This document shows positions 1 through 64,000 of a stretch of 64,000 bases of DNA, one piece after another. The notes under the pieces were generated by a model. The model was not told the origin of the DNA. It did no database searches and saw nothing but the letters and a program-made list of their open reading frames with translations. The stretch is from an uncultured Thermodesulfobacteriota bacterium (GTDB lineage: Bacteria; Desulfobacterota; Anaeroferrophillalia; Anaeroferrophillales; Tharpellaceae): assembly GCA_964457755.1 (NCBI GenBank), contig CAYWGC010000001.1:128332-192331 (forward strand), given 5' to 3'. The position numbers were made by a program, and so were the translations under genes. Positions within the stretch are counted from its first letter, which is position 1. Every line of letters begins with the position of its first letter.

Positions 1-215
1 AGAGGGATATACTATCTCTTTTCATACTTGATTGTTTAGCTATATTAATATATCATTATATGTCAACACAATATGCCAGCACAAGAAACACAACCACTGA
101 CATTTTCAATTTCAACGATAGCAACCAAACAAGGCCTCCTCTCAACGAAGAAAAGAACAGTTTTCACTCAACCATCACATTTAACAGAAAATCATGAGTT
201 CATTTAAACAAATGA

Positions 216-910
216 TTGAACAGGGGTAACTATTCAGCCAACCCGCAAATTCTGGGTACGCAACCCGATTTCCTTCGGAGAATCGGGTTGTGTCCCCAGA
301 ATTTACTGAAATCAATCTATTATTTGGGGCTTTTCTTTTTTTCGCTGAATAGTTACGAACAGGGTTTTGAAAATTTTACGGCCCTGATTATCAGGTTTCG
401 GTGGCCCGTGGTCGGCCTTATGCTGCTTTTAGCTTTGAGCACCTTCAGCCAACTGCCTAAGCTTACCATCGACATGTCGGACGAAGGTTTTCTGCATCCC
501 CAGGACGAAATCCTGCTCTCCTACAATAAGTTTCGTGATCAGTTCGGCCGTAACGATCTGATTGTCCTGGTGATTGAAAGCGATCAGATCTTCAGTCAAC
601 CTTTTCTGAAAAAACAAAAAAATTGCATATGGCGCTGGCCGACAAGGTTCCTTATCTCAACGATATTACCTCCCTGGTTAATGCCCGCAACACCAGAGGG
701 GTTACGGACGGCATTATTGTTGAAGACCTTCTCGAGTACACCGCCATTCATTCGGCCGCACAGAGCTATTTGATTGCCTTTATTGTAATCACCCTGATGA
801 TGGTTTTTCTGGTCGGCAGTTTGCGTTTAGGGACTCTCTGCATGCTGCCCAACCTCTTAACGATCCTGGCCCAAAGCCGGGCCGGACGAACGGCAATCGC
901 GACTTGTTAA
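216..910 (+). pseudogene. Degraded MMPL/RND-family exporter remnant. N-terminal TM plus periplasmic-loop segment (216-773) and a later TM segment in another frame (623-910); roughly 90% of a normal 800-1000-aa MMPL protein is missing.
   Basis: Two short overlapping ORFs in different frames with MMPL-like hydrophobic and loop motifs (RFRWPVVGLMLLLALSTF..., IVITLMMVFLVGSLRLG...); no full-length reading frame. Confidence 0.45.
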
Positions 911-948
911 AAGATTGCATTAATTCCAATAAATGGAGACAACTCATC

Positions 949-1770
949 ATGACAGCAAAAAACCTACGCTATTTTTTTCTGACTCTGACCCTTTTTTTAG
1001 GACTGGTTGCTTTCTGTTTTACGGCAACTGCGGCTCAGGCCCAGACTGCCCGCGAAATCATGGAGCAGGTCGATGCCCGGAATGACGGCGATAACAACTC
1101 GCTTAATACTGAAATGACCCTGATCGACAAAAATTTCCACCAACGTAAAAGGCTGATCAAAGCCTTCATGAAGGATAAGGGAGAAGACACCTGGCGCATC
1201 CAGTTCTTTCTTGAACCGGCTGATGTCCAAGATACCGGCTTTCTCACCTACGACTACTACAGTGGAGAAAAAGATGACGACCAGTGGCTCTACCTGCCTG
1301 AGCTTCACAAGACCAAAAGAATAGCTTCATCTGATAAATCCTCGGCCTTTATGGGCTCTGATTTTTCTTATGCCGACATGACCCGCCGGGTGCTTGACGA
1401 ATGGCACTATAAAATTTTAAAAGAGACCAAGGTCGGCGAACACCCGGTCTGGCTGATTGAAGCGGTGCCGGCATCAAAGATCGTAGAAGAACGCTACGGC
1501 TACACCAAGTCGGTAATTTTCATCCGCCAGGATATCCTTTTCCCGATCCGTGCCATCCACTGGATCAAAGATGGCAACCGGCTCAAATACATGGAAGTCA
1601 AGAAACTGGAATTGATTGATAATATCTGGGTGGCAACCGAAACCCACATGAAAACCACGAAAAATAAAAAGACCCTGCATCGGACTATCTTGCGCTTAAG
1701 CGATGTCAAGTTCAACCAACCCATTAACGAAAATCTGTTTACCGTACGCCGCCTTGAAAAAGGGATGTAA
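949..1770 (+). CDS. Outer-membrane lipoprotein-sorting (LolA-like) family protein, secreted
   Basis: ORF 904-1770. Start placed at the internal Met preceding signal peptide MTAKNLRYFFLTLTLFLGLVAFCFTATAAQA. Motifs typical of the LolA-like proteins that accompany MMPL exporters (WLYLPELHKTKRIASSDKSSAFMGSDFSYADM). Confidence 0.55.
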   Translation: MTAKNLRYFFLTLTLFLGLVAFCFTATAAQAQTAREIMEQVDARNDGDNNSLNTEMTLIDKNFHQRKRLIKAFMKDKGEDTWRIQFFLEPADVQDTGFLTYDYYSGEKDDDQWLYLPELHKTKRIASSDKSSAFMGSDFSYADMTRRVLDEWHYKILKETKVGEHPVWLIEAVPASKIVEERYGYTKSVIFIRQDILFPIRAIHWIKDGNRLKYMEVKKLELIDNIWVATETHMKTTKNKKTLHRTILRLSDVKFNQPINENLFTVRRLEKGM

Positions 1771-2092
1771 TGATCCTGCAATACGGCAAACTTTTGCTTT
1801 TGAAAAGTATCTGCAACTGGCCCCGATTTACGGCAAAAAGGATGATTTTCAATCGGTTTTCCGCTTGACTCGTAACTTCCGACATGATACATTGCAAGTA
1901 ACTCTACTCTTCTCCGCCTTCGGACTAACCGGTACTGGCGGCTCCCTGCAACGTATGAGTGCTACTTACGACATTTCTGACGACTTCAAACTCACCGGCG
2001 GCATTATTAACTATCAAAGTGGCGACCGGGCCCTGTTTCGCAAAATCGGCGACAACGACCGCTTATTCGGCGAACTGCGCTACTCTTTTTAG
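1703..2092 (+). pseudogene. C-terminal fragment of an outer-membrane beta-barrel protein (ends ...GELRYSF), no signal peptide; probable remnant
   Basis: Terminal aromatic residue and alternating beta-strand pattern; overlaps the preceding gene in another frame; lacks an N-terminal export signal. Confidence 0.3.
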
Positions 2093-2476
2093 AACTTCTT
2101 CCCTCCAAAACAAAACTGTTCAAAAAAAATTAGACACAAGCTTTCAAACAAACCTTACAAAATAATATATTTAATACAAATTAAAATAAGTTTTAGATTG
2201 TCATATAAAATAGTTACATATTTCTCAATTAAGAAACGACCCTAAATCACAGGCACCAGTTCAAAATAAAACTTGCGTTGTCTTGTTTTCTTGCTATACT
2301 TGACTAATAAAGTTGTTTATAGAGAGTTTCCAACCCATTTGCGGAGCATGGAGGTACATCGACTATAACCGGAAAAGATCACCAAAGTACAACTTCGTGG
2401 CTTCTTGGAGCTCGCCAACATCATTGAGCTCTCGAGATATTTCAGGTTTAACAGCAAGCACACAGGGAGGAACGTC

Positions 2477-4495
2477 ATGAGAAGAAAAAACTTTTCTTTT
2501 ATTTTGGGAATGGTAGCGATTTCCTGGTTCCTTGCATATCCAGTCTTGGCCGAAGACTATTTGCCATTCGATCTGGATCTGATTGTTAACCAGTGGATTA
2601 GTTCAAGTCATGCCGATGCCGATTCAGAATCATTCACCCACTGGGATGACGACGGTGAAATCCCCACCAGTTGCGCCACCTGTCATAGCAGTCCCGGCTA
2701 TCTTGATTTCCTTGGGGCTGACGGAACCAAAGCCGGGCAAGTAGATAAACCCGCACCTTTGGGCACCGTTGTCGGCTGCATTACCTGTCACAACGAGGAA
2801 GCTGCCTGGCTCGATGAAGTCACCTTTCCTTCAGGCGTAACGATCAACGATCTGGGTGCCGAAGCCCGCTGCATGGTCTGCCACCAGGGCCGCGCATCAG
2901 GCTTGGATGTCGATGCGGCGATTGCCGAGGCCGAGGTTGCCGATGATGATGAGGTCAGTGGCTCTCTTGGTTTTATCAACATCCATTATTACGCTACCGG
3001 GGCGACCCTTTACGGCGCTCAAGCGCATGGCGGCTATCAATATGAAGGCAAGAGCTATGACCTCAAATTCGACCATGTGGATGGCTTTGATACCTGCATA
3101 GGATGTCATGACCAGCATTCTCTTGAGGTCAGAATTAATGGAAAAGTCAGGGGCAGCGAGTGTAAAGATTGTCATGCCAAAGTTTCAACTGTAGCCGACC
3201 TGAAAAATATCCGCATGAACGGTTCTATGGTCGACTATGACGGTGACGGCAGTATTAGCGAAGGGATTGCCGGTGAAATCAGCACCCTCCAGGAAAAGTT
3301 GTATGAAATCATCCAGACTTATACCGGCTCCGTAACCGAAAGCCCGATTATTTACGATTCCCATTCCTATCCCTACTGGTTTGTCGACAGCAATGCCAAT
3401 AGTGAAGTCGATGCCGGCGAGACCTCTTACGGCAATCGCTATGGCTCTTGGAGCGCCCGCCTGCTCAAGGCAACTTACAACTATCAGACATCTCTCAAAG
3501 ACCCGGGCGCCTATGCCCACAATGCCAAATACATAATCGAGCTGCTTTATGATTCAATTGCCGATATCAACTCGGCCCTGCCCGAAGCTGAGCAAATGGA
3601 TATCAGCGCTCTCAATCGGGTTGACGGACCCCATTTTGACGGTACCAAAGAGGCTTTCCGGCATTGGGATGACGACGGCGAAGTTTCGGCCAGTTGTGGC
3701 AAATGTCACGGCCAGTACGGACTCGCCGAATTTCTCAACTACGGCAACAACCGTACCACCGAACTGATGACCGACGGTATGGCCTGCATCAACTGCCATG
3801 GAATTGATGCTGAGGGCCGCACCTCCTACAGCGAGATCTGGGATACCGGCAGTGGAGTAGTTTTCCCTTCCGGGGCTGAAGTCTCATTAGACAACAACAG
3901 CCAGCTCTGCATGAACTGTCATAGCGGTCGAGCTTTCGGGGGCGACGTCGTCGCCGGGAAATTCAGCAATATCCACTACTATCCTTCCGCCGCAGTCTTC
4001 TTTGGAGCCGAGGTTCAGGGTGGTTATGAGTATGCCGGCAAAAGCTACGCTGGCCAGAACCTCTACCCCAGCCACCCCGCCGACCTGAGCACCTGCAGCG
4101 GTTGCCATATCCAGGTGGACAATCGGGTTAAGCATCAATTCAAACCTTCGCTTGACCTCTGTAACTGGTGCCATAGCGGCGATTCATTTGCAAAATTGAG
4201 CGGTCTACCCAAAGCTTATCACGCCACGCTCATGAGCCTCGGAGAACAGCTAAGCACCCAGATCCAGAGTTATGCTGCAGCCAACGGGATGACGGCAGTA
4301 CACCTGGATCACTATCCCTACTGGTCGGGTACCAGTACCTGGGATATGAATTTATCCGGAGCAGCTTATAACTATCAAGTCTACCTCAAGGAACCAGGGG
4401 CTTACATGCACAACGGTGCCTATGTCGGCCAACTCTTGTATGACGCCATTGAAGATCTTGGAGGTCAGCCTACGGTAAACCGTCCCGGCAACTAA
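2477..4495 (+). CDS. Secreted decaheme c-type cytochrome (10 CxxCH) built from a tandem duplicated pentaheme module; occupies the MtrC/OmcA position of an mtrCAB-like cluster
   Basis: ATG at 2477 preceded by AGGGAGG; signal peptide MRRKNFSFILGMVAISWFLAYPVLA. Ten CxxCH motifs: CATCH, CITCH, CMVCH, CIGCH, CKDCH, CGKCH, CINCH, CMNCH, CSGCH, CNWCH. Clear repeat between halves (THWDDDGEIPTSCATCH vs FRHWDDDGEVSASCGKCH; YNYQTSLKDPGAYAHN vs YNYQVYLKEPGAYMHN). Confidence 0.85.
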   Translation: MRRKNFSFILGMVAISWFLAYPVLAEDYLPFDLDLIVNQWISSSHADADSESFTHWDDDGEIPTSCATCHSSPGYLDFLGADGTKAGQVDKPAPLGTVVGCITCHNEEAAWLDEVTFPSGVTINDLGAEARCMVCHQGRASGLDVDAAIAEAEVADDDEVSGSLGFINIHYYATGATLYGAQAHGGYQYEGKSYDLKFDHVDGFDTCIGCHDQHSLEVRINGKVRGSECKDCHAKVSTVADLKNIRMNGSMVDYDGDGSISEGIAGEISTLQEKLYEIIQTYTGSVTESPIIYDSHSYPYWFVDSNANSEVDAGETSYGNRYGSWSARLLKATYNYQTSLKDPGAYAHNAKYIIELLYDSIADINSALPEAEQMDISALNRVDGPHFDGTKEAFRHWDDDGEVSASCGKCHGQYGLAEFLNYGNNRTTELMTDGMACINCHGIDAEGRTSYSEIWDTGSGVVFPSGAEVSLDNNSQLCMNCHSGRAFGGDVVAGKFSNIHYYPSAAVFFGAEVQGGYEYAGKSYAGQNLYPSHPADLSTCSGCHIQVDNRVKHQFKPSLDLCNWCHSGDSFAKLSGLPKAYHATLMSLGEQLSTQIQSYAAANGMTAVHLDHYPYWSGTSTWDMNLSGAAYNYQVYLKEPGAYMHNGAYVGQLLYDAIEDLGGQPTVNRPGN

Positions 4496-4500
4496 GAGTG

Positions 4501-4550
4501 AAAAGAATAAAAGGGCTGTCCCCCCTACCGGGATGGCCCTTTTATTCTTC
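4501..4550 (+). terminator. Rho-independent terminator downstream of the decaheme cytochrome gene
   Basis: Stem AAGAATAAAAGGGC / GCCCTTTTATTCTT around a C-rich loop, followed by a T-rich tract. Confidence 0.6.
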
Positions 4551-4706
4551 ACCACCAATTTTAAAGAAAAATAAAGCTGGACCTAAACAGCTCTAATCGC
4601 TACACAGGAAACAACGTTATTCTGCTGGCGGAAAACTCCATCGACAGAATAACTGATTACAGATTCGAACAACAGATAAATCACAGCGCTGGAAAAGGAG
4701 GAGGGT

Positions 4707-5594
4707 ATGCCCAAAGAGGGAAAAAACAGACTCTTGTTGTCACTGAGTATTTTGCTGGTTCTTTCGGCTGGCTTGTTCACAGCCGTACCCGCCTGGACCG
4801 AGACCAATCTCTGCGCGGAATGCCATGAGGAGGTCAGTGCTGCTTTCACAAAGACCGTCCATGGTCGAGTTGGAATCAGCCATGATTTCGACTGCCAATC
4901 CTGCCATGGCAGCGCCGCAACTCACTTGAACGAGCCCTCCCGTAAAAATATTGTCTCTTTTGCTAAAGAGGCAGGACCGAGTGTTATCGAACAAAACCGG
5001 CGATGTCTGGAATGCCACGATAATACACCCCAAGTCGCCCTCTGGGAGATGGGAAGCCACAGCCGCAACGATGTTGCCTGTGTCAGCTGCCATTCGATTC
5101 ACAACCAGCGTTCCCAGGTTGATCAGCCAGCGGTTTGCTATACCTGCCACCGTTCGCTCCGCCTGACCGCGAACAAGATCTCGCATCACCCCATCACTGA
5201 AGGCAAAATTAAATGCAGCGACTGTCACAACAGCCATGGCACCCTTTTACCTAAGATGTTAGTGGAAGACAACATTAACCAACTCTGCTACCGCTGTCAC
5301 GCTGAAAAACGGGGGCCGTTTGTCTGGGAGCACCCACCGGTTGCAGAAAACTGCGCCACCTGTCATGAACCCCACGGCAGCCGCCATGAAAACTTGTTAA
5401 AAGAGAAGGTCGCCAACCTCTGCCAAGACTGCCATAATGCCGATCTCCATTCCAGCCGGGCTTACGATGCCAAAGCGGGTTTTTCCAGTGCTGGCCGAGC
5501 CCGCAGCATCGGCTTTGCCGGACGCTCCTGTTTGAACTGCCACGGCAACATTCACGGCAGCACCCAATTTGACCAACGCAGCTTCACAAGATAA
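4707..5594 (+). CDS. mtrA-like: Periplasmic decaheme c-type cytochrome, MtrA/DmsE/PioA family
   Basis: 295 aa. Signal peptide. Ten CxxCH motifs (CAECH, CQSCH, CLECH, CVSCH, CYTCH, CSDCH, CYRCH, CATCH, CQDCH, CLNCH) with the dense spacing typical of MtrA. RBS GGAGGAGGG upstream. Immediately followed (12 nt) by a large porin gene. Confidence 0.85.
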   Translation: MPKEGKNRLLLSLSILLVLSAGLFTAVPAWTETNLCAECHEEVSAAFTKTVHGRVGISHDFDCQSCHGSAATHLNEPSRKNIVSFAKEAGPSVIEQNRRCLECHDNTPQVALWEMGSHSRNDVACVSCHSIHNQRSQVDQPAVCYTCHRSLRLTANKISHHPITEGKIKCSDCHNSHGTLLPKMLVEDNINQLCYRCHAEKRGPFVWEHPPVAENCATCHEPHGSRHENLLKEKVANLCQDCHNADLHSSRAYDAKAGFSSAGRARSIGFAGRSCLNCHGNIHGSTQFDQRSFTR

Positions 5595-5605
5595 GGGAGG
5601 CAGAG

Positions 5606-7618
5606 ATGAAAAAAGCAGTTTATGCTCTGATTATTTTAGTTATGCTCGCCTCACAGACGTTTGCCGCAGCAGATGCAAAAGTCGAGGTTCAGGGATCAAT
5701 TGAGGCAGGTTACCGGATGGTTGATGATCAGAACGGCAACAATGCCCGTTTTCTCGAATACCGTGACCTTGATGATGATCCCTTCGGCGGTTTTGACCTG
5801 AGTCTGCAAAGGGGAACCTATTATTTGAACTTGCAGGGCAATAATATTGCCCAAGATGACCAGTCGTACCTGGTCGAAGGTACGGATTACCGGAACTTCG
5901 CCTTTACTCTTTTCTATGATGAAACACCCCATAATCTCAGCTTCGATGCCAGAGCTCCATATACGGGAATCGGCCACCAAGACCTTCAGCTGGCCCCGTC
6001 AACTAGCGACATGACCACTTTTGATTACAGCGTCGAGCGTGAAGAGTTTGGCGGCTATGCAACCCTCTCCTTAGGCACCCCTTTTTACCTTACCATGGGC
6101 GTTTTACGCCGCCAACAAGACGGCATTAAACCTCTGGGCAGTGGCGATTACTGGCGTAACCTGGAGTTGCCGGAACCGGTGGATTACACCACCGACGAGA
6201 TTACTTTTAAGGGGGGATACCACGGCCAAAACCTGCAGGCCTCTCTCAAGGGATACTGGAGTAAATTTGACAACGACAATGAGTCCATGACCCGGCCTTA
6301 CACAGGCGACATATTAACGTTACCTCCCGACAATGATTACGGTAAAATTGCTGCTCAGATGAGCTGGCGAAACCTGCCCTTACAATCCTTGCTGGCAATC
6401 CAGCTCAGCTATGCCAAACTGGAAAGCGACATCTCCCTTAAAGATATGGGCCTGACAAATACGGGCGGACTCTACAAAACTACCTTTGATGGTGATATAA
6501 CCTACACCAGAGGTGCCATCGCTCTTACCTCTCGGCCCACCTCTAAACTGGACACCCGAGTCTACTTCAACTATCTGGACAAGGATAATAACTCGGACAA
6601 GATCTCCGCCAGCCAAGAAAGCCAGATTTCTGACTACAATGAATACAAAACCGGCATCGACATGGGCTACAATCTGGCCCGGCATACCAAACTTTCCGCC
6701 GGCTATGAATATCGGGATATTGACCGTCACAACCGGCCTGATGCTGAAACAACCACCGACCAGTGTGTCTTTTTTGAGGTTAAAAACAGCAATCTCGATT
6801 TCCTGACTGCCAGACTGCACTACAAGAGATTGGAACGTGACTCGGACTTCGGTAACAAAAACCGTGGCACTGACCCGGTTACCAACAATGGGGAATGGAT
6901 AAAACGCTATATTCGGCCCTATGATGCCACCGATAAAAGTATGGATGAGATAAAACTGATTCTGGAACTTTATCCTCTACCACAACTGGACTTCGGCTTT
7001 GAATATAGTTATAAAATGAATGATTATGATGAGACCGATCTCGGCCTTACCAAAGACAAACGCCACACTCTAAATACTGATTTCGTTTGGCGGGCGACCG
7101 ACAAGGTTACCCTCAGCGGCTTTGTCGGTTACGAAAAGACGGAGGCTGACAGCGATCATCGGCAATTCGCAGCCGGTGAGTCAGCCGACATCTATGACAA
7201 CACTGACAGTGCCTTCAACTGGAATCAGGACAGAGACGATGATTATTGGGCCTGTGGTTTAGCCTTGGATTTTCCCAATATAGTGAAAAAACTGGATCTT
7301 CATTGCGCATGGCAATATCAGGATTCAGACGGCGAAGTCAGTTTCAGCTCCCCAGACGGACTGCTTGAAGATATCAATCAGTCCGACGATTATGACCTAC
7401 AGAAACTCGAGGTCCAGCTCACCTACGCCCTGCGAGACAACACCGATATAACCTTGGGCTACCTCTATGAGAAATATGACTATGACGACCTGCAGTTTGC
7501 AGATTATGAAGCTTACACACCGACCGGTACGATACCTGGCAGCTATCTTACCGGAGCCTATTATGAGCAAAGCTATAAGGCCAATGTCGGCTATCTCATG
7601 GTTTCTTATAATTTTTGA
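5606..7618 (+). CDS. mtrB-like: MtrB/PioB-family outer-membrane beta-barrel (porin partner of the decaheme cytochrome)
   Basis: 670 aa. Signal peptide MKKAVYALIILVMLASQTFAAADA. Alternating amphipathic beta-strands with short Asp/Asn-rich turns. C-terminal ...VGYLMVSYNF. Size and position 3' of the mtrA-like gene match MtrB/PioB. Confidence 0.75.
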   Translation: MKKAVYALIILVMLASQTFAAADAKVEVQGSIEAGYRMVDDQNGNNARFLEYRDLDDDPFGGFDLSLQRGTYYLNLQGNNIAQDDQSYLVEGTDYRNFAFTLFYDETPHNLSFDARAPYTGIGHQDLQLAPSTSDMTTFDYSVEREEFGGYATLSLGTPFYLTMGVLRRQQDGIKPLGSGDYWRNLELPEPVDYTTDEITFKGGYHGQNLQASLKGYWSKFDNDNESMTRPYTGDILTLPPDNDYGKIAAQMSWRNLPLQSLLAIQLSYAKLESDISLKDMGLTNTGGLYKTTFDGDITYTRGAIALTSRPTSKLDTRVYFNYLDKDNNSDKISASQESQISDYNEYKTGIDMGYNLARHTKLSAGYEYRDIDRHNRPDAETTTDQCVFFEVKNSNLDFLTARLHYKRLERDSDFGNKNRGTDPVTNNGEWIKRYIRPYDATDKSMDEIKLILELYPLPQLDFGFEYSYKMNDYDETDLGLTKDKRHTLNTDFVWRATDKVTLSGFVGYEKTEADSDHRQFAAGESADIYDNTDSAFNWNQDRDDDYWACGLALDFPNIVKKLDLHCAWQYQDSDGEVSFSSPDGLLEDINQSDDYDLQKLEVQLTYALRDNTDITLGYLYEKYDYDDLQFADYEAYTPTGTIPGSYLTGAYYEQSYKANVGYLMVSYNF

Positions 7619-7672
7619 TGGTTCATAATAACTTCAGCTTCCGTTTTCAGACAACCATAACAGAAACAAAAA

Positions 7673-7706
7673 AGGCCGTTTTCAATGAAGAAAACGGCCT
7701 TTTTGA
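7673..7706 (+). terminator. Rho-independent terminator after the mtrB-like gene
   Basis: GGCCGTTTT...AAAACGGCC hairpin followed by TTTTTG. Confidence 0.6.
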
Positions 7707-7916
7707 TATCTGGCTCAACCGTCTGGACAACTGCAATAACCTTCCAGATTCATTCCAAGATAAATCTAAGCCCTTGAAAACAGAGCCTTCTTTGAAGATC
7801 AAAAAGAAGAGCCCTCTGGGAGCAGCCGAAAAATCAAAAATTTAGCAAAAACCCTTGTCAAATCTTTTTTTTGTTCTTTTTAATTTTTTTACGCTGAATA
7901 GTTACCTATTTTGTAA

Positions 7917-8090
7917 CTATTTTCTGGTTACCGGATTAATGCTGCCAGCACAATGGGCCCCTTTATCTAGTTCATCATCGTAGATCTGAATATTGGTCTT
8001 ACCGCATTTGGGACAGACTTTCAGATCTTTTTGATCCGGGGTTAAATGTTTTTCGTAGTCACAATCCATACATAAGAGTCTTAAGGCCAT
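7917..8090 (-). CDS. Small zinc-ribbon protein, FmdB-like (57 aa); not in the ORF track because it is under 60 aa
   Basis: Hand translation of the minus strand: MALRLLCMDCDYEKHLTPDQKDLKVCPKCGKTNIQIYDDELDKGAHCAGSINPVTRK. CxxC...CPxCG zinc ribbon. AGGAGA RBS 6 nt upstream of the ATG. Confidence 0.6.
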   Translation of the reverse strand: MALRLLCMDCDYEKHLTPDQKDLKVCPKCGKTNIQIYDDELDKGAHCAGSINPVTRK

Positions 8091-8184
8091 GATTCATTCT
8101 CCTTTTAAATCTAAAGATTATGCTTAAATAAGTTTTGCAGAAGGAGCTCCGCTAATTGCAAGTTGCCCACCGCAAAACCAACCC

Positions 8185-9993
8185 CTACTTTTTCAAAAAT
8201 TGTCGCAGAAGATCTTCAGGCTTGGGGTCACCGCTCTTAGCGCCGGAGTCGCCATCTTTTTCAGCCAGTTTCTCTTCCAGTTTTTCGAACAGTTTTTTCT
8301 CCAACTTTTTCTGCAATTGTTTTTGCACTTTCTTCTCATCAAGACGCAGTTTAGGATTGCTCAAGGTTCCGGCCAAACTTAAGCCCACGGCCGCCTCCTC
8401 ATTTTCATTAAAGGTCTCTTTAAACCAGGGGTAGCGCTGCGCCATCTTAAGACTTAACTGCCGGCTTAAAACCAGATTAAGGGGCAGATCCAGAGACCCG
8501 TCAAGACCGATCTGGCCCTCCGCCTGACCGCTGAGTTGATTACCATCCCAGGAGCTCTTCAGACCAACCTTGCCATCTTTGAGCCGCAGATTGCCGTCAA
8601 GCTCGGCAATTTTGAGATTTTCCAACTCAGGTAGTCCCAATACTTGGGCAAGCGTCTTGGTCAAGGGAATATTATCAAGCCCACCCTGACGCAGACCATA
8701 TTCACCGGCAATCGATAAACTTTTCTGCAAAGCGGCGGCGTCTGCCCCCCGCCCACTGAACTTGAATTTCCCATATCCAGAACCACTCAGATTATCCTTT
8801 AAAGCGGGTTTCGCCATCGCCATTAAAGCCGGCACCTGCAGATCAGAAAAAGAAAACTCGCCCTGGAAATCGGGCTGTGCTAAAAATGGTTTAATTGCTG
8901 CTGCTGCCGTAAAGGAGCCGTCTGCCACCTCCCCTTTAAGCTCACTGATGGTCAAAAGAGCATCCTGATACTTATAGTCCAGAGTGAAACTATCAACCCT
9001 GTAATTTTCGTAAAGAGCTTGTTTGATATCAACCTTGCCATGAGCTGTAAGTTGCGGAGGAAATGGTACTGAGGAATCAGGTTTAGCTCTTTGCGATGAC
9101 TCAAGTGACACCGGTTTTGTCACGGCCGTACCCTTTATCGAAAGTTTCTGACCCAAGGCCGCGAGATAGGCGAGATCCAGCCGAGGTGAATCAAGATTGA
9201 GGACTATCGCCGGTTTTGCGCCCAGATAATCTTTTACCGAACCACTTAAGATACACTCTTCATTTTCTTGTTTGACAACGACCTGGTAAGCCACTTGCTG
9301 ACGATCAAAATCAACCTTCCCCTGAATTTCAGGGGCCAGAGACCGATATTGGGCATTCAGAACAAAATCAAGTTCACCATGAGCATTTATCGACGCCGGA
9401 GTCAGATCACCAAGATCAAGGCGAGTTTTAAGATTTGCTTTAAGTTCCACTTTGGGAAATTCGCCCAGCTCATCGTGAAAAGAGACGACGACATCTCTAA
9501 ATTCACAATGTTGGACAACCAGAGATAAAGGCAGAGCCGCCGCCGGAACCTTTGCATCCGCAGTTTTTTCGGGTAAAGAAGTTTGCACTTTATGGTTGTT
9601 CTGGAGAACCTTTAAATTAGAAAAATTATAGAGTCCCAGGCGATCGCGCCAGACCTTGATAACCGGGTTCTCAACCTTGACCTTTGTAATTTCCAGGCGT
9701 TTATCAAGCAGAGGCAGGAGACTGTAGCCCAGGCTGAACTCTTTAACCGCAACAAAATCGGTTTTGCCGTCGGCCTCTTTAACCACTAAACCCGCGATCT
9801 TGATACCGCTGAAAAGATCGATTTTTAAAGAGGCGATCTCAACTTCACGCCCCAAGGCCTCACGCATCGGCGGCAAGACCAGGGTTCGCAAGCGCTCTTC
9901 AGTGAGATATATTTTAAGCGCAACCCCGGCGATCACGAGCAAGCCGACACCGAGCACTCCTGCAACCAGCAAAAATCGGAACAGTTTTTTCAT
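8185..9993 (-). CDS. asmA: AsmA-family outer-membrane assembly protein with a C-terminal Lys/Glu-rich coiled-coil tail
   Basis: N-terminal TM anchor MKKLFRFLLVAGVLGVGLLVIAGVALKIY, then a long beta-rich AsmA-like region. ATG at 9993 preferred over the TTG at 10005. Confidence 0.65.
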   Translation of the reverse strand: MKKLFRFLLVAGVLGVGLLVIAGVALKIYLTEERLRTLVLPPMREALGREVEIASLKIDLFSGIKIAGLVVKEADGKTDFVAVKEFSLGYSLLPLLDKRLEITKVKVENPVIKVWRDRLGLYNFSNLKVLQNNHKVQTSLPEKTADAKVPAAALPLSLVVQHCEFRDVVVSFHDELGEFPKVELKANLKTRLDLGDLTPASINAHGELDFVLNAQYRSLAPEIQGKVDFDRQQVAYQVVVKQENEECILSGSVKDYLGAKPAIVLNLDSPRLDLAYLAALGQKLSIKGTAVTKPVSLESSQRAKPDSSVPFPPQLTAHGKVDIKQALYENYRVDSFTLDYKYQDALLTISELKGEVADGSFTAAAAIKPFLAQPDFQGEFSFSDLQVPALMAMAKPALKDNLSGSGYGKFKFSGRGADAAALQKSLSIAGEYGLRQGGLDNIPLTKTLAQVLGLPELENLKIAELDGNLRLKDGKVGLKSSWDGNQLSGQAEGQIGLDGSLDLPLNLVLSRQLSLKMAQRYPWFKETFNENEEAAVGLSLAGTLSNPKLRLDEKKVQKQLQKKLEKKLFEKLEEKLAEKDGDSGAKSGDPKPEDLLRQFLKK

Positions 9994-10096
9994 TACAGAC
10001 CCCAAGTTTACGAGTTAACGATATGACCTGTTTGCTAAACATAACACATTTTATCTAGATTGCAAGGAAAAAGTCGGTGGGTGGTCGGTGGAAGGA

Positions 10097-10285
10097 CTAA
10101 GTTAGATCGGAGAGCAGAACCCCTCCCTTACTTATATTATCCCTCTCCTCCTCATCGATAAAGATGATAATCGACTCTTTGGGCTTATTGGCAGCCCTGG
10201 AAATAACCTCGGTCACGCCTTCGCAGATCTCGGCTTTCTGGTCGCGATCAAGCTCTCCAGCGACCCGGATATTGACGTAGGGCAT
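10097..10285 (-). CDS. 4-oxalocrotonate tautomerase family protein
   Basis: 62 aa, N-terminal MPYVNIRV with the catalytic Pro1 signature; length typical of the 4-OT family. Confidence 0.7.
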   Translation of the reverse strand: MPYVNIRVAGELDRDQKAEICEGVTEVISRAANKPKESIIIFIDEEERDNISKGGVLLSDLT

Positions 10286-10420
10286 AGCTTTTCTCCTTTC
10301 TTAAATTTTAATTTCTAGAACTTCGCAAAACCCTCAAAAAAAAACAGTTACAATTGCAGATCAGTATGCTACATTATCATTATAAGATCAATCAACTTTT
10401 ACTACAGACAGGAGAAGAGC

Positions 10421-10888
10421 ATGAAAAGAAAGCAACTTTCATTAATCATTGCAACAATGTTGTGCGCCTTAATTCTCAGCAGTTCCTCAGTCTTTGCTGG
10501 TCAAAAGGTTAATGTTCCCTATGTCGTCTCCGCGTTAGATTGGTGGACAGGCATTGCCATCACCAACAACAGCGTCGACCCCATTACTGAGATGAAGCTC
10601 TACTTCACCACAAGTACAGGAGCTTCAGGTTTTTACACGCAACCATTCGACCCTCTTCCCAAACTTGCAATCCCTGGTATTTTCATAAACTACATGACCA
10701 ATCTCGATGAAATTGCAGGGAGCGCCATGCTGATCGGCACCATATCGGCTCTCTACGCCAAAACCCTACCCTCCGATGCCGGCTCCGTACTGTTTTCACA
10801 TTCGGGCTCCGAAAAGTTTTCAGTAACCGTCTACATCGGCAATAGTGCAGGCTTTGCCTTCCAAGTTTTTGAATCTGAGAGCTATTGA
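10421..10888 (+). CDS. Secreted hypothetical protein (155 aa)
   Basis: Signal peptide MKRKQLSLIIATMLCALILSSSSVFA; GGAGAAG RBS; no recognisable domain. Confidence 0.5.
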   Translation: MKRKQLSLIIATMLCALILSSSSVFAGQKVNVPYVVSALDWWTGIAITNNSVDPITEMKLYFTTSTGASGFYTQPFDPLPKLAIPGIFINYMTNLDEIAGSAMLIGTISALYAKTLPSDAGSVLFSHSGSEKFSVTVYIGNSAGFAFQVFESESY

Positions 10889-10944
10889 GGTTCATAGAAA
10901 CTGCTGGGATGCAGGCATTTTAAGAATGATCATTCTTAACTGAC

Positions 10945-10981
10945 AGACTGTCCGAAAAAATTGTATTTTTTCGGACAGTCT
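10945..10981. terminator. Bidirectional rho-independent terminator between convergent genes
   Basis: AGACTGTCCGAAAAAA-TTGTA-TTTTTTCGGACAGTCT perfect hairpin with an A/T run on each side. Confidence 0.75.
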
Positions 10982-10982
10982 T

Positions 10983-12275
10983 CTAATCGTAGCGCCGATC
11001 AAAGACTCTTCTGGTTTTACGTTCGCTACGCGGCAGCTCACCGTACGCCAAAAACTCGACTCTAGGGGTAACCATCAGGCGATGCTTGGTGCGGCTTATC
11101 AACTCTCGGCTTAAATCGTCATCCTGTTCTGCACTGGCACCTACCTGACGCTCGACTTTTAAGGTCATATAATCACGGCCGTCGGCCTGATGGTCGAGAT
11201 GAATCTGATATTCACTACCGAGTCCCGTGACCCCAGAAAGAACCGCGTCGATCTCACTGGGATAGATATTAACTCCTCGAATAATAAAGACATCATCGCT
11301 ACGCCCTAAAATTTCGCTGTGCCGTGGCATCAGAGAACCACAGGGACAGGGTCCGGCTACCGCCCGGGCCAGATCCCGGGAACGATAACGCACCAGCGGG
11401 GTCGCCTCTTTATAGAGAGTAGTATAGACCATCTCACCGATTTCGCCAGCGACCACCGGCTCCAGGGTTTCGGGATCGAGAAATTCGAGAAAATAGTAGT
11501 CGGCCCAATAGTGGATATTACTGCTACAACTGCAGTTAAGTCCGGTACCGGGGCCGTAGACTTCGGTAAGCCCCGGAATATCATAAAATTCTTCGAGCCC
11601 TAAAAGATCAACAATGCGCCGCCGCATCGCGGCACTGGTTCTCTCGGAACCACAGATAACCTTACGCAAACTTATCTGATCACGCAAGCCCCGACGCTGC
11701 ACCTCCTCTGCTAAAAGCAGGGCCATCGATGAGGTACAGCAGAGAATTGTCGTCGAAAAATCGACGAGAAAGGTACATTGCAGGTCGAGATTTCCGGGCC
11801 CGGTCGGCAGAGCCATCGCGCCATAACGCTCACAGGCGAGCTGAAACCCGGCGCCGGCCGTCCAGACTCCGTAACCAACACAGATCTGGACCCTATCCTC
11901 ACGAGTCAAACCAGCCATCTCATAACAACGACAGAACATCTCGAGCCAGTCATCTATATCTTTCTGCGTATAGGCCACTACTTTACGCTTACCGGTAGTC
12001 CCAGAAGAGGCATGGATCCGCACAATCTCACGATTAGCGACGGCTTGAAACGGCAACGGGTAACCATCCCGAAAATCTTCGGCCGTAGTTACAGGAAATT
12101 TCCGCAGGTCGGCGAACGTCGAAAAATCCTGCGGCGAGACTCCGGCCGCCGTAAAATGGCGGCGATAAAAATCGCTATGGCTATAGGCGTGGTTCAAGGT
12201 CCAGGAGAGCCGGTCAATCTGGAGCTCAGCCAACTCCTTGTGACTGTTAACCCGGGGAGCAAATCTTTTTAACAT
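10983..12275 (-). CDS. paaK-like: Phenylacetate-CoA ligase (PaaK) family adenylate-forming enzyme
   Basis: 430 aa. PaaK-type motifs SSGTTGKRKVV, YGLTE and the C-terminal domain; this length is characteristic of the PaaK/coenzyme F390 synthetase subfamily. Confidence 0.8.
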   Translation of the reverse strand: MLKRFAPRVNSHKELAELQIDRLSWTLNHAYSHSDFYRRHFTAAGVSPQDFSTFADLRKFPVTTAEDFRDGYPLPFQAVANREIVRIHASSGTTGKRKVVAYTQKDIDDWLEMFCRCYEMAGLTREDRVQICVGYGVWTAGAGFQLACERYGAMALPTGPGNLDLQCTFLVDFSTTILCCTSSMALLLAEEVQRRGLRDQISLRKVICGSERTSAAMRRRIVDLLGLEEFYDIPGLTEVYGPGTGLNCSCSSNIHYWADYYFLEFLDPETLEPVVAGEIGEMVYTTLYKEATPLVRYRSRDLARAVAGPCPCGSLMPRHSEILGRSDDVFIIRGVNIYPSEIDAVLSGVTGLGSEYQIHLDHQADGRDYMTLKVERQVGASAEQDDDLSRELISRTKHRLMVTPRVEFLAYGELPRSERKTRRVFDRRYD

Positions 12276-12513
12276 TTTCCCTCTCTAAAAATCAGTCTCA
12301 AAAAATCATCTCGATATTCTCAAAAAAAACGGGCCAAGCTCTAAAACATCTCTCTTTTTTTGTCAACCAACGATTGCCCCATCCCCTCTCCCAGACAAAC
12401 ACCCAGGTACAAATATCAGGCAGAAAATAGTTGCATCATATAATAAAAGAAAGTAATGAAGGCAGCTTACTAGTCATTTTAAAAAATCATTTTAAGAACA
12501 GAAGGAAAAGACC

Positions 12514-13551
12514 ATGACCAACTCAGCAAAAATCAGCAAAATGATCGTGACCCTGATCGCCTTGACTGGCATCCTTTTAACTTTGGCTCCCACCTCCGAG
12601 GCTGGAACCATGACCTTAAATTACGCCAATTTTCCACCAACTCCAACCTTTCCCTGTGTCCAGATGGAACGATGGGCCCAAGAGGTGGAAAAACGCAGCC
12701 ACGGCCAAGTCAAAATCGCAACCTTTCCCGGCGGCACCCTACTCGGCGCCAAAAATATGCTCAATGGAGTCAAGCAGGGCATTGCCGATATCGGCTGTTT
12801 CTGTCCACCTTACCTGCCGGGCCGTTTTCCCTTAATGGAGGGTGCCGATCTACCGAATGGCTTTACCAGTGCCGCAGTCGCCAGCGCCACCCTATGGGAT
12901 CTCTATGAGAAATACCAGCCCGAAAGTCTCAAAGGTGTCAAAGTTTTAACCATGTTCACCTGCGCCCCGGCCAACCTGATGCTCAAAAAATCTGGAGCCA
13001 ACCTTGAAGAATTGAACGGGATGGAAATCCGGGGAACCGGGATCTCGGGTCGCTACCTTGAAGCCCTGGGTGCGGTTCCAGTTGCCATGCCGATGTCAGC
13101 CGTACCGGAAGCCCTGCAAAAGGGAGTTGTCAAAGGCATTTTTTCATCACTCGAAATTATGAAAGATTTCAAGTTTGCCGAACTCTGCGGCCATGTCACC
13201 ATCGTCAATGGGCCGACAACCTCATTTGCGGTAGTCATGAACCTCAAAAAATGGCAGGCCTTAACCCCTGAGCTGCAAAAGATTTTTACTGATCTGGGCC
13301 GTGAACAAGCCCTCTGGACCGGCAAATATGAAGATAATCATGTCAAAGAAGCCCTGGCCTGGTCAGAGAAGAACCACCAGGTCAAGATCGAAACCATCTC
13401 TCCGGCCGAAAAAAGTGTCGTCACCGAAAAGGTTCATTTTATGACCGATGCCTACCTCAGCAAAACTGCCAAAGCGGGTCTGCCCGGCAAAGAGTTTCTC
13501 GCCGATCTCCAAACCTTCAAGGCTAAATACGAAAAAGAGTTCGGCAAATAG
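12514..13551 (+). CDS. dctP: TRAP transporter solute-binding protein (DctP family)
   Basis: 345 aa with signal peptide. DctP-like fold motifs. Followed by dctQ and dctM homologues. Confidence 0.8.
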   Translation: MTNSAKISKMIVTLIALTGILLTLAPTSEAGTMTLNYANFPPTPTFPCVQMERWAQEVEKRSHGQVKIATFPGGTLLGAKNMLNGVKQGIADIGCFCPPYLPGRFPLMEGADLPNGFTSAAVASATLWDLYEKYQPESLKGVKVLTMFTCAPANLMLKKSGANLEELNGMEIRGTGISGRYLEALGAVPVAMPMSAVPEALQKGVVKGIFSSLEIMKDFKFAELCGHVTIVNGPTTSFAVVMNLKKWQALTPELQKIFTDLGREQALWTGKYEDNHVKEALAWSEKNHQVKIETISPAEKSVVTEKVHFMTDAYLSKTAKAGLPGKEFLADLQTFKAKYEKEFGK

Positions 13552-13564
13552 TTAATCTGTTTCT

Positions 13565-13621
13565 ATCACGAAGGCGCAAAGAAAGAAGTTTTCAACTTCG
13601 CCATCTTTGCGCCTTCGTGAT
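13565..13621 (+). promoter_or_regulatory. 17-bp perfect inverted repeat (ATCACGAAGGCGCAAAG ... CTTTGCGCCTTCGTGAT) between dctP and dctQ; intra-operon attenuator or processing hairpin
   Basis: Seen directly; followed by ATTTATAAAAAA. Confidence 0.5.
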
Positions 13622-13670
13622 ATTTATAAAAAAGTACCCTCCTGCTTTCGACAATGCCGTAATAGAAAAG

Positions 13671-14177
13671 ATGAATAACGATATCTTTCGTAGTTTTCTA
13701 ATCAAGTTTCAGCAATTAAAACTGCTCATGGCTGGGATTTCCCTGTTGCTGATGGTGCTCATCGGCTTTGCCAATGTTGTCTGCCGTAACTTCTGGCAGC
13801 CTTTGAAGGGTTCGTTTGAGATAATCGGCTATCTCGGGGCGATCACTATCGCCCTCTCTCTAGGCAGTGCACAACTTGAAAAAAAACATATTATTGTTGA
13901 TATCATCACCCGTAAATACAGCCCCAGATGGCGGCGCTTAACCGCAGCGATCGGCCATTTTTGCGGGGCTCTCTTCTTCAGCCTGGCGGCTTGGCAGACC
14001 TGGCTCTGGGGCGACAATATCCGCCATGCCGGAGAAACCTCGGAAACCCTGCACCTGATCTTTTACCCTTTCATCTATCTGACCGCTTTCGGCTTTGCTT
14101 ACCTCGCCCTGGTTCTGCTTTCAGACTTAAATATAAGCCTGCAAAAACTTCCCGCCGATCAAGCTGAATCTTTATGA
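13671..14177 (+). CDS. dctQ: TRAP transporter small permease (DctQ family)
   Basis: Four TM helices, about 170 aa. Start moved to the internal ATG (MNNDIFRSF...) after the intergenic hairpin. Confidence 0.7.
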   Translation: MNNDIFRSFLIKFQQLKLLMAGISLLLMVLIGFANVVCRNFWQPLKGSFEIIGYLGAITIALSLGSAQLEKKHIIVDIITRKYSPRWRRLTAAIGHFCGALFFSLAAWQTWLWGDNIRHAGETSETLHLIFYPFIYLTAFGFAYLALVLLSDLNISLQKLPADQAESL

Positions 14178-15478
14178 GTCCTGAAACCGTTGGCATCATT
14201 GGCATCATCTTAATGATGGCGGCCATGCTCCTGCTCCAGATTCCGGTCGGCTTTGCAATGGCCCTGACTGGCTTTGCCGGGGTTGCCTGGCTGATCTCTG
14301 TAGATGCCGCCCTGGCCCTGATCGGCAACGACCTATGGACAACTTTTTCAGGTTACGGCCTGACCATTATCCCACTTTTTATCTTCATGGGCCATATCTG
14401 TTTCCACAGCAACGTCAACAGCCGCCTCTACAAATGTGCCTACGCCTGGCTCGGAGCAACTCGTGGCGGTCTGGCGATGGCGACGGTTGCGGCTTGTGCC
14501 GGTTTTGCCGCAATCAGCGGCTCCAACACGGCCACCGCCGCGACCATGACTTCGGTAGCGTTGCCGTCAATGAAGAAATATGGCTATCACCCAACCCTGA
14601 TTACCGGTTCAATAGCGGCTGGATCAACCTTAGGAGTCGTCATCCCCCCCAGCATTGTTCTGGTGGTTTACGGCATCTACACCGGGCAGTCGATCGCCAA
14701 ACTTTTTTTCGGCAGTATTATCCCCGGCCTGATCCTCGCGGCCTTACTGATTATAACAATTATTGTCATCTGTCGCCGTCACCCAGACTGGGGACCCCCA
14801 GGCGAAAAAACCACCTTCAAAGAAAAAATATTATCGCTCAAGGGCTCTTTCGAGATGCTGTTGCTTTTCGGTCTGGTTATGGGCGGCCTTTTTGTCGGCT
14901 TTTTCACGCCCAGTGAGGCTGGCGCCGTGGGCTCATTCTGCGCCGTAGTTTTAAGTTTTTTCCGCCGTTCACTCTCATATAAAAAATTTATTGCGGCCAT
15001 CAACGACACCTTAAAAATTTCAAGTTTCATCATTATAATTATTGCTGGAGCTGTCATCTTCGGCCGGTTTCTGGCCTTAACCAGGCTCCCCTACGCGATT
15101 GCCGAATGGGCCGCGGCTCTGCCCGTCGCACCAGCCATTATCCTCTGGATCATCATCCTGGTCTTTCTCGTCGGCGGCGCCATCATGGATGCCCTGGGCC
15201 TGCTCCTGATCACCATCCCGATCTTCTACCCCCTGGCCGTAAAGCTCAACTTCGACCCGATCTGGTTCGGGGTTTTGATTACTATTGTCACCACTATGGG
15301 CGCCATCACCCCTCCAGTTGGGGTCAACGCCTATGTTGTTGCCGGCATTGCCGAAGATATCCCATTAACAACTATCTTTAAAGGCATTGCCTATTTTCTA
15401 CCGACCTACATCATCACCATTATCCTGATCGAAATCTTCCCGCAGCTTATCCTCTGGCCAGCCGCTTCGGTTTATTGA
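14174..15478 (+). CDS. dctM: TRAP transporter large permease (DctM family)
   Basis: 434 aa polytopic membrane protein. Overlapping ATGA start/stop with dctQ. DctM-type motifs. Confidence 0.85.
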   Translation: MSPETVGIIGIILMMAAMLLLQIPVGFAMALTGFAGVAWLISVDAALALIGNDLWTTFSGYGLTIIPLFIFMGHICFHSNVNSRLYKCAYAWLGATRGGLAMATVAACAGFAAISGSNTATAATMTSVALPSMKKYGYHPTLITGSIAAGSTLGVVIPPSIVLVVYGIYTGQSIAKLFFGSIIPGLILAALLIITIIVICRRHPDWGPPGEKTTFKEKILSLKGSFEMLLLFGLVMGGLFVGFFTPSEAGAVGSFCAVVLSFFRRSLSYKKFIAAINDTLKISSFIIIIIAGAVIFGRFLALTRLPYAIAEWAAALPVAPAIILWIIILVFLVGGAIMDALGLLLITIPIFYPLAVKLNFDPIWFGVLITIVTTMGAITPPVGVNAYVVAGIAEDIPLTTIFKGIAYFLPTYIITIILIEIFPQLILWPAASVY

Positions 15479-15828
15479 CTTTGTAAAAACTCCTTCGACG
15501 GCGATCAAAAAATAAACCTAAAAAGACAGCAGTGAAATTTACAGTTGTTCACAACCACATCTTCGTGTAAAATTACGGAGATAATGAACAGATGTTATAG
15601 CCCCCTGAAACAGAATTTAAAACAAAAAAGTTTGCTGACTACCATAGACCTTCACCAGATGCTTTGATTATAGCTAAAACAGATCAATGAGAGCCGAAAC
15701 AGTTTGACGGAAAAACCCATTAACCTTGACAATCTCAAATAAATCCTGCAACTATACAGTTAAATCAATCGCCAGCAACCTCTCCTGATTGCCGGCTAAT
15801 ACGTATTCCGTGTGATCATCTGTAATCT

Positions 15829-17865
15829 ATGCGACAACTGATTCCCTCATCTAATATTATTAACGATCTCCTGGCCGAAAACTGGGAGCTGCGCTGGCGG
15901 GTTCTGGAAAACTTTTACCAGACCCAGCTTTTGCTACGCGATTTTGCCCATTCCTCAGAAGAACATAAACAGGCCCGCACCTTGTGCAAAGAGATGGCCG
16001 GCAGACTCAACGGTGCCAGTGATGTAAACCTGCATCTGGTTCTGACTGCAGCCTGGTTTTTAGGGGGCAACCACTTTCTCCTGCTGGCTTTAGAGGAGAT
16101 CGGAGTTGATGACCCGGAGACTGGTGATTCGGAAACCAAGCGTCTGAAAAAACCACTTATAAATAATCACCCAGAAGCCTCTTTCTTTGACTATTTCCAC
16201 TCCCTGTTGAGCCGTAACAAAGCCGTAGACGCTGCGACAGCCACCGCCATCAAATTTTTTCCCGCTGATCTCAGTCTTAAACTGCTCTGCGCCATCCCTG
16301 AACGTGAAGCAAGAGTTGCCGGTCTTAGTTTACTAAAAAACAATCAACCTGGACTTTTATTTAATGATTTTCTTCTCGCAAATAATCTCTTACTCCTGAA
16401 AGAGACGCCGGAACTTTTAGATTTTATCGGCCCCAATTTAACTCCTGAAACAGAGGCTGAAGTCACCAAGCTGGTATCAAAATTACTGGCCAGCAACAAC
16501 CTTATAGAATACGCAATCCGCGCGGCCGGGCGCCTGCAACTTGAAAGCTGCCGCCCCCAACTTAGAAAACTGATTGACGATGAACCCCTGGCAGCCGGAG
16601 CCCTGGCCCGGTTCGGTGATGAGATTGGGTGCAACAAACTGCTCAAATCCGGTAAATCATGGCGCCGCAAAAAACGCACCGCGGCCCTTTCCGAGCTGGC
16701 ATGGTGTAAGAGTCCCGAAGCCCTGGAACTTCTGCAAAGCCGGGCCCAGCAGAGTAATCTTGAAGAGCGCCATGAAGCTTTGCAGGCTCTTGGCCAAATG
16801 CGCAGCCCCGAAGCTCTGCAAATAATCCGCGATCTTCTTAACAAATCCCATAAAAAAGAGAACCTCAAGCTACTCTTACAAAGTATCACCGGCCCCAAGT
16901 GGCCGGCAGAGTGCCAACCTGAATGCCAAGATACAGCCAACCAACTCGCTCAATGGGCGGACAATGTTGAGTTTTACCCAACCCTGCTCCAGGCGCTGGC
17001 AGCCCTCGCCTACGATGATGCCTGGAACGACATTTTAAGCCGCATTAAAAGCCCCGTTCTCAAACCTCACTACCGAGAGATCGCCCTCTTCATGAGTCGT
17101 TTTGCGGATCAAGCCAAAATTCGGCAGAGCCTGCTGACTTTAACAAATGATATTGACTGGTCTTTTTCCTATCGCCTGATTAATCTATTATCCCCAAAAC
17201 TCAAAGGTTTAGACATCCCGCACTTGCTAAATCTACTGACCGATCGGGAAGAGGGACGGGCTTTGACTATCAAAGAACGTCTGACCAAAGGCCAGGATCT
17301 TGAGCGCATAACCGATGCCATGGCCGAATTCTTTGAACATCACCCAGAAATCGCCAACCTGACCATCGAAAAGTTGCTGACCGCCATCTCTATCGGCAGC
17401 CAACCCCCAAGTGAACTACTTTTTGCTGAAATAAGACAACAACCAAATGAATTAATCGATCTAATTCTTGGCAGTGGCCCGGGTAACGATCATGCTGATA
17501 TTACCGACCGTGACTTCCCCCTGCTGATGGCCATGCATTTACTCTCTGAAATCGAGGTTGAAGGCAGCGATTGTTTTGCGATAATAGTACACCGAACCCG
17601 GCGCTACAGCGGTTTCTTCCGAGAGTCTATAACTGCCGCCCTAAACCTTCTGCTTGACCAGGAAAATGAACTCAGCCATGTGCAAAATCTACCTATCTTA
17701 AATCAGATTATTGACTTTATTCGAGGGCGAATTCACTATGAAGATTTGCGCCAGAAAATCCTTCTAAGAATCAACCAGATAGTCCGCAAAAGCAAAGAAC
17801 TTAAGGTCTACAACGAAGCCTCTCAAACCAGAGAGCTCAAGATTTTCAAAGTGAAGAAACTCTGA
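15829..17865 (+). CDS. HEAT/PBS-lyase-type repeat protein (678 aa), function unknown
   Basis: Leu-rich helical repeats, e.g. SPEALELLQSRAQQSNLEERHEALQALGQMRSPEALQIIRDLL. No signal peptide. Stop overlaps the start of the next gene (TGATGG). Confidence 0.6.
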   Translation: MRQLIPSSNIINDLLAENWELRWRVLENFYQTQLLLRDFAHSSEEHKQARTLCKEMAGRLNGASDVNLHLVLTAAWFLGGNHFLLLALEEIGVDDPETGDSETKRLKKPLINNHPEASFFDYFHSLLSRNKAVDAATATAIKFFPADLSLKLLCAIPEREARVAGLSLLKNNQPGLLFNDFLLANNLLLLKETPELLDFIGPNLTPETEAEVTKLVSKLLASNNLIEYAIRAAGRLQLESCRPQLRKLIDDEPLAAGALARFGDEIGCNKLLKSGKSWRRKKRTAALSELAWCKSPEALELLQSRAQQSNLEERHEALQALGQMRSPEALQIIRDLLNKSHKKENLKLLLQSITGPKWPAECQPECQDTANQLAQWADNVEFYPTLLQALAALAYDDAWNDILSRIKSPVLKPHYREIALFMSRFADQAKIRQSLLTLTNDIDWSFSYRLINLLSPKLKGLDIPHLLNLLTDREEGRALTIKERLTKGQDLERITDAMAEFFEHHPEIANLTIEKLLTAISIGSQPPSELLFAEIRQQPNELIDLILGSGPGNDHADITDRDFPLLMAMHLLSEIEVEGSDCFAIIVHRTRRYSGFFRESITAALNLLLDQENELSHVQNLPILNQIIDFIRGRIHYEDLRQKILLRINQIVRKSKELKVYNEASQTRELKIFKVKKL

Positions 17866-19382
17866 TGGCTAAATCAATCTCAATCTTCTTTAACAATGTC
17901 AATCTGCAGGTCTACAGCCAGGATGAAGATAGCGGTCATATTGAGTCAGTCCACCTTGGCGACATTTCAACCACAGTCGAAATTAACACCCCTAAAGGTT
18001 CCGAAAAAATCCACCTGATCCCGGCCATGATCTGCTATGGCGATCGCATCTATTGCGGCCAGGAGGTTTTCAGCCATAAAAAATTCAACTCTACTGCGAC
18101 CTTCAAGTACATGAAGCAGTATATGGGCAAAAAACAGTACCTGCCCAGGATTATCAACGACCAGGAGATCAGTACCTTCCAGGCCGCTACTGATCTCCTG
18201 GTCAACATCATCGACCGCATCCATGCGCTCTACGGCAAAGATCAGATAGCAATGATCGTTTTCATTGTCCAGCCCCTTAACTTTTCCGTCTTCGCGGCAA
18301 CCATCGAAGAGTTCTGTCTGCGCATTGGCCTGATTAACTATAAGATTGTTGATGAAACCGTGTGCGCCCTTTTAGCTTACGATCTTGCTACCCAGATAAA
18401 CCAACACCTGGTCTATCTCCATTTCGGCTACACAACCATCGACCTCTATCTGGTCAAGATTGTCGAGAGCACTCGTGAACCCCGGCTCCAGAGCGTAATC
18501 ATCTGCAGTATGCATAAAAACTATGGTGGAGCCGACATCGACCGAGTGATCCAGGTCCATTTCGCCGAAAAAGTCAAATTCAATATGAAAAAGGCCCGTG
18601 AAATCAGAGGTAAACTTAACCTGAACCCCCAGTTTCATGAGACCATTGACGGAGTTGATCTCCATCTTTCACGCGAAGATCTCCATAAAATGCTTGACCA
18701 GAAAGGTTATGGCGATGAGCTGAAAGTTCTTTTACGCGATCTCTTTGACCTGGCGTCCGGTTTTGGGGTCACAAATGACAATGTAGGTTATGTTTTAGGC
18801 AGTGGTTTAAGCTTGCCGACCCACTACTACCATGACATATTGAAAAAATTTTTCGGCCCCAAGCTTCTGAGCAACCACGCCCATGAAGCGATCCCGATAG
18901 GGGCCTTGCGCTACCTTAAAAAAGGCGGAATTCAGGCTACTGTTAAAGCGAACTATGCGCTTCGCAGCCGCACCGCCAAAGGCGATGGCTACCGCTACGA
19001 CATCATCGTTCCCAAAGGCACCACCTTCCCAACCCAGAACGGTATCACCAGTATCGTTGCTAACGGTTTTTTTGCCGGCCAGCTTGAGGTGGAACTCGAT
19101 ATTTTCCGGATGGATCGCCCCGAATCGAGCAATGACCGGGAAATTGTCATTGATGCTGCGGGACACATGCAACTCGAAGAGAACTTAGGCGATACACAAC
19201 AATCTTTTATTAATGAGGCACGCCCGGAGATCATCCCGCTCGACCCCCCGGCCTTGGACAATGAACAACGCTTAGAAATTACGTTTGACATCAGCTTGAA
19301 CTGTGACTTACTGATTACGGTCAAAGACCTGCGCCGCAATCAGACTATCTGGAAAAGAAAAAAATCGGTGCGCCTGCAGTGA
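17865..19382 (+). CDS. Divergent Hsp70/actin-fold (ASKHA) ATPase, Hsp70-like protein (505 aa)
   Basis: Phosphate-2-like LVYLHFGYTTIDLYLV and adenosine-like VLGSGLSLP motifs; Hsp70 nucleotide-binding-domain length (about 380 aa) plus a short C-terminal domain. ATGA overlap with the upstream gene. Confidence 0.55.
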   Translation: MAKSISIFFNNVNLQVYSQDEDSGHIESVHLGDISTTVEINTPKGSEKIHLIPAMICYGDRIYCGQEVFSHKKFNSTATFKYMKQYMGKKQYLPRIINDQEISTFQAATDLLVNIIDRIHALYGKDQIAMIVFIVQPLNFSVFAATIEEFCLRIGLINYKIVDETVCALLAYDLATQINQHLVYLHFGYTTIDLYLVKIVESTREPRLQSVIICSMHKNYGGADIDRVIQVHFAEKVKFNMKKAREIRGKLNLNPQFHETIDGVDLHLSREDLHKMLDQKGYGDELKVLLRDLFDLASGFGVTNDNVGYVLGSGLSLPTHYYHDILKKFFGPKLLSNHAHEAIPIGALRYLKKGGIQATVKANYALRSRTAKGDGYRYDIIVPKGTTFPTQNGITSIVANGFFAGQLEVELDIFRMDRPESSNDREIVIDAAGHMQLEENLGDTQQSFINEARPEIIPLDPPALDNEQRLEITFDISLNCDLLITVKDLRRNQTIWKRKKSVRLQ

Positions 19383-19582
19383 CTGAAAAGCCCAATAAAA
19401 CTACCCCTCCCTCTGCAGCGCCCCTAAAAGAGGAGCTGCAGGTTCATATCCGCATTACAGAAAACGGTGAAATATGTGCCTGGGGCCTGGACCAAAAAGG
19501 CGAAGAGAAAATTTACGGATTGACCGGCAACCTCGATTTAATTAATAGATATAAGGCTATGTCATTTAACTTGTGCGGTTAA
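19379..19582 (+). CDS. Small hypothetical protein (67 aa), GTG start overlapping the stop of the Hsp70-like gene
   Basis: GTGA overlap implies translational coupling; no recognisable domain. Confidence 0.35.
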   Translation: MTEKPNKTTPPSAAPLKEELQVHIRITENGEICAWGLDQKGEEKIYGLTGNLDLINRYKAMSFNLCG

Positions 19583-19773
19583 ATTTGAAGTTTTATTAGA
19601 CTCTTGCCTGTGAAGTTTCACTCAAAACGATCAAAACCTTACTTTCAACTACAGATAGCAGTAGAGTACACAGAGGCTCCAGCAAGAAAGCTTTCGCTGT
19701 AAACCCTGTGGTAATTTTCTAACTTAAAACTTTAGCCTTTTTGGTTCCGGATACACCGGATTAGGAGTCGATA

Positions 19774-21264
19774 ATGACCTTTCTTGATCGCTTCAACACC
19801 ACCATTCGCAGCAACCACTCCCTGATCAACGTGGTAACTTACGAAGAGGACCGCTTTCTGACGATGATGGCTGAATCCCCGCTTTTCAAAGACAAAAACA
19901 TTATTATCTGGGATCTCGGGGATGGCTTTAAATCGATCAAGGGAGAGATGAGCGGCATCAAAAACAAGGATCGTCCCGACCCCATCAACTGCCTGCAGGA
20001 GATTAGTAAATTCAGCGGCAACACCATCTTTATTTTGCGTGATTTCCATCTCCATTTTCGTGAAAGTATTATTCTACGCTCCTTAAGAAACCTTAACCAT
20101 GACTTGCAGTTTACCAAAAAAACCATCATCTTGACCACGCCCAGCGCGACCTTGCCGATAGAGTTACGGGAAGATGTCTGCCAGATCGAGTTGGAACTCC
20201 CTGGCTACTATGAAATTGAAAAAAAGCTCGACAGTGTCGTTGCCAGCGCCGCCCAAGGTAAACCCCCAACCCCCCAACTCAAAGAGAAGATTGTTGAATC
20301 AACCCTCGGGCTCTCAATGGTCAACATTAAGAACCTTTTTTCCAAAATAATCATCACTAACGGAGCCGTTGACGAACGCGCCATAGAAATCATCCTGCAG
20401 GAAAAACGCGGCATTATTAAAAAAGGAGAAATTTTAGAATTTTTCCCGGTTCAAGAGAGCCTTAACGATATCGGCGGCCTCGATAATCTCAAAGGCTGGC
20501 TCCGCAAGCGCAGTCAGGTTTTCACCCACAAAGCCAAAGACTACGGCCTGCCATCACCTAAAGGTATTCTTATTATCGGAATCCAGGGAACCGGCAAGAG
20601 CCTCACCGCTAAAGCGACCGCCGGACTCTGGAAATTACCGTTATTACGGATGGATCTGGGCAAGGTTTTTGGAAGTTTACTGGGTGAATCTGAACAGAAC
20701 CTGCGGCAGGCAATTCACTTGGCCGAAACTATCTCACCCTGCATCTTGTGGATCGATGAACTCGAAAAAGCTTTCGCCGGAAGCTCCGGTTCGGCCGGCG
20801 ACGGCGGCACTTCGGCTCGGATCTTAGGAACCTTTCTCACCTGGATGCAGGAAAAGACTAAACCGGTTTTCATCATAGCTACCGGCAATGATGTCGCCCA
20901 GCTTCCCCCTGAACTGATGCGCAAGGGCCGTTTTGATGAGATTTTTTTTGTTGACCTGCCTTCAACCTCTGAACGACAAGCAATCTTTAAGGTTTTGCTG
21001 GAAAAGGTACGCCCCGTCATCCGGCAGTTCAATCTTGAGAAACTGGCAGATGCCACAACAGACTACAGTGGGGCTGAGATCGAACAGATTATTTACGATG
21101 CTATGTTTAACGCTTTTGACGATAACCAACGCGAATTCACGGAAGCTGACATTCTCTTAAGCGTTAACGAAATTATCCCGATATCACGCTTGATGAGCGA
21201 AAAAATCGATGGACTTAAGGCCTGGGCAGCCCAACGCACCCGTAAAGCTAACAGTGAATCATAA
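19774..21264 (+). CDS. AAA+ ATPase of the Ycf46-like class (N-terminal domain of unknown function plus a classic C-terminal AAA module)
   Basis: Walker A GIQGTGKS; Walker B ILWIDELEKAF; sensor-1 IATGN; arginine finger GRFDEIFFVDLP. 496 aa. GGAG RBS. Confidence 0.8.
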   Translation: MTFLDRFNTTIRSNHSLINVVTYEEDRFLTMMAESPLFKDKNIIIWDLGDGFKSIKGEMSGIKNKDRPDPINCLQEISKFSGNTIFILRDFHLHFRESIILRSLRNLNHDLQFTKKTIILTTPSATLPIELREDVCQIELELPGYYEIEKKLDSVVASAAQGKPPTPQLKEKIVESTLGLSMVNIKNLFSKIIITNGAVDERAIEIILQEKRGIIKKGEILEFFPVQESLNDIGGLDNLKGWLRKRSQVFTHKAKDYGLPSPKGILIIGIQGTGKSLTAKATAGLWKLPLLRMDLGKVFGSLLGESEQNLRQAIHLAETISPCILWIDELEKAFAGSSGSAGDGGTSARILGTFLTWMQEKTKPVFIIATGNDVAQLPPELMRKGRFDEIFFVDLPSTSERQAIFKVLLEKVRPVIRQFNLEKLADATTDYSGAEIEQIIYDAMFNAFDDNQREFTEADILLSVNEIIPISRLMSEKIDGLKAWAAQRTRKANSES

Positions 21265-21297
21265 TTACTTATTAAAACTGCTCAAGGGAGAACAACC

Positions 21298-21675
21298 ATG
21301 TCCCACTTCACCAAGATAAAAAGTAAAATCGCTGATAAGGTTTTTTTAAAAAAAGCGATCAGCGACATGGAGCTAGAGTACCAGGAAGGTAAATTGAAAG
21401 CCAAGGGTTGGCTCTGGAAAAAAGAGAAAGCCGATATTGTCATCCCGACTAAAAGCGGTTTCGATATCGGTTTTCGTTTCAATGGTGAAACCTTTGATGT
21501 AGTCGCCGACTGGGACTCAATCAAGGACGTCGACCAGACAACCTTCATGGATACCCTGAACCAACGCTATGCTTATAATGTTGTCAAAAACACTTTGGCA
21601 CAACAGGGCTTTCTCCTCACCAACGAGGAAGCCGAAGCGGGAAATATAAATATGACATTAAGCCGGAATATTTAA
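21298..21675 (+). CDS. DUF1257 / Ycf35-like protein (125 aa)
   Basis: The N-terminus MSHFTKIKSKI... and the central DIGFRFNGE...FDVVADWD motif resemble Ycf35-family proteins; this is recollection of the family, not a database search. Confidence 0.55.
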   Translation: MSHFTKIKSKIADKVFLKKAISDMELEYQEGKLKAKGWLWKKEKADIVIPTKSGFDIGFRFNGETFDVVADWDSIKDVDQTTFMDTLNQRYAYNVVKNTLAQQGFLLTNEEAEAGNINMTLSRNI

Positions 21676-21692
21676 CAGGAGATCACCAAATC

Positions 21693-21890
21693 ATGGAAAA
21701 AATAGATATTACGATCGGCAAAGATGGCGCCGTAGATCTGCAACTAGCTGGTTTTGAGGGTGGAAAGTGCCTTGAGGTTACCAAAATCCTGGAAACCCTG
21801 CTCGGCAATGAGATCGTTGAACGAAAGATGACCAGCGAATACTACACAACCAAGAATGTTCAGTTGGAAGAAAAACTACCCGGCTCCTGA
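21693..21890 (+). CDS. DUF2997-like small protein (65 aa)
   Basis: MEKIDITIGKDGAVDLQLAGFEGGKCLEVTKILETLLG...TSEYY matches the pattern of DUF2997 proteins, which usually sit next to DUF1257 genes. Confidence 0.5.
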   Translation: MEKIDITIGKDGAVDLQLAGFEGGKCLEVTKILETLLGNEIVERKMTSEYYTTKNVQLEEKLPGS

Positions 21891-21988
21891 AAAAAAGAGT
21901 TGTTTTGAGTAACCCCTAAAAAAGAACATTACTCTTTTTTGAATACACATCTTTTAGCGCTCATAAAAAACAAAAAATCAAAAAAAAC

Positions 21989-22016
21989 TTGACAACCTAA
22001 AATGTTTAGCTATAAT
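21989..22016 (+). promoter_or_regulatory. Near-consensus sigma-70 promoter (TTGACA-16 nt-TATAAT) with an A-rich UP-like tract
   Basis: TTGACA at 21989-21994 and TATAAT at 22011-22016, about 75 nt upstream of the 22094 ORF. Confidence 0.6.
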
Positions 22017-22093
22017 ATATAATGTAATATTTTCCAGCTGATACACTATTTGCCAGCCTAAAAGAGACAGGATCACCCAAGCACTAAATTCAC

Positions 22094-22528
22094 ATGCCTC
22101 CGGAGTGGACAATGACCCCCAGCCAAGCCCGAATTAACAGTTGCAACTACGGCTATCAAGACGACAAATCAACCGACATTTTTGAAATGATCCAGAGTAT
22201 TCCGACCTTGACCAAGATTGGGGCAATCTGCTTAGTTCTAGGCAAATGCTTCGGCATCATGGCAATCCCAGCGGCCTTCATCCCCGCTCTTAATATTTTA
22301 GTCGTACCTTTAATCTTAGTTTGGGGATCTTTTGTTTTCATCGCTATTGCCCTCTGCTCAGTGGATCACTTCAAAAAGAAAAAACTTGAAACTCAAAATG
22401 AGAAAAAAGATATTATAGCATCAATGATTGAAGAGACTCCTGAATTACGAGATCAGATTGTCGATGAATTTGAGCAAGTTGGTATGGGGTCTGCTGTCAT
22501 CGTACCTTTGGCTGTCGGTCAACGTTAA
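22094..22528 (+). CDS. Small membrane protein (two TM helices), hypothetical
   Basis: Hydrophobic segments LTKIGAICLVLGKCFGIMAIPAAF and ILVVPLILVWGSFVFIAIALC; followed by a terminator. Confidence 0.4.
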   Translation: MPPEWTMTPSQARINSCNYGYQDDKSTDIFEMIQSIPTLTKIGAICLVLGKCFGIMAIPAAFIPALNILVVPLILVWGSFVFIAIALCSVDHFKKKKLETQNEKKDIIASMIEETPELRDQIVDEFEQVGMGSAVIVPLAVGQR

Positions 22529-22551
22529 GCCTAAAATTTCAAGACCAGCCG

Positions 22552-22596
22552 ACTTCAAAAAGCACCCCAAATTTATCTGGGGTGCTTTTTTTTTTG
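22552..22596 (+). terminator. Rho-independent terminator
   Basis: AAGCACCCCA / TGGGGTGCTT stem followed by T10. Confidence 0.75.
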
Positions 22597-22903
22597 AAAA
22601 TAACCTACTTATATAAAAAACATACTATAACCTCAGGAGGCAAACATAACAAAAATCCGCTTACCCTGCTTAATCAAAAGACCCACATAAAGGGTGAAAA
22701 CAACCATCAAAGACCAACTCCACACAAAGAAAACCAATTTTTTTTATGGGTTTCCTCTTGTTTTTGGTTGACCAAACAAGTCAATTAATGTAGCTTAATG
22801 AGGCATTTGACACCAAACGCGATCTCATATCAAAAAACCGCACAACTTACGACCAGTATCGCAGGAAAGATCACTGGCAAACTATTAAACAGAGGATTTT
22901 TAG

Positions 22904-24301
22904 ATGGCTGGATTACAATGGCAAAAACTGAAGCTTATGGCCGGGCTGCTATTGGGGTGTTGCTTGCTGACAACATCCGGATTTGCCCTGGAGTTGGGTG
23001 GCGCCGATATCTCAATCAGGAGTACCACCGAATATCGACTGCAATGGTCTGACAGTCCGGCGAATTACATGATTGTCGACGAGGATCAGGACCAGGATAT
23101 TTTTGAAACCCTGGCGATTGATGTTAACTGGCAAGACTTAGGCCTGATCTTCTCTTCGATGGCCACCTACGTTAAAGATCTGGACGGCACCCGCCAAGGC
23201 TCAATCTTCCAGGACTACACTGATAGCCGTGGTAGCCATCGGCAGGATTTTCAATGCTATTACGCTTATCTGGAAAAAACCGGCCTCTTTAGCAACGATC
23301 TCACGGTCAGAGCTGGCCGCCAATATGCCTACGGCGCCGAGACCGTACAGTTTGACGGGGTCTGGGCCCATTACGACCGCCCCCAATGGCTGGGACTGGA
23401 AGTTGAAGCTTTTGGCGGCCTCGCGGTTCAGCACTACAGTGACCTTGGACCGGATGGCATTGGCGGAGCAAATGTTAGGATTCGCCCGCTGCCGGGCCTC
23501 TCTCTTGATTTAAATACTGTGATTTTTGAAGAGACCTCATGGGAGTCCTCAATCTACTGGCAGCCTTCTGAACTCTGGAAATTTCGCAGCCGCATCGCCT
23601 TCATTAATGATCATACTCGTTTTTTCGACAGCGGCCTTGAAACCACTATCGCGGCAACCGGCACTGTCCTCGATTTCTCCTTCTATCGGCGTTTCGCCAT
23701 CTCTTCAGAGGCCGACTTCCTTTTCGACTTCAGTTATACCCTCGATGAAGCTTTAAACTCGGAGATGAATCGCCTCTATCTGATGCAAGAACAGGGTTAT
23801 CTCGAATTTGATGTCCGCATCAGCCAACCGATCTCTATTGTCAAAGGACTTACCCTCTTCGGTCGCTACACCAATCGCAGTCTCGCTCATGGCGAGGATG
23901 AAAACCTCTACAACACCGATTTTGAAAGGGTAACCACCGGTTTTGACCTTGATCAGTGCTTTGGTTGGCAGGGTTTTCGCTGTAGTGCCGGATTCAGCCA
24001 ATGGTGGGAGGATCGAGATCAGTTTTACGAAGGGGAGTCAACCTCCTGGTTTGTCGATCTCGAACAGGAGTTATTCCACAGGCTTGAACTTGAAGCTGGC
24101 TACTACCATAAAACCGAGAATGTCAACAGCCTCCTCGAAGATGAGGCCTCAACCAGCTACCGGGCGGCGATCGCCTATCGACTTTGCGACCACTCGCGCG
24201 TCGAGATCTCTTATGAATACGCGCAAGATGATTTCTACGAAGATGAGCTGGGAGTTGACTACATTAACTCTCTAACTATCTCACTTGATCTTAATTTCTA
24301 A
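22904..24301 (+). CDS. Outer-membrane beta-barrel protein (465 aa), putative porin of a porin-cytochrome complex
   Basis: Signal peptide; beta-strand periodicity; C-terminal ...ISLDLNF; directly upstream of two multiheme cytochrome genes. Confidence 0.6.
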   Translation: MAGLQWQKLKLMAGLLLGCCLLTTSGFALELGGADISIRSTTEYRLQWSDSPANYMIVDEDQDQDIFETLAIDVNWQDLGLIFSSMATYVKDLDGTRQGSIFQDYTDSRGSHRQDFQCYYAYLEKTGLFSNDLTVRAGRQYAYGAETVQFDGVWAHYDRPQWLGLEVEAFGGLAVQHYSDLGPDGIGGANVRIRPLPGLSLDLNTVIFEETSWESSIYWQPSELWKFRSRIAFINDHTRFFDSGLETTIAATGTVLDFSFYRRFAISSEADFLFDFSYTLDEALNSEMNRLYLMQEQGYLEFDVRISQPISIVKGLTLFGRYTNRSLAHGEDENLYNTDFERVTTGFDLDQCFGWQGFRCSAGFSQWWEDRDQFYEGESTSWFVDLEQELFHRLELEAGYYHKTENVNSLLEDEASTSYRAAIAYRLCDHSRVEISYEYAQDDFYEDELGVDYINSLTISLDLNF

Positions 24302-24353
24302 AGTAACAAGGTCTCTCAAAATCATTAACAATTATATTATACAGGCAATTTCT

Positions 24354-25253
24354 ATGAGTATGCATAAGAGAAAATTATTCTGGGTTGGGCTTATGGCAAT
24401 CGCCCTTGGTGCCCTGGTTCTGGGAGCCTGCAAATCTTCGGTAGGCCTCAAATTCAGCCACCGCTCCCACATTGTCGAACAGGAAGCCACCTGTGACCAA
24501 TGCCACAAAAAAGATGCCAACGGCAATCTGGCTGCCGCCACTATGGCTGACTGCCAGGAGTGCCACGAGATCAATGTCAACGAGCCCTCTAAGGAGTGTC
24601 TTCTCTGCCATACACCGGAAAGTGCGGCCAAGGATTACGAGATCGAGAGAGCTGGAAAACCGGCAAATTACACTGACCTGATTTTCAGTCATAAGACTCA
24701 TACAGACCTTGCCTGCGACTCCTGCCACACCTCCATGGGCCAGAATTACAACCTTAAAAACGGTCCCTTTATGGTCGTTTGCCTCAACTGCCATAAGAAT
24801 CAGGGCGCTCCCATGGAGTGCGAAGCCTGCCACACTGTCTTAAGAGCTGATCAAGCTCCGGCAAGCCATCATCAAGACTGGGAAGCCAAACATGGCTTTG
24901 CCAGCCGTTTATCGGACTCCTGCTCCTACTGCCACCCGAACCGTCAGGCTTTTTGCGAAAAGTGCCACCAGACCGAAAAACCAAAAGATCACAAGTTTGG
25001 CTGGAAAACCACCGGCCACGGGGTTGAAGCGACCCATGATCGCCGCACCTGCGCCACCTGTCACTCGGCCGGCTACTGTGTCGATTGCCACAAACACCAG
25101 AAACCGGTCTCCCACTTTCGCGGCGACTGGATGGCCTATCAACGTGACAACGGTCACGGCGAGGCGGCCCGACGTAATTTCCGCAGCTGCAACGTCTGTC
25201 ATGAGACGGGTGAGTGTATGCAGTGTCATAAAGGTATAATTTTAAGGAAATAA
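24354..25253 (+). CDS. Dodecaheme c-type cytochrome, lipoprotein (12 CxxCH in about 300 aa)
   Basis: Lipobox LVLGAC after MSMHKRKLFWVGLMAIALGA. Twelve CxxCH motifs: CDQCH, CQECH, CLLCH, CDSCH, CLNCH, CEACH, CSYCH, CEKCH, CATCH, CVDCH, CNVCH, CMQCH. Confidence 0.85.
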   Translation: MSMHKRKLFWVGLMAIALGALVLGACKSSVGLKFSHRSHIVEQEATCDQCHKKDANGNLAAATMADCQECHEINVNEPSKECLLCHTPESAAKDYEIERAGKPANYTDLIFSHKTHTDLACDSCHTSMGQNYNLKNGPFMVVCLNCHKNQGAPMECEACHTVLRADQAPASHHQDWEAKHGFASRLSDSCSYCHPNRQAFCEKCHQTEKPKDHKFGWKTTGHGVEATHDRRTCATCHSAGYCVDCHKHQKPVSHFRGDWMAYQRDNGHGEAARRNFRSCNVCHETGECMQCHKGIILRK

Positions 25254-25340
25254 TATTTTCGCTGCAATGAGTTTTGTTTTTTATAAATTAAAATATTCTT
25301 TTTACCCTCACAATATTTTTCAACCCTTGGAGGTAGCTCG

Positions 25341-28300
25341 ATGAAAAAAATTTACCCCATTATCCTGGGAGCCTTCTTACTGGTCCTCACCCCTCTGCTG
25401 GTCGGTGCAACGCACCCCCCGGTAACCCTTTACGACGGTCACGGTAATCGCATCATTGATCAACTTGATGACAGCGAAATCGTTACTGCGGCCGGCGGCT
25501 CAACTTACAAAGCCGGGCCGCCCTACAGCCCCAAACAGACCTGCGGCAAATGTCATGACTACCACGAAGTCACCAAAGCCTACCATTTTCGTGAAGGCGC
25601 CGGTGAAGACGGCCAAGGTATCAGTGATACCTGGAGCAGTGAGAATCAGGACAACCCGCTCTACAAATACCTGGCCAATGCTTATGGACATCTTTTGAGC
25701 CCGGGTCAATTTGGAGCGTGGTGACCGCCGTCTTACCGCCAGGTGGCGGTAAAAAAAGAGCGCGGCCACTTCCTTGATCCTTTTACCTCTGAAGATAAAC
25801 CTTACTTTTTTGACATGGGAACCGCAGATCACATTGCCACTTGTGAATCTTGCCATCCCGGTGGTGGTCCGGTTGAAGGTATCGTCAATATGGATGGGAC
25901 GATGACCCAGTTTGACGACCCCAGTCTGGCACCCGAACACTCTTACGATCGTGACTTTTACGGTTACAGTTCCAACGATCTCACCATGGCTATTTATGGT
26001 TCTGATTCGATTTCGGAAACCATGGCCAATATCGGCGACCCCAAACCCCACGACTGGTCCAAATCCGGCGTCGTTGAAGCCGACTGCCTGCTCTGCCACA
26101 TCGATCCAGAAAGTGCTTACAGCTACCGAGCTGCTGATGGTCTTAAAGTGCAGTCCTTCCGCCCCCGGATGATGATTTTCGCGGAACGCGACGAAAATTT
26201 CAAGGCCCAGAAAATTTCTTTTGGGATGCCAACCAAAGTTGGCCTCGAAAACAGTTCGGCCCTCTACTACAGTGACAGCCTGCAACGCATGGGTCGACCG
26301 ACACCAATGATGGCTTTAGGTCAACTACCAAAAGAGATTGTCGGCGAGATGATGCAGATGTGGGTTGACGGTCTTGCCGGAATTGAAGCCCAGGGCATCA
26401 ACCTGCCTTTCGCCCTTTACGGCCAGAATATCAGTAAAATCTGGGAAACCAACGGCATGCTCAAGGCAGCCTACTGCGCCAACCCCAACGGCGTCATGGA
26501 TGAAATGGGCCGCCTCCAGGGAGCTCAAGCTGCAATTGGCTCACTCTTTCAGGGATTTCTCCAATTCATGATTGGCAAAGGTTTATTACCGCCGGATGCC
26601 GACATGAATATACTAATGGGCCTTTTCTTTAATGATTTCATCTACGCCTATCAGCTGCAATTTCCCAACGATATGCTTTTGCCGATTCCTTACGCTCTTA
26701 GAGCTTACGAACCCGGCAAATTCTACACTAACTGGGACAGTTTTCACGCCTCAACCCGTGACTATATCCGCTCCGGCCTGATCGAAGGCGAGGGCATTCC
26801 CTATGTCGGCAAAAACGGTACGGAATTGAGTGCCACCATGTACGGCATGGGCAAGATTATGCAGGGCGACTATACTTATGTCAACCAGGCAACCGGTCAA
26901 CTTGATCTCTCTCTGGTCATTCAGGACCTCCAGGAAGGTAAAATTCCGGAAGGTGAGATCAATCCGGTACTCCATGATTATCTGCCGAGTTTCTTCAACT
27001 ATATGCCCTCCGGCGAACTCATGGGCCTCGACTTTAACCAGGACGGGGCTCCAGTTACCTATCTGCGGATAGATCGCGATGGTGATGACTGGACACCAAA
27101 AGTCTTTTACAATCTCGCTGATATCGGGGCTGACGGGGTTCTCCCCATGGCCGAGATGTTTGGTGGCAGCAAAGACCGAGAAAGTTATAAATGGGTAAAA
27201 GTTTGTGGTCAGTGTCATGTCATGACCAAGGATCACGGCAACAGCGAATGGACCAAAGCCCGTCTCTACAATATGGGTTTCCCGGCCGATTATGTCAAAA
27301 ACGGTCACTACGTCAATTTTACCGATGATCAGGAAGATCGCGGCTACGATGTTCATATGTCGGGTAAATGGATGGGTTGCGGCAGCTGTCATCTGCGCGA
27401 TAACGGATCTTTGAACGACAAGCATAATTTTCTAAAAGGGGTCGATACGGCCCACATGGTGCGTAACGATCTTGATGCCAACCCCAGGGTCAAAAGCTGT
27501 GAAGGTTGTCACCTTGCAGGCGAAGGGCACGGCAGCAACCCAGCCCTCAAACATGAAGAAGTTTTCGGCGAAAGCACCGGTCGCCATCTCTCTGAAGTCT
27601 CCTGCCAGGCCTGTCATGTACCCTTCAGGAAAACCTGGCGCTTTAGAGCTTTTGATGACACTTTAGGCTACTACGCCAACTTTGATAACCTCATGGGTTA
27701 CAACATTCTGCCCGGCGGCGATGGCGCAATCATGGCCTTTCCCTCACCAGCTTATGCAATCTCACCGGTCTACTCCTGTTCCCCGGGCTATGGCATTCCT
27801 CACTTCAATATGCTTGCCAACCACATTGAAGCCGATGGCCAGGGCATTGAATCTATGGATGTCCAGTCGCAGATGGTTGACTACTTCTTTATGGACGGTG
27901 AGTCCGATCCCGGCCAGATGGTCAACGGCATGCCGACCAACTTTAAATTTGACTTCTGGAAATATTTTCTTCAGGCCGGTTACGAAGGCATGAAGGCGAT
28001 GGGTGTCCCCCTCGAGTATACCGATCTCACCGATAACGAAGTTTTTCCGCCGCTCTACTATGCAAACGGCATCAACGGTTATCCGCAGGTGGTTACTGGC
28101 AATCCGATCACGGTTATGACCTGGGTCGACACCAACCCCCAACCGGATGCTGACATGAGTGAGATGGCTTATAGCGGTGCCCGTATTCTCTATCTCAAAG
28201 AGATGAATGCGATCATTAGAGATTACAAACGCCCAACTAAACTGGGCATGGTTAACCCTATGGATCTGGCGATGATTCCGGCTAATGACCCGACCTGGGC

Positions 28301-29360
28301 TGAAAATCCCTATGTCGGACGCGTAATCCTTAAAGAGAGTGGTTACGTTATCTTTGACCATACCGGCGACATGTTCCCCGATATCTGGTGGGACGAAGAT
28401 GTCAGAGCGGTCCAGGAGTCCCTCAAAAAAGTCCTTATCGCTGAAGGCGGCACCGACCCCAACCCGGTAATGTTTCTTGCAGCTCACTACTTCTCCGACA
28501 GCCATGGGGTGCAACCTAAAGAGTACTCTTTAGGGGCCAAGTCCTGTAATGACTGTCATGGTGACGTAACCAAGGATGCCGGGGCCCTGCGGGTTACCGA
28601 CCGCATCATCTCTTATCTGCCTTGGGCTCCACCCTGGTTTAGAGATGAAAACCGGGCTATGCGTTACGACCCTGAACAGGGTATGATCCCAGCCAACCCC
28701 GACGGTCTCTTCATTGTTGATGGCGAAATCGACTACGTCCAAGCAATCGAAGCCAACGGCATGCGTTTTCTTGGCGCCAGAGAGAAAGATATTCTCAAAC
28801 TCAGTCACCATCATGCAGAAGCCCTCTTCACTTTAGCTTCCGAAGGAACGGTTACCGGTGACTCAATCTTCGGCGTTGACCCGACCCTGCTGTCTCCTGA
28901 AGAAAGAGCCACGGAATATGCTAAACAGGTCGTCAACGGCCCCTGGATGGATAAAACCCATTTCTACATCCCGCAAGAGCTTAAACCACAACTTGCCGGT
29001 TTAGGTTTTGTTGTCGGCGGTAAAGAGGATGTCTACTTAAGTGGCCGCGGCTTTGCTCAAGCCTACACGCTGCGCTATGAACTTATGGCTCCGCATGAAG
29101 TAGATAACGCAGCCGTCAGGACACATGCTTTACCGGCTGCCATTATCCGCCTGCCCTTTACCGGTAGCACGCCAGAAATCTGGACTATGGGTGAACACGA
29201 CACCTTCTTTAAACTTGACACCAACGCCGTTATTGTCGGCCACCAGAGCGCCTACGTTCTCGTCAAGGTCAATAACCCTGGCGAGTATGTCGCGGTCGAA
29301 CAGGGAGCCGGCGGTGGCAACGCTCTGCTTTATGACCTCTGGGGGGCTTTCTTCAAGTAG
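25341..29360 (+). CDS. Very large octaheme c-type cytochrome (about 1340 aa if read through). The N-terminal signal-peptide/monoheme segment (25341-25721) and the 1205-aa heptaheme body (25743-29360) are in the same frame, separated only by TGA at 25722-25724. Either a selenocysteine or read-through gene, or a recent pseudogene.
   Basis: Frame arithmetic: (25743-25341) is divisible by 3. The first segment has the signal peptide MKKIYPIILGAFLLVLTPLLVGA and CGKCH. The second has CESCH, CLLCH, CGQCH, CGSCH, CEGCH, CQACH and CNDCH but no export signal of its own. Haem density is low, implying large non-haem domains. Confidence 0.6.
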
Positions 29361-29392
29361 CCCCTGATTACCAAACAACCTCATAAAAAAGA

Positions 29393-29426
29393 GCTCTTTC
29401 CTTTACCGGAGAGAGCCCTTTTTTTT
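29393..29426. terminator. Rho-independent terminator (usable in both orientations) after the large cytochrome
   Basis: GCTCTTTCC-TTTACC-GGAGAGAGC hairpin followed by T8; A-run on the opposite side. Confidence 0.65.
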
Positions 29427-29444
29427 GTCAAAATAAAGCATTTT

Positions 29445-30173
29445 CTAAGTTTTATTTTTCGCTCCAACCGATTTCCAACTGCCAAAACCCACAGATTCCA
29501 CCGGCAGTACCGGACCGCCACCCCAAAGCCGCGGGCGAAGCCAGCCCTGGGTATCAATTGAATCATCAAAACCAGGTACCATCGCATTGCGATCAATCGA
29601 CAGAACCCGGATGCCATGTGCTTCCAAATCACCGACTCGTATGTTCGAGTCAAATTGGCGCAGTCCGCCAAATTCGATAAAACGACCACTCCACCCGGAT
29701 AACGTCAAGCCGACCCCGGCTGTAGCTCCGATAATACCATCATTGGTACCACCGTGACCAGATAAATGAACCCTGTCAGCTGCTTTTAAAGCCTCTTTTT
29801 GGGTTACAATTCGGGTACAAGCTGTACGCCCAAAAGCGATCAGATCATTAACCGCATCACTGTCGACCGAAGCCACACACAAACCCGGATCGCTACCCAC
29901 CATAAAATGCTCTTGAATATGCTCGGCGCCTCGTTCAATAATTTCATCTATTCCAGAGGGCTCGACATTATCCAGGATTAAGCAGGCCGCACTGTTATGA
30001 GAGGTATAGGGAATCCCCTCCAGGACGGGAAGCTGTTGCCGGACCACTCCGTATAAACGAACGCCTTCGGAAAGTTTCTTTTCAAACCAGCGGGCCATTT
30101 TACCAGTACCACGATCAGCACCAACAATATCCGTATCATCGAACCCAACATAAACTCTCAACTTGACCTCCAT
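29445..30173 (-). CDS. Conserved hypothetical protein (243 aa); co-directional with, and possibly functionally linked to, the downstream ECF transporter genes
   Basis: ORF 29445-30248, start moved to MEVKLRVYVGFDDTD. Gly-rich motif LSGHGGTNDGIIGATAGVG. Family not recognised. Confidence 0.35.
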   Translation of the reverse strand: MEVKLRVYVGFDDTDIVGADRGTGKMARWFEKKLSEGVRLYGVVRQQLPVLEGIPYTSHNSAACLILDNVEPSGIDEIIERGAEHIQEHFMVGSDPGLCVASVDSDAVNDLIAFGRTACTRIVTQKEALKAADRVHLSGHGGTNDGIIGATAGVGLTLSGWSGRFIEFGGLRQFDSNIRVGDLEAHGIRVLSIDRNAMVPGFDDSIDTQGWLRPRLWGGGPVLPVESVGFGSWKSVGAKNKT

Positions 30174-30328
30174 TTTCTGAACTTCAGCCGGAAGACTGAA
30201 AATTCTGTCTGCTATTATTTTTACTCTCTTGAAAATTACAATTTTCACCTAATGCAATAACCAGACAAAAAGGCAATTTTTCAAGAGCCTTATGGTTACA
30301 GGGTTATTCAACACCTAAAATAAAACGG

Positions 30329-30883
30329 TCATGGCCGGCCTTGTTCGTCGATCACACCATGGGATATCAATTTACGTATAACTGCCGGAACTGCGGCGCC
30401 GCTGGCCATACCGAAAAAAATACTTCCGGCGGACTTGATCAGAGCATGCTGGAGCATGATCGTTGTATCCATGCCCACCATAAAATCTATCAAAAGTGAA
30501 GTTAGTAAACGGCTGGCCGCAGCCAGCCCTGCGGCCAGCATACATAAAACAACCGATTGAAAAAGACCGGGAATAACTCCAGCCAGAAGATCAATGATAA
30601 GTCCCGGTAGAATAAATTTAACAATTAACAGGGGGCCGCCTTTGCCAAGCCCCAAAAGCATGGTTAAAATACCCGCCAGCAATCCCGAAAAAGAGGCTGC
30701 CAGCCGATGTTTGACACAGCCGCGGGCGATAAGCAGAAAAAACATCGTAAAAAACATGCTATGCCCAGGAATTTTCAAATGCAGTCTTAGAGCCATCTTG
30801 GCGGAAACAATAAAAACCGCACAAAATCCAAGAAACAGAGAATCTTTAAGAGATAGTTTCATAAATATCAATCTCCAGACCAA
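30329..30883 (-). CDS. Integral membrane protein (about 6 TM), candidate ECF-transporter substrate-capture (S) component
   Basis: 184 aa, highly hydrophobic; overlaps the start of the upstream fused EcfAA'T gene by 16 nt. Confidence 0.4.
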   Translation of the reverse strand: MVWRLIFMKLSLKDSLFLGFCAVFIVSAKMALRLHLKIPGHSMFFTMFFLLIARGCVKHRLAASFSGLLAGILTMLLGLGKGGPLLIVKFILPGLIIDLLAGVIPGLFQSVVLCMLAAGLAAASRLLTSLLIDFMVGMDTTIMLQHALIKSAGSIFFGMASGAAVPAVIRKLISHGVIDEQGRP

Positions 30884-33012
30884 ACCGTTCTTTTCGTGGA
30901 GATGCCAAAATCCCGGGCGCTTGCGGCAAGGGCAATATCACCAGCCAGTGAAAGAGTTTTGATCAGAGTCGGAACTGCCAAACAACTAAACCAATCCGGC
31001 CAGAAGCACGGATTTTTCAAATCCACAACCATAATCCGAGCTCCACGTAAAATCTGAGTTTCACGAATCTCCTCTATTTCAGTCAGTAACATTGGCAAAA
31101 ATCGCAGACAGACGGCTACAACAAAGGCGATGCGGTAGGGCAGGAAATGGGATAGCGTGCGCATGATTCGAGGCTGGGAATTGGACGAAATGAAAATCAT
31201 TCCCGGCCAGAAGGCGAGAAACAATTGCCAGGCCGTCTGTAATCCCGGGATTATCCCTTCCGGCAGACCAAAACGGAACCCATATAGTAAAACTACAAGC
31301 ACCGCCTGCCAGAAAAAAAAGACCACACTTTTGCGCATAAAACGCAACGGTTTAGGGCCTGAAACAATTATCAATCCAAAATTCATGGCTGTCAACCCCG
31401 CCAACAGAACTGGAGACCGGGCGGCAAAGGCTGCCATTGAAAGAGAAAGAGAGAGGATGAGCATCAGGCCGGTACCGAGAGATCTCTTTTGCACAGATGG
31501 TGGAGTTGCAATAAGGGTTTTTGCAGAGATCGGGCCGGGCTTTTTTTGACTATGGTTTAATTTCATTTCAGAAAGATCAATTACCCGGTCAGCCCAATTG
31601 GCAACGCTGTCAGTGTCATGAGAAGTCCAGATAATGGTGATCTCATTGGCATCTGCAATCTCTGTGACGAGCTCCATTATTTTGCGGGTTCGTTGGCGGT
31701 CGAGGCCGGCAAAAGGATCATCAAGTAACAAAATTTCCGGTTTGCCGGCCAAAACCGCAGCAAGCCCGACAAGATGTTTCTGTCCGTAACTGAGCAAATG
31801 TGGCGAAGCTGTGGCAAGGTGGTCCAGTTCCAGCCGTTCCAGGAGAGTGTTTACATGCTCAGATATCTGCATCTCGCTGAGGCCATTGCGGCGGGCGGAG
31901 AATGCGACTTCGGCAAAAACTGTGGTTTCAAAAATCTGCTTTTGCGGATCTTGAAAAAGTAACGAGACCCGGCCGCGCAGATCTGACATCCGGGGAGTAC
32001 GCCCAAAGATCTCGATGCTTCCGGTAAAAGGTTGAACCAACCCGACCAAGCTTCTCAATAATGTCGTTTTACCGGAGCCATTGGGTCCGCAAACAGCGAT
32101 TTTTTCGCCGCGAACAAGATCAAAAGAGAGGGCGGGTATAACCTGCCCATGATGACCATTTTCAAAACGGAAACCTTTAACCCTGATTATACACTCAGCA
32201 TCTGCCCGGGGTTGGTGAAGGATGTTGTCCTTCTGCGACTGTTTGTCGCGAAAAGAAGAGCTCTCTACGACTTTATTAATCTCTGAACCGGACGAATTGG
32301 AAAGATTTTCAGAAACCCTGGCGCGATCGTAAAGGGCTCCTTTCTCATCCAGATACCAGCTTTGATCGACAATTTCTTGGAGAAGTTCTGACCGATGATC
32401 ACAAACTAATACAGTCCGGCCTGATTTTTTCAGATCTCGAATCAGCGCAAGTGTCTTCTCTCGTCCTTCATGATCAAGCTGAGTCATGGGCTCATCGAAC
32501 ATTACAAAAAAAGGGTCCATTACCATAATTCCAGCCATGCAGGCCCGGTACTGCTGCCCCATGGAGAGACTGTCCACCGGCTGGCTAAAAGGCAGTTTAA
32601 GCCCGACTTGTTCCAGGGCTTGTTCCACTTTCAGGGGCATTTGCAATGGGTCAACCTGATTATTTTCCAAGCCAAAGGCCACATCTGACCCGAGAGTGGC
32701 ATTAAGTAACTGGGTTCTGGGATTCTGCATAATCAAACCGGCAAAACCCTGATCGTGGCCGGCATAATTCGAACTTACCCGCCGGATTTCACCGGTTTGT
32801 CGACTTCCCGTCGGCAGAAGTCCCCTGAGAGCCAGCATTAAGGTCGTTTTGCCGGAACCGGTTGGACCATGCAAAAAGTAACAATGCCCGGCTTTAATCT
32901 GCAAAGAGATGTCACGCAAAACCCAGTCTGAGCTACCCGGATAAGCGTAGGAAAATCGATCCAGAGAAATGATGGTCGATGATTGTTTAGAAACGATATT
33001 CGACCCCACCAT
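30868..33012 (-). CDS. Fused ECF-type ABC transporter: two ATPase domains (EcfA-EcfA') plus a C-terminal EcfT/CbiQ-like transmembrane domain
   Basis: Two Walker A motifs (GPTGSGKTT and GPNGSGKTT), two LSxGQ signatures and two Walker B motifs, then about 250 aa of TM helices. Start uncertain (33012 or 33096). Confidence 0.75.
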   Translation of the reverse strand: MVGSNIVSKQSSTIISLDRFSYAYPGSSDWVLRDISLQIKAGHCYFLHGPTGSGKTTLMLALRGLLPTGSRQTGEIRRVSSNYAGHDQGFAGLIMQNPRTQLLNATLGSDVAFGLENNQVDPLQMPLKVEQALEQVGLKLPFSQPVDSLSMGQQYRACMAGIMVMDPFFVMFDEPMTQLDHEGREKTLALIRDLKKSGRTVLVCDHRSELLQEIVDQSWYLDEKGALYDRARVSENLSNSSGSEINKVVESSSFRDKQSQKDNILHQPRADAECIIRVKGFRFENGHHGQVIPALSFDLVRGEKIAVCGPNGSGKTTLLRSLVGLVQPFTGSIEIFGRTPRMSDLRGRVSLLFQDPQKQIFETTVFAEVAFSARRNGLSEMQISEHVNTLLERLELDHLATASPHLLSYGQKHLVGLAAVLAGKPEILLLDDPFAGLDRQRTRKIMELVTEIADANEITIIWTSHDTDSVANWADRVIDLSEMKLNHSQKKPGPISAKTLIATPPSVQKRSLGTGLMLILSLSLSMAAFAARSPVLLAGLTAMNFGLIIVSGPKPLRFMRKSVVFFFWQAVLVVLLYGFRFGLPEGIIPGLQTAWQLFLAFWPGMIFISSNSQPRIMRTLSHFLPYRIAFVVAVCLRFLPMLLTEIEEIRETQILRGARIMVVDLKNPCFWPDWFSCLAVPTLIKTLSLAGDIALAASARDFGISTKRTVWSGD

Positions 33013-34969
33013 AAATCGTGCGGCCGGGCTGAGGTAAGCCGTAACTCTCTTCGTAATCTTCGTCAAAAAGATTGTCAGCACCAGCGTAAATTTCAAATCC
33101 GGAATTTAAGATGGGTTGGCTGAATTTGAGATTAACTACTGTAAAATTATCCAACTTCTTCTTTTCCAGAGGATCTTTATTATCAGCATCATAGTAATAT
33201 TGGTCGGCAATATATTGCATAGAGGCATAAGCAGTCAGACCGAAACTGAAACGGTAACGTCCTTCAGCGTTCACCGTCCATTCGGGACGATACTGCATCT
33301 CATCGCGACCAGAGTCGTCCGACTTATCTTCAGTATCAAGCCAGGTAACAGCCAGGCGGAGCATCATTTGCTCAAGGGGACGCATAGTCAGATCGGTTTC
33401 GATCCCGGCAAATTCCAAATCCTGATAATTACGGTTCTCATCACTGTCATCCTTCTCAATGAAGTCTTCAGCATCTATTATAAATCCGGTTACGGCAAAA
33501 GTCGTTCCTGCGGGTAGTTGTTGTTCGATTCCGACTTCGTAGTGCAGAGTGACCTCAGTATCAAGCTCGGGATTGCCGGAATCGCCGTCATAAAGCTGCT
33601 TAATTGAAGCAAAACGAATTTTCCGGGCATGATTGAGACGCAGTTGAGTGGTCTTGGTAAGATCCAGAGAAGCCCCGATTAGATAAGAAAAATCATTGTC
33701 GTTACCACCGTCCCGTTCTTGAAAATGATGTCCGTAACCGGCTACAACTTCAACTCGATCAGCGATTTTCTGCTCATATTCCAAAGCTATCGAATAGACC
33801 TGGATATCATGATCGCTAGAAAAATTTTCCGCCTTATTAGACTTATTGATACTGTAGCCGTCAGCATCCCAATTGTCATTAGTGGCATTCAAACCCAGGG
33901 TCACGACAGAGTTTTCGTTTATCTCGTAATTTATCTGGGTGCTTACACCGAATATTTCTGTATCTGAATCCTGTTTATAAGCCCCATTTTTTTTTCGGGT
34001 CACATAGCTGTCGTCATCATAACGACTCTCTTTCACGTCTGACTGGCTGTAAAACCCCCAACCGCGAAAGCTTAATGGGCCGTCGGTTTTATGGTTAAAG
34101 GACAATTGTAACGAGTTGGTTGAGAAATCGTCAATGCGTTCATATTTAACTTTTTTGGTAAAGGGATCACTCTTATCGTAGTTGGTTACCGGGGGTTTTC
34201 CGTTTTCTCCAGTCTGAAAACCCAGTACCAGACCGAGTCGGGTTTGATCACTCAACTGATAGCCGAGATTACCGAAAAGGCTGCTCCGTTCTCGATCACT
34301 GTTTTCACGCCAGTTACCGCTCTCCTCTTTGGTTTCCTGAAAATCATCGGAAAGCCTTAATTTATTGCGCTTAAAATGGTTGAGATTGGCATAAAAATCA
34401 AATTTTTCTTGCCCACCACTAAAACTAGCTTCACCAAGATAGCGACCACCCTCACCCACCTCTCCACTCATTGCGGCATGGGTTCCTTTCTGTCCACCCT
34501 TGGTGATGATATCGATAGCCCCACCATTGCCTCCGGGGCCATAAAGCACCGAACTACCACCGGCAGTTACCTTGATCTCAGCAATAATTGAAGCCGGAAT
34601 ACGGGTTGGGTCAAACTGTCCATCAAAGGTATCCCGGATCAAGATGCCATCAAGAAATAATTGAACATGACGGGTGCGAAAACCCCGGATATCGATTCTT
34701 GGGGTACCTTCTGCACCTTCTCTAACAACCAGTCCAGGAACCATCTGTAGTGCTTCATCAAGGGTCCGCGCACCCTGATCTTTTATCTCCTGAGATGTAA
34801 TCCGGTAGACTGTACCGACATTCTCGACCCCGCTTTCCGGTGCGGCTGAGACCACAATCTCTCCCAAGCGAAAAGCTTTTGTCGACGAATCATTTTCGGC
34901 GCAGTAAGATAATCCCACCGTGACAACCACAATAAACAGAGCAAACACCCCACGAAACAGATATTTCAT
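32987..34969 (-). CDS. TonB-dependent outer-membrane receptor (BtuB/CirA-like)
   Basis: Signal peptide; TonB box region (IVVSA); plug-domain motifs (ALQMVPGLVV, IDIRGF); 22-strand barrel length; C-terminal ...GGVEYRF. Confidence 0.85.
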   Translation of the reverse strand: MKYLFRGVFALFIVVVTVGLSYCAENDSSTKAFRLGEIVVSAAPESGVENVGTVYRITSQEIKDQGARTLDEALQMVPGLVVREGAEGTPRIDIRGFRTRHVQLFLDGILIRDTFDGQFDPTRIPASIIAEIKVTAGGSSVLYGPGGNGGAIDIITKGGQKGTHAAMSGEVGEGGRYLGEASFSGGQEKFDFYANLNHFKRNKLRLSDDFQETKEESGNWRENSDRERSSLFGNLGYQLSDQTRLGLVLGFQTGENGKPPVTNYDKSDPFTKKVKYERIDDFSTNSLQLSFNHKTDGPLSFRGWGFYSQSDVKESRYDDDSYVTRKKNGAYKQDSDTEIFGVSTQINYEINENSVVTLGLNATNDNWDADGYSINKSNKAENFSSDHDIQVYSIALEYEQKIADRVEVVAGYGHHFQERDGGNDNDFSYLIGASLDLTKTTQLRLNHARKIRFASIKQLYDGDSGNPELDTEVTLHYEVGIEQQLPAGTTFAVTGFIIDAEDFIEKDDSDENRNYQDLEFAGIETDLTMRPLEQMMLRLAVTWLDTEDKSDDSGRDEMQYRPEWTVNAEGRYRFSFGLTAYASMQYIADQYYYDADNKDPLEKKKLDNFTVVNLKFSQPILNSGFEIYAGADNLFDEDYEESYGLPQPGRTIYGGVEYRF

Positions 34970-35194
34970 AGCTTACCTCATCAAGTTTCTTGTTTTACCA
35001 AATCAAGTTCTGCAATCAGCATTGAACAAACGGATAGTTTGCGGTAAATAGTGCCTAAAGAACTCCAAGTCAATAAAAATTACAAAAAGTTACATAAAAT
35101 TACAAATAGACACACAACTGTTCATATCCTCCTCAATTACGAAAACTCAGCTATCGAAGTGACAGTGCCGGGTTAGGTCTCGGCTAATGTGGGC

Positions 35195-35234
35195 AAAAAA
35201 AAGCGGGCCGTCTCCTTTCTCGGAGACAGCCCGC
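35195..35234 (-). terminator. Rho-independent terminator for the minus-strand gene 35339-36043
   Basis: Minus-strand read: GCGGGCTGTCTCC-GAGAAA-GGAGACGGCCCGC followed by T8. Confidence 0.8.
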
Positions 35235-35338
35235 TTTCATCTTAGTCTAACAATAGCGACAGTACAGAGGGTTTTCTATAAAGAACACCTTTAGAGAAAA
35301 CCCTCTGAGCGATCCGCACCTGCAAGTTAAATAGTTAT

Positions 35339-36043
35339 TTACTCTTTGAGTTTGATCCGTAACTGACCATCACTGATTTTAATATCCTCGACACCTGCCG
35401 CAAAAGCTTTCCAGAAACCTCTCTCCTGACCAAATTTTTCTACCAAATCGATATTTTTCAGGTTACCGAGCCAGGCATTCGGCACCGGCACTCCCCATAA
35501 ACTGACACCTTTGAGGATGACCGTCGGCTTGCCGCCGCTATAGCTTAGCTCGAGACCGGTACTGGCCTTGATGGTTTTGCCTCCGAGCACCGGGAAATCC
35601 TTATCGACATGCAGAATCAGCCTGGCACTGGCAAGATTGTCGGAAAAATCGATAGACAACTTTTTCGCCAATTCGGTATTTTTAGCGAGCAGAGCATTGA
35701 CTTCTCTCTCGGTAAAGGTAACCTCACGCCGAGCCCCAACCTCACTGTAAGGCTGCGGTTTGAAATCATCAGCACCATTTTTTGATTTTTCAGTCCGCCG
35801 CGAGACAGTTTGTCGCGATTTTGGCGGAGCCTCAAGATACCGGAATTTAGCCTGCAGAACCTGCTCTTCAGCCGGCTTTAAAGTAACCGGTTTAAATTCG
35901 CGGGGAAAGAGGAAAACCGTGACCAGCCATATGGCAAAGGCACCGCCAAGCGCCGTCGCTACGCTGATAATCGCAAAGAGTTTAAACCAGCTAAAGGACG
36001 ATTTTTTATTATCTGCTGTTGGCAGATGGGAATCTTGAACCAT
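35339..36043 (-). CDS. Membrane-anchored hypothetical protein (234 aa)
   Basis: Single N-terminal TM helix FKLFAIISVATALGGAFAIWLVTVFLF; GGAGG RBS; its own terminator. Confidence 0.5.
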   Translation of the reverse strand: MVQDSHLPTADNKKSSFSWFKLFAIISVATALGGAFAIWLVTVFLFPREFKPVTLKPAEEQVLQAKFRYLEAPPKSRQTVSRRTEKSKNGADDFKPQPYSEVGARREVTFTEREVNALLAKNTELAKKLSIDFSDNLASARLILHVDKDFPVLGGKTIKASTGLELSYSGGKPTVILKGVSLWGVPVPNAWLGNLKNIDLVEKFGQERGFWKAFAAGVEDIKISDGQLRIKLKE

Positions 36044-36295
36044 TATTTTACCTCCTGATCTTTTTTGATAACCTCTACAGTAGATTATGTGATATCTTCT
36101 TTATCACATTAAAGTCAATGTTCTTAAAGCACCAGAGGGTAATGGTGAACTTTGCTTCGCCCTCATAAACGGGGTCACACCCCAAGAGTGCTTCCTCGCC
36201 AAGCTCACTGCGAAGCCCGGGGTGCTAGCGCACCTGTCACCAGCAATGACCCCAATCCCGACAGGTTGAAGCAACCCAAAGCCAAATATTTACAT

Positions 36296-37024
36296 ATGAT
36301 GAACTCAAAAATAAAAACCTTAAAAAATATCGAAGTGGCAATCATTATTCCGGTTTTGAACGAGGAAGAGGCGATTGTTAAAGTTTTAGAAGATCTGCCG
36401 GAGCACCGCCGCCAGTTGGTTTTGGTTGTCGATAACGGCAGTCTCGACAAGAGCATGGAAGTCGCCAGAAAGGCTGGGGCCAAGGTTCTTTTTGAACCGC
36501 AAAAAGGCTATGGCCGAGCCTGCCTTAAGGGATTAAAATGGCTTAAAGCGAATGATATTAAACCACAAATTGTGGTTTTTCTGGATGGCGATTACAGTGA
36601 TTTTCCAGCCGAGATCGAACTGCTTCTGGAGCCCCTGCTGAGTCGTAATTTCGATTTTGTTCTGGGCTCAAGAACCATAAAAAAGGAATCACGGCGAGCT
36701 TTAACGCCACAGGCCCGTTTCGGCAACCTTCTGGCAACCCGATTAATCGACCTCATCTGGGGGTTCTCTTATAGCGATCTGGGGCCCTTTCGCGCTCTCG
36801 ACTACAGCCTCTTAAAAAACTTAAAGATGGATGACAAAACCTACGGTTGGACCGTGCAGATGCAGATCCGGGCTCTGCAATCCCAAGCCCGCATCCTCGA
36901 AATTCCAGTTTCATATCGCTACCGCATGGGCCAATCAAAAATCAGCGGCACCATAAAAGGTACTATTTTAGCCGGTTATAAAATCCTCTCAACTATCTGG
37001 TTTGAGAGAAAGAGACGTTTTTAA
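36296..37024 (+). CDS. Family 2 glycosyltransferase (DPM1-like, soluble catalytic type)
   Basis: IIIPVLNEEEAI, VVDNGSLDKS, DGDYSD motifs. Start moved to the internal ATG at 36296. Confidence 0.75.
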   Translation: MMNSKIKTLKNIEVAIIIPVLNEEEAIVKVLEDLPEHRRQLVLVVDNGSLDKSMEVARKAGAKVLFEPQKGYGRACLKGLKWLKANDIKPQIVVFLDGDYSDFPAEIELLLEPLLSRNFDFVLGSRTIKKESRRALTPQARFGNLLATRLIDLIWGFSYSDLGPFRALDYSLLKNLKMDDKTYGWTVQMQIRALQSQARILEIPVSYRYRMGQSKISGTIKGTILAGYKILSTIWFERKRRF

Positions 37025-37124
37025 CTTTCCCACAAATATCCGATATCGGTTTTTCCACTCTCGCAACAAACTAAATTGGAAAATCGTATTGGCTTTAACA
37101 GGGGCTTTTTGCTATCCTTATAAG

Positions 37125-38603
37125 ATGAACTTTGATTTTTTCGCACTCTCAGTAGTTATCTACTACGGCCTCCTTTTTTTGCTGGCAATCTTCTGTCTGC
37201 ATCGTTTTTTTCTGGTTCGCCTCTACTACAAAACCCGGCGCCATGATCCCGCGCTGCCGCTTATAAAGTCCCACGACTGGCCTCAGGTTACGGTACAGCT
37301 GCCACTCTTTAACGAAAAATATGTCGCCGAACGACTCCTGCGACAAACTGCAGCCTTAGATTATCCGAATGGCAAACTGGAGATTCAGGTTCTTGACGAT
37401 TCAACCGATGAGACCACTGCATTAATCGCTGACATAGTCGCTGCACTACAAAAAAAAGGCCACCGGATTGTCCATCTGCACCGGAACGACCGGCGCGGGT
37501 TTAAGGCTGGAGCTCTGGCAGCCGGACTCTCCTGCTGCCGAGGCGAAATGGTGGCTGTTTTTGATGCTGATTTTCTGCCTTCAAGCGATTTTCTACGACG
37601 TACCGTGCCCTACTTTAAAGAGCCCGATATCGGCATGGTTCAAGCCCGCTGGGAGTTTATCAATCGTGACTACTCCTGGTTGACGCGGGTGCAGGCGATG
37701 CTTTTAGACGGTCATTTTGTCATCGAGCATGCGGCCCGTAACCGTTCCGGACGTTTTTTCAACTTTAACGGCACGGCCGGGATCTGGCGTAAAACCGCGA
37801 TTGCCGATGCTGGCGGTTGGCGCGCCGACACCCTGACTGAAGATCTTGATTTAAGTTATCGGGCTCAGATGCGGGGCTGGCAGTTTCTTTATCTCAAAGA
37901 CCTGACCGTTGACAGTGAGTTACCGGAAGATATGAATGCCTTTAAAACCCAGCAACATCGCTGGGCCAAGGGTTCGGCCGAAACCCTTTTAAGATTGGCC
38001 AAGCCGCTCGTAAAGAGCTCGCTGCCGCTCCCGATAAAGATCGAAGCCTTTTTCCATATGGCCGGAAATTTCGCCTACCTACTGCTCCTGGCCCTGGCTC
38101 TGGTTATGTATCCTTCGCTGATCGGGCGTTTCAACCTGCCCTGGCAGCACCTGTTAATTATTGACGTACCCCTGTTTTTGGCCACCAGCTGCGCGGTCTC
38201 ACTCTTTTTTCTGGTTTCGCAATGGGAAAACGGCCACTATTGCCGCCGCACCCTGATCACCCTGCCGCTGGCTCTGGCGGTCGGTGTCGGCCTCGCGATA
38301 AATAACGGAAAAGCGGTGTTTGAAGCCCTCTTCAACTACCACACCCCTTTCATAAGAACCCCGAAATTAAACCTATTAGAGAGTCAAAAATTAAGTCCCG
38401 CATATCGCCAACCGCTCTATATCGTACCTGTCCTGGAGGTTTTTGTCGGCCTCTACTTTTGCCTGATTATGGCGGTCGCCATCAACCTTGACAAATTTGC
38501 ACTTCTCCCTTTTCTGGCTCTCTTCGCCTGCGGCTTTTTTGGTAATGGCATCTTGAGCCTGATTCACAGTAAGCGCCGCATCTGGAGATGGCAGAAAGCA
38601 TGA
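37125..38603 (+). CDS. Membrane-embedded processive family 2 glycosyltransferase (cellulose/hyaluronan-synthase-like)
   Basis: DDSTDET, DADF, TED and QQHRW (QxxRW) motifs flanked by TM helices. Confidence 0.75.
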   Translation: MNFDFFALSVVIYYGLLFLLAIFCLHRFFLVRLYYKTRRHDPALPLIKSHDWPQVTVQLPLFNEKYVAERLLRQTAALDYPNGKLEIQVLDDSTDETTALIADIVAALQKKGHRIVHLHRNDRRGFKAGALAAGLSCCRGEMVAVFDADFLPSSDFLRRTVPYFKEPDIGMVQARWEFINRDYSWLTRVQAMLLDGHFVIEHAARNRSGRFFNFNGTAGIWRKTAIADAGGWRADTLTEDLDLSYRAQMRGWQFLYLKDLTVDSELPEDMNAFKTQQHRWAKGSAETLLRLAKPLVKSSLPLPIKIEAFFHMAGNFAYLLLLALALVMYPSLIGRFNLPWQHLLIIDVPLFLATSCAVSLFFLVSQWENGHYCRRTLITLPLALAVGVGLAINNGKAVFEALFNYHTPFIRTPKLNLLESQKLSPAYRQPLYIVPVLEVFVGLYFCLIMAVAINLDKFALLPFLALFACGFFGNGILSLIHSKRRIWRWQKA

Positions 38604-39658
38604 CAAACAACGTCAAGAACCTGCTTGAAAACTGCACAGAGTGCAACCTCTGCGTCGAGGATTGTGACTTTTTAACGAACTACGGCAACCCTAAAGAGAT
38701 AGATGCGCAATTAAGTAATTCCTTAAATCCGAAGATTCCCTACTCCTGTTCTCTCTGCTCCGCCTGTGAAAGCATTTGTCCAAACGACGTCCCCATTAGT
38801 GAGTATTTTTTAACCCGCCGCCAAGAGATCGTCGCAACCGGATCAGGCCCTCTACCTGCCCATCGGGGCCTCATCTTTTATGAACGGCTGGTCTCATCAT
38901 CACTCTTTACCGCTTATTTTCTGCCAACCGGTGCCAAGAGGGTACTTTTCCCCGGCTGTGGGGCAATCGGCAAGGCCCCGCAAACAATCAGGAAACTCTA
39001 TACTAAATTACAACAAGAATCACCGGAACCTCTGGGCCTGGTACTCGATTGCTGCCTTAAAATATCCCACGATCTCGGCCGCCAGAAGTTTTTCGAAAAA
39101 GAGTTCTCCATTTTAAAAGAGCGTCTTAAGAGCGCCGGGATCACTGAAGTAATCACCTTGTGTCCCAGCTGTACTGAGGTTTTTCGAAACTACTCCGATT
39201 TTCTCGTGACGCCCGTCTACCATCTGCTGACGACTAGCGCAGATAAAAAATTGCGGCCTGTGGCCTGCTACTCGGTGCACGACGCCTGCGTCATGCGCCG
39301 AGATCAAAAAACCCAAACCGCAGTCCGCCAGATCATAACCCAAAACGGAGCGACACTGGCTCCACTACCCCGGGAAGGCAAAGAGACAGTCTGCTGTGGT
39401 GAGGGCGGGGCCGCCTGGTGCATCGACAAGGATTTGCCGGACCGCTACCGTGAACGACGCTTACAGGGTTTAATTGAAACCATGATCGTCTACTGTTATG
39501 CCTGCCGGGATTTTCTAGATCCGGAAGATAAATTGGGAATGCTGCACATCCTCGAACTGGTCTGCGGACGCGAAAAACGCTACCCCAACTGGCGCACTTG
39601 GCTTAATCGTCGGGCTCTGAAAAAATATGTCAAAAAGCTGGTGTCAAGGCAACCTTAA
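38588..39658 (+). CDS. Fe-S oxidoreductase with an N-terminal 2x[4Fe-4S] ferredoxin motif and two Cys-rich CCG domains (HdrD/GlcF/GlpC-like)
   Basis: CTECNLCVEDC...CSLCSACESICP, then CPSC...C and CCGEGG/CYAC cysteine clusters. Confidence 0.7.
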   Translation: MAESMTNNVKNLLENCTECNLCVEDCDFLTNYGNPKEIDAQLSNSLNPKIPYSCSLCSACESICPNDVPISEYFLTRRQEIVATGSGPLPAHRGLIFYERLVSSSLFTAYFLPTGAKRVLFPGCGAIGKAPQTIRKLYTKLQQESPEPLGLVLDCCLKISHDLGRQKFFEKEFSILKERLKSAGITEVITLCPSCTEVFRNYSDFLVTPVYHLLTTSADKKLRPVACYSVHDACVMRRDQKTQTAVRQIITQNGATLAPLPREGKETVCCGEGGAAWCIDKDLPDRYRERRLQGLIETMIVYCYACRDFLDPEDKLGMLHILELVCGREKRYPNWRTWLNRRALKKYVKKLVSRQP

Positions 39659-39719
39659 AGAGTCATCAGATATGAAAATTTTTATCAAACAGCTTAATAA
39701 TTAATCTGGTAGTGTTAAA

Positions 39720-40643
39720 ATGTCCTATATTTCGACTCTGTTTTTACTTATATCAGCTTGTTTATTGCCTTTTCCGACTCAGGCCGCTGCAACCATGAAA
39801 CTTTACTCAGCTGAGAAACTCAAAACTAAAATCGCTGAACCGGAACTGGTTGTCGTCGATTGCCGCAACGCTTATGCCTATCGCAAAGGCCATATAAAAG
39901 GTGCTATTCACCTTGATTCAGGCTGCAGTGGCCCCCTGGTACATAAACTTGGGAAAGTCCCTTGTACGCTTAAGAGCCCTGGGGAGCTCTTAAGCCTGCT
40001 CACGCAAAAGGGACTCTGTCCAGATCAAGATATCATTGTCTATGGCGATCACAACTCCTGGGGTGCCGAGGGCCGCCTCCTCTGGCTTTTGCAGAAACTG
40101 GGCTACAGTAAAATTGCCCTGCTTAATGGTGGTTATGATCACTGGCAGCAACTTTCGGAACCGACGGCTGCCCTCTTTGCCGACCACAAAGAGCCCTGCC
40201 AAGAACAGCTTATGCAGAACCTTACTGTCAGCACACTCGAAAAGGCTAAAATCGGTGCCGACGCTCTTTGGCAACTTTACCGACAGGGTAATCTCATCTT
40301 TCTTGATGTCCGCAGTCAGGCTGAATATGATGGCGAAATCCTCTATCGCGAAGAACGCGGCGGTCATCTACCGGACGCCCTGCACTTTGACTGGAAAGAT
40401 TTCTGGAACGATGACTATACCCTCAAAACCAAAGCCGAGCTCCAGGCCCGGCTCACTCATGCAGGCCTGCCCCTACCGGAACAGACCGGAGAAAAGCTGA
40501 TTGTCACCTACTGTACCGGCGGTATCCGCTCCGGTTACGCCTGGTTTGTCTTAGACTGGCTCGGCTATCCTCAAGTCGAAAATTACGACAACGGCTTCTG
40601 GGAATGGGCCGCATCTCCGAATCTACCACTCCAACACCAATAA
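39720..40643 (+). CDS. Secreted tandem-rhodanese sulfurtransferase (thiosulfate/3-mercaptopyruvate sulfurtransferase-like)
   Basis: Signal peptide. Two rhodanese domains: the first inactive-type (CRNAYAYRKGHIKGAIH), the second with an active-site Cys loop YCTGGIRSG. Confidence 0.8.
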   Translation: MSYISTLFLLISACLLPFPTQAAATMKLYSAEKLKTKIAEPELVVVDCRNAYAYRKGHIKGAIHLDSGCSGPLVHKLGKVPCTLKSPGELLSLLTQKGLCPDQDIIVYGDHNSWGAEGRLLWLLQKLGYSKIALLNGGYDHWQQLSEPTAALFADHKEPCQEQLMQNLTVSTLEKAKIGADALWQLYRQGNLIFLDVRSQAEYDGEILYREERGGHLPDALHFDWKDFWNDDYTLKTKAELQARLTHAGLPLPEQTGEKLIVTYCTGGIRSGYAWFVLDWLGYPQVENYDNGFWEWAASPNLPLQHQ

Positions 40644-41121
40644 TCGCCCAACTCTCGCCTTGACTCAATTGCCCGGATAAACCTAAAACATCTTTCCAGG
40701 CAACCCCTGAAACCTCCTGCGAACACATATCACCTCAAACCCTATCCATCCCGCTGCAGACCCTTACTAAAATAACTTTTTAAGTAATAAATAGAGGGTT
40801 GACTGCAGTTCTGGATGTCGTGTATGGATATAGATTAAAATTATTCAATATACAGATGTAATAGCTCCAGACACCCGGAGTGTGCAAGGATGGCTCATGG
40901 ATTACAGGATTGCGACAGAAAAGATAACTGAATTAATTCGGCCTCAATATTTTCCTTTAGGCGTCAAAATTGTAAAGAAAGGTGAGACCCTGCCAAACGG
41001 TTCTGTGAGACCGTCAAAATACGATCTGAAGATCTCTCTTTGTCAGTGGACAACCCTTGCAAGCAAATTTATAGATTAACAATAATCTCTAAATAGCCTC
41101 TCTCTAAATAGGCGCTATTCC

Positions 41122-43086
41122 ATGATCTTGATCAATTTGCTCAAAAATAGCCGGCTGCGCACTAAAATATTTTTTATCGTATTGCCATTGGTCATCATTC
41201 CGATGATTCTGGTGGGCAGTATCATTGGCTATTTTTCAGTTCAGCAGGCTCGCAAAGGAATTACCCAGGCCTGCAAAAATGACCTTGCCCATATGGCCAG
41301 TTTCACCTGCCATCTTCTGGAGGCCCATTATCGCCAGTTCCAAGAATATCAACAGGAACGTCAAGAATGCTTCATCGCCGAATTGACCTCTTTGGCCCAT
41401 CTGTCAGCCAACCTGGTAACCGCCGAATACCGCCTCTACAAAAACGGAAACATCTCTTTAGACCGCGCCCGTGAACGAGCACGCAAAGCGTTAAAGCAGA
41501 TCAATATCGGTGAAAGCGGCTATGTCTATGCCATGACCAGCAATGGCCTGCTGCAGGTTCATGTTGCGTTGGAGAATAAAAATATCTACGAGCAACAAGA
41601 TGGCAACGGCCGTTACTTTATCAGTGAAATGTGCCAGAAAGCGGTAGAAGAAAAAGCCGGCAAAGTTCATTATATCCGCTATCCTTGGCGCAACCCAGTC
41701 CTTGGCGATACAGTTTTCCGGGAGAAACTCGCGGCCTATCTTTATTTCCCGGAATGGGACTGGATTATCGCAGCAACCGGCTATATTGGAGAACACTATA
41801 AAGACGCGGCCTATGAAGAACAGGCAATGGCTGATCTTAAAGAACATATCAAACAAAAAAAAGTAGGCCAAACCGGCTATATTTTCTGCATGGACAGCGC
41901 CGGCACCTTCACCATCCACCCGGATAAGGAGGGGGAAAATTTAATCGACTTCCGTGATGCCGACGGCAACGCTTTTATCAAAGAAATGTGTGAAAAGAAG
42001 CGCGGCTGGATCAGATACCCCTGGCGCAACTCCGACAAGGCGGCGGCCAGGATGAAAATTGTCTGCTATGACTATTTCGAGCCTTGGGACTGGATCGTTG
42101 CCGTGGGTTCGTATGAAGATGAATTTTATCAACCAGCAGACCTGATTGCTCGACGCAGTGCCCAGGCTACCATTTTGATCACCATTCTGGCATGTATAAT
42201 CTCGCTGTTACTGGCCGTCTATACCTCAAAAATACTGACCCAACCCATCCGGCACATGATCCAGGTAATCCGGAAAGTCAAAGCCGGTAAGCTCGAAGAG
42301 AAGATGCAGATCGACACCCAAGATGAGTTAGGTGAGTTGGCCAGAACATTCAACAGAATGACTCAAATCATCACAGAAAACAGAGCCATGGAAAAAACTC
42401 TGGCCCATCACGATCGCATGGCTTCCCTGGGAATCTTTTCCTCCGGCATCGCCCACGAAATCAATAACCCTTTAGGCATCATCCTTGGCTATGCCGGATA
42501 TCTGGAAAGTAAAATTGATCGAGAGGATGAAAACTATAAATATATCCACGAAATCAAACACGAAAGTAAACGCTGCCGTGTTATTGTGCAAAACCTGCTC
42601 AGCTATGCTCGGCCACCCGAACCCACATTAAAGAAAACCGATATCAAAAACCTCCTAGAAAACATTATCGACTTTGCAGCCATCCACAGCGACCTACACC
42701 ATATTATCATTACCAGAAAGATAGCTTCGGATCTGCCCCCAGCCATGGTTGATGGTGACCAAATGAGGCAAGTGGCCATCAACCTGATCCTTAATGCCGG
42801 AGCCGCCATGCAGCCTGGAGGCCAGTTACATGTAGAAGCTCGCCGCGACAAGCAAGATCTGTTGATTCTCTTTGATGACAACGGGTGTGGTATCCCAGCT
42901 GATGATCTTGATAAAATATTTGAACCTTTTTTTACTACCAGAAATAAGGGTACCGGTCTCGGGCTGGCTATTTCCAAGCGCATTATTGAACAACATCACG
43001 GTACCATAACCGTAGTCAGTACTCCAAACCAGGGGACAACGTTCACTATCCGCCTGCCGTGGCAACCGAAGGACTATGGCCTATGA
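41122..43086 (+). CDS. Sensor histidine kinase with a periplasmic double-Cache domain, HAMP, HisKA and HATPase_c
   Basis: TM, Cache motifs (YVYAMTSNGLLQVHV, GYIFCMDSAGTFTIHPD), TM, HAMP, H-box SSGIAHEINNPL, N/G boxes. Confidence 0.85.
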   Translation: MILINLLKNSRLRTKIFFIVLPLVIIPMILVGSIIGYFSVQQARKGITQACKNDLAHMASFTCHLLEAHYRQFQEYQQERQECFIAELTSLAHLSANLVTAEYRLYKNGNISLDRARERARKALKQINIGESGYVYAMTSNGLLQVHVALENKNIYEQQDGNGRYFISEMCQKAVEEKAGKVHYIRYPWRNPVLGDTVFREKLAAYLYFPEWDWIIAATGYIGEHYKDAAYEEQAMADLKEHIKQKKVGQTGYIFCMDSAGTFTIHPDKEGENLIDFRDADGNAFIKEMCEKKRGWIRYPWRNSDKAAARMKIVCYDYFEPWDWIVAVGSYEDEFYQPADLIARRSAQATILITILACIISLLLAVYTSKILTQPIRHMIQVIRKVKAGKLEEKMQIDTQDELGELARTFNRMTQIITENRAMEKTLAHHDRMASLGIFSSGIAHEINNPLGIILGYAGYLESKIDREDENYKYIHEIKHESKRCRVIVQNLLSYARPPEPTLKKTDIKNLLENIIDFAAIHSDLHHIIITRKIASDLPPAMVDGDQMRQVAINLILNAGAAMQPGGQLHVEARRDKQDLLILFDDNGCGIPADDLDKIFEPFFTTRNKGTGLGLAISKRIIEQHHGTITVVSTPNQGTTFTIRLPWQPKDYGL

Positions 43087-44477
43087 GCTCCAAGAAAATT
43101 CTTTTGATCGACAACGAAGAAGGTCTGTGCCGTATGATGAAGGCCGTGCTCAATGACAGCGGTTACCAAGTCAAGGCATTTACACAACCACTTGAAGCCG
43201 TGACCATGTTCCAGGCCAAGCAGTGGGATCTGGTAATCAGCGATATCAAAATGCCCGGTATGAGTGGCTTGGAAGTCCTGCAAAACATCAAAACAAGAGA
43301 CCCCTCCATCCCAGTGATCATGATCACCGCATACGCTACGGTTGAAACATCCATTCAGGCTCTTCGCAAGGGGGCCTATGACATGCTGACAAAACCCTTT
43401 GAGCCGGAAGAGCTGCTCTATCGAGTTAAAAACGCTTTAAAACACAACCAGTTGCTGGCAGAAAACAGTGAGCTGAAAAAAAGACTAGCGGGCAACTTCA
43501 CCTTTGATAAAATCATCGGATCTTCACAGAAACTGAAAAACATTCTTGAAACGGTAACCAAGATTGCCGCCCGTGACATGCCCGTCCTGATCAGCGGTGA
43601 ATCCGGCACCGGCAAGGAGCTTATCGCCCAAGCCATCCACTATAATTCACCCCGCCGCGAACACCGGTTCATGGCTATCAACTGCGGCGCCCTGCCCGAG
43701 TCAGTACTGGAAAGTGAACTTTTCGGCTATAAAAAAGGAGCTTTTACCGGCGCCCACAATGACCGTAAAGGAATTATTGAGGCAGCTGACAGGGGCACCC
43801 TTTTTCTCGACGAAGTCGGAAATCTATCCACCAATGTGCAGAAAACCCTGCTCCGGGCTCTACAAGAACAGGAATTTATGCGCATCGGTGACCGGCATGC
43901 AACCAAAGTCGACGTTCGCATCATCTCTGCCACCAATAGCGACCTGCTTGATCAGGTTCGCTCAAAAAGCTTTCGTGAGGATCTCTACTACCGTTTGAAC
44001 GTCATCAATCTCCACCTCCCGCCGCTGCGGGAACGGCGCGAAGACATCCCAATGCTGACCACCCACTTCATAAAGGAACAGAATCGAAAATTTAATACCC
44101 ATATCCAAGGTTTTACTCCGGAAACCTTAAAAGCCATGATCAACTTTCCCTGGCCGGGCAATATCCGCCAACTGAGCAATGTCATAGAAGCCTGCATGGC
44201 GGTTGAATTTGGCGACAGCATCAGCTTATCGGTAGCGACCCAGTTTCTCTCCGGAACTTCTCCTTACAACCCATCACCTCCAGACCCTTCTGAGGAACAG
44301 GCGGCGGAAGGAAATTATTCGAACTATCTGGCCCGCTTCGAAACAGAATACCTCATAAAGCTGCTCCAGACCTCCAGTGGTAATGTCGAAAAGGCGGCCC
44401 GGCAAGCAGGAATCAATATGGCGACCATCTATCGCAAACTGAAGAAATACCATATAAATAAAGAAGATTACTGCTAA
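43083..44477 (+). CDS. Sigma-54-dependent response regulator (NtrC family: REC, AAA+ sigma-54 activator, Fis-type HTH)
   Basis: D-box DLVISDIKMPGMSG; GESGTGKE Walker A; GAFTGA; ESELFG; C-terminal HTH. ATGA overlap with the kinase gene. Confidence 0.9.
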   Translation: MSSKKILLIDNEEGLCRMMKAVLNDSGYQVKAFTQPLEAVTMFQAKQWDLVISDIKMPGMSGLEVLQNIKTRDPSIPVIMITAYATVETSIQALRKGAYDMLTKPFEPEELLYRVKNALKHNQLLAENSELKKRLAGNFTFDKIIGSSQKLKNILETVTKIAARDMPVLISGESGTGKELIAQAIHYNSPRREHRFMAINCGALPESVLESELFGYKKGAFTGAHNDRKGIIEAADRGTLFLDEVGNLSTNVQKTLLRALQEQEFMRIGDRHATKVDVRIISATNSDLLDQVRSKSFREDLYYRLNVINLHLPPLRERREDIPMLTTHFIKEQNRKFNTHIQGFTPETLKAMINFPWPGNIRQLSNVIEACMAVEFGDSISLSVATQFLSGTSPYNPSPPDPSEEQAAEGNYSNYLARFETEYLIKLLQTSSGNVEKAARQAGINMATIYRKLKKYHINKEDYC

Positions 44478-44499
44478 CTGACGTTAGTTTCTCTCCTAA

Positions 44500-44565
44500 T
44501 TTTGCAGAAATGCAAAAGGATCTGTTTTTTTTTGCACCTCTGCAAAAAAAAACAGATCCCCATTA
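44500..44565. promoter_or_regulatory. TGCA-N4-TGCA palindromes (TTTGCAgaaaTGCAAA; TTGCAcctcTGCAA) nested in a 16-bp perfect inverted repeat (GGATCTGTTTTTTTTT...AAAAAAAAACAGATCC): terminator of the regulator gene and/or enhancer (UAS) for the downstream sigma-54 promoter
   Basis: Seen directly in sequence. Confidence 0.5.
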
Positions 44566-44717
44566 ACAACTACCAGATTGAACCACCTAAGCAAAATCCT
44601 CCTACCTTAAATGCGATTTCAGAACAACGATTTTCGCTTTTTTGCGAAAAAAATCATCCCCGACTCAAGCAACCAGCCACAACTAGTTGATATTAATAGG
44701 AAAACTCTTTAACGATT

Positions 44718-44737
44718 AACTGGTATAAACATTGCTG
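44718..44737 (+). promoter_or_regulatory. Candidate sigma-54 (-24/-12) promoter, TGGTAT-N5-TTGCT (GG-N10-GC), about 70 nt upstream of satP
   Basis: GG at 44722-44723 and GC at 44734-44735 with correct spacing; -12 TTGCT matches the consensus. Adjacent NtrC-type regulator and upstream TGCA palindromes. Confidence 0.45.
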
Positions 44738-44804
44738 ACGATACTTCCACGATTGTAATTTGCGACAAGGCATCATTAACGTTAATGTTTCTAAGGAGGG
44801 TTAC

Positions 44805-45374
44805 ATGACTGAGAAAGTAACAACCACAGGAAATCCCGGTGTTGTGGGACTGGCCGGCTTTGGTCTCGCCACCTTGCTGCTTCAATTTCACAATGTCGGC
44901 TGGTGTGGGGTTGGTCCCATTGTTGCAATGGGGTTAATTTTCGGAGGCCTGGCCCAAATGATCGCCGGCTTCCAGGAATTTAAATGTGGAAATAATTTCG
45001 GATACAGCGCTTTTGTCTCCTACGGCAGTTTCTGGATAGCACTGGGCATTATCTTTATTTTTAACCATTTTGATATCTATCATTCATCCACTACAGACGT
45101 CGGCTGGTTTCTCGTCGGTTGGACATTATACACCTTTATTATGTGGATTCCGGCAATGAAGATTCATGGGGCCATGGCCACAACCTTCACCCTGCTACTT
45201 ATCGGTTTTATCCTTCTCGATATAGCTCACTTCGGATATCCTGAATTCATCAAAATCGCTGGCTTTGAACTAATGCTCTGCGCCCTTTCAGCCTGGTACA
45301 TGATGGCCCATACCATCTTTGCTCAGGTTTTTGAGCGGGATATCCTGCCCGTCGGCAAACCCTGGATAAAATAA
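44805..45374 (+). CDS. satP: Acetate/succinate uptake transporter, GPR1/FUN34/YaaH (SatP) family
   Basis: Six TM helices; NPGVVGLAGFGLATLLLQ and YGSFWIALG motifs; AGGAGG RBS before the ATG at 44805. Confidence 0.8.
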   Translation: MTEKVTTTGNPGVVGLAGFGLATLLLQFHNVGWCGVGPIVAMGLIFGGLAQMIAGFQEFKCGNNFGYSAFVSYGSFWIALGIIFIFNHFDIYHSSTTDVGWFLVGWTLYTFIMWIPAMKIHGAMATTFTLLLIGFILLDIAHFGYPEFIKIAGFELMLCALSAWYMMAHTIFAQVFERDILPVGKPWIK

Positions 45375-45406
45375 CAACCAACCCCTATCTGCAACGGGAG
45401 AAAAAA

Positions 45407-45886
45407 ATGAAAAAACTATCCATTTTCTTTACTGCAATAACCCTTCTTTTGCTTTCTCTAAATGCTTTTGCTGATACGATTGCCAGCAAAGATGAATGTG
45501 TCATGAAGTGTCATGAAGCCGCAGCATTGATCAATTCAAAAGGCCTGGAAGAAGCCAAAAAAACCATTGAAGATCCTAATGGCCCTTATGTCTGGAAAGA
45601 TTCCTATGTTTTCTTAATGAATCTTGATGGCAAGATGCTTGCGCACCCTATCAAACCAGAATTAACCCGCAGAAACCATGTGCTGCTAATTACCGATCCC
45701 AAAGATAAAGCGCTCTTTGTTCATTTTGTCAACATGGCCAGAAACCCAGGGCATGGCTGGGTGGAATACCTATGGCCCAAACCCGGCAAAAACACTCCCT
45801 GGAAAAAGGTCACCTACATCTACAGGGTGCCGGGAACAGACCTCTTTGTCGGAGCTGGGGTCTATGTCGGCGGGATGATGTACTGA
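45407..45886 (+). CDS. Secreted single Cache-like sensor domain protein carrying one c-type haem-binding motif (CVMKCH)
   Basis: Signal peptide. CxxCH at residues 31-35. Cache-type motif YVFLMNLDGKMLAHPIKPEL shared with the sensor domains of the neighbouring kinase and PAS protein. Confidence 0.6.
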   Translation: MKKLSIFFTAITLLLLSLNAFADTIASKDECVMKCHEAAALINSKGLEEAKKTIEDPNGPYVWKDSYVFLMNLDGKMLAHPIKPELTRRNHVLLITDPKDKALFVHFVNMARNPGHGWVEYLWPKPGKNTPWKKVTYIYRVPGTDLFVGAGVYVGGMMY

Positions 45887-46067
45887 TCCTATAATTCAAG
45901 CTTGGTGGCTCCCCGACTTTTTACGCCGCACAAAAGGTTTCCTTGGAGGTGTAAAACCATCAAGCTTGACTTATTTACTAAATCGTTATAACAAAAAGAT
46001 TACTAACCAAAATCAGCATAATCCCCCCTCTTCGCTACTGCAGCAGACAAAAACCGTCAGGTGAAAC

Positions 46068-48968
46068 ATGAAACATCGCACCGGTAAAAATTTTTTCCTA
46101 AGAATAATATTTCCGACTCTGCTCGCCATCCTTCTCTTTGTCACCTCCATGTTTTTCATTATCATTCCTTTATTGGAAGGGGAATTGATGGAGGACAAAA
46201 GGGAGCTGATCCGAAAACTCACAAATTCCGCATGGAGCCTTATGGAAGAGCATTACAATCAGGAGAAGGAAGGTCTTTTGACTAAGCCCGAGGCCCAAAA
46301 AAGAGCCATACAGGCAATCCGGAGTCTGCGTTACGGAGATCAAAGAAAGGATTATTTCTGGATAACCGACTCCACTCCAACCTTGATAATGCATCCCTAT
46401 CGGGACGATTTGATCGGCACCGATCTTTCAGAGTACACCGATAAAAATGACAAAAAACTGTTTCGTGAAATAGTCGAGATTGCACAAAAATATGGGGACG
46501 GCTTTATTGACTACTATTGGCAGTGGCAAGATGACCAGACGAAAATCGTCCCTAAAGTCTCCTACGTCAAGAGTTTTACTCCCTGGGATTGGATTATCGG
46601 TACCGGGATCTATCTGGATGATGTCGAAGTGGAAATCGATGCCATGAGCAGCACGATAACCAAGATATCTTTTTTCATAACCCTCCTTATCGCTCTAATG
46701 CTCTTTTACATTACCCTAGAAAGCCGGAAAATTGAGAAAAACCGGGCCCAGGCAGAAACCGGTCTTAAAGAATCCGAGAAAAAATACCGAGCCCTGGTTG
46801 AAGCTTCCACCGAAGGTGTTTTGATGTTCATTGAGGGCCATCTGGTCTACAGCAACAAACCAGTTTTGGAGATGCTTGGCTATAGCGAAGGACTCACTGA
46901 AACCGATCTAGAGGCTATTTTCAGTCGGGATAGAGAGAGTTATCAAGCTGTCCAAGAGGTTCTCAAAAATCCCCAAGCGGGCCGCAATTTTGAAGCTAAA
47001 GTGCTGACAGCCCACAACAACTTGCTGGAGACCCAGATTTCGGCCGCCAACATAACCCTTGAAAACCAGCAAGGGATTATTCTAACCCTCAAAGACATCA
47101 GTAAAAACAAGAAAATAGAGGAAAAATTAGGGCTCAGTCAACAACGCTACCTGTCTCTTACCGACAACCTGCATATTGGAGTTTTTCGCATAGATGCTTC
47201 GAAAAAAGGAAATTTCATTGACGTCAACCCGGCAATGGCCAAGATCTTCGGCTTTGCAAACCACGAACAACTTTTCCAGACCCCCTTTTCACAACTATTT
47301 ACGGAACCCCACGACTGGGAAAATCTGAAGGCCCAAGTCAAAGAAAAAGGCTTTGTGAAAAAGAGTGTTCTCCCCTTAAAGAGAGATGATGGGAGCCTCA
47401 CAGTGATCTCGATTTCAATGCGAAAGATCTTGAATGATGAAGGCATCATTGAAGATTTTGAAGGCATCATTGAAGATATAAGCGAACGAGTAAAGGACGA
47501 ACAGGAGCGTGAAAACCTCATCGTTGAACTCCAGACCTCACTCCTCTTCATCAATCAACCAATCAAAGAATTTACCACCCCGCCCCTGACCTGCAAAATG
47601 AACTCTACTATCCTCAAAGCTGCCGGGATCATGAAAAAGCATCACCAAAGTGCACTTCTTATTCAGTCTGAAACGGGTGATGATCTTGGCATCGTCACCG
47701 ATTACGACATCTCCCATCGAGTCGTCGCCGAAAATATGGCCCTGGAAACTCCAGTTTATCAAATCATGAGCTCCCCGATTATTTCCGTGCCGGATGATGC
47801 TCTGGTCTTCGAAGCCGCCCTGCTCATCCAGGAAGAATTTATCAGCCATTTGTTCACAAAAGGAGAAGATGGCCGGGTCAACGGCATTATTGAAAATCGG
47901 GATCTGCTTCACTTTCACCAATATTCATCTTCACTCCTAATTCGGGAAATCCATGATGCTGAATCGGTCGAAACTCTGGCTGAGGCCCATACGCGACTAC
48001 CGAGACTGATCAAAACCTTGATCGATAGTGGCGCAAAATCGGAAAACATCACCAAACTGATCAGTAAGGTTTCCGATCTGATCAACGAAAAAATCATTGC
48101 TTTTGCAATTGAGGAACTCGGGCCTGCCCCGACCGAGTTTTCATTTTTAGCTTTAGGCAGCGAAGGACGCTCTGAACAAACCTTGGTAACCGACCAGGAT
48201 AATGCCATTATTTATGAAGATGTTGAGGAGGATAAAAAGGAGGCGGTCCAAGCTTATTTCTTGTCGCTGGGGGAAAAAATTTGCAAAAATCTAGATCAGG
48301 TTGGCTATAGTCTCTGCGAAGGCGAAATCATGGCAATGAACCCCAAATGGTGTCAGCCCATCTCCTCTTGGAAAGATTATTTCCATCACTGGATAACCGC
48401 AGCGAGCGCCCAAGACCTACTGGAGATCAATATTTTCTTTGATTTCAGAAGTCTCCATGGAACCCGCCGACTTACCGATGAGTTACGACAATATATTAAT
48501 GACTTACTGCAACAACACACTCTTTTTTTCATCACTTTTGCCCAAAACGTTCTGCAGTATAAGCCACCCATAGATTTTTTCGGCAAGATTGTAGTGGGTT
48601 TGTCGGATGAAAAACCTAAATCTTTCAATATCAAAGACGCTATGAAACTCCTCTTGAACTTTGCCAGAATCTATTCCCTGGAATATAATGTCAGCGAAAC
48701 CAACACCCTTTTACGAATAAAAAAACTCTATGAACTCGGGGCCATCAAAGAAAGCACCTATAGAGAGACCACCGGGGTCTATAATTATCTGATGCAGAGC
48801 CGCTTAAAACATCAGATTATCATGATGGACGGCCACTTACCTCCAGATAATTTCATCGATCCCAAAAGCCTAACCGACATTGAGCTGGCAATGCTCAAGA
48901 GAGCCCTTTCCCATCTGGCTGAAATTCAGGCAAAAGTCAGTTCCCACTTCAAAGTAAGTAGTGGGTAA
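46068..48968 (+). CDS. Multidomain signalling protein: TM-Cache-TM, two PAS domains, tandem CBS domains, and C-terminal DUF294 putative nucleotidyltransferase domains
   Basis: Cache motif YFWITDSTPTLIMHPYRDDLIGTD; PAS region; CBS pair; DUF294-like LALGSEGRSEQTLVTDQDNAIIYED. Confidence 0.7.
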   Translation: MKHRTGKNFFLRIIFPTLLAILLFVTSMFFIIIPLLEGELMEDKRELIRKLTNSAWSLMEEHYNQEKEGLLTKPEAQKRAIQAIRSLRYGDQRKDYFWITDSTPTLIMHPYRDDLIGTDLSEYTDKNDKKLFREIVEIAQKYGDGFIDYYWQWQDDQTKIVPKVSYVKSFTPWDWIIGTGIYLDDVEVEIDAMSSTITKISFFITLLIALMLFYITLESRKIEKNRAQAETGLKESEKKYRALVEASTEGVLMFIEGHLVYSNKPVLEMLGYSEGLTETDLEAIFSRDRESYQAVQEVLKNPQAGRNFEAKVLTAHNNLLETQISAANITLENQQGIILTLKDISKNKKIEEKLGLSQQRYLSLTDNLHIGVFRIDASKKGNFIDVNPAMAKIFGFANHEQLFQTPFSQLFTEPHDWENLKAQVKEKGFVKKSVLPLKRDDGSLTVISISMRKILNDEGIIEDFEGIIEDISERVKDEQERENLIVELQTSLLFINQPIKEFTTPPLTCKMNSTILKAAGIMKKHHQSALLIQSETGDDLGIVTDYDISHRVVAENMALETPVYQIMSSPIISVPDDALVFEAALLIQEEFISHLFTKGEDGRVNGIIENRDLLHFHQYSSSLLIREIHDAESVETLAEAHTRLPRLIKTLIDSGAKSENITKLISKVSDLINEKIIAFAIEELGPAPTEFSFLALGSEGRSEQTLVTDQDNAIIYEDVEEDKKEAVQAYFLSLGEKICKNLDQVGYSLCEGEIMAMNPKWCQPISSWKDYFHHWITAASAQDLLEINIFFDFRSLHGTRRLTDELRQYINDLLQQHTLFFITFAQNVLQYKPPIDFFGKIVVGLSDEKPKSFNIKDAMKLLLNFARIYSLEYNVSETNTLLRIKKLYELGAIKESTYRETTGVYNYLMQSRLKHQIIMMDGHLPPDNFIDPKSLTDIELAMLKRALSHLAEIQAKVSSHFKVSSG

Positions 48969-49196
48969 ACAAAAACACAACCGGTAGACAAGCGCAACTT
49001 CCATCACCTGTAACCTTTCCTGGCCATCAACCACAATCAATTAAGATATGAATAAAACCTCACTTACAATCATAACCTCTTCCAATTTATGCCTACGGCC
49101 TTAATCCCTGCAGGGCAAACTTTGAATTCAAAAGAGCATTTTGACTTTCAGCTAACTGAAGATATAATTGTTGAATAATTTTTGCGCATAACGACC

Positions 49197-49240
49197 GGGT
49201 TCACGTGTGTCTGAGCGAAACGAAAACACACGTGAACCCA
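49197..49240. repeat. 14-bp perfect inverted repeat GGGTTCACGTGTGT...ACACACGTGAACCC (15-nt loop) between convergent genes; terminator or islet boundary
   Basis: Seen directly; contains a CACGTG core. Confidence 0.55.
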
Positions 49241-49262
49241 TGGTTATAGATTACTTTTTTTC

Positions 49263-50072
49263 TTAGGACAAATCTGCAGCTGTATCAGCGAATAAGCTTT
49301 GAAGGTCTTTTGCTTCTCGCTCGGTTTGTCCTCCATGCTTCAAAAATGTATTGATGATGATTTGGGTTTTTTCTTCTTTAGCTCGTTCCAAGAAATAAAT
49401 TAGTTCGGTTTCAGTACCTTTTTGTTCATCCACAATAGATTTAGATATGATATCTTTATACATAACAATATCTCGTAGTTCCCAGGTTCTTGCAACTGAG
49501 AGTATTTGATCTAGAAAGCTATTTAAATCTGAGCTTGAAACATATTGGGTAATGATGTTTAAACTTTCGGCCTGTTGCGAGGTGAAGTCTATACCTGTCA
49601 ATAATGCTTGTAGCGCTTTGCCTTTACCCATACGACGTGCAAACTGTACGGCACCTTGTCCACCTGTTGGAATATTGACATATAATTCAGGCTGAGCAAA
49701 AACAGCATTTTCAGTGCCATAAGCTAGATCGCATGCCATGGTAAATTCATTTCCTCCTCCACGAGCAACACCATCGACAACGGCGATAGAAAGTTGTTTG
49801 ATTTCTTTTATATTGTTGATCATGTGACTAAATTGAATACATGCACTTTGTCCATCTTGTGTGCCATTAATTATATTGAGGTCTAGATGAGCAATAAAAA
49901 ATTGTTCATGAGCAGACTTAAATACAACTACTTTTGTGCTGCTATCATTTTTTAATGAAAGAATAAATTCATTCAACTCATTAATTAAATCAATTGTCAA
50001 TATATTTACTGGTGGATTACTAATCACTACAGTAGCAACACCTAGCTCGTTTGTGATATTTAATTTCTTCAT
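49263..50072 (-). CDS. Enoyl-CoA hydratase/isomerase (crotonase-fold) family protein in a markedly AT-rich (about 36% GC) segment
   Basis: Crotonase motifs (VVISNPPVN, AVVDGVARGGGNEF). Composition contrasts with flanking DNA at about 50% GC. Confidence 0.75.
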   Translation of the reverse strand: MKKLNITNELGVATVVISNPPVNILTIDLINELNEFILSLKNDSSTKVVVFKSAHEQFFIAHLDLNIINGTQDGQSACIQFSHMINNIKEIKQLSIAVVDGVARGGGNEFTMACDLAYGTENAVFAQPELYVNIPTGGQGAVQFARRMGKGKALQALLTGIDFTSQQAESLNIITQYVSSSDLNSFLDQILSVARTWELRDIVMYKDIISKSIVDEQKGTETELIYFLERAKEEKTQIIINTFLKHGGQTEREAKDLQSLFADTAADLS

Positions 50073-50314
50073 TTTGATCTCCTTAATTTTTTATTGAGGA
50101 TATTTAAGCAACATTATGGTGTATTCGCCTTACGTTAAATATCATATCATAAACGCGATAGCGATCTATAGAGCAGTATACATAAAGATATCCACCACCT
50201 GAAGAGTCTTGTTCGTATTGCTCACTCAAGACACAAAGACGCCAGGAAAAACTATAAGACAACTTGATTGTTTGATCTCTTTACTTCTTGGTATCTTTGC
50301 GGGAAACATCACAT

Positions 50315-51877
50315 TTAATTGGTCTCGACTTTAAGATCTTTTTTCAAGATTTTTCCTGTCGCACTCATCGGCAGAGAGCCCCGGATATCAACAATGCGAG
50401 GGTACTTATAGGCCGCCATCTGCTCTTTCGACCAAGCAATAATCTCTTCAGGTGTCGCCAGGGCTCCCTCTTTAAGCACAACTACCGCTTTAACCTCTTC
50501 ACCATGCTGTTCATGCGGCACCCCGATAACCGCGACCAGCGAAATCGCCGGATGAGTCAGTAACACCTCCTCAAGCTCACGGGGATAAACATTAAATCCA
50601 CCCCTGATAACCATATCCTTAACCCGATCAACGATATAGAAAAAACCATCCTCATCCATTTTTCCCAGATCACCGGTATGAAACCATTTGCCGCCCTTGA
50701 AGGCTTTGGCGGTCTCCTCCGGTTTGTTGTAATAGCCTTTCATAATATTATGGCCACTGATAACAACTTCACCAACCTCACCAACCGGAACCTCTTGATC
50801 TTGTTTGTTAAAAATTTTGACCTCAATCCCCCATATTGGGAAACCAATAGAGCCCGGTTTACAGGGTCTATGAGTTTGGTTGAAGGTTGCAACCGGGCAG
50901 GTCTCCGAAAGACCGTAACCTTCAAGTATCGGCAGCTGATATTTTTCCTGGTATTGTTTGATGATTTCAACCGGCAACGCGGCACCACCGGAGACTCCTA
51001 TACGTAAATTTTTACGAATCACGGCAAAATCAAAAAGACCCTCTTTATCCTCAAAATTGAGCAACATCCAATACATCGTTGGAACCCCGATAAAAATCGA
51101 GGCCTTATAATTCTGGATAGCAGCAAATACAGCTTCCGGAATAAATTTGGCGAGCAGAACAATTGTACAACCATTCATAAAAGAGGCATTCATCTGCACG
51201 GTCTGCCCAAATGAGTGGAAAAGGGGCAGACACACAACCTGAATATCATCTTCCCTCATTGAGACAATATCACGACTGGCAATTGCATTCATAACCATAC
51301 CAGAATGAGACAACTCTGCCCCTTTGGGAAAACCTGTAGTCCCAGAGGTGTACAAAATAACCGCGCTATCATCTGCATTAGTCGCGACCGACTCAAACTC
51401 ATCGTCCTGAGAAACCATCATCATGCCTAAAGTTTCAGCCCCGGCAAGAGGAGATGGTGCAGCCGGGTCAGCCGTTATAAGCCAGAAGTGTTCACATGAT
51501 TCAGTTTCCTGAAAAGCCTTAAAACCATATTCACCCATCGGCAGTTCCGGAGTTCCCTCAAAACAGAAAAAGGCTTTGGCATCGCTATCTTTCAGATGAT
51601 AAGCAATCTCCCGGCTTTTAGACAAAACACTAATCGGCACAACTACAGCCCCGGCTTTCAAAATGGCATAGTAGACCATCGAGAAATAGGGCAGGTTGAG
51701 ACAACTCAAAACAACCTTATCGCCTTTGCCCACGCCAGCCGCAACCAGACCATTGGCGATTTTGCAGCAAAACATATTAAGCTGAGAGAAAGTAATCTTT
51801 TGTTCACCAAAAATAATTGCCACTTTATCGGGCTGTTGGGATGCACTGTAATCTAAAACTGAGGCTAGGTTAAGCAT
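50315..51877 (-). CDS. AMP-forming acyl-CoA synthetase/ligase (fatty-acid or aromatic-acid CoA ligase class)
   Basis: AMP-binding motif YTSGTTGFPKGA; GEVGEVVISG...GY; TGD...DGFFYIVDRVKDMV; the C-terminal Lys. Confidence 0.85.
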   Translation of the reverse strand: MLNLASVLDYSASQQPDKVAIIFGEQKITFSQLNMFCCKIANGLVAAGVGKGDKVVLSCLNLPYFSMVYYAILKAGAVVVPISVLSKSREIAYHLKDSDAKAFFCFEGTPELPMGEYGFKAFQETESCEHFWLITADPAAPSPLAGAETLGMMMVSQDDEFESVATNADDSAVILYTSGTTGFPKGAELSHSGMVMNAIASRDIVSMREDDIQVVCLPLFHSFGQTVQMNASFMNGCTIVLLAKFIPEAVFAAIQNYKASIFIGVPTMYWMLLNFEDKEGLFDFAVIRKNLRIGVSGGAALPVEIIKQYQEKYQLPILEGYGLSETCPVATFNQTHRPCKPGSIGFPIWGIEVKIFNKQDQEVPVGEVGEVVISGHNIMKGYYNKPEETAKAFKGGKWFHTGDLGKMDEDGFFYIVDRVKDMVIRGGFNVYPRELEEVLLTHPAISLVAVIGVPHEQHGEEVKAVVVLKEGALATPEEIIAWSKEQMAAYKYPRIVDIRGSLPMSATGKILKKDLKVETN

Positions 51878-51922
51878 TTCATACTCCTGTAAATTTGGTT
51901 AGTAATTTATCAATTTATTTTG

Positions 51923-54856
51923 CTACCAGGCTTTATCGTAAATCTCCTTGAAATCAGCCAAAGAGTAGAGAATCGGATTAGCGCCGGAAGCTAGGTCATT
52001 AGACGCATGGGCAACCAGCTCGGGAATATCGTCTTTACTGATTTTGATCCGACAGACATCGGCAAGTTCGGTGACCGTTTTCGGTACTCCGATACTCTCC
52101 ATGAGAATTTTAACCGCTCCGACAGCCTTGTCGGCAGCAGCATCGACACTTAAACCAGCCGTATCGACACCCATCGCCTGAGCAATTTCCGCCATCAGCT
52201 CGGGCACCGCCGACTTGTTCCTGGTCATAACGTAAGGCAGCATAATCGCGTTGGCATTACCATGGGGCATACTGTAAATTGCCCCAAGCGCATGCGCCAA
52301 AGAGTGAGCATTACCAAGTTGGGCGCTGTTAAAGGCGAGACCGGCACTGTACTGAGCCTGACACATAATGTCGCGAGCTTCCAAATCATCGCCATTTTCT
52401 ACAGCGCGGGGCAGAGCTTTAGCGATCATTTTGATGGCACCCAAAGCCAGACCCTGAGCATAGGGAGTCGTAAGCTTAGAGGTGTAGGATTCAATCGCAT
52501 GAGTCAAGGCATCCATCCCCGTCCCGGCCGTGATGTGAGGCGGCATGGAACGAGTCAGTAAAGGATCATTAACGGCAACGATAGGCAATAGTTTTGGGTC
52601 GACAATCGGGGCTTTGAGGTGGCGTTCAGGATCAGAAATAACCGCCACAACTGTGGCCTCAGCTCCGGTTCCCGAAGTCGTATTGACCGCAACCAATACC
52701 GGACCCGACTGCCAAACTCCAAACAGTCCCATGTAATCGACAATACTGCCGGGATTATTGACCATTACGCCGATGGCCTTGGCACAATCATGCGGGCTAC
52801 CGCCGCCAAGAGAAACCAGACAATCACACTTTTCCTGACGAAAAACATCAAGACCTTCCTCAACATTGGTAACTGTAGGATTGGGCTGAGTTCCGTCATA
52901 AACAGCGTAATCGAAAAATTTAGCATCCATAGCATCTGTAAGAATTTCAAGGATGCCAACATCAACCACCCCTTTATCGGTAACAATCAAAGCTTTTTTC
53001 AAACCCATAGCTGCAAGATTATCAGGCACCAGCATATGGCAGCCCTCCCCCATCAAAGCTATCGGTGGGGCAAAGGCCATTTTCGTATTACCCATAATTT
53101 TAAGAATGATGCCAGTATGGTTATGGACTTCGTCAAGGATCTCTTCCGGTACATCGAAAACTGAGTTATGCGGAGGCAGGGCCTCTTTAGTCATCCATTC
53201 CGGCAGGCGATCATCTTTGCTCGTAAAACCGGCTCTTCGATTAAAATCCCGCTCCATCCGCAAAATGCGAATGCCGAAGGCGGCAAACGTATTTTCATTA
53301 AAACCAAGTCCGGTAAAGGCACTCATGCTTTCCAGAATATATTTAATAACTTCGGGTTTGTCTATAGAGGCCATTCCCAAGAAAAGACAAAAACCGGTGG
53401 TATCAAATGCAGCGGCACTGATCTGAGCCACAGCTGAAGGCAAAAGTTGATTATCCTTATCTAAAGGGCCGGAAGATGGCTCCAAGCCAAACAAGTGATT
53501 ACCCAACGTAAAACCGGCAGTATGATCAGCACCCATAGTTGACGTGGCATACGTAACCCCCATCCCCTTCATAGCCCGGGGATCGTAGGCAGGCATCGCC
53601 TGGCCTTTCATCACCGGTGCCCGTTCAACGCCGTAATGTTTAGCCACGGTCGCCGTTCCGGAACCGAATAGGCGGCCTTTATCCGTCCCCTTGCCAATCT
53701 CCAAGAGAAGTTTAAGTACGCCTTGGGCATCACCAAATGCCAGTTCACCGGCTTCCATAAGCACACCCATGGTGCAGCCGGTCTCGATCGTATCCAGACC
53801 AAAATCATCATTTAAGCGATCCATCCGAGCAATCGCATCGAGATCGGCAATCCCGCAATTACCGCCATGCGCCCAGAGGGTTTCATATTCCGGTTGTTTA
53901 CTGACAAAGTTACCATCTTTATCATTGAACGTGCCGGAACATTTAATTATACACCCATTATGACAGGCGTGCGTCGCTGCACCTTTACCGCCGCGCTCCT
54001 CTTCAAGCGCAGACAGGGTTGGCCCGTTGATAGCATCAGCCTGATCAAATTGCCCCTTGGAACAGTTGTAAGCGGGAAAGCATCCGGCTTGATTAGTAAT
54101 ATCCATCAAAATTGCAGTGCCATAAGCCGGCAGGCCCTGGCCGGTCATTTCGGAAGAACGCACAGTCTCTGCCAATTTACGGTTGGCCTCCTTAAAAGCT
54201 TCAGGAGCAACCGGCTTACGCAGAGAGCTACCGTTGGAATCGACCACGATAACCTTAATTCCTTTAGCCCCCATAACTGCACCAACTCCACCTCGAGCCG
54301 CATGCCGGGTTGGCCGAAAATCAGTATCCGTAAAAGCTACAGTAGAGTTAGCAAGACCCTGTTCACCCGCCGGGCCGATGCTGATCATCGCCACCTTGGC
54401 GCCGTGTTCGGTCTTTATTTTTTCAGCCAGATCGTAGTTACCGAGCATCCGATACTCATTACATAAAGAGATCTTAACCCCACTCTTATCGATAATAATT
54501 TTGTAAAGGTCATCATTCTTTCTTTCGCCTTCCAGAACTACGGCTGCATATCCCAACCGAGCTAGATATTGAGAGGCCTGCCCACCGGTGTTGGCCTCCT
54601 TGATGCCGCCGGTTAACGGACTTTTACAACCAACGGAAAGTCTACCCGAAGTAGTCGCCGCCGAACCGCTCATCATACCCGGCGCTAAAATCAGCTTATT
54701 TTCCGAACCTAAAGGGTCACATTGAGGAGGCACCTCCTCCCAAACTATTGTTGAAGTCATGGCCCGCCCGCCAAGGCCAGAGTAACGTCCAACCGAACTG
54801 ATTGTTACAGCGGGGCCACCCATGGTGCCAACATCGATCCGCAAAATATTTTCCAT
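51923..54856 (-). CDS. Fusion protein: tungsten-type aldehyde:ferredoxin oxidoreductase (AOR, N-terminal about 600 aa) plus iron-containing alcohol dehydrogenase (Fe-ADH, C-terminal about 380 aa)
   Basis: Single uninterrupted ORF. AOR motifs (N-terminal LRIDVGT, pterin/4Fe-4S cysteines, ...GxDxxxxG). Then Fe-ADH motifs (GGGSPHDCAKAIG; metal-binding His cluster HAIESYT / GNAHSLAHALG). Start moved to the ATG at 54856 with an AGGAGA RBS. Confidence 0.7.
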   Translation of the reverse strand: MENILRIDVGTMGGPAVTISSVGRYSGLGGRAMTSTIVWEEVPPQCDPLGSENKLILAPGMMSGSAATTSGRLSVGCKSPLTGGIKEANTGGQASQYLARLGYAAVVLEGERKNDDLYKIIIDKSGVKISLCNEYRMLGNYDLAEKIKTEHGAKVAMISIGPAGEQGLANSTVAFTDTDFRPTRHAARGGVGAVMGAKGIKVIVVDSNGSSLRKPVAPEAFKEANRKLAETVRSSEMTGQGLPAYGTAILMDITNQAGCFPAYNCSKGQFDQADAINGPTLSALEEERGGKGAATHACHNGCIIKCSGTFNDKDGNFVSKQPEYETLWAHGGNCGIADLDAIARMDRLNDDFGLDTIETGCTMGVLMEAGELAFGDAQGVLKLLLEIGKGTDKGRLFGSGTATVAKHYGVERAPVMKGQAMPAYDPRAMKGMGVTYATSTMGADHTAGFTLGNHLFGLEPSSGPLDKDNQLLPSAVAQISAAAFDTTGFCLFLGMASIDKPEVIKYILESMSAFTGLGFNENTFAAFGIRILRMERDFNRRAGFTSKDDRLPEWMTKEALPPHNSVFDVPEEILDEVHNHTGIILKIMGNTKMAFAPPIALMGEGCHMLVPDNLAAMGLKKALIVTDKGVVDVGILEILTDAMDAKFFDYAVYDGTQPNPTVTNVEEGLDVFRQEKCDCLVSLGGGSPHDCAKAIGVMVNNPGSIVDYMGLFGVWQSGPVLVAVNTTSGTGAEATVVAVISDPERHLKAPIVDPKLLPIVAVNDPLLTRSMPPHITAGTGMDALTHAIESYTSKLTTPYAQGLALGAIKMIAKALPRAVENGDDLEARDIMCQAQYSAGLAFNSAQLGNAHSLAHALGAIYSMPHGNANAIMLPYVMTRNKSAVPELMAEIAQAMGVDTAGLSVDAAADKAVGAVKILMESIGVPKTVTELADVCRIKISKDDIPELVAHASNDLASGANPILYSLADFKEIYDKAW

Positions 54857-55269
54857 TCCGATTCTCCTTTTTCCCTGGAATATAAAAAAAACTACGGCGG
54901 GCGCGGCCCGCATCCCAATCAAGTGATTTTAATTAAATTTGAAAAAATACGAACTTTGCTTTCGCCCTCTTGAGAAGTAACTTTAACAGTAAAAGACAAA
55001 ACAATAATATCTACCCATCTACCAACGGCAACATATATGCCACCCATTACAGACCGCTCGACCGACCATTCTACAACATTGTAAAGACGGGATTTCAATT
55101 TACAAGGGTGTCATTAATGACCCTATCTAATAAGAAAATTGCTTTACACATTTGATTTTACAGATAAATACCAGACATTGCCAAAAATGGCGCCAAACGC
55201 ACCCATTATCAATAAAAAAGAAGAAACGGACCACCGAACTATCAGAAAAAGGCGGCTGCCAGGGAGGGA

Positions 55270-55551
55270 TCAAGCTGGAAGTTTATTAATATCTGTAACA
55301 TCTTGTTGCAGAATTTCAATTCCAATACTAGTTACAATCTGATCCGGGGCCAAATCTTTTTCGACCTGACCCATGATGCCGAATATATTTGAAATGCCAC
55401 AGGACACCTGGGTTTTAACAACATTCCTGATAACCGCAACAGTTTTTTCAGAAGATCTTTTTCTCAGGGTTATGGCTGCCATTGGCCCAGATGCCGAACC
55501 GCCGATAATTACTACATCACTTTTTTCATTACTTTCTCTATATAATTTCAA
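55270..55551 (-). pseudogene. N-terminal 93-aa fragment of an FAD-dependent pyridine-nucleotide-disulfide oxidoreductase (truncated)
   Basis: Rossmann dinucleotide motif DVVIIGGSASGPMAA but only 93 codons; about 350 nt of non-coding DNA downstream. Confidence 0.5.
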
Positions 55552-55559
55552 TAGGACGC

Positions 55560-56309
55560 TTAGATGTATAACCCACCATTACAGGAAATAACCTGACCTG
55601 TGATGTAAGACGAATCATCGGAAGAGAGGAATTTGACCAAGTTGGCAACATCCTGAGAGCTTCCGGCACGACCTAAGGGGATCCCCTTGATGATAGACTT
55701 TTTAATATGATCCGGAATAGACTCAGTCATCGGGGTTTCAATAAAACCCGGGGCAACGGCATTTACCATAATTTGATACCGGGCCAGCTCTTTGGCCAGG
55801 GTTTTTGTCATACCGATAACCCCGGCCTTGGAAGCTGCATAGTTGACCTGTCCCACGTTTCCGGTGAGGGCGGTTACTGATGTCAGATTGACAATCCTGC
55901 CGGAGCCTTGCTCCTTCATTATGGCCGCCGCCGCACGGATACAGTAAAAAACCCCTTTGAGGTTAACATCCATAACCTGGTCCCACTCCTGATCACTCAT
56001 TTGCAAAAGCATGTTATCCCTGGTGATACCGGCATTATTAACCAGTATATCCAGATGCTTGAACTCACTTTTAATCTTTGAGAACATCGCATTCACATCC
56101 TCTATCACCCCAACACTCCCGCAACAAACAAGAACTTTTCCGCCAAAACTCTCAATATCCTTGACCAATTTTTCAGCAGCATCAAGATCAACATCGTTAA
56201 TAACAATATCCGCCCCGGCTTGCGCTAGAGTTTTGGCAATGGCCTTACCAATCCCTCTACCACATCCGGTTACCAGAGCGGTTTTGCCGGATAATGATTT
56301 TCTTGTCAT
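55560..56309 (-). CDS. fabG: 3-oxoacyl-[ACP]/acyl-CoA reductase, SDR family (FabG-like)
   Basis: TGxxxGIG cofactor motif (VTGCGRGIGKAIA), NNAG, catalytic YAASKAG. Confidence 0.85.
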   Translation of the reverse strand: MTRKSLSGKTALVTGCGRGIGKAIAKTLAQAGADIVINDVDLDAAEKLVKDIESFGGKVLVCCGSVGVIEDVNAMFSKIKSEFKHLDILVNNAGITRDNMLLQMSDQEWDQVMDVNLKGVFYCIRAAAAIMKEQGSGRIVNLTSVTALTGNVGQVNYAASKAGVIGMTKTLAKELARYQIMVNAVAPGFIETPMTESIPDHIKKSIIKGIPLGRAGSSQDVANLVKFLSSDDSSYITGQVISCNGGLYI

Positions 56310-56356
56310 ATCATCCTCATTTAAAAAGGTTAAAAGTTCGTAATTTATTTACCCTT

Positions 56357-57199
56357 TCAATCTGTGGGGGCAGCCTTTTCTTTGTCGGATTTTATGCGTA
56401 TTTCAACTTTTTGTCGATTGATCTTACCCATTCCAAACCACCGGAAAAGGATATCAACCAGGCGTGGGAATATTACACCAAGTATTATTAACGGCTTAAC
56501 CGGCATACTGTTTACAAATACCCGACTTTTATATCTTGAGGTGCAATTAATAACTTCGTCTGCAACCTCCCGAGTTGTGCAAGATCCGAGAAAAGCTGGA
56601 TAGTTCACCCCAATATTAAAAATCATACCGGCGTCAGCAACACCTCCCGGATTAACCGAAGAAACTTTTACGCCGGTCTCGTGTAACTCCTGGCGCAGAG
56701 CGTCGGTCCACATCTCCATTCCACCTTTTGACGTATCATAAAGAGAGTTGTAGATTTCACCCAACTTACCAGCCAGTGAGCTGATATTGATGATGTGTCC
56801 TTTTCTTCGAGCCAGCATCTTCGGCAGCAACAACTTTGTCATTTCCATGGGAGCGATCAGGTTGACATTAATGATAGAGGTGATGTCCTCTAAGTCATAC
56901 TTTACAAAGTAACCATATTTCTCCAGCCCTGCATTGTTAACCAGAACATCAATATGGGGGGCGAGTTCATTTATCTGCTCGACCAAATTTCTAATTTGCG
57001 ATACTTCTCCCAGGTCAAAGGCAATGGCGTGGGCTTTGCCACCCAAGGCTTCAACCCGTTCACAGGTTTTTTGTAGACCTTCCATCGATCTCGCGACCAG
57101 AATCAAATTGGCCTTTTTTTTAGCAAATTCTTCGGCAATATTAACCCCGAGTCCGCGACTCGCGCCGGTAACGATCACCCAGGCATTTTCTAAATTCAT
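56357..57199 (-). CDS. SDR-family oxidoreductase (280 aa)
   Basis: VTGASRGLG, NNAG, and the Y..SK catalytic pair YDTSKGG. Confidence 0.8.
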   Translation of the reverse strand: MNLENAWVIVTGASRGLGVNIAEEFAKKKANLILVARSMEGLQKTCERVEALGGKAHAIAFDLGEVSQIRNLVEQINELAPHIDVLVNNAGLEKYGYFVKYDLEDITSIINVNLIAPMEMTKLLLPKMLARRKGHIINISSLAGKLGEIYNSLYDTSKGGMEMWTDALRQELHETGVKVSSVNPGGVADAGMIFNIGVNYPAFLGSCTTREVADEVINCTSRYKSRVFVNSMPVKPLIILGVIFPRLVDILFRWFGMGKINRQKVEIRIKSDKEKAAPTD

Positions 57200-57296
57200 T
57201 TTTATTCTCCTAAATATTTATAACTTCAAAAAAATGGGATCAAGATCAACCCGTTCGAAAATCTTGACCCCATCTTAAAGATTTATCTGTAATTTT

Positions 57297-58562
57297 TTAC
57301 AAGGTTTCGCATTCGAACCAGTAGCGAGCATTTTCCAGGGTCTTCAAACCATATCCACCCATCCAGAGGCTAATAATCTTACTGTCCCGCCAATGCTTCT
57401 CAAGCCCGTACTCTCGGGCGTACCCGGCTGAACTCATAAAATCCATGGCTCGACTGCAAACCCGCTCTACGGCAATACTTGCATGCACGGCCAAGCCTCT
57501 GCTTTTAAGGGTGAATCCTTCATCCCAAGATTTTGTGCCATAAATTTCAGGATGATCCCATTCCCTTATATAGGCCCACATCCAGGCGGATGTCGATTCA
57601 ATGTTGATGGCTACTTCAGAAAGCATGTCAGCACAAATGCTGTGTTCTTTTAGAGGTTTGCCGGCAACGATTCGTTCGGTAGTCCATGTTTTAATAATAT
57701 CATAAACCCCTTTCATAATCCCCACAGCCATGGCTGCAGCCCCGATTTGGCCCATGCTGACGGTTCGCAACCAGTACTTTGCATCGTCACCCGGTCCGTG
57801 CAAGCGATATCGTTTGGGGATCCTGACATGGTCGAACCAGACATCCGAGTTCATATCCGCAGACATCCCGGCCTTATGATAAGGATTACCAACCGCGACC
57901 CCTTCACTGTCACGCGGAACCAGGAAAAGGCCGAAGTCATTAAGATCCGTACTTCCTTTTTTGGTTGTTGCTATTACGACATAGAGGTCTCCGACCGTAC
58001 CGGTGTTGGTGGCCCAGATTTTATGCCCGTTGATCACCCATTCATTGCCTTCAAGGGTGGCCGTAGTCTGTATGGTTTTCCCTTTCAAAACCCCAAGGTT
58101 TTCAACGTCAGCCCCACTTGCGGGTTCGGTGATCAGGTGGCTACCCATATATAATTCTTTGCCACAGAATTTAGGAGCAAACTCCTTAAGCAGTTCCATA
58201 TTTCTTGTCGGTTTCATCAAGATCGGTACAAGTCCCCAAGTTGAACACAAGCAGGCCGTGGCAAATCCTGAATCAATTCGACTCAGCTCTTCAGCAACCA
58301 TGCAGGTCAGGGCCATATATTCGTTTTCCGGTACATCTTGACCACCAAATTCAGCCGGGAAAAAAGCGGCATTAAGGCCGAAATCAACCAAGATCTCTTT
58401 TAAGAGCGGCTCGACCAGCTTGTGATCTTTCCAGTCTTCATCTACGTGCTCTACGATTGGTTTCAATCGGTCTTCCGCCCATTTTCTAACAGTGAGCCGC
58501 ATTTGCGTTTGCAACTCTGAGCCCCACTCCTTCGGCCTAATAAAATCATCAATACCCGGCAT
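57297..58562 (-). CDS. Acyl-CoA dehydrogenase family protein
   Basis: ACAD N-terminal, middle and C-terminal domain motifs. Start moved to the ATG at 58562 (GGAGA RBS) rather than 58598. Confidence 0.8.
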   Translation of the reverse strand: MPGIDDFIRPKEWGSELQTQMRLTVRKWAEDRLKPIVEHVDEDWKDHKLVEPLLKEILVDFGLNAAFFPAEFGGQDVPENEYMALTCMVAEELSRIDSGFATACLCSTWGLVPILMKPTRNMELLKEFAPKFCGKELYMGSHLITEPASGADVENLGVLKGKTIQTTATLEGNEWVINGHKIWATNTGTVGDLYVVIATTKKGSTDLNDFGLFLVPRDSEGVAVGNPYHKAGMSADMNSDVWFDHVRIPKRYRLHGPGDDAKYWLRTVSMGQIGAAAMAVGIMKGVYDIIKTWTTERIVAGKPLKEHSICADMLSEVAINIESTSAWMWAYIREWDHPEIYGTKSWDEGFTLKSRGLAVHASIAVERVCSRAMDFMSSAGYAREYGLEKHWRDSKIISLWMGGYGLKTLENARYWFECETL

Positions 58563-58886
58563 ATCAAGTCTCCACTTTTTGTTAGCTGTAGCCAACATGG
58601 CCCAGCATCAGGTTTTAAAGGCAGCCTAATTTGTCCCGCTAAACAGCAACCTTAACTTCATTATATCTATGACTGTATTTAGTTTGCAGGAAATGTGCCA
58701 GGCCGACTTATTCAAAAATTAACCTATAAATTCAACTTGTTACTTAACTAAAAGCGGAATATGGAATGCATTTGAAATTTCAATTAAACAGGACAGAAAT
58801 GACCCGAAGCAGGCATGCCGGTTCTCAACCCATTACAATGACAAGACATATTGCGATATGCCAATTACGGCCCACTCATGGGTCAT

Positions 58887-61800
58887 TTACAACCCATCTT
58901 CGTGAGATAGGAGTCCGCATGATTTCATCTTGCGATAAAGCGTCTTGCGGCCTATGCCGAGAATTGATGCGACTCGAGTCCGGCTCCACTGATTCTCTTC
59001 CAGAAGACGGCCAATATATCTTTTCTCAAACTCCACCACAACTTCATGTAAAGGACGGTCGGAAGATTCCACAGGTTCTATATTCAGCTCAACTGAGTCA
59101 GCCGGACTCTCGTCAGAATCAGCAATCCCCAAAAAATCCAGACGATTAAGGGCGACATACCGGTGCAATGTGTTTTGTAACTCCCGAACATTCCCGGACC
59201 ACTCATAGTCCAACATCCGGGAGACAACTTGGGCGGGCAAATGAGGCTCAGTTTTTTCATACCCGTTTGCATGCCAAAAATGTTCGATGAGCAGAGGGAT
59301 ATCTTCACGTCTTTCGCGCAGGGATGGCATATGTATAGGGAAGATATTAACCCGATAATAAAAATCTTCCCGCATCAGGCCTTTCACAACCTGATTTTTC
59401 AGACCCAGATTAGTTGCGGCGACAATGCGAAAGTCGGGTTTTTTTAACTCGCGACTTCCCAAAGGCGTAAAACCTCCCCCCTCCAGAGCCCGCAAAAGTT
59501 TAACTTGTAAATTGAGGCTGAGTTCACCTAATTCATCCAAAAACAGGGTACCCTTGTCAGCCAGCTCCAAAAAACCCTCTTTATCTGTAACGGCACCGGT
59601 AAAAGCCCCTTTTTTGTATCCGAAAAACTCACTTTCGAGTAAATTTTCCGGGATCGCACCACAGTTAACCGGAAGAAATCGGCCGCCTTTACGATCGCTC
59701 ATATCGTGAATAGCGCGAGCCGCCAACTCTTTGCCCGTACCTGATTTTCCATATATTATTACCGGCACATCAGTAGCTGCAGCCTTAATAATAAGTTCGT
59801 AAATTTCCTGCATAATCGCACTTTTGCCTATGATGTTGGCGAATTTATAGCGATCTTTAATGTTGGAACGTAAACGAATATTTTCTTTTCTCAGGTATTC
59901 TTCCCGACCCTGCAAAGCTTCCACAGCCTGCTTACATTCCGTTATATCAACAAAGAATCCTTCGATCAGTTTTATTGCTCCATTCTCCTCATAGACCGTT
60001 CGTGCATGCAGGGAAGCCCACATAACGCTTCCATCTTTACGCCGAAACTGAACTTCCAAGCCGGATATAGCTTGTTCACTCTGGATGAGATCGAGAAATT
60101 TATGCCGATCCGCCGAAGCCACGTACAACTGTTTGCCAATGTCATCGACACTATCTAACAACTCTTTGGTAGAGTCGTAACCCAAGAGCCGGGCCATAGC
60201 TGGATTGGCACTTAAAAACTTACCGTCCGGCGTAATTTGTAAAATACCTTCCACCGCATTTTCGAAAATACTGCGGTATTGTGCTTCGGTGGTTTTAAGG
60301 TTTGAAAAGAGTTTGGCATTTTCGACCGAAATGGCAATCTGAGTAGCCAGGATTTTTATTACTTCAAGCCTCTCAATCGTAAAAACCCCGGCCGACAAGC
60401 TGTTTTCCAGATAGATTATACCAGTCAGTTCCATCTTATGGATAATCGGGACGCACAAGATTGACCTAGAATTATTTCCTCTAATATATGGATCTTGCAC
60501 AAACCGTCCTTCGCGGAAAGCGTCGTATAAAACCACATTTTCCATGGTTCGAACCACATGCTCGACAATCTCCAAGCTTATATCTTTAAAATCTTCAACC
60601 GGAACTCCCGATCGCGAGAGCACTATCTCCTGGTCCAGAGTACTGTAAGCTTCGACCTCCAGACCGCCACTCTGCTTAAACATAAGAACACCTTTTTGGG
60701 CTCCAACATTCTCCATCAAGACTTTCATGAAAATATTGATAAGCTCGTCAATAAGGATCTCACTTGAGACGGCCTGGGAGGCTTTTATAACCGAGACCAG
60801 GTCGATGCCATCGAGCCGGGATTGTGCGGCGGCACCGGTGAAAGCAATTTCACCTTTGGCAATATAGTTAATCGCAGAATCGCTATTTTTCATCAGGTCG
60901 GGGTATTTTTTTTCCAGATGTTTTACCTTTCGCAGAGCCCCCCATTGCCTATAGCTGCTCCAAGCTTTATGCATATAGAGCCGGGCCAGAGTATCTTTAC
61001 CTTTATTCAGCCAGAACTTTGCGGTCAGTTCAAAGGAGAGAGCTTCTTCATTGATATAACCATTTTTATGGGCCTCAGCTATGGCCAGGTCGTAATGCTC
61101 GAAAGCCTCCATCTCACACCCCAAGATACGCAGACGCTCAGCTTCCACTAAAAGGTATTTATGACGATGATTCATCGGGGCATGATTGGCCCAAATTTCC
61201 ATCTTGCCTTGATTCTGAACCACTTTTCGTAATATTTCAGCCTTTTCCCCTTGCGCGGCCTTTGCATAGCAGGCCAAACGAATCAAAGAATCATAGAAGT
61301 AAAAAACCGGGACAACAAACATGGCGAGGGTGCCATCAAGGTAGCTCTCGGCCTGTCGAGCATCCTCCAATGCAAGTTCATATTCTGCAAACAGATAACC
61401 GAGAATCATCTTATTTAGGTAGAAATAGTTGAGTGCGTGTCGATCTTCAACTTGTCGATGCTGAGCCGGCATTACCCGTTCATCATACACCTCCCCCAGC
61501 AAGATGTGAGGCTCCCCCTTGCCTCCTCTCAGGTTTAAAACCGCCTGTTGAAAAACCGAATGAAAATGCAAAACGGTCACCTGCCGATGTTGCTTTAGCG
61601 CCAGATTGAAACGCTCCATCTCCTCCACTACCCAGGCCAGATCCTGACCTGATAAATAGGCGTGGGAGCATCGATTAAAGGCGCAGAAATCGGCAAATTG
61701 AAGGTCGCCGGTCGCCATGCCGCTCTGATACCCAGCCAGTAGAGGATCAAGCGTTTCACGAAGATGTTCCCTGTTATGACGAATATGGACATTAAAAACC

Positions 61801-64000
61801 TCGATGTTTTTACAACGGAATTCACTGCAATCTTTCTTTTCGGCAAGTTCCATTCCCAACTTGCCATATTGATAGCCGGTATCGATATCTGCATAAAGAC
61901 CGGTCAAGATAAAACCATATACCGAATATAAAAAAGCGGACTCGGGTAAGTTGCCGTAAATAACCGACAAGGTGACGGTTTTAAAGACCATCAACGGAAA
62001 AAGACGCGGACGGGAAAAATAGACCGGAACACAAATATCGGACAACAACTTAAATGCAGCCTTTTTAACGAGATCAGTCATACTTGGCATTTGCACCAGT
62101 TCCTCAATCGTTTTTTTCTGCAAAAGTGATCTGGTCTCCACAAAGGCAGCCTGTACATCCTTGATCTCGGGGTGCTCAGGAAAACAGATACCCAACAGCT
62201 TCAGTATTGCAAAGCCCGAATCTATCGCCTCCGTTAACCGATTCTGGGCAAGATAGGCCTGGATACGGCTCCTGTAAGCGCTGACCTGATCAAGAGGATT
62301 CCTAGAATTCCTTTTTACCTCTCCAAACAGAACTTCTATCTCGTCTAGATTCACGTTCATATAGGCTGTCTGTAAGGTTTCCGTGTAGAGAGATAAGGTC
62401 AGATCATAATTAGTTTTCCAAGCCTCTGAAGAGAGGAGCCCCAAGCCGGTCTTTGCATACTGAAAAGCATGTTCGAATGCTGCAGAATTCTTGGCTTGCC
62501 GGCTGGCGATCAAGTTAAATTCCGCCACCTGGTTACGTTCATCCCGATCTTTGATAAGTTTTTCGGAGATATTCAGATGACGAACAATTTCAAAAACTTC
62601 ATCCTCAAGTTTCCCGGGATTGGTAGATTTAATTTTATTCCGACCAAGCTCCAGGTGTATCTCTCTACTCCACTCTTGATCAGTCATCTCAAATATGGCC
62701 TGCTGGATACGATCATGCAAAAACTTGAACGTGACAACTTCATCAGAACCTGTACCTGCATTAACACCTTGATAGTCAACACTGGAAATAAGTAAGCCAT
62801 TTTCGACCGCGGGCAAGATCTCCTGCAACAAGCGGTTGAAACCTTTTTCCATAATCGCATCCAGGGTAACAAGGTCAAATCGATTCCCGATACAGGCCCC
62901 TACTTTAACAATACTCAGAGTGTCGGCAGGAAGTCGTTCAACAGTTCTTATAAGCAAATCAACTACGTTTTCCGTAACGCTCAACTCCTTGATCTTCTGC
63001 AGATCCCATTGCCAACGCCGATTATCCAACGCAAACCACAACAAACCTTCCTGAAATATTGCATTAAGAAAACAGGTAATAAAGAACGGATTGCCATTGG
63101 TTTTTTCCCATACCGTACGCGTCAGAAAACTGACTTGGGATTTTTTCAATTTAAGTGTATCAGCGATAAATTGGGTGATATCGATCAAATCCAATGGCTC
63201 TAAAACAATCTCCTCGACACAGCCCCCTTCAGACCGCAACACTTCAATGGTATCATTCAATGCATTAAATTGGGCCACTTCATTTGAACGATAGGCACAA
63301 ATCAATAAAATGTACTTCGTCTCTTCATCCGCCATAACCGAGCTAAGCAGCTTAAGTGAAGCGACATCGGCCCATTGCAAGTCATCGAGAAAGACCACCA
63401 GAGAATGACCGGCCTCTCCAAAAATCCTGAAAAACTTTGTAATGGTATGAATGAACCGGTTTTGTGACTCTATCGGTTTCAATTCTTCAATCGCTGGTTG
63501 AGGGCCAATGATTAATTCCATTTCCGGATAAATATCGATAATTATCTGCCCGTTAGCACCGAGCGCAGTTAATATTTTCTCTTTCCAGCGCTTGAGATTA
63601 TCCGGGCTCTCTCTTAAAAGCTGACGGATCAGGGAAACAAAAATATCAACCAAGACACCATAGGGAATGTGTTGGGCGGCCCGATTAAATTTACCCGACA
63701 AAAGAAAACCCATTTTTTGTGGTGTCAGAAAATAAATTTCATTTACGATTGAGGTTTTTCCGATGCCAGCGTCACCGGATATCAGGATTAATTCCTTACG
63801 ACCTTGGCATACATTCTCAAAACTCTTAGAAAGAAGGCTTAATTCCCGATTGCGCCCATAAAGTTTTTCCGGGATTTTTAAGAGGTGAGAAAAATCAAAC
63901 TGACCAAGGCTGAAGTCATCTATCCAACCGCTTGCCGCCAACCGGCTAAGACATTTTTCCAGGTCTGCGACCAGACCGGAAGCACTTTGATAGCGCTGCT
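58887..64000 (-). CDS. Giant multidomain sigma-54-dependent regulator, partial (its N-terminus lies beyond the window): C-terminal end of a Ser/Thr protein-kinase domain, AAA_16/STAND NTPase, TPR-like helical array, GAF, PAS, AAA+ sigma-54 activator, Fis HTH
   Basis: The frame stays open to the window end and encodes ...QQRYQSASGLVADLEKCL (kinase-domain C-terminus) before MAASGWIDD. STAND P-loop GDAGIGKTS. GAF and PAS regions. Sigma-54 module GKSGTGKE / GAFTGA / ESEFFG. Terminal HTH. Confidence 0.75.
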   Translation of the reverse strand, partial: QRYQSASGLVADLEKCLSRLAASGWIDDFSLGQFDFSHLLKIPEKLYGRNRELSLLSKSFENVCQGRKELILISGDAGIGKTSIVNEIYFLTPQKMGFLLSGKFNRAAQHIPYGVLVDIFVSLIRQLLRESPDNLKRWKEKILTALGANGQIIIDIYPEMELIIGPQPAIEELKPIESQNRFIHTITKFFRIFGEAGHSLVVFLDDLQWADVASLKLLSSVMADEETKYILLICAYRSNEVAQFNALNDTIEVLRSEGGCVEEIVLEPLDLIDITQFIADTLKLKKSQVSFLTRTVWEKTNGNPFFITCFLNAIFQEGLLWFALDNRRWQWDLQKIKELSVTENVVDLLIRTVERLPADTLSIVKVGACIGNRFDLVTLDAIMEKGFNRLLQEILPAVENGLLISSVDYQGVNAGTGSDEVVTFKFLHDRIQQAIFEMTDQEWSREIHLELGRNKIKSTNPGKLEDEVFEIVRHLNISEKLIKDRDERNQVAEFNLIASRQAKNSAAFEHAFQYAKTGLGLLSSEAWKTNYDLTLSLYTETLQTAYMNVNLDEIEVLFGEVKRNSRNPLDQVSAYRSRIQAYLAQNRLTEAIDSGFAILKLLGICFPEHPEIKDVQAAFVETRSLLQKKTIEELVQMPSMTDLVKKAAFKLLSDICVPVYFSRPRLFPLMVFKTVTLSVIYGNLPESAFLYSVYGFILTGLYADIDTGYQYGKLGMELAEKKDCSEFRCKNIEVFNVHIRHNREHLRETLDPLLAGYQSGMATGDLQFADFCAFNRCSHAYLSGQDLAWVVEEMERFNLALKQHRQVTVLHFHSVFQQAVLNLRGGKGEPHILLGEVYDERVMPAQHRQVEDRHALNYFYLNKMILGYLFAEYELALEDARQAESYLDGTLAMFVVPVFYFYDSLIRLACYAKAAQGEKAEILRKVVQNQGKMEIWANHAPMNHRHKYLLVEAERLRILGCEMEAFEHYDLAIAEAHKNGYINEEALSFELTAKFWLNKGKDTLARLYMHKAWSSYRQWGALRKVKHLEKKYPDLMKNSDSAINYIAKGEIAFTGAAAQSRLDGIDLVSVIKASQAVSSEILIDELINIFMKVLMENVGAQKGVLMFKQSGGLEVEAYSTLDQEIVLSRSGVPVEDFKDISLEIVEHVVRTMENVVLYDAFREGRFVQDPYIRGNNSRSILCVPIIHKMELTGIIYLENSLSAGVFTIERLEVIKILATQIAISVENAKLFSNLKTTEAQYRSIFENAVEGILQITPDGKFLSANPAMARLLGYDSTKELLDSVDDIGKQLYVASADRHKFLDLIQSEQAISGLEVQFRRKDGSVMWASLHARTVYEENGAIKLIEGFFVDITECKQAVEALQGREEYLRKENIRLRSNIKDRYKFANIIGKSAIMQEIYELIIKAAATDVPVIIYGKSGTGKELAARAIHDMSDRKGGRFLPVNCGAIPENLLESEFFGYKKGAFTGAVTDKEGFLELADKGTLFLDELGELSLNLQVKLLRALEGGGFTPLGSRELKKPDFRIVAATNLGLKNQVVKGLMREDFYYRVNIFPIHMPSLRERREDIPLLIEHFWHANGYEKTEPHLPAQVVSRMLDYEWSGNVRELQNTLHRYVALNRLDFLGIADSDESPADSVELNIEPVESSDRPLHEVVVEFEKRYIGRLLEENQWSRTRVASILGIGRKTLYRKMKSCGLLSHEDGL

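Follow-up and report, generated by a model that had tools for sequence, protein, structure and literature searches.

The window analysed here, a stretch of 64 000 nt from an uncultured bacterium of the sulfate-reducer type, contains three collinear open reading frames on the forward strand, A, B and C, which were confirmed by inspection of the sequence and an ORF check. Gene A (2477..4495, + strand) encodes a secreted decahaem c-type cytochrome of 672 aa with 10 CXXCH motifs, gene B (4707..5594, + strand) a periplasmic decahaem cytochrome of the MtrA/DmsE family (295 aa, 10 CXXCH) and gene C (5606..7618, + strand) an outer-membrane beta-barrel of the MtrB/PioB family (670 aa, ~26 strands, no CXXCH). 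The locus is thus an MtrA/MtrB conduit located behind a decahaem cytochrome gene that is no relative of MtrC. All three ATG start codons are preceded by a Shine-Dalgarno sequence (GGGAGG, GGAGGAGG and GGGAGG, respectively). A preliminary description had the gene order and the sizes of B and C right, but gave 673 aa for A and 12 nt for the spacer between B and C, which measures 11 nt; the 211 nt between A and B were absent from it.

B is a decahaem cytochrome of the MtrA/DmsE family. It reaches 250.2 bits against TIGR03508 (cut-off 192.2; profile positions 3-255 of 258), and its residues 35-286 (all ten CXXCH motifs included, from the first at 36 to the last at 275) align with the solved MtrA (6R2Q chain A) at an E-value of 1e-57. 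The E-value against NrfB is 2.6e-6, and the NrfH and NrfB profiles score far under their cut-offs, so the original assignment of B to the MtrA/DmsE type rather than the NrfB/NapC type stands. Chance falls far short of explaining ten haem motifs within 295 aa in combination with full-length family matches. Compared with Shewanella MtrA, B is shorter (295 versus 333 aa).

C is an outer-membrane barrel of the MtrB/PioB family, as had been proposed. It matches Pfam PF11854 over the full length of the profile (264.3 bits, cut-off 23; positions 2-635 of 635), and also aligns over the full length of TIGR03509 (3-661 of 662), there with 207.8 bits and under the curated cut-off of 240.05, which marks C as a divergent member of the family. 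A sequence match to 6R2Q_B has an E-value of 1e-12. The structural model of C (pLDDT 88.7) contains 27 long DSSP strand segments, a count that becomes 26 when segments 185-191 and 194-206 are taken together as a bulged strand; this lies within the 26-28 strands that had been expected, and above the 22 below which the barrel assignment was to be abandoned. In a Foldseek comparison the model superimposes on 6R2Q_B with an E-value of 5e-38 and TM-scores of 0.81/0.83 over 694 aligned columns, while the next best matches are 22-strand TonB receptors with TM-scores of ~0.4. Structurally aligned, C and Shewanella MtrB are only ~18% identical. The MtrB proteins of metal-reducing gammaproteobacteria carry an N-terminal CXXC motif. 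This motif is absent from C, whose 3 Cys lie at 387, 550 and 567, and none of 52 aligned relatives has a CXXC within the first 120 residues.

The type I-like signal peptide of A comprises residues 1-25 (2477..2551, + strand) and contains neither Cys nor a lipobox; the N-terminus reads MRRKNFSFILGMVAISWFLAYPVLA followed by EDY, with the cleavage site, read by eye, between YPVLA and EDY. No lipoprotein signal was found in A, in which the first Cys does not occur before residue 66. In fact, all 20 Cys of the protein belong to haem motifs, which excludes a lipobox and agrees with the initial observation. By motif count the 10 CXXCH are split 5+5. A consists of two tandem copies of a pentahaem module, at residues ~33-345 and ~374-642, which share 30% identity (E 2e-38). 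Ten non-motif His, five per module, are invariant. As their number matches that of the haems, all ten haems are probably bis-His coordinated, each CXXCH haem with an invariant distal His of its own. A motif scan of A for CXXCK or CX3-4CH found none, and judging from this predicted ligation an open catalytic haem would not be expected. With ten bis-His haems, A would serve electron transfer only and would not be an enzyme.

The preliminary description interpreted the locus as mtrCAB-like, with A as the putative extracellular partner. In gene order, size classes and number of haems (10+10) the locus indeed mimics a Shewanella-type mtrCAB operon, which, with a divergent MtrC orthologue and acquired laterally, would be one explanation of the locus. 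PF22113, which describes domains II/IV of MtrC/MtrF, also matches A with 36.5 bits; however, the match is confined to residues 538-572, a single haem-motif region, and B as well as generic multihaem proteins are matched by this model too. No MtrC, OmcA, MtrF or UndA chain was retrieved from the PDB at E <=1 with A alone as query, or at E <=10 with a profile of 56 A-family sequences. The fold points the same way. The model of A (pLDDT 85, pTM 0.83) consists largely of helices and loops, has just four short strands and lacks both beta-barrel domains of the MtrC four-domain fold, in which two split beta-barrel domains alternate with two pentahaem domains. Neither MtrC, OmcA, MtrF, UndA nor 6R2Q_C is among its 34 Foldseek PDB matches, 30 of which fall into the NrfA/OcwA/OmhA group, with OmhA (6QVM), OcwA (6I5B) and NrfA as top folds. 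These similarities are weak (E 1e-3 to 3e-3, TM 0.25-0.36, identity 16-17%), and no NrfA/OcwA-type similarity of A is seen by sequence profile. A is therefore not homologous to MtrC; the resemblance is one of layout alone (5+5 haems, gene directly 5' of mtrA), and the name mtrCAB does not apply in the sense of homology. As a divergent MtrC orthologue, A was rejected on these grounds.

The other half of this explanation, lateral acquisition, finds no support either. The closest MtrB relatives of C come from MAGs named Desulfobulbaceae, Desulfobacteraceae or 'Deltaproteobacteria', and C is 36-69% identical to proteins of Desulfobacterota-named MAGs, against 18% to Shewanella MtrB; the nearest relatives outside the Desulfobacterota, from Methylomirabilia and Burkholderiales MAGs, share ~30-35% identity. 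In the single comparable related genome the module is 80/68/69% identical and the neighbouring AsmA gene 65%, so that the divergence of the module tracks that of a host gene. The GC content of the module is only slightly raised (0.50 versus 0.47). Sequence comparison gave no evidence of a recent lateral acquisition; that the conduit may have been acquired laterally had been raised at the outset. Considering also that C lacks the N-terminal CXXC, we regard a laterally acquired Shewanella-type mtrCAB operon as extremely improbable.

The order A-B-C is kept in all context-bearing relatives with an MtrB at least 57% identical to C (loci L004, L012, L008 and L092), the flanking genes of which differ, and the gap between B and C measures 11-13 nt in L004, L012 and L008. 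Relatives with an MtrB of 46% identity or less (L010, L093 and L094, the last from Desulfobulbus elongatus) contain mtrAB alone. The position of A ahead of mtrAB is limited to one small Desulfobacterota clade. Over five further loci with differing flanks, the adjacency of A and mtrAB persists while the identity of A falls from 85% to 65%.

Right after the stop codon of A lies a terminator-like hairpin (4503..4549, + strand) with a 20-nt stem followed by the T-run TTTTATTCTT (-33.8 kcal/mol, z = -8.0). L004, L008 and L012 have an equivalent hairpin 3' of their A gene; its 3' arm GGGATGGCC is invariant, its 5' arm varies and its tail is rich in T. The spacer between A and mtrAB ranges from 85 nt (in L004) to 211 nt, and given this spacer and the conserved hairpin, A and mtrAB are perhaps not co-transcribed. 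Further on, 54 nt before the mtrA-like start codon, the spacer contains a perfect 9-bp inverted repeat, GTTATTCTG-N20-CAGAATAAC (4616..4653), which could be an operator but may also have arisen by chance. The cluster is closed by a bidirectional terminator-like hairpin (7669..7704), whose 15-bp stem lies between runs of A and T (-31 kcal/mol, z = -5.0 for the 105 nt of 7616-7720), and the AsmA-like gene downstream of it is convergent.

The family to which A belongs is large and uncharacterised: we found more than 4,700 homologue clusters and at least 464 species genomes, mostly of Chloroflexota, with members usually annotated as 'cytochrome c3 family' or hypothetical. At least 66 of 120 listed homologues bear a lipobox and a linker of 19-82 aa, Pro/Thr/Glu- or Gly-rich as in surface-tethered proteins, and long tether-like linkers also occur in Chloroflexota members. 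A plain signal-type N-terminus without lipobox is common to the six members of the MtrAB-linked clade, which has deletions of its own. The Chloroflexota genes adjoin genes for cytochrome b, NapC/NirT-like proteins and other multihaem cytochromes. Among 80 species loci of the family, 78 lack an MtrA-family gene; homologues of B and C occur only in L012, and a DmsE-family decahaem only in L089 (197 bits versus a cut-off of 192). The order in L089, unlike that of A-B-C, is DmsE-family decahaem, 620-aa barrel, A-family lipoprotein. In the Abyssubacteria locus L007 a 469-aa barrel is followed by a 14-haem lipoprotein and a 15-haem A-family lipoprotein, and its barrel and cytochrome are homologous to a Pcc-like pair at 22904-25253 in our window. 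The A family is thus found with a porin-cytochrome pair in two further, independent cases from other phyla.

Given the conserved hairpin, the candidate operator in the spacer and a family that overwhelmingly occurs without MtrAB, A might simply be an independent neighbour, separately transcribed and functionally unlinked to the conduit, whose adjacency is a lineage-specific accident. The retention of this adjacency across diverging A proteins and differing flanks, and the separate association of the family with porin-cytochrome pairs in two other lineages, make this a very unlikely explanation.

A stronger competitor places A in the periplasm, as a soluble decahaem carrier between inner-membrane quinol dehydrogenases and MtrA in the manner of CctA/FccA or MtoD, with MtrAB alone forming the conduit as in MtoAB/PioAB. 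The type I-like signal peptide without lipobox or anchor, the existence of mtrAB-only relatives, the hairpin between A and mtrAB and the lack of type II secretion genes adjoining A would all fit such a carrier. Against it, the A-family protein in both other diderm contexts (L089 and L007) is a third-member lipoprotein beside a barrel and a cytochrome, the closest solved folds are cell-surface cytochromes, and the Chloroflexota members carry their long linkers. Moreover, at 672 aa A far exceeds known periplasmic shuttles in size. We therefore think a periplasmic A unlikely, though clearly less so than a mere accident of adjacency.

The reading we favour, with some reservation, has MtrC replaced at an MtrAB conduit by a surface cytochrome that is not its homologue, the location of A being deduced from its relatives. 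The outer-membrane core would be the MtrA/MtrB pair, with decahaem B threaded through the ~26-strand barrel C, and the position of MtrC would be filled by the unrelated secreted A with its two NrfA/OcwA-like pentahaem modules. A would be extracellular and in complex with MtrAB, held by docking instead of a lipid anchor, and would pass electrons between the outward end of MtrA and acceptors or donors outside the cell, such as minerals, partner cells or shuttles. As the conserved terminator-like hairpin lies 3' of its gene, A is probably produced in larger amounts than mtrAB or under separate regulation. The lipoprotein tethers in the family, the two other porin-cytochrome contexts and the weak fold resemblance to OmhA/OcwA speak for A at the surface, while its plain signal peptide, the missing anchor and the absence of adjoining type II secretion genes speak against it; the related mtrAB pairs without A indicate that the conduit does not require it.

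Shewanella MtrCAB (6R2Q) shares with this locus the MtrA homologue and the MtrB-type barrel of ~26 strands, encoded here 11 nt apart, and the gene for a 10-haem secreted protein directly 5'. The logic is likely the same, an insulated haem wire across the outer membrane with an outer cytochrome, but A differs from MtrC in its fold, without Greek-key beta-barrel domains, and in its missing lipobox, C differs from Shewanella MtrB in the points given above, and between A and mtrAB there is the conserved terminator-like hairpin. The MtoAB, PioAB and DmsEF modules and the Desulfobacterota Mtr systems likewise consist of an MtrAB core with no or another outer partner, and none of them is known to have a partner of the A family. 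In the Desulfobacterota Mtr lineage mtrAB are always adjacent, and its 'MtrC' belongs to the OmcA/MtrC family with a structural match to 6R2Q (Shaw et al. 2025, PMC12133095), whereas A is neither an OmcA/MtrC family member nor 6R2Q-like.

A Geobacter-type Pcc system also has three parts, a barrel, an inner and an outer cytochrome, and the A family provides the third member of the Pcc-like trio in Abyssubacteria. At 2477-7618, however, we do not find the ~450-aa porin accompanied by a periplasmic cytochrome of 8 haems and an outer one of 12: the barrel is of the MtrB type (670 aa, ~26 strands) and the inner cytochrome of the MtrA type. The contrast with Pcc drawn in the preliminary description is correct for sizes and families, yet incomplete, as a Pcc-like cluster is present elsewhere in the same window, at 22904-29360. 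The sole solved folds resembling A are those of OcwA of Thermincola potens (6I5B), OmhA, the S-layer undecahaem cytochrome of Carboxydothermus ferrireducens (6QVM), and NrfA; they have in common with A a helical, NrfA-like architecture based on pentahaem modules, though the similarity is weak, and A stands apart in having two duplicated modules with 10 haems between them, all of them CXXCH. OcwA and OmhA act as terminal reductases at the cell surface of Gram-positive metal reducers (see also PMC7096707).

Going beyond this locus, we tentatively propose, with slightly less than even confidence, that the A family, with its 2-3 tandem NrfA/OcwA-like pentahaem modules, comprises widespread terminal cytochromes of the cell surface and supplies at least three envelope-crossing systems, unrelated to one another, with an interchangeable outer module. 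In the Desulfobacterota clade the family member would have taken over from MtrC; with the lipid anchor and two loops of its C-terminal module lost, it would dock directly on MtrAB. The three systems are MtrAB (the Desulfobacterota clade and L089), Pcc-like pairs (Abyssubacteria) and cytochrome b/NapC-type chains (Chloroflexota).

MtrAB is the best-understood electron route over the bacterial outer membrane, and the protein on its outside sets reach and specificity. If A is that protein, the slot of MtrC is open to a non-homologous cytochrome, and the replacement was drawn from a Chloroflexota-dominated family that resembles Gram-positive surface reductases. Surveys for 'mtrCAB' keyed on MtrC/OmcA homologues would then overlook such conduits. 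Such a role of A would, moreover, suggest a testable function for a family that numbers thousands among the Anaerolineae of sediment and wastewater, and would link monoderm and diderm extracellular electron transfer via a common, swappable outer module.

The triad under study occupies 2477–7618 on the + strand, and each of its three ORFs has a strong Shine–Dalgarno site before the ATG. Gene A (2477–4495, +) encodes a cytochrome of 672 aa with 10 CXXCH motifs arranged as 5+5, gene B (4707–5594, +) an MtrA/DmsE-type protein of 295 aa with 10 CXXCH motifs, and gene C (5606–7618, +) an MtrB/PioB-type protein of 670 aa with none. The preliminary description had given these figures correctly apart from two off-by-ones (A has 672 aa and not 673; the gap between B and C is 11 nt and not 12), and it did not mention the spacer of 211 nt between A and B. 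Its statement that the first protein lacks a lipobox agrees with the sequence of A, in which a signal peptide ending in YPVLA is followed by EDY and every Cys lies within a haem motif. Immediately ahead of the cluster, a LolA-like/TP_0789-like gene (904–1770) is flanked by short ORFs (216–910 and 1703–2092, +) that overlap, lie in different frames and have no Pfam match; these may be what is left of a decayed gene, possibly one for a transporter.

B and C together represent a genuine MtrA/MtrB pair. On TIGR03508, the model of the DmsE family, B reaches 250 bits (cut-off 192), and it matches MtrA, chain A of the solved MtrCAB complex 6R2Q, with an E-value of 1e-57 across residues 35–286, a span that holds all 10 haem motifs (the entry holds the Mtr complex, and the depositors' name for this chain is evidently an error). 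A grouping with NrfB/NapC had been named as the result that would speak against an MtrA-type protein; since the match to NrfB is far weaker (2.6e-6 at best), this is not what we find. C matches the Pfam family MtrB_PioB from end to end with 264 bits, while it stays below the stricter NCBIfam cut-off (208 vs 240). Its AlphaFold model (52 homologues in the alignment; pLDDT 88.7) has 27 long strand segments, two of which we took as one bulged strand, resulting in a barrel of 26 strands; fewer than 22 had been considered incompatible with MtrB. The model can be superposed on MtrB of the same complex (6R2Q chain B; E 5e-38, TM 0.81–0.83), and the runner-up folds are 22-strand TonB-dependent receptors with a TM of ~0.4. 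No CXXC motif is present in C, nor within the first 120 residues of any of its 52 aligned relatives.

Gene order and size classes had been likened to those of Shewanella mtrCAB, but A is not a homologue of MtrC. Neither A alone nor a profile of 56 family sequences gave a PDB sequence match to MtrC, OmcA, MtrF or UndA at E-values up to 10. The Pfam model 'MtrC/MtrF II-IV' hits A with 36.5 bits, but only at residues 538–572, i.e. in one haem-motif region, and it also matches B and generic multihaem proteins. The structural model of A (pLDDT 85, pTM 0.83) is composed of helices and loops with four short strands and lacks both beta-barrel domains of MtrC-family proteins. Searching the PDB with this model (Foldseek) yielded 34 matches, none of them to an Mtr-family chain: the S-layer undecahaem cytochrome of Carboxydothermus ferrireducens (6QVM, E 1.1e-3) comes first, followed by OcwA of Thermincola potens (6I5B, E 2.6e-3) and by ~25 chains of NrfA or octahaem nitrite reductases. 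These likenesses are weak (TM 0.25–0.36) and therefore provide a lead on the fold class, not a membership. A arose by internal tandem duplication (residues 33–345 vs 374–642, 30% identity, E 2e-38), and 10 His residues outside the motifs are invariant across 56 homologues, five per module and paired in the repeat alignment. This pattern suggests that all ten haems are bis-His ligated and that A is an electron carrier and no enzyme. A is unlikely to be an NrfA-type or octahaem-type enzyme, as every motif is CXXCH and has an invariant distal His.

A belongs to a large family, for which our search returned at least 4,734 clusters at E ≤ 1e-3, with relatives in at least 464 genomes in a scan of one genome per species. 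Nearly all of the best 80 loci are from Chloroflexota (Anaerolineae, Caldilineae, Ardenticatenia, Thermoflexales), with a minority from Pirellulales, Myxococcales, Acidimicrobiia, other Actinomycetota and Trueperaceae and only one from a 'Deltaproteobacteria' MAG. From phylum to phylum the identity to A stays strikingly even (43–50%); averaged over its columns, the family alignment has an identity of 56%. In the source annotations the members appear as 'cytochrome c3 family' or as hypothetical proteins, and no published description of the family was found in the literature searched. As for known surface cytochromes of Chloroflexota, Ardenticatena maritima 110S has no more than 7 haems per protein and is therefore without the family (PMC5808234). 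Forms with 10 haems measure ~660–760 aa, three-module forms with 14–15 haems ~1,030–1,080 aa. At least 66 of 120 listed homologues carry a lipobox followed by a linker of 19–82 aa rich in Pro/Thr/Glu/Val or in Gly. Lipoboxes were called by a regular expression that was negative in 54 of the 120, of which at least five do have a lipobox of a missed form (e.g. LAPACSGG) and some are N-terminally truncated. Many of the 54 start with a plain signal peptide or membrane anchor, so that the missing lipobox is not a unique mark of the MtrAB-linked clade, i.e. the A proteins encoded before mtrAB in Desulfobacterota. In that subclade no A protein has a lipobox. Genes recurring as neighbours at the Chloroflexota-type loci encode an 8–9-haem lipoprotein with collagen-like repeats (36 of 80), a HisKA_3 kinase and a LuxR-type regulator (26–27 of 80), a protein of the cytochrome b561 type (25 of 80) and a multihaem protein resembling NapC/NirT (20 of 80); this set looks like an electron chain leading from the membrane outwards. 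The collagen-like Gly-X-Y repeats are found at the N-terminus of the lipoprotein (e.g. 1677–2969 in locus L028 and 1720–2988 in locus L031) and are an unusual cytochrome tether.

Among the same best 80 species loci, homologues of B and C stand beside the A-family gene only in the 'Deltaproteobacteria' MAG locus L012. Searching from C, we found A directly upstream in every relative that has context available and an MtrB of at least 57% identity: L012 (identity of A/B/C to the window 75/62/58%), L004 (a further 'Deltaproteobacteria' MAG; 80/68/69%), L008 (Desulfobulbaceae MAG; 65/58/63%) and L092 ('Deltaproteobacteria' MAG; A in pieces of 77 and 73%, B 58%, C 59%). The flanking genes are not the same among these four, and in the three compared in full (L004, L012 and L008) A is conserved better than either B or C. 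At 46% MtrB identity or less, the relatives L010, L093 and L094 (Desulfobulbus elongatus DSM 2908) have mtrAB without A, so that the triad represents a derived state within one subclade. The annotation of L092 (2736–4755, GCA_016933675.1) splits A into two cytochrome genes (297 and 344 aa). We rejected the idea that these represent a state before fusion: their reading frames make up one A gene, interrupted close to residue 297 by a single +1 frameshift, which is either an assembly error or the mark of a pseudogene. The MtrAB-linked clade has also lost one or two DxDxDG-type loops (DYDGDGD, DTNGNG; window 4140–4420, residues ~555–648), in the C-terminal module only, with one loop retained in L008. 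DYDGDG occurs in both modules in 92 of 108 ten-haem homologues.

Both loops are retained in the A-family protein of L089, a MAG labelled Eubacteriales by its depositors, which has an MtrA-type gene nearby. Here a DmsE-family decahaem protein (197 bits, cut-off 192) is followed by a 620-aa barrel with marginal similarity to MtrB and then by an A-family protein with a lipobox; unlike in the window, the A-family gene comes last. In a locus from Abyssubacteria (L007) the A-family member is a lipoprotein with 15 haems and a Gly-rich linker, and it is preceded by a barrel of 469 aa and a lipoprotein with 14 haems. Across these contexts, the A family is thus combined with three kinds of envelope-crossing partner. 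The window itself contains a second conduit-like cluster (22904–29360, +). Its 465-aa secreted protein (22904–24301, +), without Pfam match, is a homologue of the L007 barrel (24% identity, E 1e-8), and its 322-aa 12-haem lipoprotein (24285–25253, +; lipobox …LGACK) is one of the L007 14-haem protein (37%, E 5e-51). The gap at 25254–25742 holds a small ORF resembling a 128-aa gene of the L004 cluster, and the third protein (1,205 aa, 7 haems) differs from the A-family member of L007. L004 has a counterpart of this cluster (84/77/67% identity) immediately ahead of its A-B-C genes. Elsewhere in the window, a 999-aa protein (51923–54922, −) fuses a complete aldehyde:ferredoxin oxidoreductase (AFOR_N and AFOR_C) to an iron-type alcohol dehydrogenase (Fe-ADH with its C-terminal domain), and a 1,684-aa regulator (58887–63941, −) with an N-terminal AAA_16 (STAND-like) ATPase, GAF and PAS domains and a sigma-54 activator with HTH_8 reaches to within 60 nt of the window end.

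The A–B spacer opens with a terminator-like hairpin 3' of the A stop codon (4503–4549; 20-bp stem, −33.8 kcal/mol, z = −8.0) that runs into TTTTATTCTT. It is kept in all four sequences examined, with equivalents at ~10029–10058 in L004, ~6945–6980 in L008 and ~8039–8065 in L012: the 3' arm GGGATGGCC is strictly invariant, the 5' arm is variable, and a T-rich tail follows. Spanning relatives whose A proteins are 65–80% identical, this conservation exceeds what a plain terminator requires. Downstream of the hairpin, a perfect 9-bp inverted repeat (GTTATTCTG-N20-CAGAATAAC, 4616–4653) is a candidate operator for an mtrAB promoter distinct from that of A; the corresponding spacer of L004 measures only 85 nt (vs 211 nt in the window). 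A second hairpin (7669–7704) closes the cluster ahead of a convergent AsmA-like gene. Sites predicted in a promoter scan were no more numerous than in shuffled sequence.

MtrAB has been reported in Desulfobacterota, where the 'MtrC' is of the OmcA/MtrC family and often encoded elsewhere in the genome (PMC12133095); an earlier survey found no mtrCAB in this phylum (PMC8805035). The proposed lateral acquisition of the conduit is not borne out by our data. The nearest relatives of C (36–69%) carry the names Desulfobulbaceae, Desulfobacteraceae, Desulfurivibrio, Desulfobulbus, Geobacter and 'Deltaproteobacteria', the next (~30–35%) are from Methylomirabilia and Burkholderiales, and Shewanella MtrB is far more remote than these. 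The AsmA-like gene has its best named matches in 'Deltaproteobacteria' MAGs, and the L004 genome has a 65%-identical copy on the contig of its A-B-C; set against the 80/68/69% of the triad, the module has therefore diverged no less than an envelope gene of the host. With these Desulfobacterota-type MtrB relatives, a divergence in step with AsmA and no mobile-element genes seen among the window ORFs scanned, we reject a recent transfer; the G/C content is 0.50 for the module and 0.47 for the window. An origin of A from Chloroflexota is likewise not supported, as a distance-based neighbour-joining tree (midpoint-rooted, without support values) shows the MtrAB-linked clade as a monophyletic group with a long stem that is not nested in Chloroflexota.

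In the solved complex, MtrA and MtrB together provide an insulated wire of haems that crosses the outer membrane. A would be exported and placed at the outer end of this wire, where it may pass electrons to or from extracellular partners, kept in place by docking and not by lipid. The main alternative is that A is periplasmic. The hairpin may allow the production of A in excess of, or separately from, mtrAB. Taken together, the preliminary observation is confirmed; its interpretation is right on MtrA and MtrB and wrong on MtrC homology and lateral acquisition. The novel element is the partner: the position of MtrC is occupied by a conserved decahaem cytochrome that is not homologous to it and belongs to a large uncharacterised family.

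Follow-up and report, generated by a model that had tools for sequence, protein, structure and literature searches.

The locus studied here lies within a 64,000-nucleotide stretch of DNA from an uncultured Thermodesulfobacteriota bacterium (the window). All six co-directional open reading frames of the initial annotation were found again at the same positions on the + strand, and the following features are considered.

15698–15752, + strand: candidate operon promoter region, a conserved piece of the upstream intergenic region
15829–17865, + strand: HEAT-repeat gene, 678 aa
17865–19382, + strand: Hsp70-like gene, 505 aa
19379–19582, + strand: small ORF, 67 aa, GTG start
19583–19773, no strand: spacer before the AAA+ gene, 191 nt, specific to this genome
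19774–21264, + strand: AAA+ gene, 496 aa
21298–21675, + strand: DUF1257 (Ycf35 family) gene, 125 aa
21693–21890, + strand: DUF2997 gene, 65 aa
22094–22528, + strand: small membrane protein gene, 144 aa, downstream neighbour of the cassette

From the ORF coordinates, the HEAT stop codon overlaps the Hsp70-like start by 1 nt (TGATG), and the Hsp70-like gene overlaps the 67-aa ORF by 4 nt (GTGA); both overlaps noted earlier are consistent with this. The non-coding flanks, estimated at about 350 and 200 nt, measure 350 nt (15479–15828) and 203 nt (21891–22093), and transporter and cytochrome genes surround the locus. Positions 15698–15752 are the sole part of the upstream spacer conserved in the related loci L006, L007, and L009 (82–88% over 36–55 nt). 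This segment contains a weak sigma-70-like match (TTGACG-18-GACAAT, 15704–15733) and may be the promoter region of the operon. The Pfam domain calls for HEAT, HSP70, AAA, DUF1257, and DUF2997 were reproduced by HMM search.

We compared 22 related loci from Thermodesulfobacteriota/Candidatus Tharpella-like MAGs. The six genes occur together in identical order in all 22, as far as each contig reaches, which bears out the proposal that the HEAT/Hsp70-like pair co-occurs with the AAA+/DUF1257/DUF2997 trio beyond chance. The synteny is vertically stable, with identical downstream genes in nine genomes, while the flanking genes vary between lineages, with a different set in the remoter loci (L001/L002 and L003–L005). 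The genes co-evolve: identity to the window proteins follows that of the Hsp70-like protein for four of the other five (Spearman rho 0.82–0.99; the 67-aa protein gives 0.44). Together, the six genes make up one conserved operon. The initial annotation had described two units separated by about 190 nt; the gap is real here (191 nt), but the division into two does not stand, as elsewhere the gap before the AAA+ gene ranges from an overlap to ~70 nt, is often ≤20 nt, and is as small as 13 nt in loci of the clade. On the + strand the spacer shows neither a promoter-like nor a terminator-like site, and it has no Rfam match; no other copy of it lies in the window, and its sequence is not preserved among the related loci.

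A homologue of the 144-aa membrane protein follows the cassette in 14 of the 22 loci, among them both loci of the divergent clade that reach this far, and is missing from L003–L005 and L016. Its gene is preceded by a perfect TTGACA-16-TATAAT (21989–22016) and followed by a 13-bp terminator (22557–22590), and its Pfam matches are all below threshold. It is a frequent, non-obligatory neighbour with a predicted promoter and terminator of its own.

The small ORF is a genuine gene: the 67-aa protein is encoded in all 21 distinct loci covering that position and dN/dS is 0.07–0.26 over the conserved C-terminal 46 codons. A variable N-terminus precedes a conserved C-terminal domain of ~45 aa, with the motifs GEIcAWGL and TGN and an invariant terminal LCG. 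The protein is restricted to the window clade and has no match in Pfam, NCBIfam, PADLOC, or PHROG.

The 505-aa protein matched Pfam HSP70 only at 1.8e-5 (residues 155–242), and its NCBIfam DnaK/HscA scores (11.8–21.8 bits) are far below the cut-offs (620–1019); as had been supposed, it is no ordinary DnaK, HscA, or HscC. By sequence and fold it is a lid-less Hsp70, consisting of a nucleotide-binding domain and SBD-beta. The structure model is of moderate quality (pLDDT 65); in Foldseek it matches best DnaK without SBD-alpha (5obu, 2v7y) and Ssz1, a subunit of the ribosome-associated complex (RAC; 7x3k_B, 6sr6_C). The C-terminal segment LEITFDISLNCDLLITVKDLRRN resembles the SBD-beta signature of Hsp70s. 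The canonical DnaK phosphate-1 motif is missing, as first noticed: the window protein reads ISIFFNNVNL where relatives read IAIDFGTSNT. Other family members retain DFGTSNT and DFGGGTLD, whereas the window clade has lost both catalytic aspartates, the GTT/GGGT phosphate loops, and the phosphate-1 and phosphate-2 motifs. This loss is confined to the window clade within a small family (375 clusters in a profile search of 1.84 billion representatives). The protein is nevertheless under strong constraint, with 53–96% identity across the clade and long invariant C-terminal stretches. Judged by these motifs, it is probably a pseudo-ATPase, a non-hydrolysing subunit; the "two-ATPase system" suggested earlier is thus doubtful.

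The 678-aa protein had been taken for a HEAT/ARM scaffold. A HEAT_2 match supports the repeats (8.4e-11, residues 277–343 only), but not over the full length, since the signal is limited to ~120 residues. It is the fastest-evolving member of the cassette (29–73% identity to the window protein across loci), and its identity values rise and fall with those of the Hsp70-like protein (rho 0.99). Members of the Hsp70-like family are fused to HEAT (P0122, P0171) or WD40 (P0093, P0134) domains, and a WD40 gene lies directly upstream of the Hsp70-like gene in L100; repeat proteins are therefore supported as partners of this family. An hhalign comparison with the HEAT domains of P0122 and P0171 gave 90% probability, and we predict that the HEAT protein acts as scaffold for, or partner to, the Hsp70-like protein. 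With the repeat proteins encoded in distant loci it shares only the generic HEAT motif, and the HEAT- or WD40-fused family members have no adjoining trio in the short contexts available. A role as an HspBP1/Fes1-type nucleotide exchange factor is not supported: relatives with intact motifs encode a bona fide GrpE just upstream, GrpE and a HEAT/WD40 repeat protein stand side by side in L221, and the window clade has neither GrpE nor the Hsp70 catalytic residues.

The AAA+ protein (Pfam AAA, 4.5e-29, and AAA_lid_3) is a Ycf46-type classic-clade ATPase with a family-specific N-terminal domain. Residues 2–487 are 43% identical to a cyanobacterial AAA+ protein encoded directly upstream of ycf35, and PHROG 8638 matches over the full length (1e-141). 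Inspection of the sequence by eye finds Walker A (GIQGTGKS), Walker B (ILWIDELE), and RKGRFDE, and these and the arginine finger appear intact. It is encoded by the most conserved gene of the cassette (77–94% identity to the window across loci) and is predicted to be the motor of the system. The 125-aa and 65-aa proteins exceed the Pfam gathering thresholds for DUF1257 (9.2e-23) and DUF2997 (6.5e-14), respectively; D11, G12, G20, C26, T30, and E34 of DUF2997 are near-invariant. DUF2997 adjoins DUF1257 in 65/65 viral loci and in 70 of the 118 metagenome loci, a set with many truncated members. In 111 of 185 DUF1257 loci, all 65 viral ones among them, neither an AAA+ nor an Hsp70-like gene was detected near the pair, which therefore has its own function. 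In cyanophage P-SSM2 it lies among auxiliary metabolic-type genes. Trio homologues are present in phages, and the trio is found without the first three genes in cyanobacteria and phages. A duf2997-ycf35-fed7 cluster has been described in cyanobacteria (PMC4284462), and ycf35 and ycf46 are kept in plastid and cyanobacterial core genomes. In cyanobacteria, ycf46 belongs to a general stress operon to which no function has been assigned (PMC7496141; bioRxiv 10.1101/2025.07.21.665879). This operon behaves as a global stress/growth-arrest switch, and Ycf46 is reported to interact with KaiC (bioRxiv 10.1101/2025.07.21.665879).

Gene linkage and distribution, like the motif loss, were observed directly, and the linkage extends beyond the clade. 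The Hsp70-like family is linked to DUF1257/DUF2997 again in unrelated lineages at 23–42% identity; together with the co-occurrence in the 22 loci, this supports a functional link between the first three genes and the trio. Among 118 unbiased DUF1257 metagenome loci, the Hsp70-like family occurs in 15, AAA+ in 23, and both in five, and an NrdG-like activase is linked to the pair in 14. The gene order is Hsp70-like/AAA+/DUF1257/DUF2997 in L028 and GrpE/Hsp70-like/DUF1257/DUF2997 in L031. The fullest form, L221, reads AAA+ (full-length Ycf46-type, 42% identity)/HEAT-WD40 repeat protein/GrpE/active lid-less Hsp70/DUF1257/DUF2997/NrdG-like radical-SAM activase. Distant relatives place a motif-intact Hsp70-like gene next to the pair, often with GrpE, a Ycf46-like AAA+, a HEAT/WD40 protein, and the activase. 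The window cassette shares with this neighbourhood (L221, L128, L145, L155, L031) the protein families, the order of Hsp70-like, DUF1257, and DUF2997, and a repeat protein upstream of the Hsp70-like gene. However, these relatives keep the canonical catalytic motifs and GrpE, often with a glycyl-radical-activase-like radical-SAM gene, whereas the window clade lacks all three, has the 67-aa protein in their place, and carries its AAA+ gene between the small protein and DUF1257. Lacking GrpE and the radical-SAM gene and carrying the lineage-specific 67-aa protein, the window cassette is a reduced variant. In the searchable literature we found no description either of the cassette, suspected from the start to be undescribed, or of the wider GrpE/lid-less Hsp70/DUF1257/DUF2997/NrdG-like neighbourhood.

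We propose, with about an even chance of being right, that the operon specifies a chaperone or remodelling machine with a dedicated client, centred on the DUF1257–DUF2997 pair. The physical interactions, client, and physiological role that we infer are as follows. SBD-beta is the peptide clamp of canonical Hsp70s. As the Hsp70-like protein lacks the catalytic aspartates, the lid, and a GrpE partner but keeps SBD-beta, it would be a nucleotide-independent client clamp, mounted on the HEAT-repeat scaffold in the manner of the non-hydrolysing, lid-less Ssz1. The Ycf46-type AAA+ protein would be the only working motor, given its intact motifs, and the 67-aa protein may be an accessory subunit or a client peculiar to this lineage. 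We regard the cassette as a reduced, rearranged descendant of a wider system, of which the seven-gene arrangement in L221 is the fullest form observed. Its likely role is stress or redox-linked proteostasis, as the stress induction of the ycf46 operon in cyanobacteria suggests by analogy.

Known systems offer partial parallels. The trio resembles the cyanobacterial and plastid genes, with an AAA+ protein 43% identical over its full length and DUF1257 and DUF2997 above threshold; however, the host is a non-photosynthetic Thermodesulfobacteriota/Tharpella-like bacterium, and the coupling to HEAT, degenerate Hsp70-like, and 67-aa proteins was not found in the cyanobacterial literature searched. 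In Ssz1–Zuo1, an atypical non-hydrolysing Hsp70 is stably bound to a helical partner, and a lid-less Hsp70 likewise serves as a structural or client-holding subunit; this is an analogy only, as the window has no J-domain partner and sequence identity is ~13%. DnaK–GrpE–ClpB similarly combines an Hsp70-family protein with an AAA+ remodeller, although the window AAA+ is a single-ring Cdc48-D2-like protein, unlike ClpB. HscA–HscB–IscU–Fdx is an alternative likeness, with an Hsp70 dedicated to one small neighbour-encoded client and a ferredoxin linkage. Unlike both, the window has no J-protein, and its Hsp70-like protein lacks the catalytic residues.

Rather than being clients, DUF1257 and DUF2997 could act as adaptors or regulators. 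In the strongest of the alternatives, though still an unlikely one, they would join the Hsp70-like, HEAT, and 67-aa proteins in selecting substrates for, or regulating, an AAA+ unfoldase that acts on other proteins under stress. The AAA+ gene is the most conserved and alone retains intact catalytic motifs, peptide or protein binding is a generic property of SBD-beta and HEAT repeats, and the stress switch and KaiC interaction of Ycf46 would fit. However, the pair stands without AAA+ or Hsp70-like neighbours in those 111 loci, and its links to the NrdG-like activase and the ferredoxin Fed7 better fit a substrate or cofactor protein.

More improbable is the conflict or anti-phage role raised initially, in which the HEAT solenoid and Hsp70-like protein would sense an invader and the AAA+ with DUF1257/DUF2997, perhaps with the membrane protein often found 3' of the cassette, would execute the response. 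CnuD of the McrBC-related type III CoCoNuT restriction systems, likened here by description only, combines Hsp70-like NBD/SBD and HEAT-like repeats with degenerate ATPase motifs and is therefore predicted to bind without hydrolysis (PMC11090510). The rapid evolution of HEAT relative to AAA+, the HsdR, GmrSD_N, and AAA_15/21 genes beside the closest outgroup (P0041), a RelB/YafQ pair inserted in the L028 module, the resemblance of the AAA+ core to IetA/IteA, and the phage-borne trio homologues point the same way. However, the six proteins include no McrB GTPase, McrC/DUF2357, HEPN, or coiled-coil partner, and HEAT is a separate protein with AAA+/DUF1257/DUF2997 as partners. Nucleases, proteases, toxins, and McrBC partners are all missing from the locus; no PADLOC model matches the Hsp70-like, 67-aa, DUF1257, or DUF2997 proteins, and the IetA match of the AAA+ is limited to the generic AAA core. 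Vertical inheritance with stable synteny in nine genomes, the transporter/cytochrome surroundings, retention of ycf35 and ycf46 in plastids, the metabolic-type context in P-SSM2, and a membrane protein with its own signals that is missing from several loci also argue against defence. That two unrelated operons are neighbours by chance, as the 191-nt spacer and the trio's independent occurrence might suggest, is scarcely credible, given both in 22/22 loci across at least three flank contexts, short gaps elsewhere, a spacer free of promoter-like or terminator-like sites, and Hsp70-like genes directly adjoining DUF1257 in many unrelated loci.

As the distant relatives show, the cassette is a pared-down variant of a broader system, apparently undescribed and putatively chaperone-like, that is built on the ycf46/ycf35-related families of plastids and cyanobacteria.

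The initial annotation described six co-directional genes between positions 15829 and 21890, and the ORF listing bore this out:

15829–17865, plus strand: HEAT protein, 678 aa
17865–19382, plus strand: Hsp70-like protein, 505 aa
19379–19582, plus strand: small ORF with a GTG start, 67 aa
19774–21264, plus strand: AAA+ protein, 496 aa
21298–21675, plus strand: DUF1257 protein, 125 aa
21693–21890, plus strand: DUF2997 protein, 65 aa

These coordinates imply start/stop overlaps of 1 nt and 4 nt. The spacer inside the cassette is 191 nt long, and the non-coding flanks are 350 nt and 203 nt. The description was accurate overall, except that HEAT architecture had been assigned to all 678 residues of the first protein, whereas the signal is limited to part of it (Pfam HEAT_2, 8.4e-11, confined to residues 277–343). 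The proposed division into two units was not sustained, and the genes form one cassette. The six window proteins were compared by tblastn with 22 related loci from Thermodesulfobacteriota and Candidatus Tharpella-like MAGs (the window clade), in which all six genes have the same order as far as the contigs reach. A scan with one genome per species gave 17 loci, including Candidatus Tharpella aukensis. In the divergent clade, 13 nt precede the AAA+ gene; in other loci this junction ranges from an overlap to ~70 nt. The 191-nt spacer of the window contains no promoter-like or terminator-like site and is itself neither repeated nor conserved; Rfam gave zero matches across positions 15000–23000. 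The genes have also co-evolved. Identity to the window protein co-varies with that of the Hsp70-like protein for the HEAT protein (Spearman rho 0.99), AAA+ (0.94), DUF2997 (0.86), and DUF1257 (0.82). AAA+ is the most conserved (77–94%), followed by DUF1257, the Hsp70-like protein, DUF2997, the small protein, and the HEAT protein (29–73%).

The flanks of the cassette vary by sub-lineage: a TRAP transporter and cytochromes in the window, histidine kinases and flavodoxin in locus L001, and tautomerase and asd in locus L003. In the closer subclade, the genes downstream of the cassette are syntenic in 9 genomes, which suggests that the locus has been stably passed on by vertical descent and is not a mobile island. 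The downstream region of the window (22904–29360) encodes a 465-aa outer-membrane-type protein, a 322-aa multihaem cytochrome, and a 1205-aa protein. Many Tharpella-like genomes keep these genes in synteny with the cassette (the 465-aa and 322-aa proteins in 9 loci, the 1205-aa protein in 7), so its position beside this extracellular-electron-transfer-type cluster is stable. A 144-aa membrane protein gene (22094–22528) lies between them; it has a perfect TTGACA-16-TATAAT promoter at 21989–22016 and a strong 13-bp terminator at 22557–22590. In 14 of the 22 loci a homologue comes after the cassette, and L001 and L019 each have two paralogues.

The Hsp70-like protein has an actin-fold nucleotide-binding domain followed by an SBD-beta sandwich. 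The Pfam HSP70 match is partial (residues 155–242, 1.8e-5, 23.6 bits against a cut-off of 20.6), while Foldseek aligned the protein with DnaK structures across both domains (E ~1e-19). The C-terminal motif LEITFDISLN..LLITVKD is conserved in the alignment, in which the block reads LEITFDISLN.DLLITVKDLRRN; we take this block to resemble the SBD-beta signature of Hsp70s. The helical lid (SBD-alpha) is missing because the protein stops directly after SBD-beta, at residue 505. The best fold matches of the AlphaFold2 model (pLDDT 65) are DnaK constructs without SBD-alpha; another match is Ssz1, an atypical Hsp70 in the ribosome-associated complex. As had been proposed, the protein is not an ordinary chaperone paralogue: the NCBIfam DnaK and HscA models gave scores of 11.8–21.8 bits against cut-offs of 620–1019. 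Close homologues number only 39 in 5.8 billion clusters, from Deltaproteobacteria, Pseudomonadota, or similar MAGs where the source is named. When 1.84 billion representatives were searched with a profile, only 375 members were retrieved (E <= 1e-3), which are mostly 500–545 aa long and align end-to-end, most at profile positions ~1–503; canonical DnaKs were absent from the results. As defined by this search, the protein belongs to a small, distinct, lid-less family of ~500–545 aa.

Outgroup members of the family retain the motifs IAIDFGTSNT, DEPxAAA, DFGGGTLD (FDFGGGTLDV), and VGGSSxIP. Their counterparts in the window clade are ISIFFNNVNL, DETVCAL (DGGVCAL in a sister subclade), LHFGYTTIDL, and LGSGLSLP. 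The phosphate-1 motif noted as missing in the initial annotation is the one replaced by ISIFFNNVNL, and both the phosphate-1 (DxGTT/S) and phosphate-2 (DxGGGTxD) loops are degenerate in the window protein. The clade as a whole has lost the two catalytic aspartates and the Gly/Thr residues that bind phosphate, yet the protein is still strongly constrained. In canonical Hsp70s, SBD-beta is the peptide clamp. We infer that the window protein is a non-hydrolysing subunit that retains SBD-beta. It differs from canonical Hsp70s (DnaK/HscA/HscC) in that it keeps the nucleotide-binding domain and SBD-beta without the catalytic loops or the lid. Two related proteins stand apart. P0039, a 432-aa metagenomic protein, joins Pkinase and PK_Tyr_Ser-Thr domains to the C-terminal SBD-beta half of a window-type Hsp70-like protein (68% identity) and is either a true fusion or an assembly artefact. 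The closest outgroup protein, P0041, has active motifs and is encoded in locus L024 with HsdR, GmrSD_N, AAA_15/AAA_21, a SpoIIE phosphatase, and a Ser/Thr kinase with HEAT and TPR repeats; this context looks like a defence island, unlike the window locus.

The 67-aa ORF has a conserved C-terminal domain (hIrI..GEIcAWGL...TGN...MS..LCG-stop, 21 distinct sequences) and dN/dS values of 0.07–0.26, and we regard it as a real gene. It was rejected as a DUF2997 paralogue; the hhalign probability was 6.8%, on one beta-hairpin alone. The HEAT protein gave one weak match to a PADLOC HEAT model. It shows only generic similarity (90% probability) to HEAT domains fused to Hsp70-like family members, and its comparison with the HEAT/WD40 protein of locus L221 was not significant. 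The earlier idea that it is an HspBP1/Fes1-type exchange factor, an ARM/HEAT solenoid that would bind lobe II of an ATP-cycling Hsp70 and speed up the release of ADP, is indirectly disfavoured because GrpE is absent from the window clade and the catalytic residues of the Hsp70-like protein are lost. Relatives with active motifs have a GrpE gene alongside, and L221 encodes both GrpE and a repeat protein, which also speaks against this role.

The AAA+ protein contains Pfam AAA and AAA_lid_3 domains. Residues 2–487 are 43% identical (E 1e-143) to a Pseudanabaena protein (L030:4369-5985) encoded next to ycf35, and residues 7–493 match PHROG 8638 (1e-141). The label "Ycf46-type" rests on this ycf35-adjacent cyanobacterial AAA+, not on a protein named Ycf46. 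Walker A (GIQGTGKS), Walker B (ILWIDELE), and the arginine fingers (RKGRFDE), read by eye from the translation, are intact, and the cyanobacterial homologue shares them when the two proteins are aligned. A homologue search with the N-terminal domain alone returned 4 fragments. The PADLOC match to IetA is limited to the AAA core (residues 253–467), and with the NCBIfam IteA model the protein reaches 87 bits where the cut-off is 510. DUF1257 (80.9 bits, cut-off 22.2) and DUF2997 (52.0 bits, cut-off 24.1) were assigned by Pfam. Since Pfam thresholds were passed and the AAA+ match to the ycf35-adjacent protein is full-length, these three proteins can be assigned to known but uncharacterised families.

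The neighbourhoods of DUF1257 were sampled with a degenerate DNA pattern, chosen to avoid bias towards ATPases, which gave 65 loci in a viral collection and 120 in a metagenome collection; these were annotated with custom HMMs. The pattern demands MSHFT...DIGF and the sample is biased accordingly (the DUF1257 of L221 starts with MSQIV).

Gene families near DUF1257 in metagenome and viral loci
DUF2997: 70/118 metagenome; 65/65 viral
Ycf46-type AAA+ (full-length matches): 23/118 metagenome; 0/65 viral
Hsp70-like family: 15/118 metagenome; 0/65 viral
Both ATPase families: 5/118 metagenome; 0/65 viral
GrpE: 4/118 metagenome; 0/65 viral

DUF1257 and DUF2997, separated by 17 nt in the window, are direct neighbours in 135 of the 183 loci sampled. 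All 65 viral contigs (L032–L096) have DUF2997 ahead of DUF1257, usually with an overlap, and no ATPase gene nearby; bacterial loci with ATPases have the reverse order. The pair of Prochlorococcus phage P-SSM2 (L220:2802-3381) lies between purM/Nol and a DNA polymerase gene, and Rhizobium phage RHph_I4 has the order AAA+ / hypothetical / DUF1257 / DUF2997. AAA+ homologues, full or partial, occur in 136 phage records, and PHROGs exist for all three families. In cyanobacteria, AAA+ adjoins ycf35, and a duf2997-ycf35-fed7 cluster has been described (PMC4284462). Conserved polar residues of DUF1257 (S2, H3, D56, Q89, and Y91) and DUF2997 (D11, C26, T30, and E34) may mark a common metal or active site, although the conservation of MSHFT is partly circular because the scan required it. 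Of these residues, Cys26 of DUF2997 and His3 and Asp56 of DUF1257 are candidate metal ligands. The conserved YDIGF and V-x-G(20) do not fit, by eye, the glycyl-radical motif (RVxG[FY]), so that such a motif in DUF1257 or DUF2997 is speculative. A further architectural variant (L167:7639-13043) has DUF1257 and DUF2997 between two AAA+-profile proteins, one of 1013 aa.

Members of the lid-less family recur beside the pair. The P0045 gene (locus L028) is followed by AAA+, DUF1257, and DUF2997; a RelB/YafQ toxin-antitoxin pair (L028:7734-8263) splits the last two, and the module is otherwise intact. Locus L031 has the order GrpE / Hsp70-like / DUF1257 / DUF2997, and a GrpE gene overlaps the P0044 gene from upstream. 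The fullest form, in L221, consists of seven co-directional genes: AAA+ (42% identical to that of the window), a HEAT_2+WD40 repeat protein, GrpE, an Hsp70-like protein with active motifs, DUF1257, DUF2997, and a radical-SAM enzyme. The radical-SAM proteins are ~190–240 aa long with Fer4_12 and Radical_SAM domains; among NCBIfam models they come closest to NrdG (1.3e-34, slightly short of the cut-off) and next to PflA-type glycyl-radical activases. Their genes directly follow DUF2997 in 14 of 118 metagenome loci and in L221:

L098:9495-10130: NrdG-like activase
L100:473-1063: NrdG-like activase
L128:3561-4136: NrdG-like activase
L202:4350-5066: NrdG-like activase
L221:10492-11163: NrdG-like activase
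and 10 further loci

This position suggests that radical chemistry may act on the pair. Neither the window nor its clade has the radical-SAM gene, and we rate the window form as a derived variant of the wider system. Family members are fused to HEAT (P0122 and P0171) or WD40 (P0093 and P0134) repeats, and in L100 a WD40 gene lies directly upstream of the Hsp70-like gene; judged from these arrangements, repeat proteins are recurrent partners of the family. No trio of AAA+, DUF1257, and DUF2997 was seen near the fused members, whose contigs are short. In L128, a module with the order Hsp70-like / DUF1257 / DUF2997 / radical-SAM / AAA+ has an IS200-type (Y1_Tnp) transposase gene (L128:17-1006) immediately upstream.

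The initial interpretation of one undescribed system is upheld, but not that of a two-ATPase machine; there is probably a single working ATPase, since the Hsp70-like motifs are lost. The system would be built around the DUF1257-DUF2997 pair, either a client or a cofactor-bearing complex, with AAA+ as the motor. The Hsp70-like protein may hold an extended segment in SBD-beta without cycling, scaffolded by the HEAT protein, and the 67-aa protein could be a lineage-specific accessory subunit or client. In kind, such a system resembles dedicated-client Hsp70 systems (HscA/IscU) and Hsp70 + AAA+ bichaperones. A more specific version, to which we give a small chance, is that the pair forms a small radical- or redox-active complex, served by its own NrdG-like activase in many bacteria and wired to Fed7 in cyanobacteria. 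The lid-less Hsp70/GrpE and Ycf46 AAA+ would then handle its maturation, repair, or recycling, and in the derived window form Hsp70 would be a passive clamp on the HEAT scaffold.

An adaptor model, in which the small proteins direct AAA+ to other substrates, is possible but fits less well, because in 111 of 185 loci the pair stands without any ATPase gene close by and because it is associated with the radical-SAM activase. A defence or conflict system, as proposed earlier, is unlikely. The fast evolution of the HEAT protein, the defence-like context of P0041, the toxin-antitoxin insertion in L028, the homologues in phages, and a parallel with CnuD (PMC11090510) would agree with it. However, PADLOC gave no match for four of the six proteins, and the others match only the generic AAA core (IetA) and the weak HEAT model; the cassette has no effector, its synteny is stable, and the families are retained in plastids and core cyanobacteria, while in P-SSM2 the pair adjoins purM and Nol. 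Unlike CoCoNuT type III systems (CnuD-containing, McrBC-like), the cassette lacks an McrB-type NxD GTPase and a McrC/DUF2357 partner, neither of which was matched in the six proteins or the 144-aa membrane protein (Pfam, NCBIfam, and PADLOC). It differs from Ietos (IetA-IetS) in having no IetS-like protease. That the two halves are independent neighbours is effectively excluded, as 22 loci keep all six genes in order and the Hsp70-like family recurs by DUF1257 in metagenomes.

The genes ycf35 and ycf46, conserved in cyanobacteria, algal plastids, and cyanophages, have gone without a known function for decades, and in model cyanobacteria few loci are induced by stress as strongly as the ycf46 operon. 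The literature searched, in which only five papers mention these DUFs, contained no description linking the lid-less Hsp70 family, GrpE, or an NrdG-like activase to DUF1257/DUF2997. Our analysis places the Ycf35/DUF2997 pair in a recurrent neighbourhood with a lid-less Hsp70, GrpE, a Ycf46-type AAA+, and a glycyl-radical-activase-like radical-SAM enzyme. The window clade provides a natural "motor-dead" variant, a further case, here from bacteria, in which an Hsp70 has apparently become a non-catalytic structural subunit. Together, they yield testable hypotheses on binding partners, on the pair as a client, and on radical or metal chemistry. If the radical- or redox-active reading of the pair is true, it would give plastid and cyanobacterial ycf35/ycf46 a concrete biochemical context. 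The main value of the finding is a testable biochemical neighbourhood for these long-unexplained genes.

Follow-up and report, generated by a model that had tools for sequence, protein, structure and literature searches.

A Ycf46-type AAA+ ATPase and its DUF1257 and DUF2997 partners within a conserved six-gene block of a Thermodesulfobacteriota bacterium: a tentative protein-remodelling machine

Introduction

For decades, Ycf46 and Ycf35 (in Synechocystis, slr0374 and sll0661) have been "hypothetical" genes of plastids and cyanobacteria, to which phenotypes in CO2 use, in stress responses and in circadian timing have been attached without a mechanism. Both are retained in plastid genomes and in core cyanobacterial stress operons, the ycf46 operon of Synechocystis being responsive to many stresses, including iron deficiency and oxidative stress. 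Across 127 red-algal plastid genomes, ycf35 and ycf46 are kept or lost in a correlated fashion, their loss being accompanied by that of ycf34 and the haem oxygenase gene (PMC5940233), and a cluster duf2997-ycf35-fed7, where fed7 stands for a ferredoxin, is conserved in cyanobacteria (PMC4284462). The N-terminal MSH motif of the DUF1257/Ycf35 family has also been described (PMC13060386). A DUF1257 gene was, moreover, found just downstream of the canonical slr0373-ycf46-slr0376 operon in 14 loci, so that the cyanobacterial operon and the plastid losses both lend independent support to a connection in function of Ycf46-type ATPases with DUF1257.

The locus described here lies within a 64,000-nt stretch of DNA ("the window") from an uncultured Thermodesulfobacteriota bacterium, for which the original prediction, made from the sequence, had proposed a full triad of a Ycf46-like AAA+ ATPase, a DUF1257 protein and a DUF2997 protein.

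Results

The three genes are present where they had been predicted, all on the + strand:

19774-21264, + strand: AAA+ protein, 496 aa
21298-21675, + strand: DUF1257 (Ycf35-type) protein, 125 aa, begins MSHF; PF06868
21693-21890, + strand: DUF2997 protein, 65 aa; PF11211

Reading of the junctions gave a spacer of 33 nt (including AGGGAGA) between the AAA+ and DUF1257 genes, as anticipated, and one of 17 nt (including AGGAG), not 18 nt, between the DUF1257 and DUF2997 genes. Both small-protein assignments were well supported by Pfam (PF06868 with E 9.2e-23 and 80.9 bits, cut-off 22.2; PF11211 with E 6.5e-14 and 52 bits, cut-off 24.1), and motif reading located every element of the complete catalytic set that had been ascribed to the ATPase:

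19774..20451, + strand: N-terminal half, family-specific, residues 1-226
20452..21264, + strand: C-terminal half, classical-clade ATPase module and lid (Pfam AAA, AAA_lid_3)
20578-20601, + strand: Walker A GIQGTGKS, residues 269-276
20674-20694, + strand: pore loop SLLGESE, residues 301-307
20743-20766, + strand: Walker B ILWIDELE, residues 324-331
20878-20892, + strand: sensor-1 ATGND, residues 369-373
20920-20940, + strand: arginine fingers RKGRFDE, residues 383-389

The C-terminal half (AAA PF00004, E 4.5e-29, residues 265-394; AAA_lid_3, E 6e-9), in which an alignment of 20 diverse members of the family shows no variation at G269, G272, G274, K275, D328, E329, N372, R383 and R386, is predicted to be an active classical-clade module of the Cdc48 D2/FtsH/PAN type, and its nearest solved sequences are the p97/Cdc48 D2 modules (E 9e-53, PDB sequences). 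Matches to the CDC48, PAN, FtsH and IteA models are confined to residues ~230-470, and their scores of ~80-110 bits fall far short of cut-offs that lie at 500-800 or higher; as FtsH_fam reaches 99.5 bits against 600, in the AAA module only, and no Lon or CbbX model was among the hits, the protein is, in line with the prediction, assigned to none of these three. The N-terminal half, covered by no PDB sequence match, is probably a degenerate AAA module devoid of a P-loop, given that HHalign relates it to the C-terminal half (probability 64%, E 6.5e-5), its residues 100-198 lying opposite the part of the latter that holds sensor-1, the Arg fingers and the lid. It is kept in cellular, plasmid and phage homologues alike (alignment) and, used alone as a query, retrieves 1,671 clusters (50% identity) at E <= 1e-3.

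The predicted Ycf46 identity stands insofar as the protein can be aligned along its whole length to proteins so named (42% identity over 488 residues, 11-494, E 2e-128, to a Nostoc "stress-responsive protein Ycf46", as NCBI names it) and shows the hallmarks of the broad Ycf46 family (COG "SpoVK/Ycf46/Vps4"), namely a length of ~500 aa, a C-terminal AAA module with second-region-of-homology arginines and the family N-terminal half; it does not extend to orthology with the Ycf46 of the stress operon. In the neighbour-joining tree, the window ATPase groups with L010, L092 and L090-L093 apart from the cyanobacterial clade and close to members from plasmids and phages, and no slr0373-family gene (NF052617) was found in the window with NCBIfam; because of this different clade and missing partner, it is not an orthologue of slr0374.

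As to the small proteins, DUF1257 homologues share an invariant N-terminal MSHF, G37, D56-I-G-F59, Q89, Y91 and Q103 in alignment, and for the AlphaFold2 model of the window protein (pLDDT 92.4) Foldseek found no matching fold in the PDB (best E 0.2). A glycyl-radical protein was considered and rejected, as the G-aromatic hairpin, in which the residue preceding the conserved Gly is large, departs from R-V-x-G-[FWY] (KGW in the window). Eighteen diverse DUF2997 members share invariant G12, G20, G23 and C26, with a core of G-x-x-G-x-x-C, and the moderately confident model (pLDDT 65) depicts a beta-hairpin and a helix (pLDDT about 75-79) followed by a disordered tail, for which Foldseek returned no PDB match. 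After the helix, one more motif recurs:

21831-21845, + strand: T-x-E-[YF]-[YF] motif of DUF2997, here TSEYY

One DUF2997 homologue carries the source label "NfuA". An Nfu/NifU-like iron-sulfur scaffold is nonetheless unsupported for this family, as none of the 18 members matched NifU in Pfam (E <= 10) and the fold has no PDB match. No natural DUF1257-DUF2997 fusion turned up in the sets of 68 and 36 homologues; DUF2997 occurs without DUF1257 in only 2 loci, the usual distance within the pair being 0-50 nt.

The predicted triad turned out to be part of a larger unit: the real unit is a six-gene block spanning 15829-21890, the further features of which, and of its 3' border, are:

15829..17865, + strand: HEAT-repeat protein, large repeat/scaffold component, 678 aa; HEAT_2 E 8.4e-11, HEAT_PBS (Pfam)
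17865..19382, + strand: Hsp70-like protein, 505 aa; degenerate ATP-binding motifs, no helical lid
19379..19582, + strand: small ORF, 67 aa; 4-nt overlap with the preceding gene (GTGA)
19583..19773, no strand: AT-rich intergenic gap, 191 nt; ~160-nt insertion relative to close relatives
21989..22016, + strand: sigma-70 consensus TTGACA, 16 nt, TATAAT; 12/12 matches
22094-22528: 144-aa membrane-protein ORF, downstream of the sigma-70 consensus
22557-22590: terminator-like hairpin, 3' of the 22094-22528 ORF

The genes are tightly coupled by overlapping (the HEAT-repeat stop and Hsp70-like start share TGATG) or short junctions with ribosome-binding sites, which counts for one module, and co-transcription of all six would be the best explanation. 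The perfect sigma-70 consensus beyond the DUF2997 gene indicates that another transcription unit begins there and so marks the 3' boundary of the block. The 191-nt gap corresponds to 13-33 nt in L090 and L093, has no consensus promoter on the + strand, and was rejected as a known RNA or repeated element (no Rfam match, no second copy in the window). Relatives at 79-90% identity preserve the six-gene block amid differing flanking genes, those adjoining it including peroxiredoxin, desulfoferrodoxin and flavodoxin, and the block recurs in shuffled order in at least four phyla (Desulfobacterota-type, Chloroflexota, cyanobacterial and Chlorobi loci). In the window, it sits between transporter and cytochrome genes.

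Relatives at 79% identity have a HEAT-repeat equivalent of 681 aa, and in L178, L175 and L003 the same role is filled by HEAT_2 proteins with or without WD40, to which the window protein bears weak similarity (E 8e-4) confined to the repeats. Its homology to the HEAT+WD40 proteins found elsewhere was rejected (BLAST E 0.7-1.8, only HEAT_2 repeats being common). Counterparts of the small ORF (63-70 aa, 51-54% identity) were found only in close relatives; it has no match in Pfam, NCBIfam, PADLOC or PHROG, and was dismissed as a second DUF2997 at merely 3.1 bits.

The Hsp70-like protein matches Pfam HSP70 (PF00012) partially, over residues 155-242 (E 1.8e-5; 23.6 bits, cut-off 20.6), and the HMM built here from the partner family at E 8e-206. 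The intact phosphate-1, phosphate-2 and adenosine motifs expected of a functional ATPase chaperone are missing from it (ISIFFNN against IDFGTSNT, LHFGYTTID against FDFGGGTLD and GSGLSLPT against VGGSSxIP in alignment A6), and its C-terminal ~130 aa may resemble the substrate-binding beta domain, judging from the same alignment and the DnaK sequence pattern. Such partners retain their ATP motifs only in loci also having GrpE, which an HMM search did not find in the window.

Beyond the window, full-length AAA+ relatives span about 15 phyla. They are also carried by 728 plasmids, of which 598 are conjugative and among which is the IncC backbone, as well as by 63 phage records and no fewer than 447 viral contigs. 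With the DUF1257 and DUF2997 genes required on the same strand and <=6 kb from the AAA+ gene, the full triad was present in 13/80 genomic and 19/80 viral loci, 6/9 phage or plasmid records and 8/9 further contigs; 50/80 genomic and 58/80 viral loci had the AAA+ gene without adjacent partners. One might object that an ordinary AAA+ gene merely happens to lie beside two unrelated small conserved genes, seeing that many family members do without these neighbours; with the triad recurring across phyla, plasmids and phages, in varied orders and at tight spacing, and with DUF2997 depending almost wholly on the presence of DUF1257, such an objection is scarcely credible, and the adjacency is not due to chance. 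Nor is the triad a photosynthetic speciality: its presence in the window organism is not unusual, because the core is often met with in bacteria that do not photosynthesize, as well as on conjugative plasmids and in phages. The prediction had considered the non-photosynthetic context remarkable and indicative of a general cellular function; the former does not hold, and the abundance on mobile elements is equally compatible with an accessory or conflict role.

That same abundance, together with the triad in the IncC backbone, invites the thought of a biological-conflict system, i.e., anti-phage defence or a counter-defence/establishment function of mobile elements, wherein the HEAT/WD40 repeat protein would sense the invader, and the Hsp70-like and AAA+ proteins would set the threshold or execute the response. 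Some loci indeed lie near defence genes (an ABC-ATPase and RloB pair, zeta toxin, DUF4007, RadC, type I restriction-modification), the AAA module is similar to the defence ATPase IetA (E 2e-28, PADLOC), and Hsp70 with GrpE and repeat proteins is known from conflict systems (Kaur et al. 2020, PMC7159879). The IetA match, however, comprises the ATPase module only, PADLOC has no model for DUF1257, DUF2997 or the Hsp70-like protein, and profile searches recognized no effector in the block, be it a nuclease, a protease, a TIR domain, a pore former or the like. Retention of Ycf46/Ycf35 in plastids and core stress operons, and the transporter/cytochrome setting with no integrase or transposase among the window genes annotated, also speak against a conflict function, which we deem rather unlikely, if worth bearing in mind.

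A different hint comes from the radical SAM genes. An NrdG-like or PflX-like (glycyl-radical-activase-like) gene accompanies 23/46 full-triad loci sampled elsewhere, and in 8/10 NrdG-carrying viral loci it stands between the small genes (DUF2997, NrdG-like, DUF1257). DUF1257 and DUF2997 might then not be adaptors but serve iron-sulfur or radical chemistry as its clients or carriers, the pair being modified, loaded or used by such an enzyme or a ferredoxin, with the AAA+ protein as a maturation or reactivation factor and the window as a variant whose radical SAM partner would have been lost or outsourced. The invariant Cys of DUF2997 and N-terminal Ser-His of DUF1257 fit well with this, as do the ferredoxin of the fed7 cluster (PMC4284462), the response of the Synechocystis ycf46 operon to iron deficiency and oxidative stress and the plastid co-loss with ycf34 and the haem oxygenase gene (PMC5940233). 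Yet no such gene was found in the window (best E 0.037, an unrelated ORF) or in its close relatives L090 and L093, DUF2997 is without NifU/Nfu similarity (HMM, fold search), the KGW hairpin of DUF1257 misfits the glycyl-radical motif, and one Cys and one His are insufficient alone to hold a cluster; all in all, such chemistry seems an unlikely primary role for the pair.

Discussion

Our best guess, held with low confidence (a probability of roughly 0.38), is that the locus encodes a protein-remodelling machine with DUF1257 and DUF2997 as its adaptor or regulator pair. From the gene content, motifs, block conservation and distribution described above, we infer an ATPase of two tiers (a degenerate N-tier lacking the P-loop and an intact C-tier with a conserved hydrophobic pore loop) that would form a ring and use ATP for remodelling or unfolding proteins. 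DUF1257 and DUF2997, for which the prediction had likewise conjectured a substrate or adaptor role, would together be its dedicated pair, the disordered DUF2997 tail with T-x-E-Y-Y and the invariant His and Cys being candidate contact or sensing sites. The Hsp70-derived protein, which in this lineage has lost its ATP motifs and would have kept the region like a peptide-binding beta domain, and the HEAT-repeat protein could capture or hold the client.

In favour of the remodelling machine, one may adduce the family-wide invariance of the catalytic and pore-loop residues, the AAA-like N-terminal half, the block kept at 79-90% identity, the recurrence of its components in varied order, the tie of DUF2997 to DUF1257, the Hsp70 ATP motifs that track GrpE, the cyanobacterial stress operon with DUF1257, the plastid co-loss and the peroxiredoxin, desulfoferrodoxin and flavodoxin neighbours in relatives. 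Counting against it are the non-aromatic pore-loop residue (Leu in the window), the many AAA+ genes without adjacent partners, the failure to find a J-domain co-chaperone, including within the large repeat proteins, and the plasmid/phage abundance and frequent radical SAM partner, left unexplained by a simple housekeeping chaperone role.

On a grander scale, the Ycf46-type ATPase, DUF1257 and DUF2997 could even be the core of an ancient system for iron-sulfur/radical-dependent proteins common to plastids, cyanobacteria, anaerobes, plasmids and phages, in which glycyl-radical-activase-like radical SAM enzymes or ferredoxin would load or modify the His/Cys-bearing pair before its remodelling by the ATPase, aided in some lineages by a holder derived from Hsp70 and a scaffold of the HEAT or WD40 type. 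This is a distinctly long shot, although, if true, it would supply the mechanism that Ycf46 and Ycf35 have lacked. Be that as it may, the window locus adds another member to a large family and is no exceptional occurrence; what it illustrates is that the Ycf46/Ycf35 partnership is conserved far beyond photosynthetic organisms and extends to DUF2997, Hsp70-like, HEAT or WD40 and radical SAM partners. As the triad core resides in the IncC resistance-plasmid backbone of E. coli and Klebsiella, it is open to standard enterobacterial genetics and biochemistry. A literature search found no paper describing the system, nor one on the IncC AAA gene.

Several described systems share parts of this architecture. 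A bi-chaperone disaggregase, such as ClpB/Hsp104 with DnaK/GrpE, couples an AAA+ machine to an Hsp70-family protein, and the block offers an analogy in having both, with GrpE in the ATP-competent variants; the window ATPase, however, belongs to a different AAA+ clade and has one active tier and no coiled-coil M-domain, and its Hsp70, unlike DnaK, is lidless, with degenerate ATP motifs and no J-protein found. The GTPase-centred conflict systems of Kaur et al. 2020 (PMC7159879) likewise combine an Hsp70-family protein, with or without GrpE, with large repeat proteins, but are built on TRAFAC GTPases or tubulin and lack a Ycf46-type AAA+ protein, DUF1257 and DUF2997, whereas Pfam finds no GTPase domain in the block. 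IetAS/SgiAT, a defence/toxin-antitoxin pair of an AAA+ protein and a subtilisin-like protease, has a similar ATPase module (PADLOC IetA E 2e-28, NCBIfam IteA E 1.2e-24), but the match is limited to residues about 253-470 (253-467 for the PADLOC model), the N-terminal half differs, and no protease partner is present in the block.

Much closer are the triads of the IncC plasmid pNDM-1_Dok01 (WP_004201081, WP_000018404, WP_000757530), of Rhizobium phage RHph_I4 and of plasmids from Rhodococcus and Bacillus, which have the same core, often in the same order, around ATPases with 31-40% identity to that of the window. Frequent additions there are a radical SAM protein of the NrdG-like kind and a helix-hairpin-helix protein resembling ComEA, and the Hsp70-like and HEAT proteins are missing. 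The cyanobacterial duf2997-ycf35-fed7 cluster (PMC4284462) has the DUF1257-DUF2997 pair and the MSH N-terminus in common with the window, where the pair directly adjoins the ATPase gene and no ferredoxin belongs to the block. The slr0373-slr0374(ycf46)-slr0376 loci, finally, share the two-tier ~500-aa ATPase with a DUF1257-family gene directly downstream; the window differs from them by an ATPase of another clade and no slr0373-family gene, and adds to them, besides the Hsp70-like, HEAT-repeat and small-ORF products, the DUF2997 gene, which is not adjacent in these cyanobacterial loci.

The triad and the larger block

The original prediction, which placed a Ycf46-type AAA+ gene followed by DUF1257 (Ycf35-type) and DUF2997 genes on the forward strand, holds as far as the genes and their families are concerned, with the open reading frames lying exactly where expected, the Pfam families matched and the catalytic motifs present:

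19774-21264, forward strand: AAA+ protein, 496 aa (Pfam AAA, E 4.5e-29, plus AAA_lid_3)
residues 269-276 of it: Walker A, GIQGTGKS
residues 324-331: Walker B, ILWIDELE
residues 369-373: sensor-1, ATGND
residues 383-389: arginine fingers, RKGRFDE
21298-21675, forward strand: DUF1257 protein, 125 aa, N-terminus MSHFTKIKSKI (Pfam E 9.2e-23; 80.9 bits versus a cut-off of 22.2)
21693-21890, forward strand: DUF2997 protein, 65 aa (Pfam E 6.5e-14; 52 bits versus a cut-off of 24.1)

Across 20 diverse aligned homologues the key catalytic residues do not vary, and both spacers (33 nt for AAA+/DUF1257, 17 nt for DUF1257/DUF2997) contain a Shine-Dalgarno-like sequence. The triad is not the whole unit: three more co-directional genes with overlapping stop and start codons (TGATG, GTGA), encoding a 678-aa HEAT-repeat protein (HEAT_2, E 8.4e-11), a 505-aa Hsp70-like protein and a 67-aa ORF, lie directly upstream and are kept with it in relatives, giving a six-gene block at 15829-21890. 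The content and order of the six genes are unchanged in relatives with 79-90% ATPase identity, but the flanks differ: one has PAS histidine kinases and a flavodoxin, the other, like the window, multihaem cytochromes and a TRAP transporter. Chance adjacency of the triad genes is essentially excluded. More distant loci arrange the same components in other orders.

Gene orders at more distant loci
L092 (54% relative): AAA, DUF1257, DUF2997, HSP70, then peroxiredoxin
L178 (54% relative): AAA, DUF1257, DUF2997, HEAT_2, HSP70-like
L175 (Chloroflexi-labelled contig): AAA, HEAT+WD40, GrpE-like, HSP70, DUF1257, DUF2997, radical SAM
L012 (Bellilinea): AAA, Hsp70, DUF1257, DUF2997, NrdG-like, WD40
L003 (Pseudanabaena plasmid): GrpE, Hsp70, DUF1257, ..., DUF2997, AAA, HEAT+WD40
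L174 (Nanoarchaeia-labelled contig): WD40, 651-aa protein, AAA, DUF1257, DUF2997, radical SAM

At the 90%-identity relative L093 (5205-7215), the HEAT equivalent is called as two ORFs (323 + 345 aa), owing to a frameshift or because the gene is truly split. Oxidative-stress/redox genes (peroxiredoxin AhpC/TSA, desulfoferrodoxin, flavodoxin, cytochrome bd) adjoin the block at the related loci L090-L092, the peroxiredoxin of L092 lying on the same strand 4 nt past the preceding gene.

Within and downstream of the block, the window has the following further features:

19583-19773: AT-rich gap of 191 nt directly 5' of the AAA+ gene, containing an insertion of ~160 nt
21989-22016: perfect sigma-70 consensus promoter (TTGACA, 16 nt, TATAAT) 3' of DUF2997, marking the next transcription unit
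22094-22528: 144-aa ORF, probably a membrane protein, downstream of that promoter
22557-22590: strong terminator-like hairpin 3' of the 144-aa ORF
within 24285-29360: multihaem cytochrome genes (a 322-aa ORF with many CxxCH and a 1205-aa ORF)

The insertion is missing from the 79-90%-identity relatives, in which only 13-33 nt separate the genes. Neither an Rfam match nor a consensus promoter was found in the window's gap, its sequence has no second copy within the window, and its predicted fold energy is -40 kcal/mol (a raw value). The cytochromes, whose L093 equivalents show faint or weak MtrC/MtrF-type Pfam matches, fit the metal-reducing lifestyle guessed originally; among named relatives, the closest carry the label Deltaproteobacteria or Ca. 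Tharpella aukensis.

The ATPase family

Judging by its sequence, the ATPase is Ycf46-like in the broad sense: residues 11-494 align with a Nostoc protein named "stress-responsive protein Ycf46" in NCBI/UniRef (42% identity, E 2e-128), whereas the CDC48, PAN, FtsH and IteA models cover the ATPase module only (~80-110 bits versus cut-offs of 500-1000) and PDB sequence matches are confined to residues 227-454 (the best being p97/Cdc48 D2), which bears out the expected placement with Ycf46 and argues against one with FtsH, Lon or CbbX. As residues 100-198 align with the sensor-1/arginine-finger/lid region in a profile-profile comparison of the two halves (probability 64%, E 6.5e-5), the protein looks like a degenerate, P-loop-less AAA module followed by an active one. 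Most family members carry an extra C-terminal tail of ~15-30 residues past window residue 496 (family alignment), in many of them with a hydrophobic-x-hydrophobic-acidic ending; the window clade lacks it and ends ...RKANSES.

The window ATPase and the stress-operon Ycf46 are not orthologues. A neighbour-joining tree of 90 family members places the window ATPase with the triad-type L010, L092 and L090-L093, near plasmid and phage members, and cyanobacterial ATPases form two other groups. One of these (14 loci) has the ATPase between an slr0373-family gene (NF052617, 139.8 bits versus a cut-off of 100) and a DUF1257 gene, the arrangement of the published stress operon slr0373-slr0374-slr0376 (PMC7496141); the other is a "solo" ATPase in a conserved housekeeping neighbourhood.

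Distribution and partner genes

The non-photosynthetic setting stressed in the original prediction is not remarkable, and the interpretation offered there is only partly supported: the AAA+ family is large and not tied to photosynthesis. Full-length homologues with 44-55% identity are labelled Chloroflexota, Omnitrophota, Nitrospinota, Bacteroidota, Nanoarchaeia and others, and a one-genome-per-species scan gave 80 loci in about 15 phyla, roughly half of them cyanobacterial. By tblastn, the protein occurs on 728 plasmids (598 conjugative, mostly Enterobacteriaceae) and in 63 phage records (34 being cluster-O mycobacteriophages, e.g., Corndog gp96); at least 447 of the first 600 IMG/VR pattern matches encode a relative, full-length PHROGs families exist for all three triad proteins, and the N-terminal half as sole query finds 1,671 clusters (50% identity, E <= 1e-3) among 1.84 billion representatives. 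The window block is a further example of a gene cluster with a very wide distribution, and its presence in the source organism is unsurprising.

Partners of the AAA+ gene (own HMMs over all loci; same strand, within 6 kb)
Genomic sample (one genome per species): 80 loci; DUF1257 in 30; DUF1257 + DUF2997 in 13
Viral contigs: 80 loci; DUF1257 in 20; both in 19
Phage and plasmid records: 9 loci; DUF1257 in 6; both in 6
Further contigs: 9 loci; DUF1257 in 8; both in 8

By the same count, DUF2997 occurs without DUF1257 at only 2 loci, and the gap between the two is <60 nt in 23 of 48. The conserved backbone of IncC resistance plasmids encodes a "hypothetical" 130-aa protein that is related to DUF1257 (E 2e-26), so a complete triad of AAA+, this unannotated protein and DUF2997 is present on plasmids such as pNDM-1_Dok01 (L007, 7980-10140); clinical plasmids of Klebsiella, E. 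coli and Salmonella have this backbone in their hundreds. A ComEA-like helix-hairpin-helix protein is a frequent addition in plasmid triads. Phages with neither small protein usually have, as the gene right after AAA+, one for a ~270-aa protein (phrog_11021, Corndog gp95; L001 5586-6386 and 25 viral loci, e.g., L101 6301-7095), often with primase-like and DnaC-like genes nearby (by sequence motifs only). Some loci (L013, L045, L051) have two DUF1257 paralogues, which at L045 and L051 follow the AAA+ gene in tandem with no DUF2997; the second may substitute for it.

On the cyanobacterial plasmids L003 (3149-4722) and L006 (3112-5042), an ABC-type ATPase (AAA_15/AAA_21) lies inside or beside the cluster with a small partner gene 3' of it (in L006 annotated as RloB family; in L003 167 aa long and unannotated), and in L003 this pair separates DUF1257 from DUF2997; it resembles a defence gene pair. 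A role of the system in conflict, to which the abundance on mobile elements and the occasional defence-gene neighbours point, is a serious alternative to the remodelling function proposed below, though a less probable one.

A radical SAM gene of the glycyl-radical-enzyme-activase type accompanies 23 of the 46 full-triad loci (window excluded), some products being NrdG-like (99-117 bits, below the NrdG cut-off of 126) and others PflX/AmmeMemoRadiSam-like; in 8 of 10 NrdG-carrying viral loci, the gene sits between DUF2997 and DUF1257. Cyanobacteria conserve a cluster duf2997-ycf35-fed7, in which fed7 encodes a ferredoxin (PMC4284462). These partners, together with the residues that are invariant in the small proteins (Cys and His), suggest an iron-sulfur or radical-chemistry role in which the small proteins are themselves the clients, a second serious alternative of slightly lower probability than the conflict role. 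The window has no radical SAM gene of either type.

The DUF1257 AlphaFold2 model is a confident alpha/beta protein (pLDDT 92.4) with an invariant G37 between strands 29-36 and 42-50 and no significant PDB match (Foldseek, best E 0.2). That of DUF2997 is a beta-hairpin plus helix (pLDDT about 75-79) with a disordered C-terminal tail, an invariant Cys26 near the helix start and a recurrent T-x-E-[YF]-[YF] motif after the helix, likewise with no PDB match (Foldseek).

Hsp70-like partners accompanied by GrpE retain IDFGTSNT, FDFGGGTLD and VGGSSxIP when aligned, whereas in the window lineage these motifs read ISIFFNN, LHFGYTTID and GSGLSLPT and GrpE is absent, so that its Hsp70-like protein has probably lost ATP binding. 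The C-terminal region common to all these partners is taken, from the alignment and the DnaK sequence, to resemble the Hsp70 substrate-binding beta domain; read against the same sequence, the helical lid is absent from every aligned partner.

Proposed function and comparison with known systems

The gene content, motifs, conservation and distribution of the block are observed; a tentative reading (probability about 0.38) is that it encodes an ATP-driven protein-remodelling machine, of which the oligomerisation, contacts and client identity are what we infer. A Ycf46-type ring would do the remodelling, served by DUF1257 and DUF2997 as a putative pair of dedicated adaptors or regulators; in the window lineage, the client would be held by the HEAT scaffold together with the Hsp70-derived protein, which has lost its ATP motifs. 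Experimental attention to the whole system is merited, with the IncC plasmid copy as the handiest entry point.

Among known systems, Ycf46 (slr0374) influences CO2 utilisation (Jiang et al. 2015), and the ycf46 operon is cited in PMC7496141 as responsive to iron/sulfur/nitrogen deficiency, salt, high light, oxidative stress and blue light; the three-gene operon of S. elongatus is RpaB- and (p)ppGpp-dependent, its Ycf46 being described as KaiC-interacting (bioRxiv 10.1101/2025.07.21.665879). In a set of 127 red-algal plastid genomes, ycf35 and ycf46 are kept or lost jointly, and ycf34 and pbsA go with them (PMC5940233). The literature searched on DUF1257/DUF2997 describes neither the triad on plasmids or phages nor the Hsp70/HEAT extension, and no description was found there of the window variant, which combines an Hsp70-like protein with degenerate ATP motifs and a HEAT protein and has no radical SAM partner. 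Hsp70 also features in conflict systems described by Kaur et al. (2020), but these are GTPase-centred and lack the Ycf46-type AAA+, DUF1257 and DUF2997 families.
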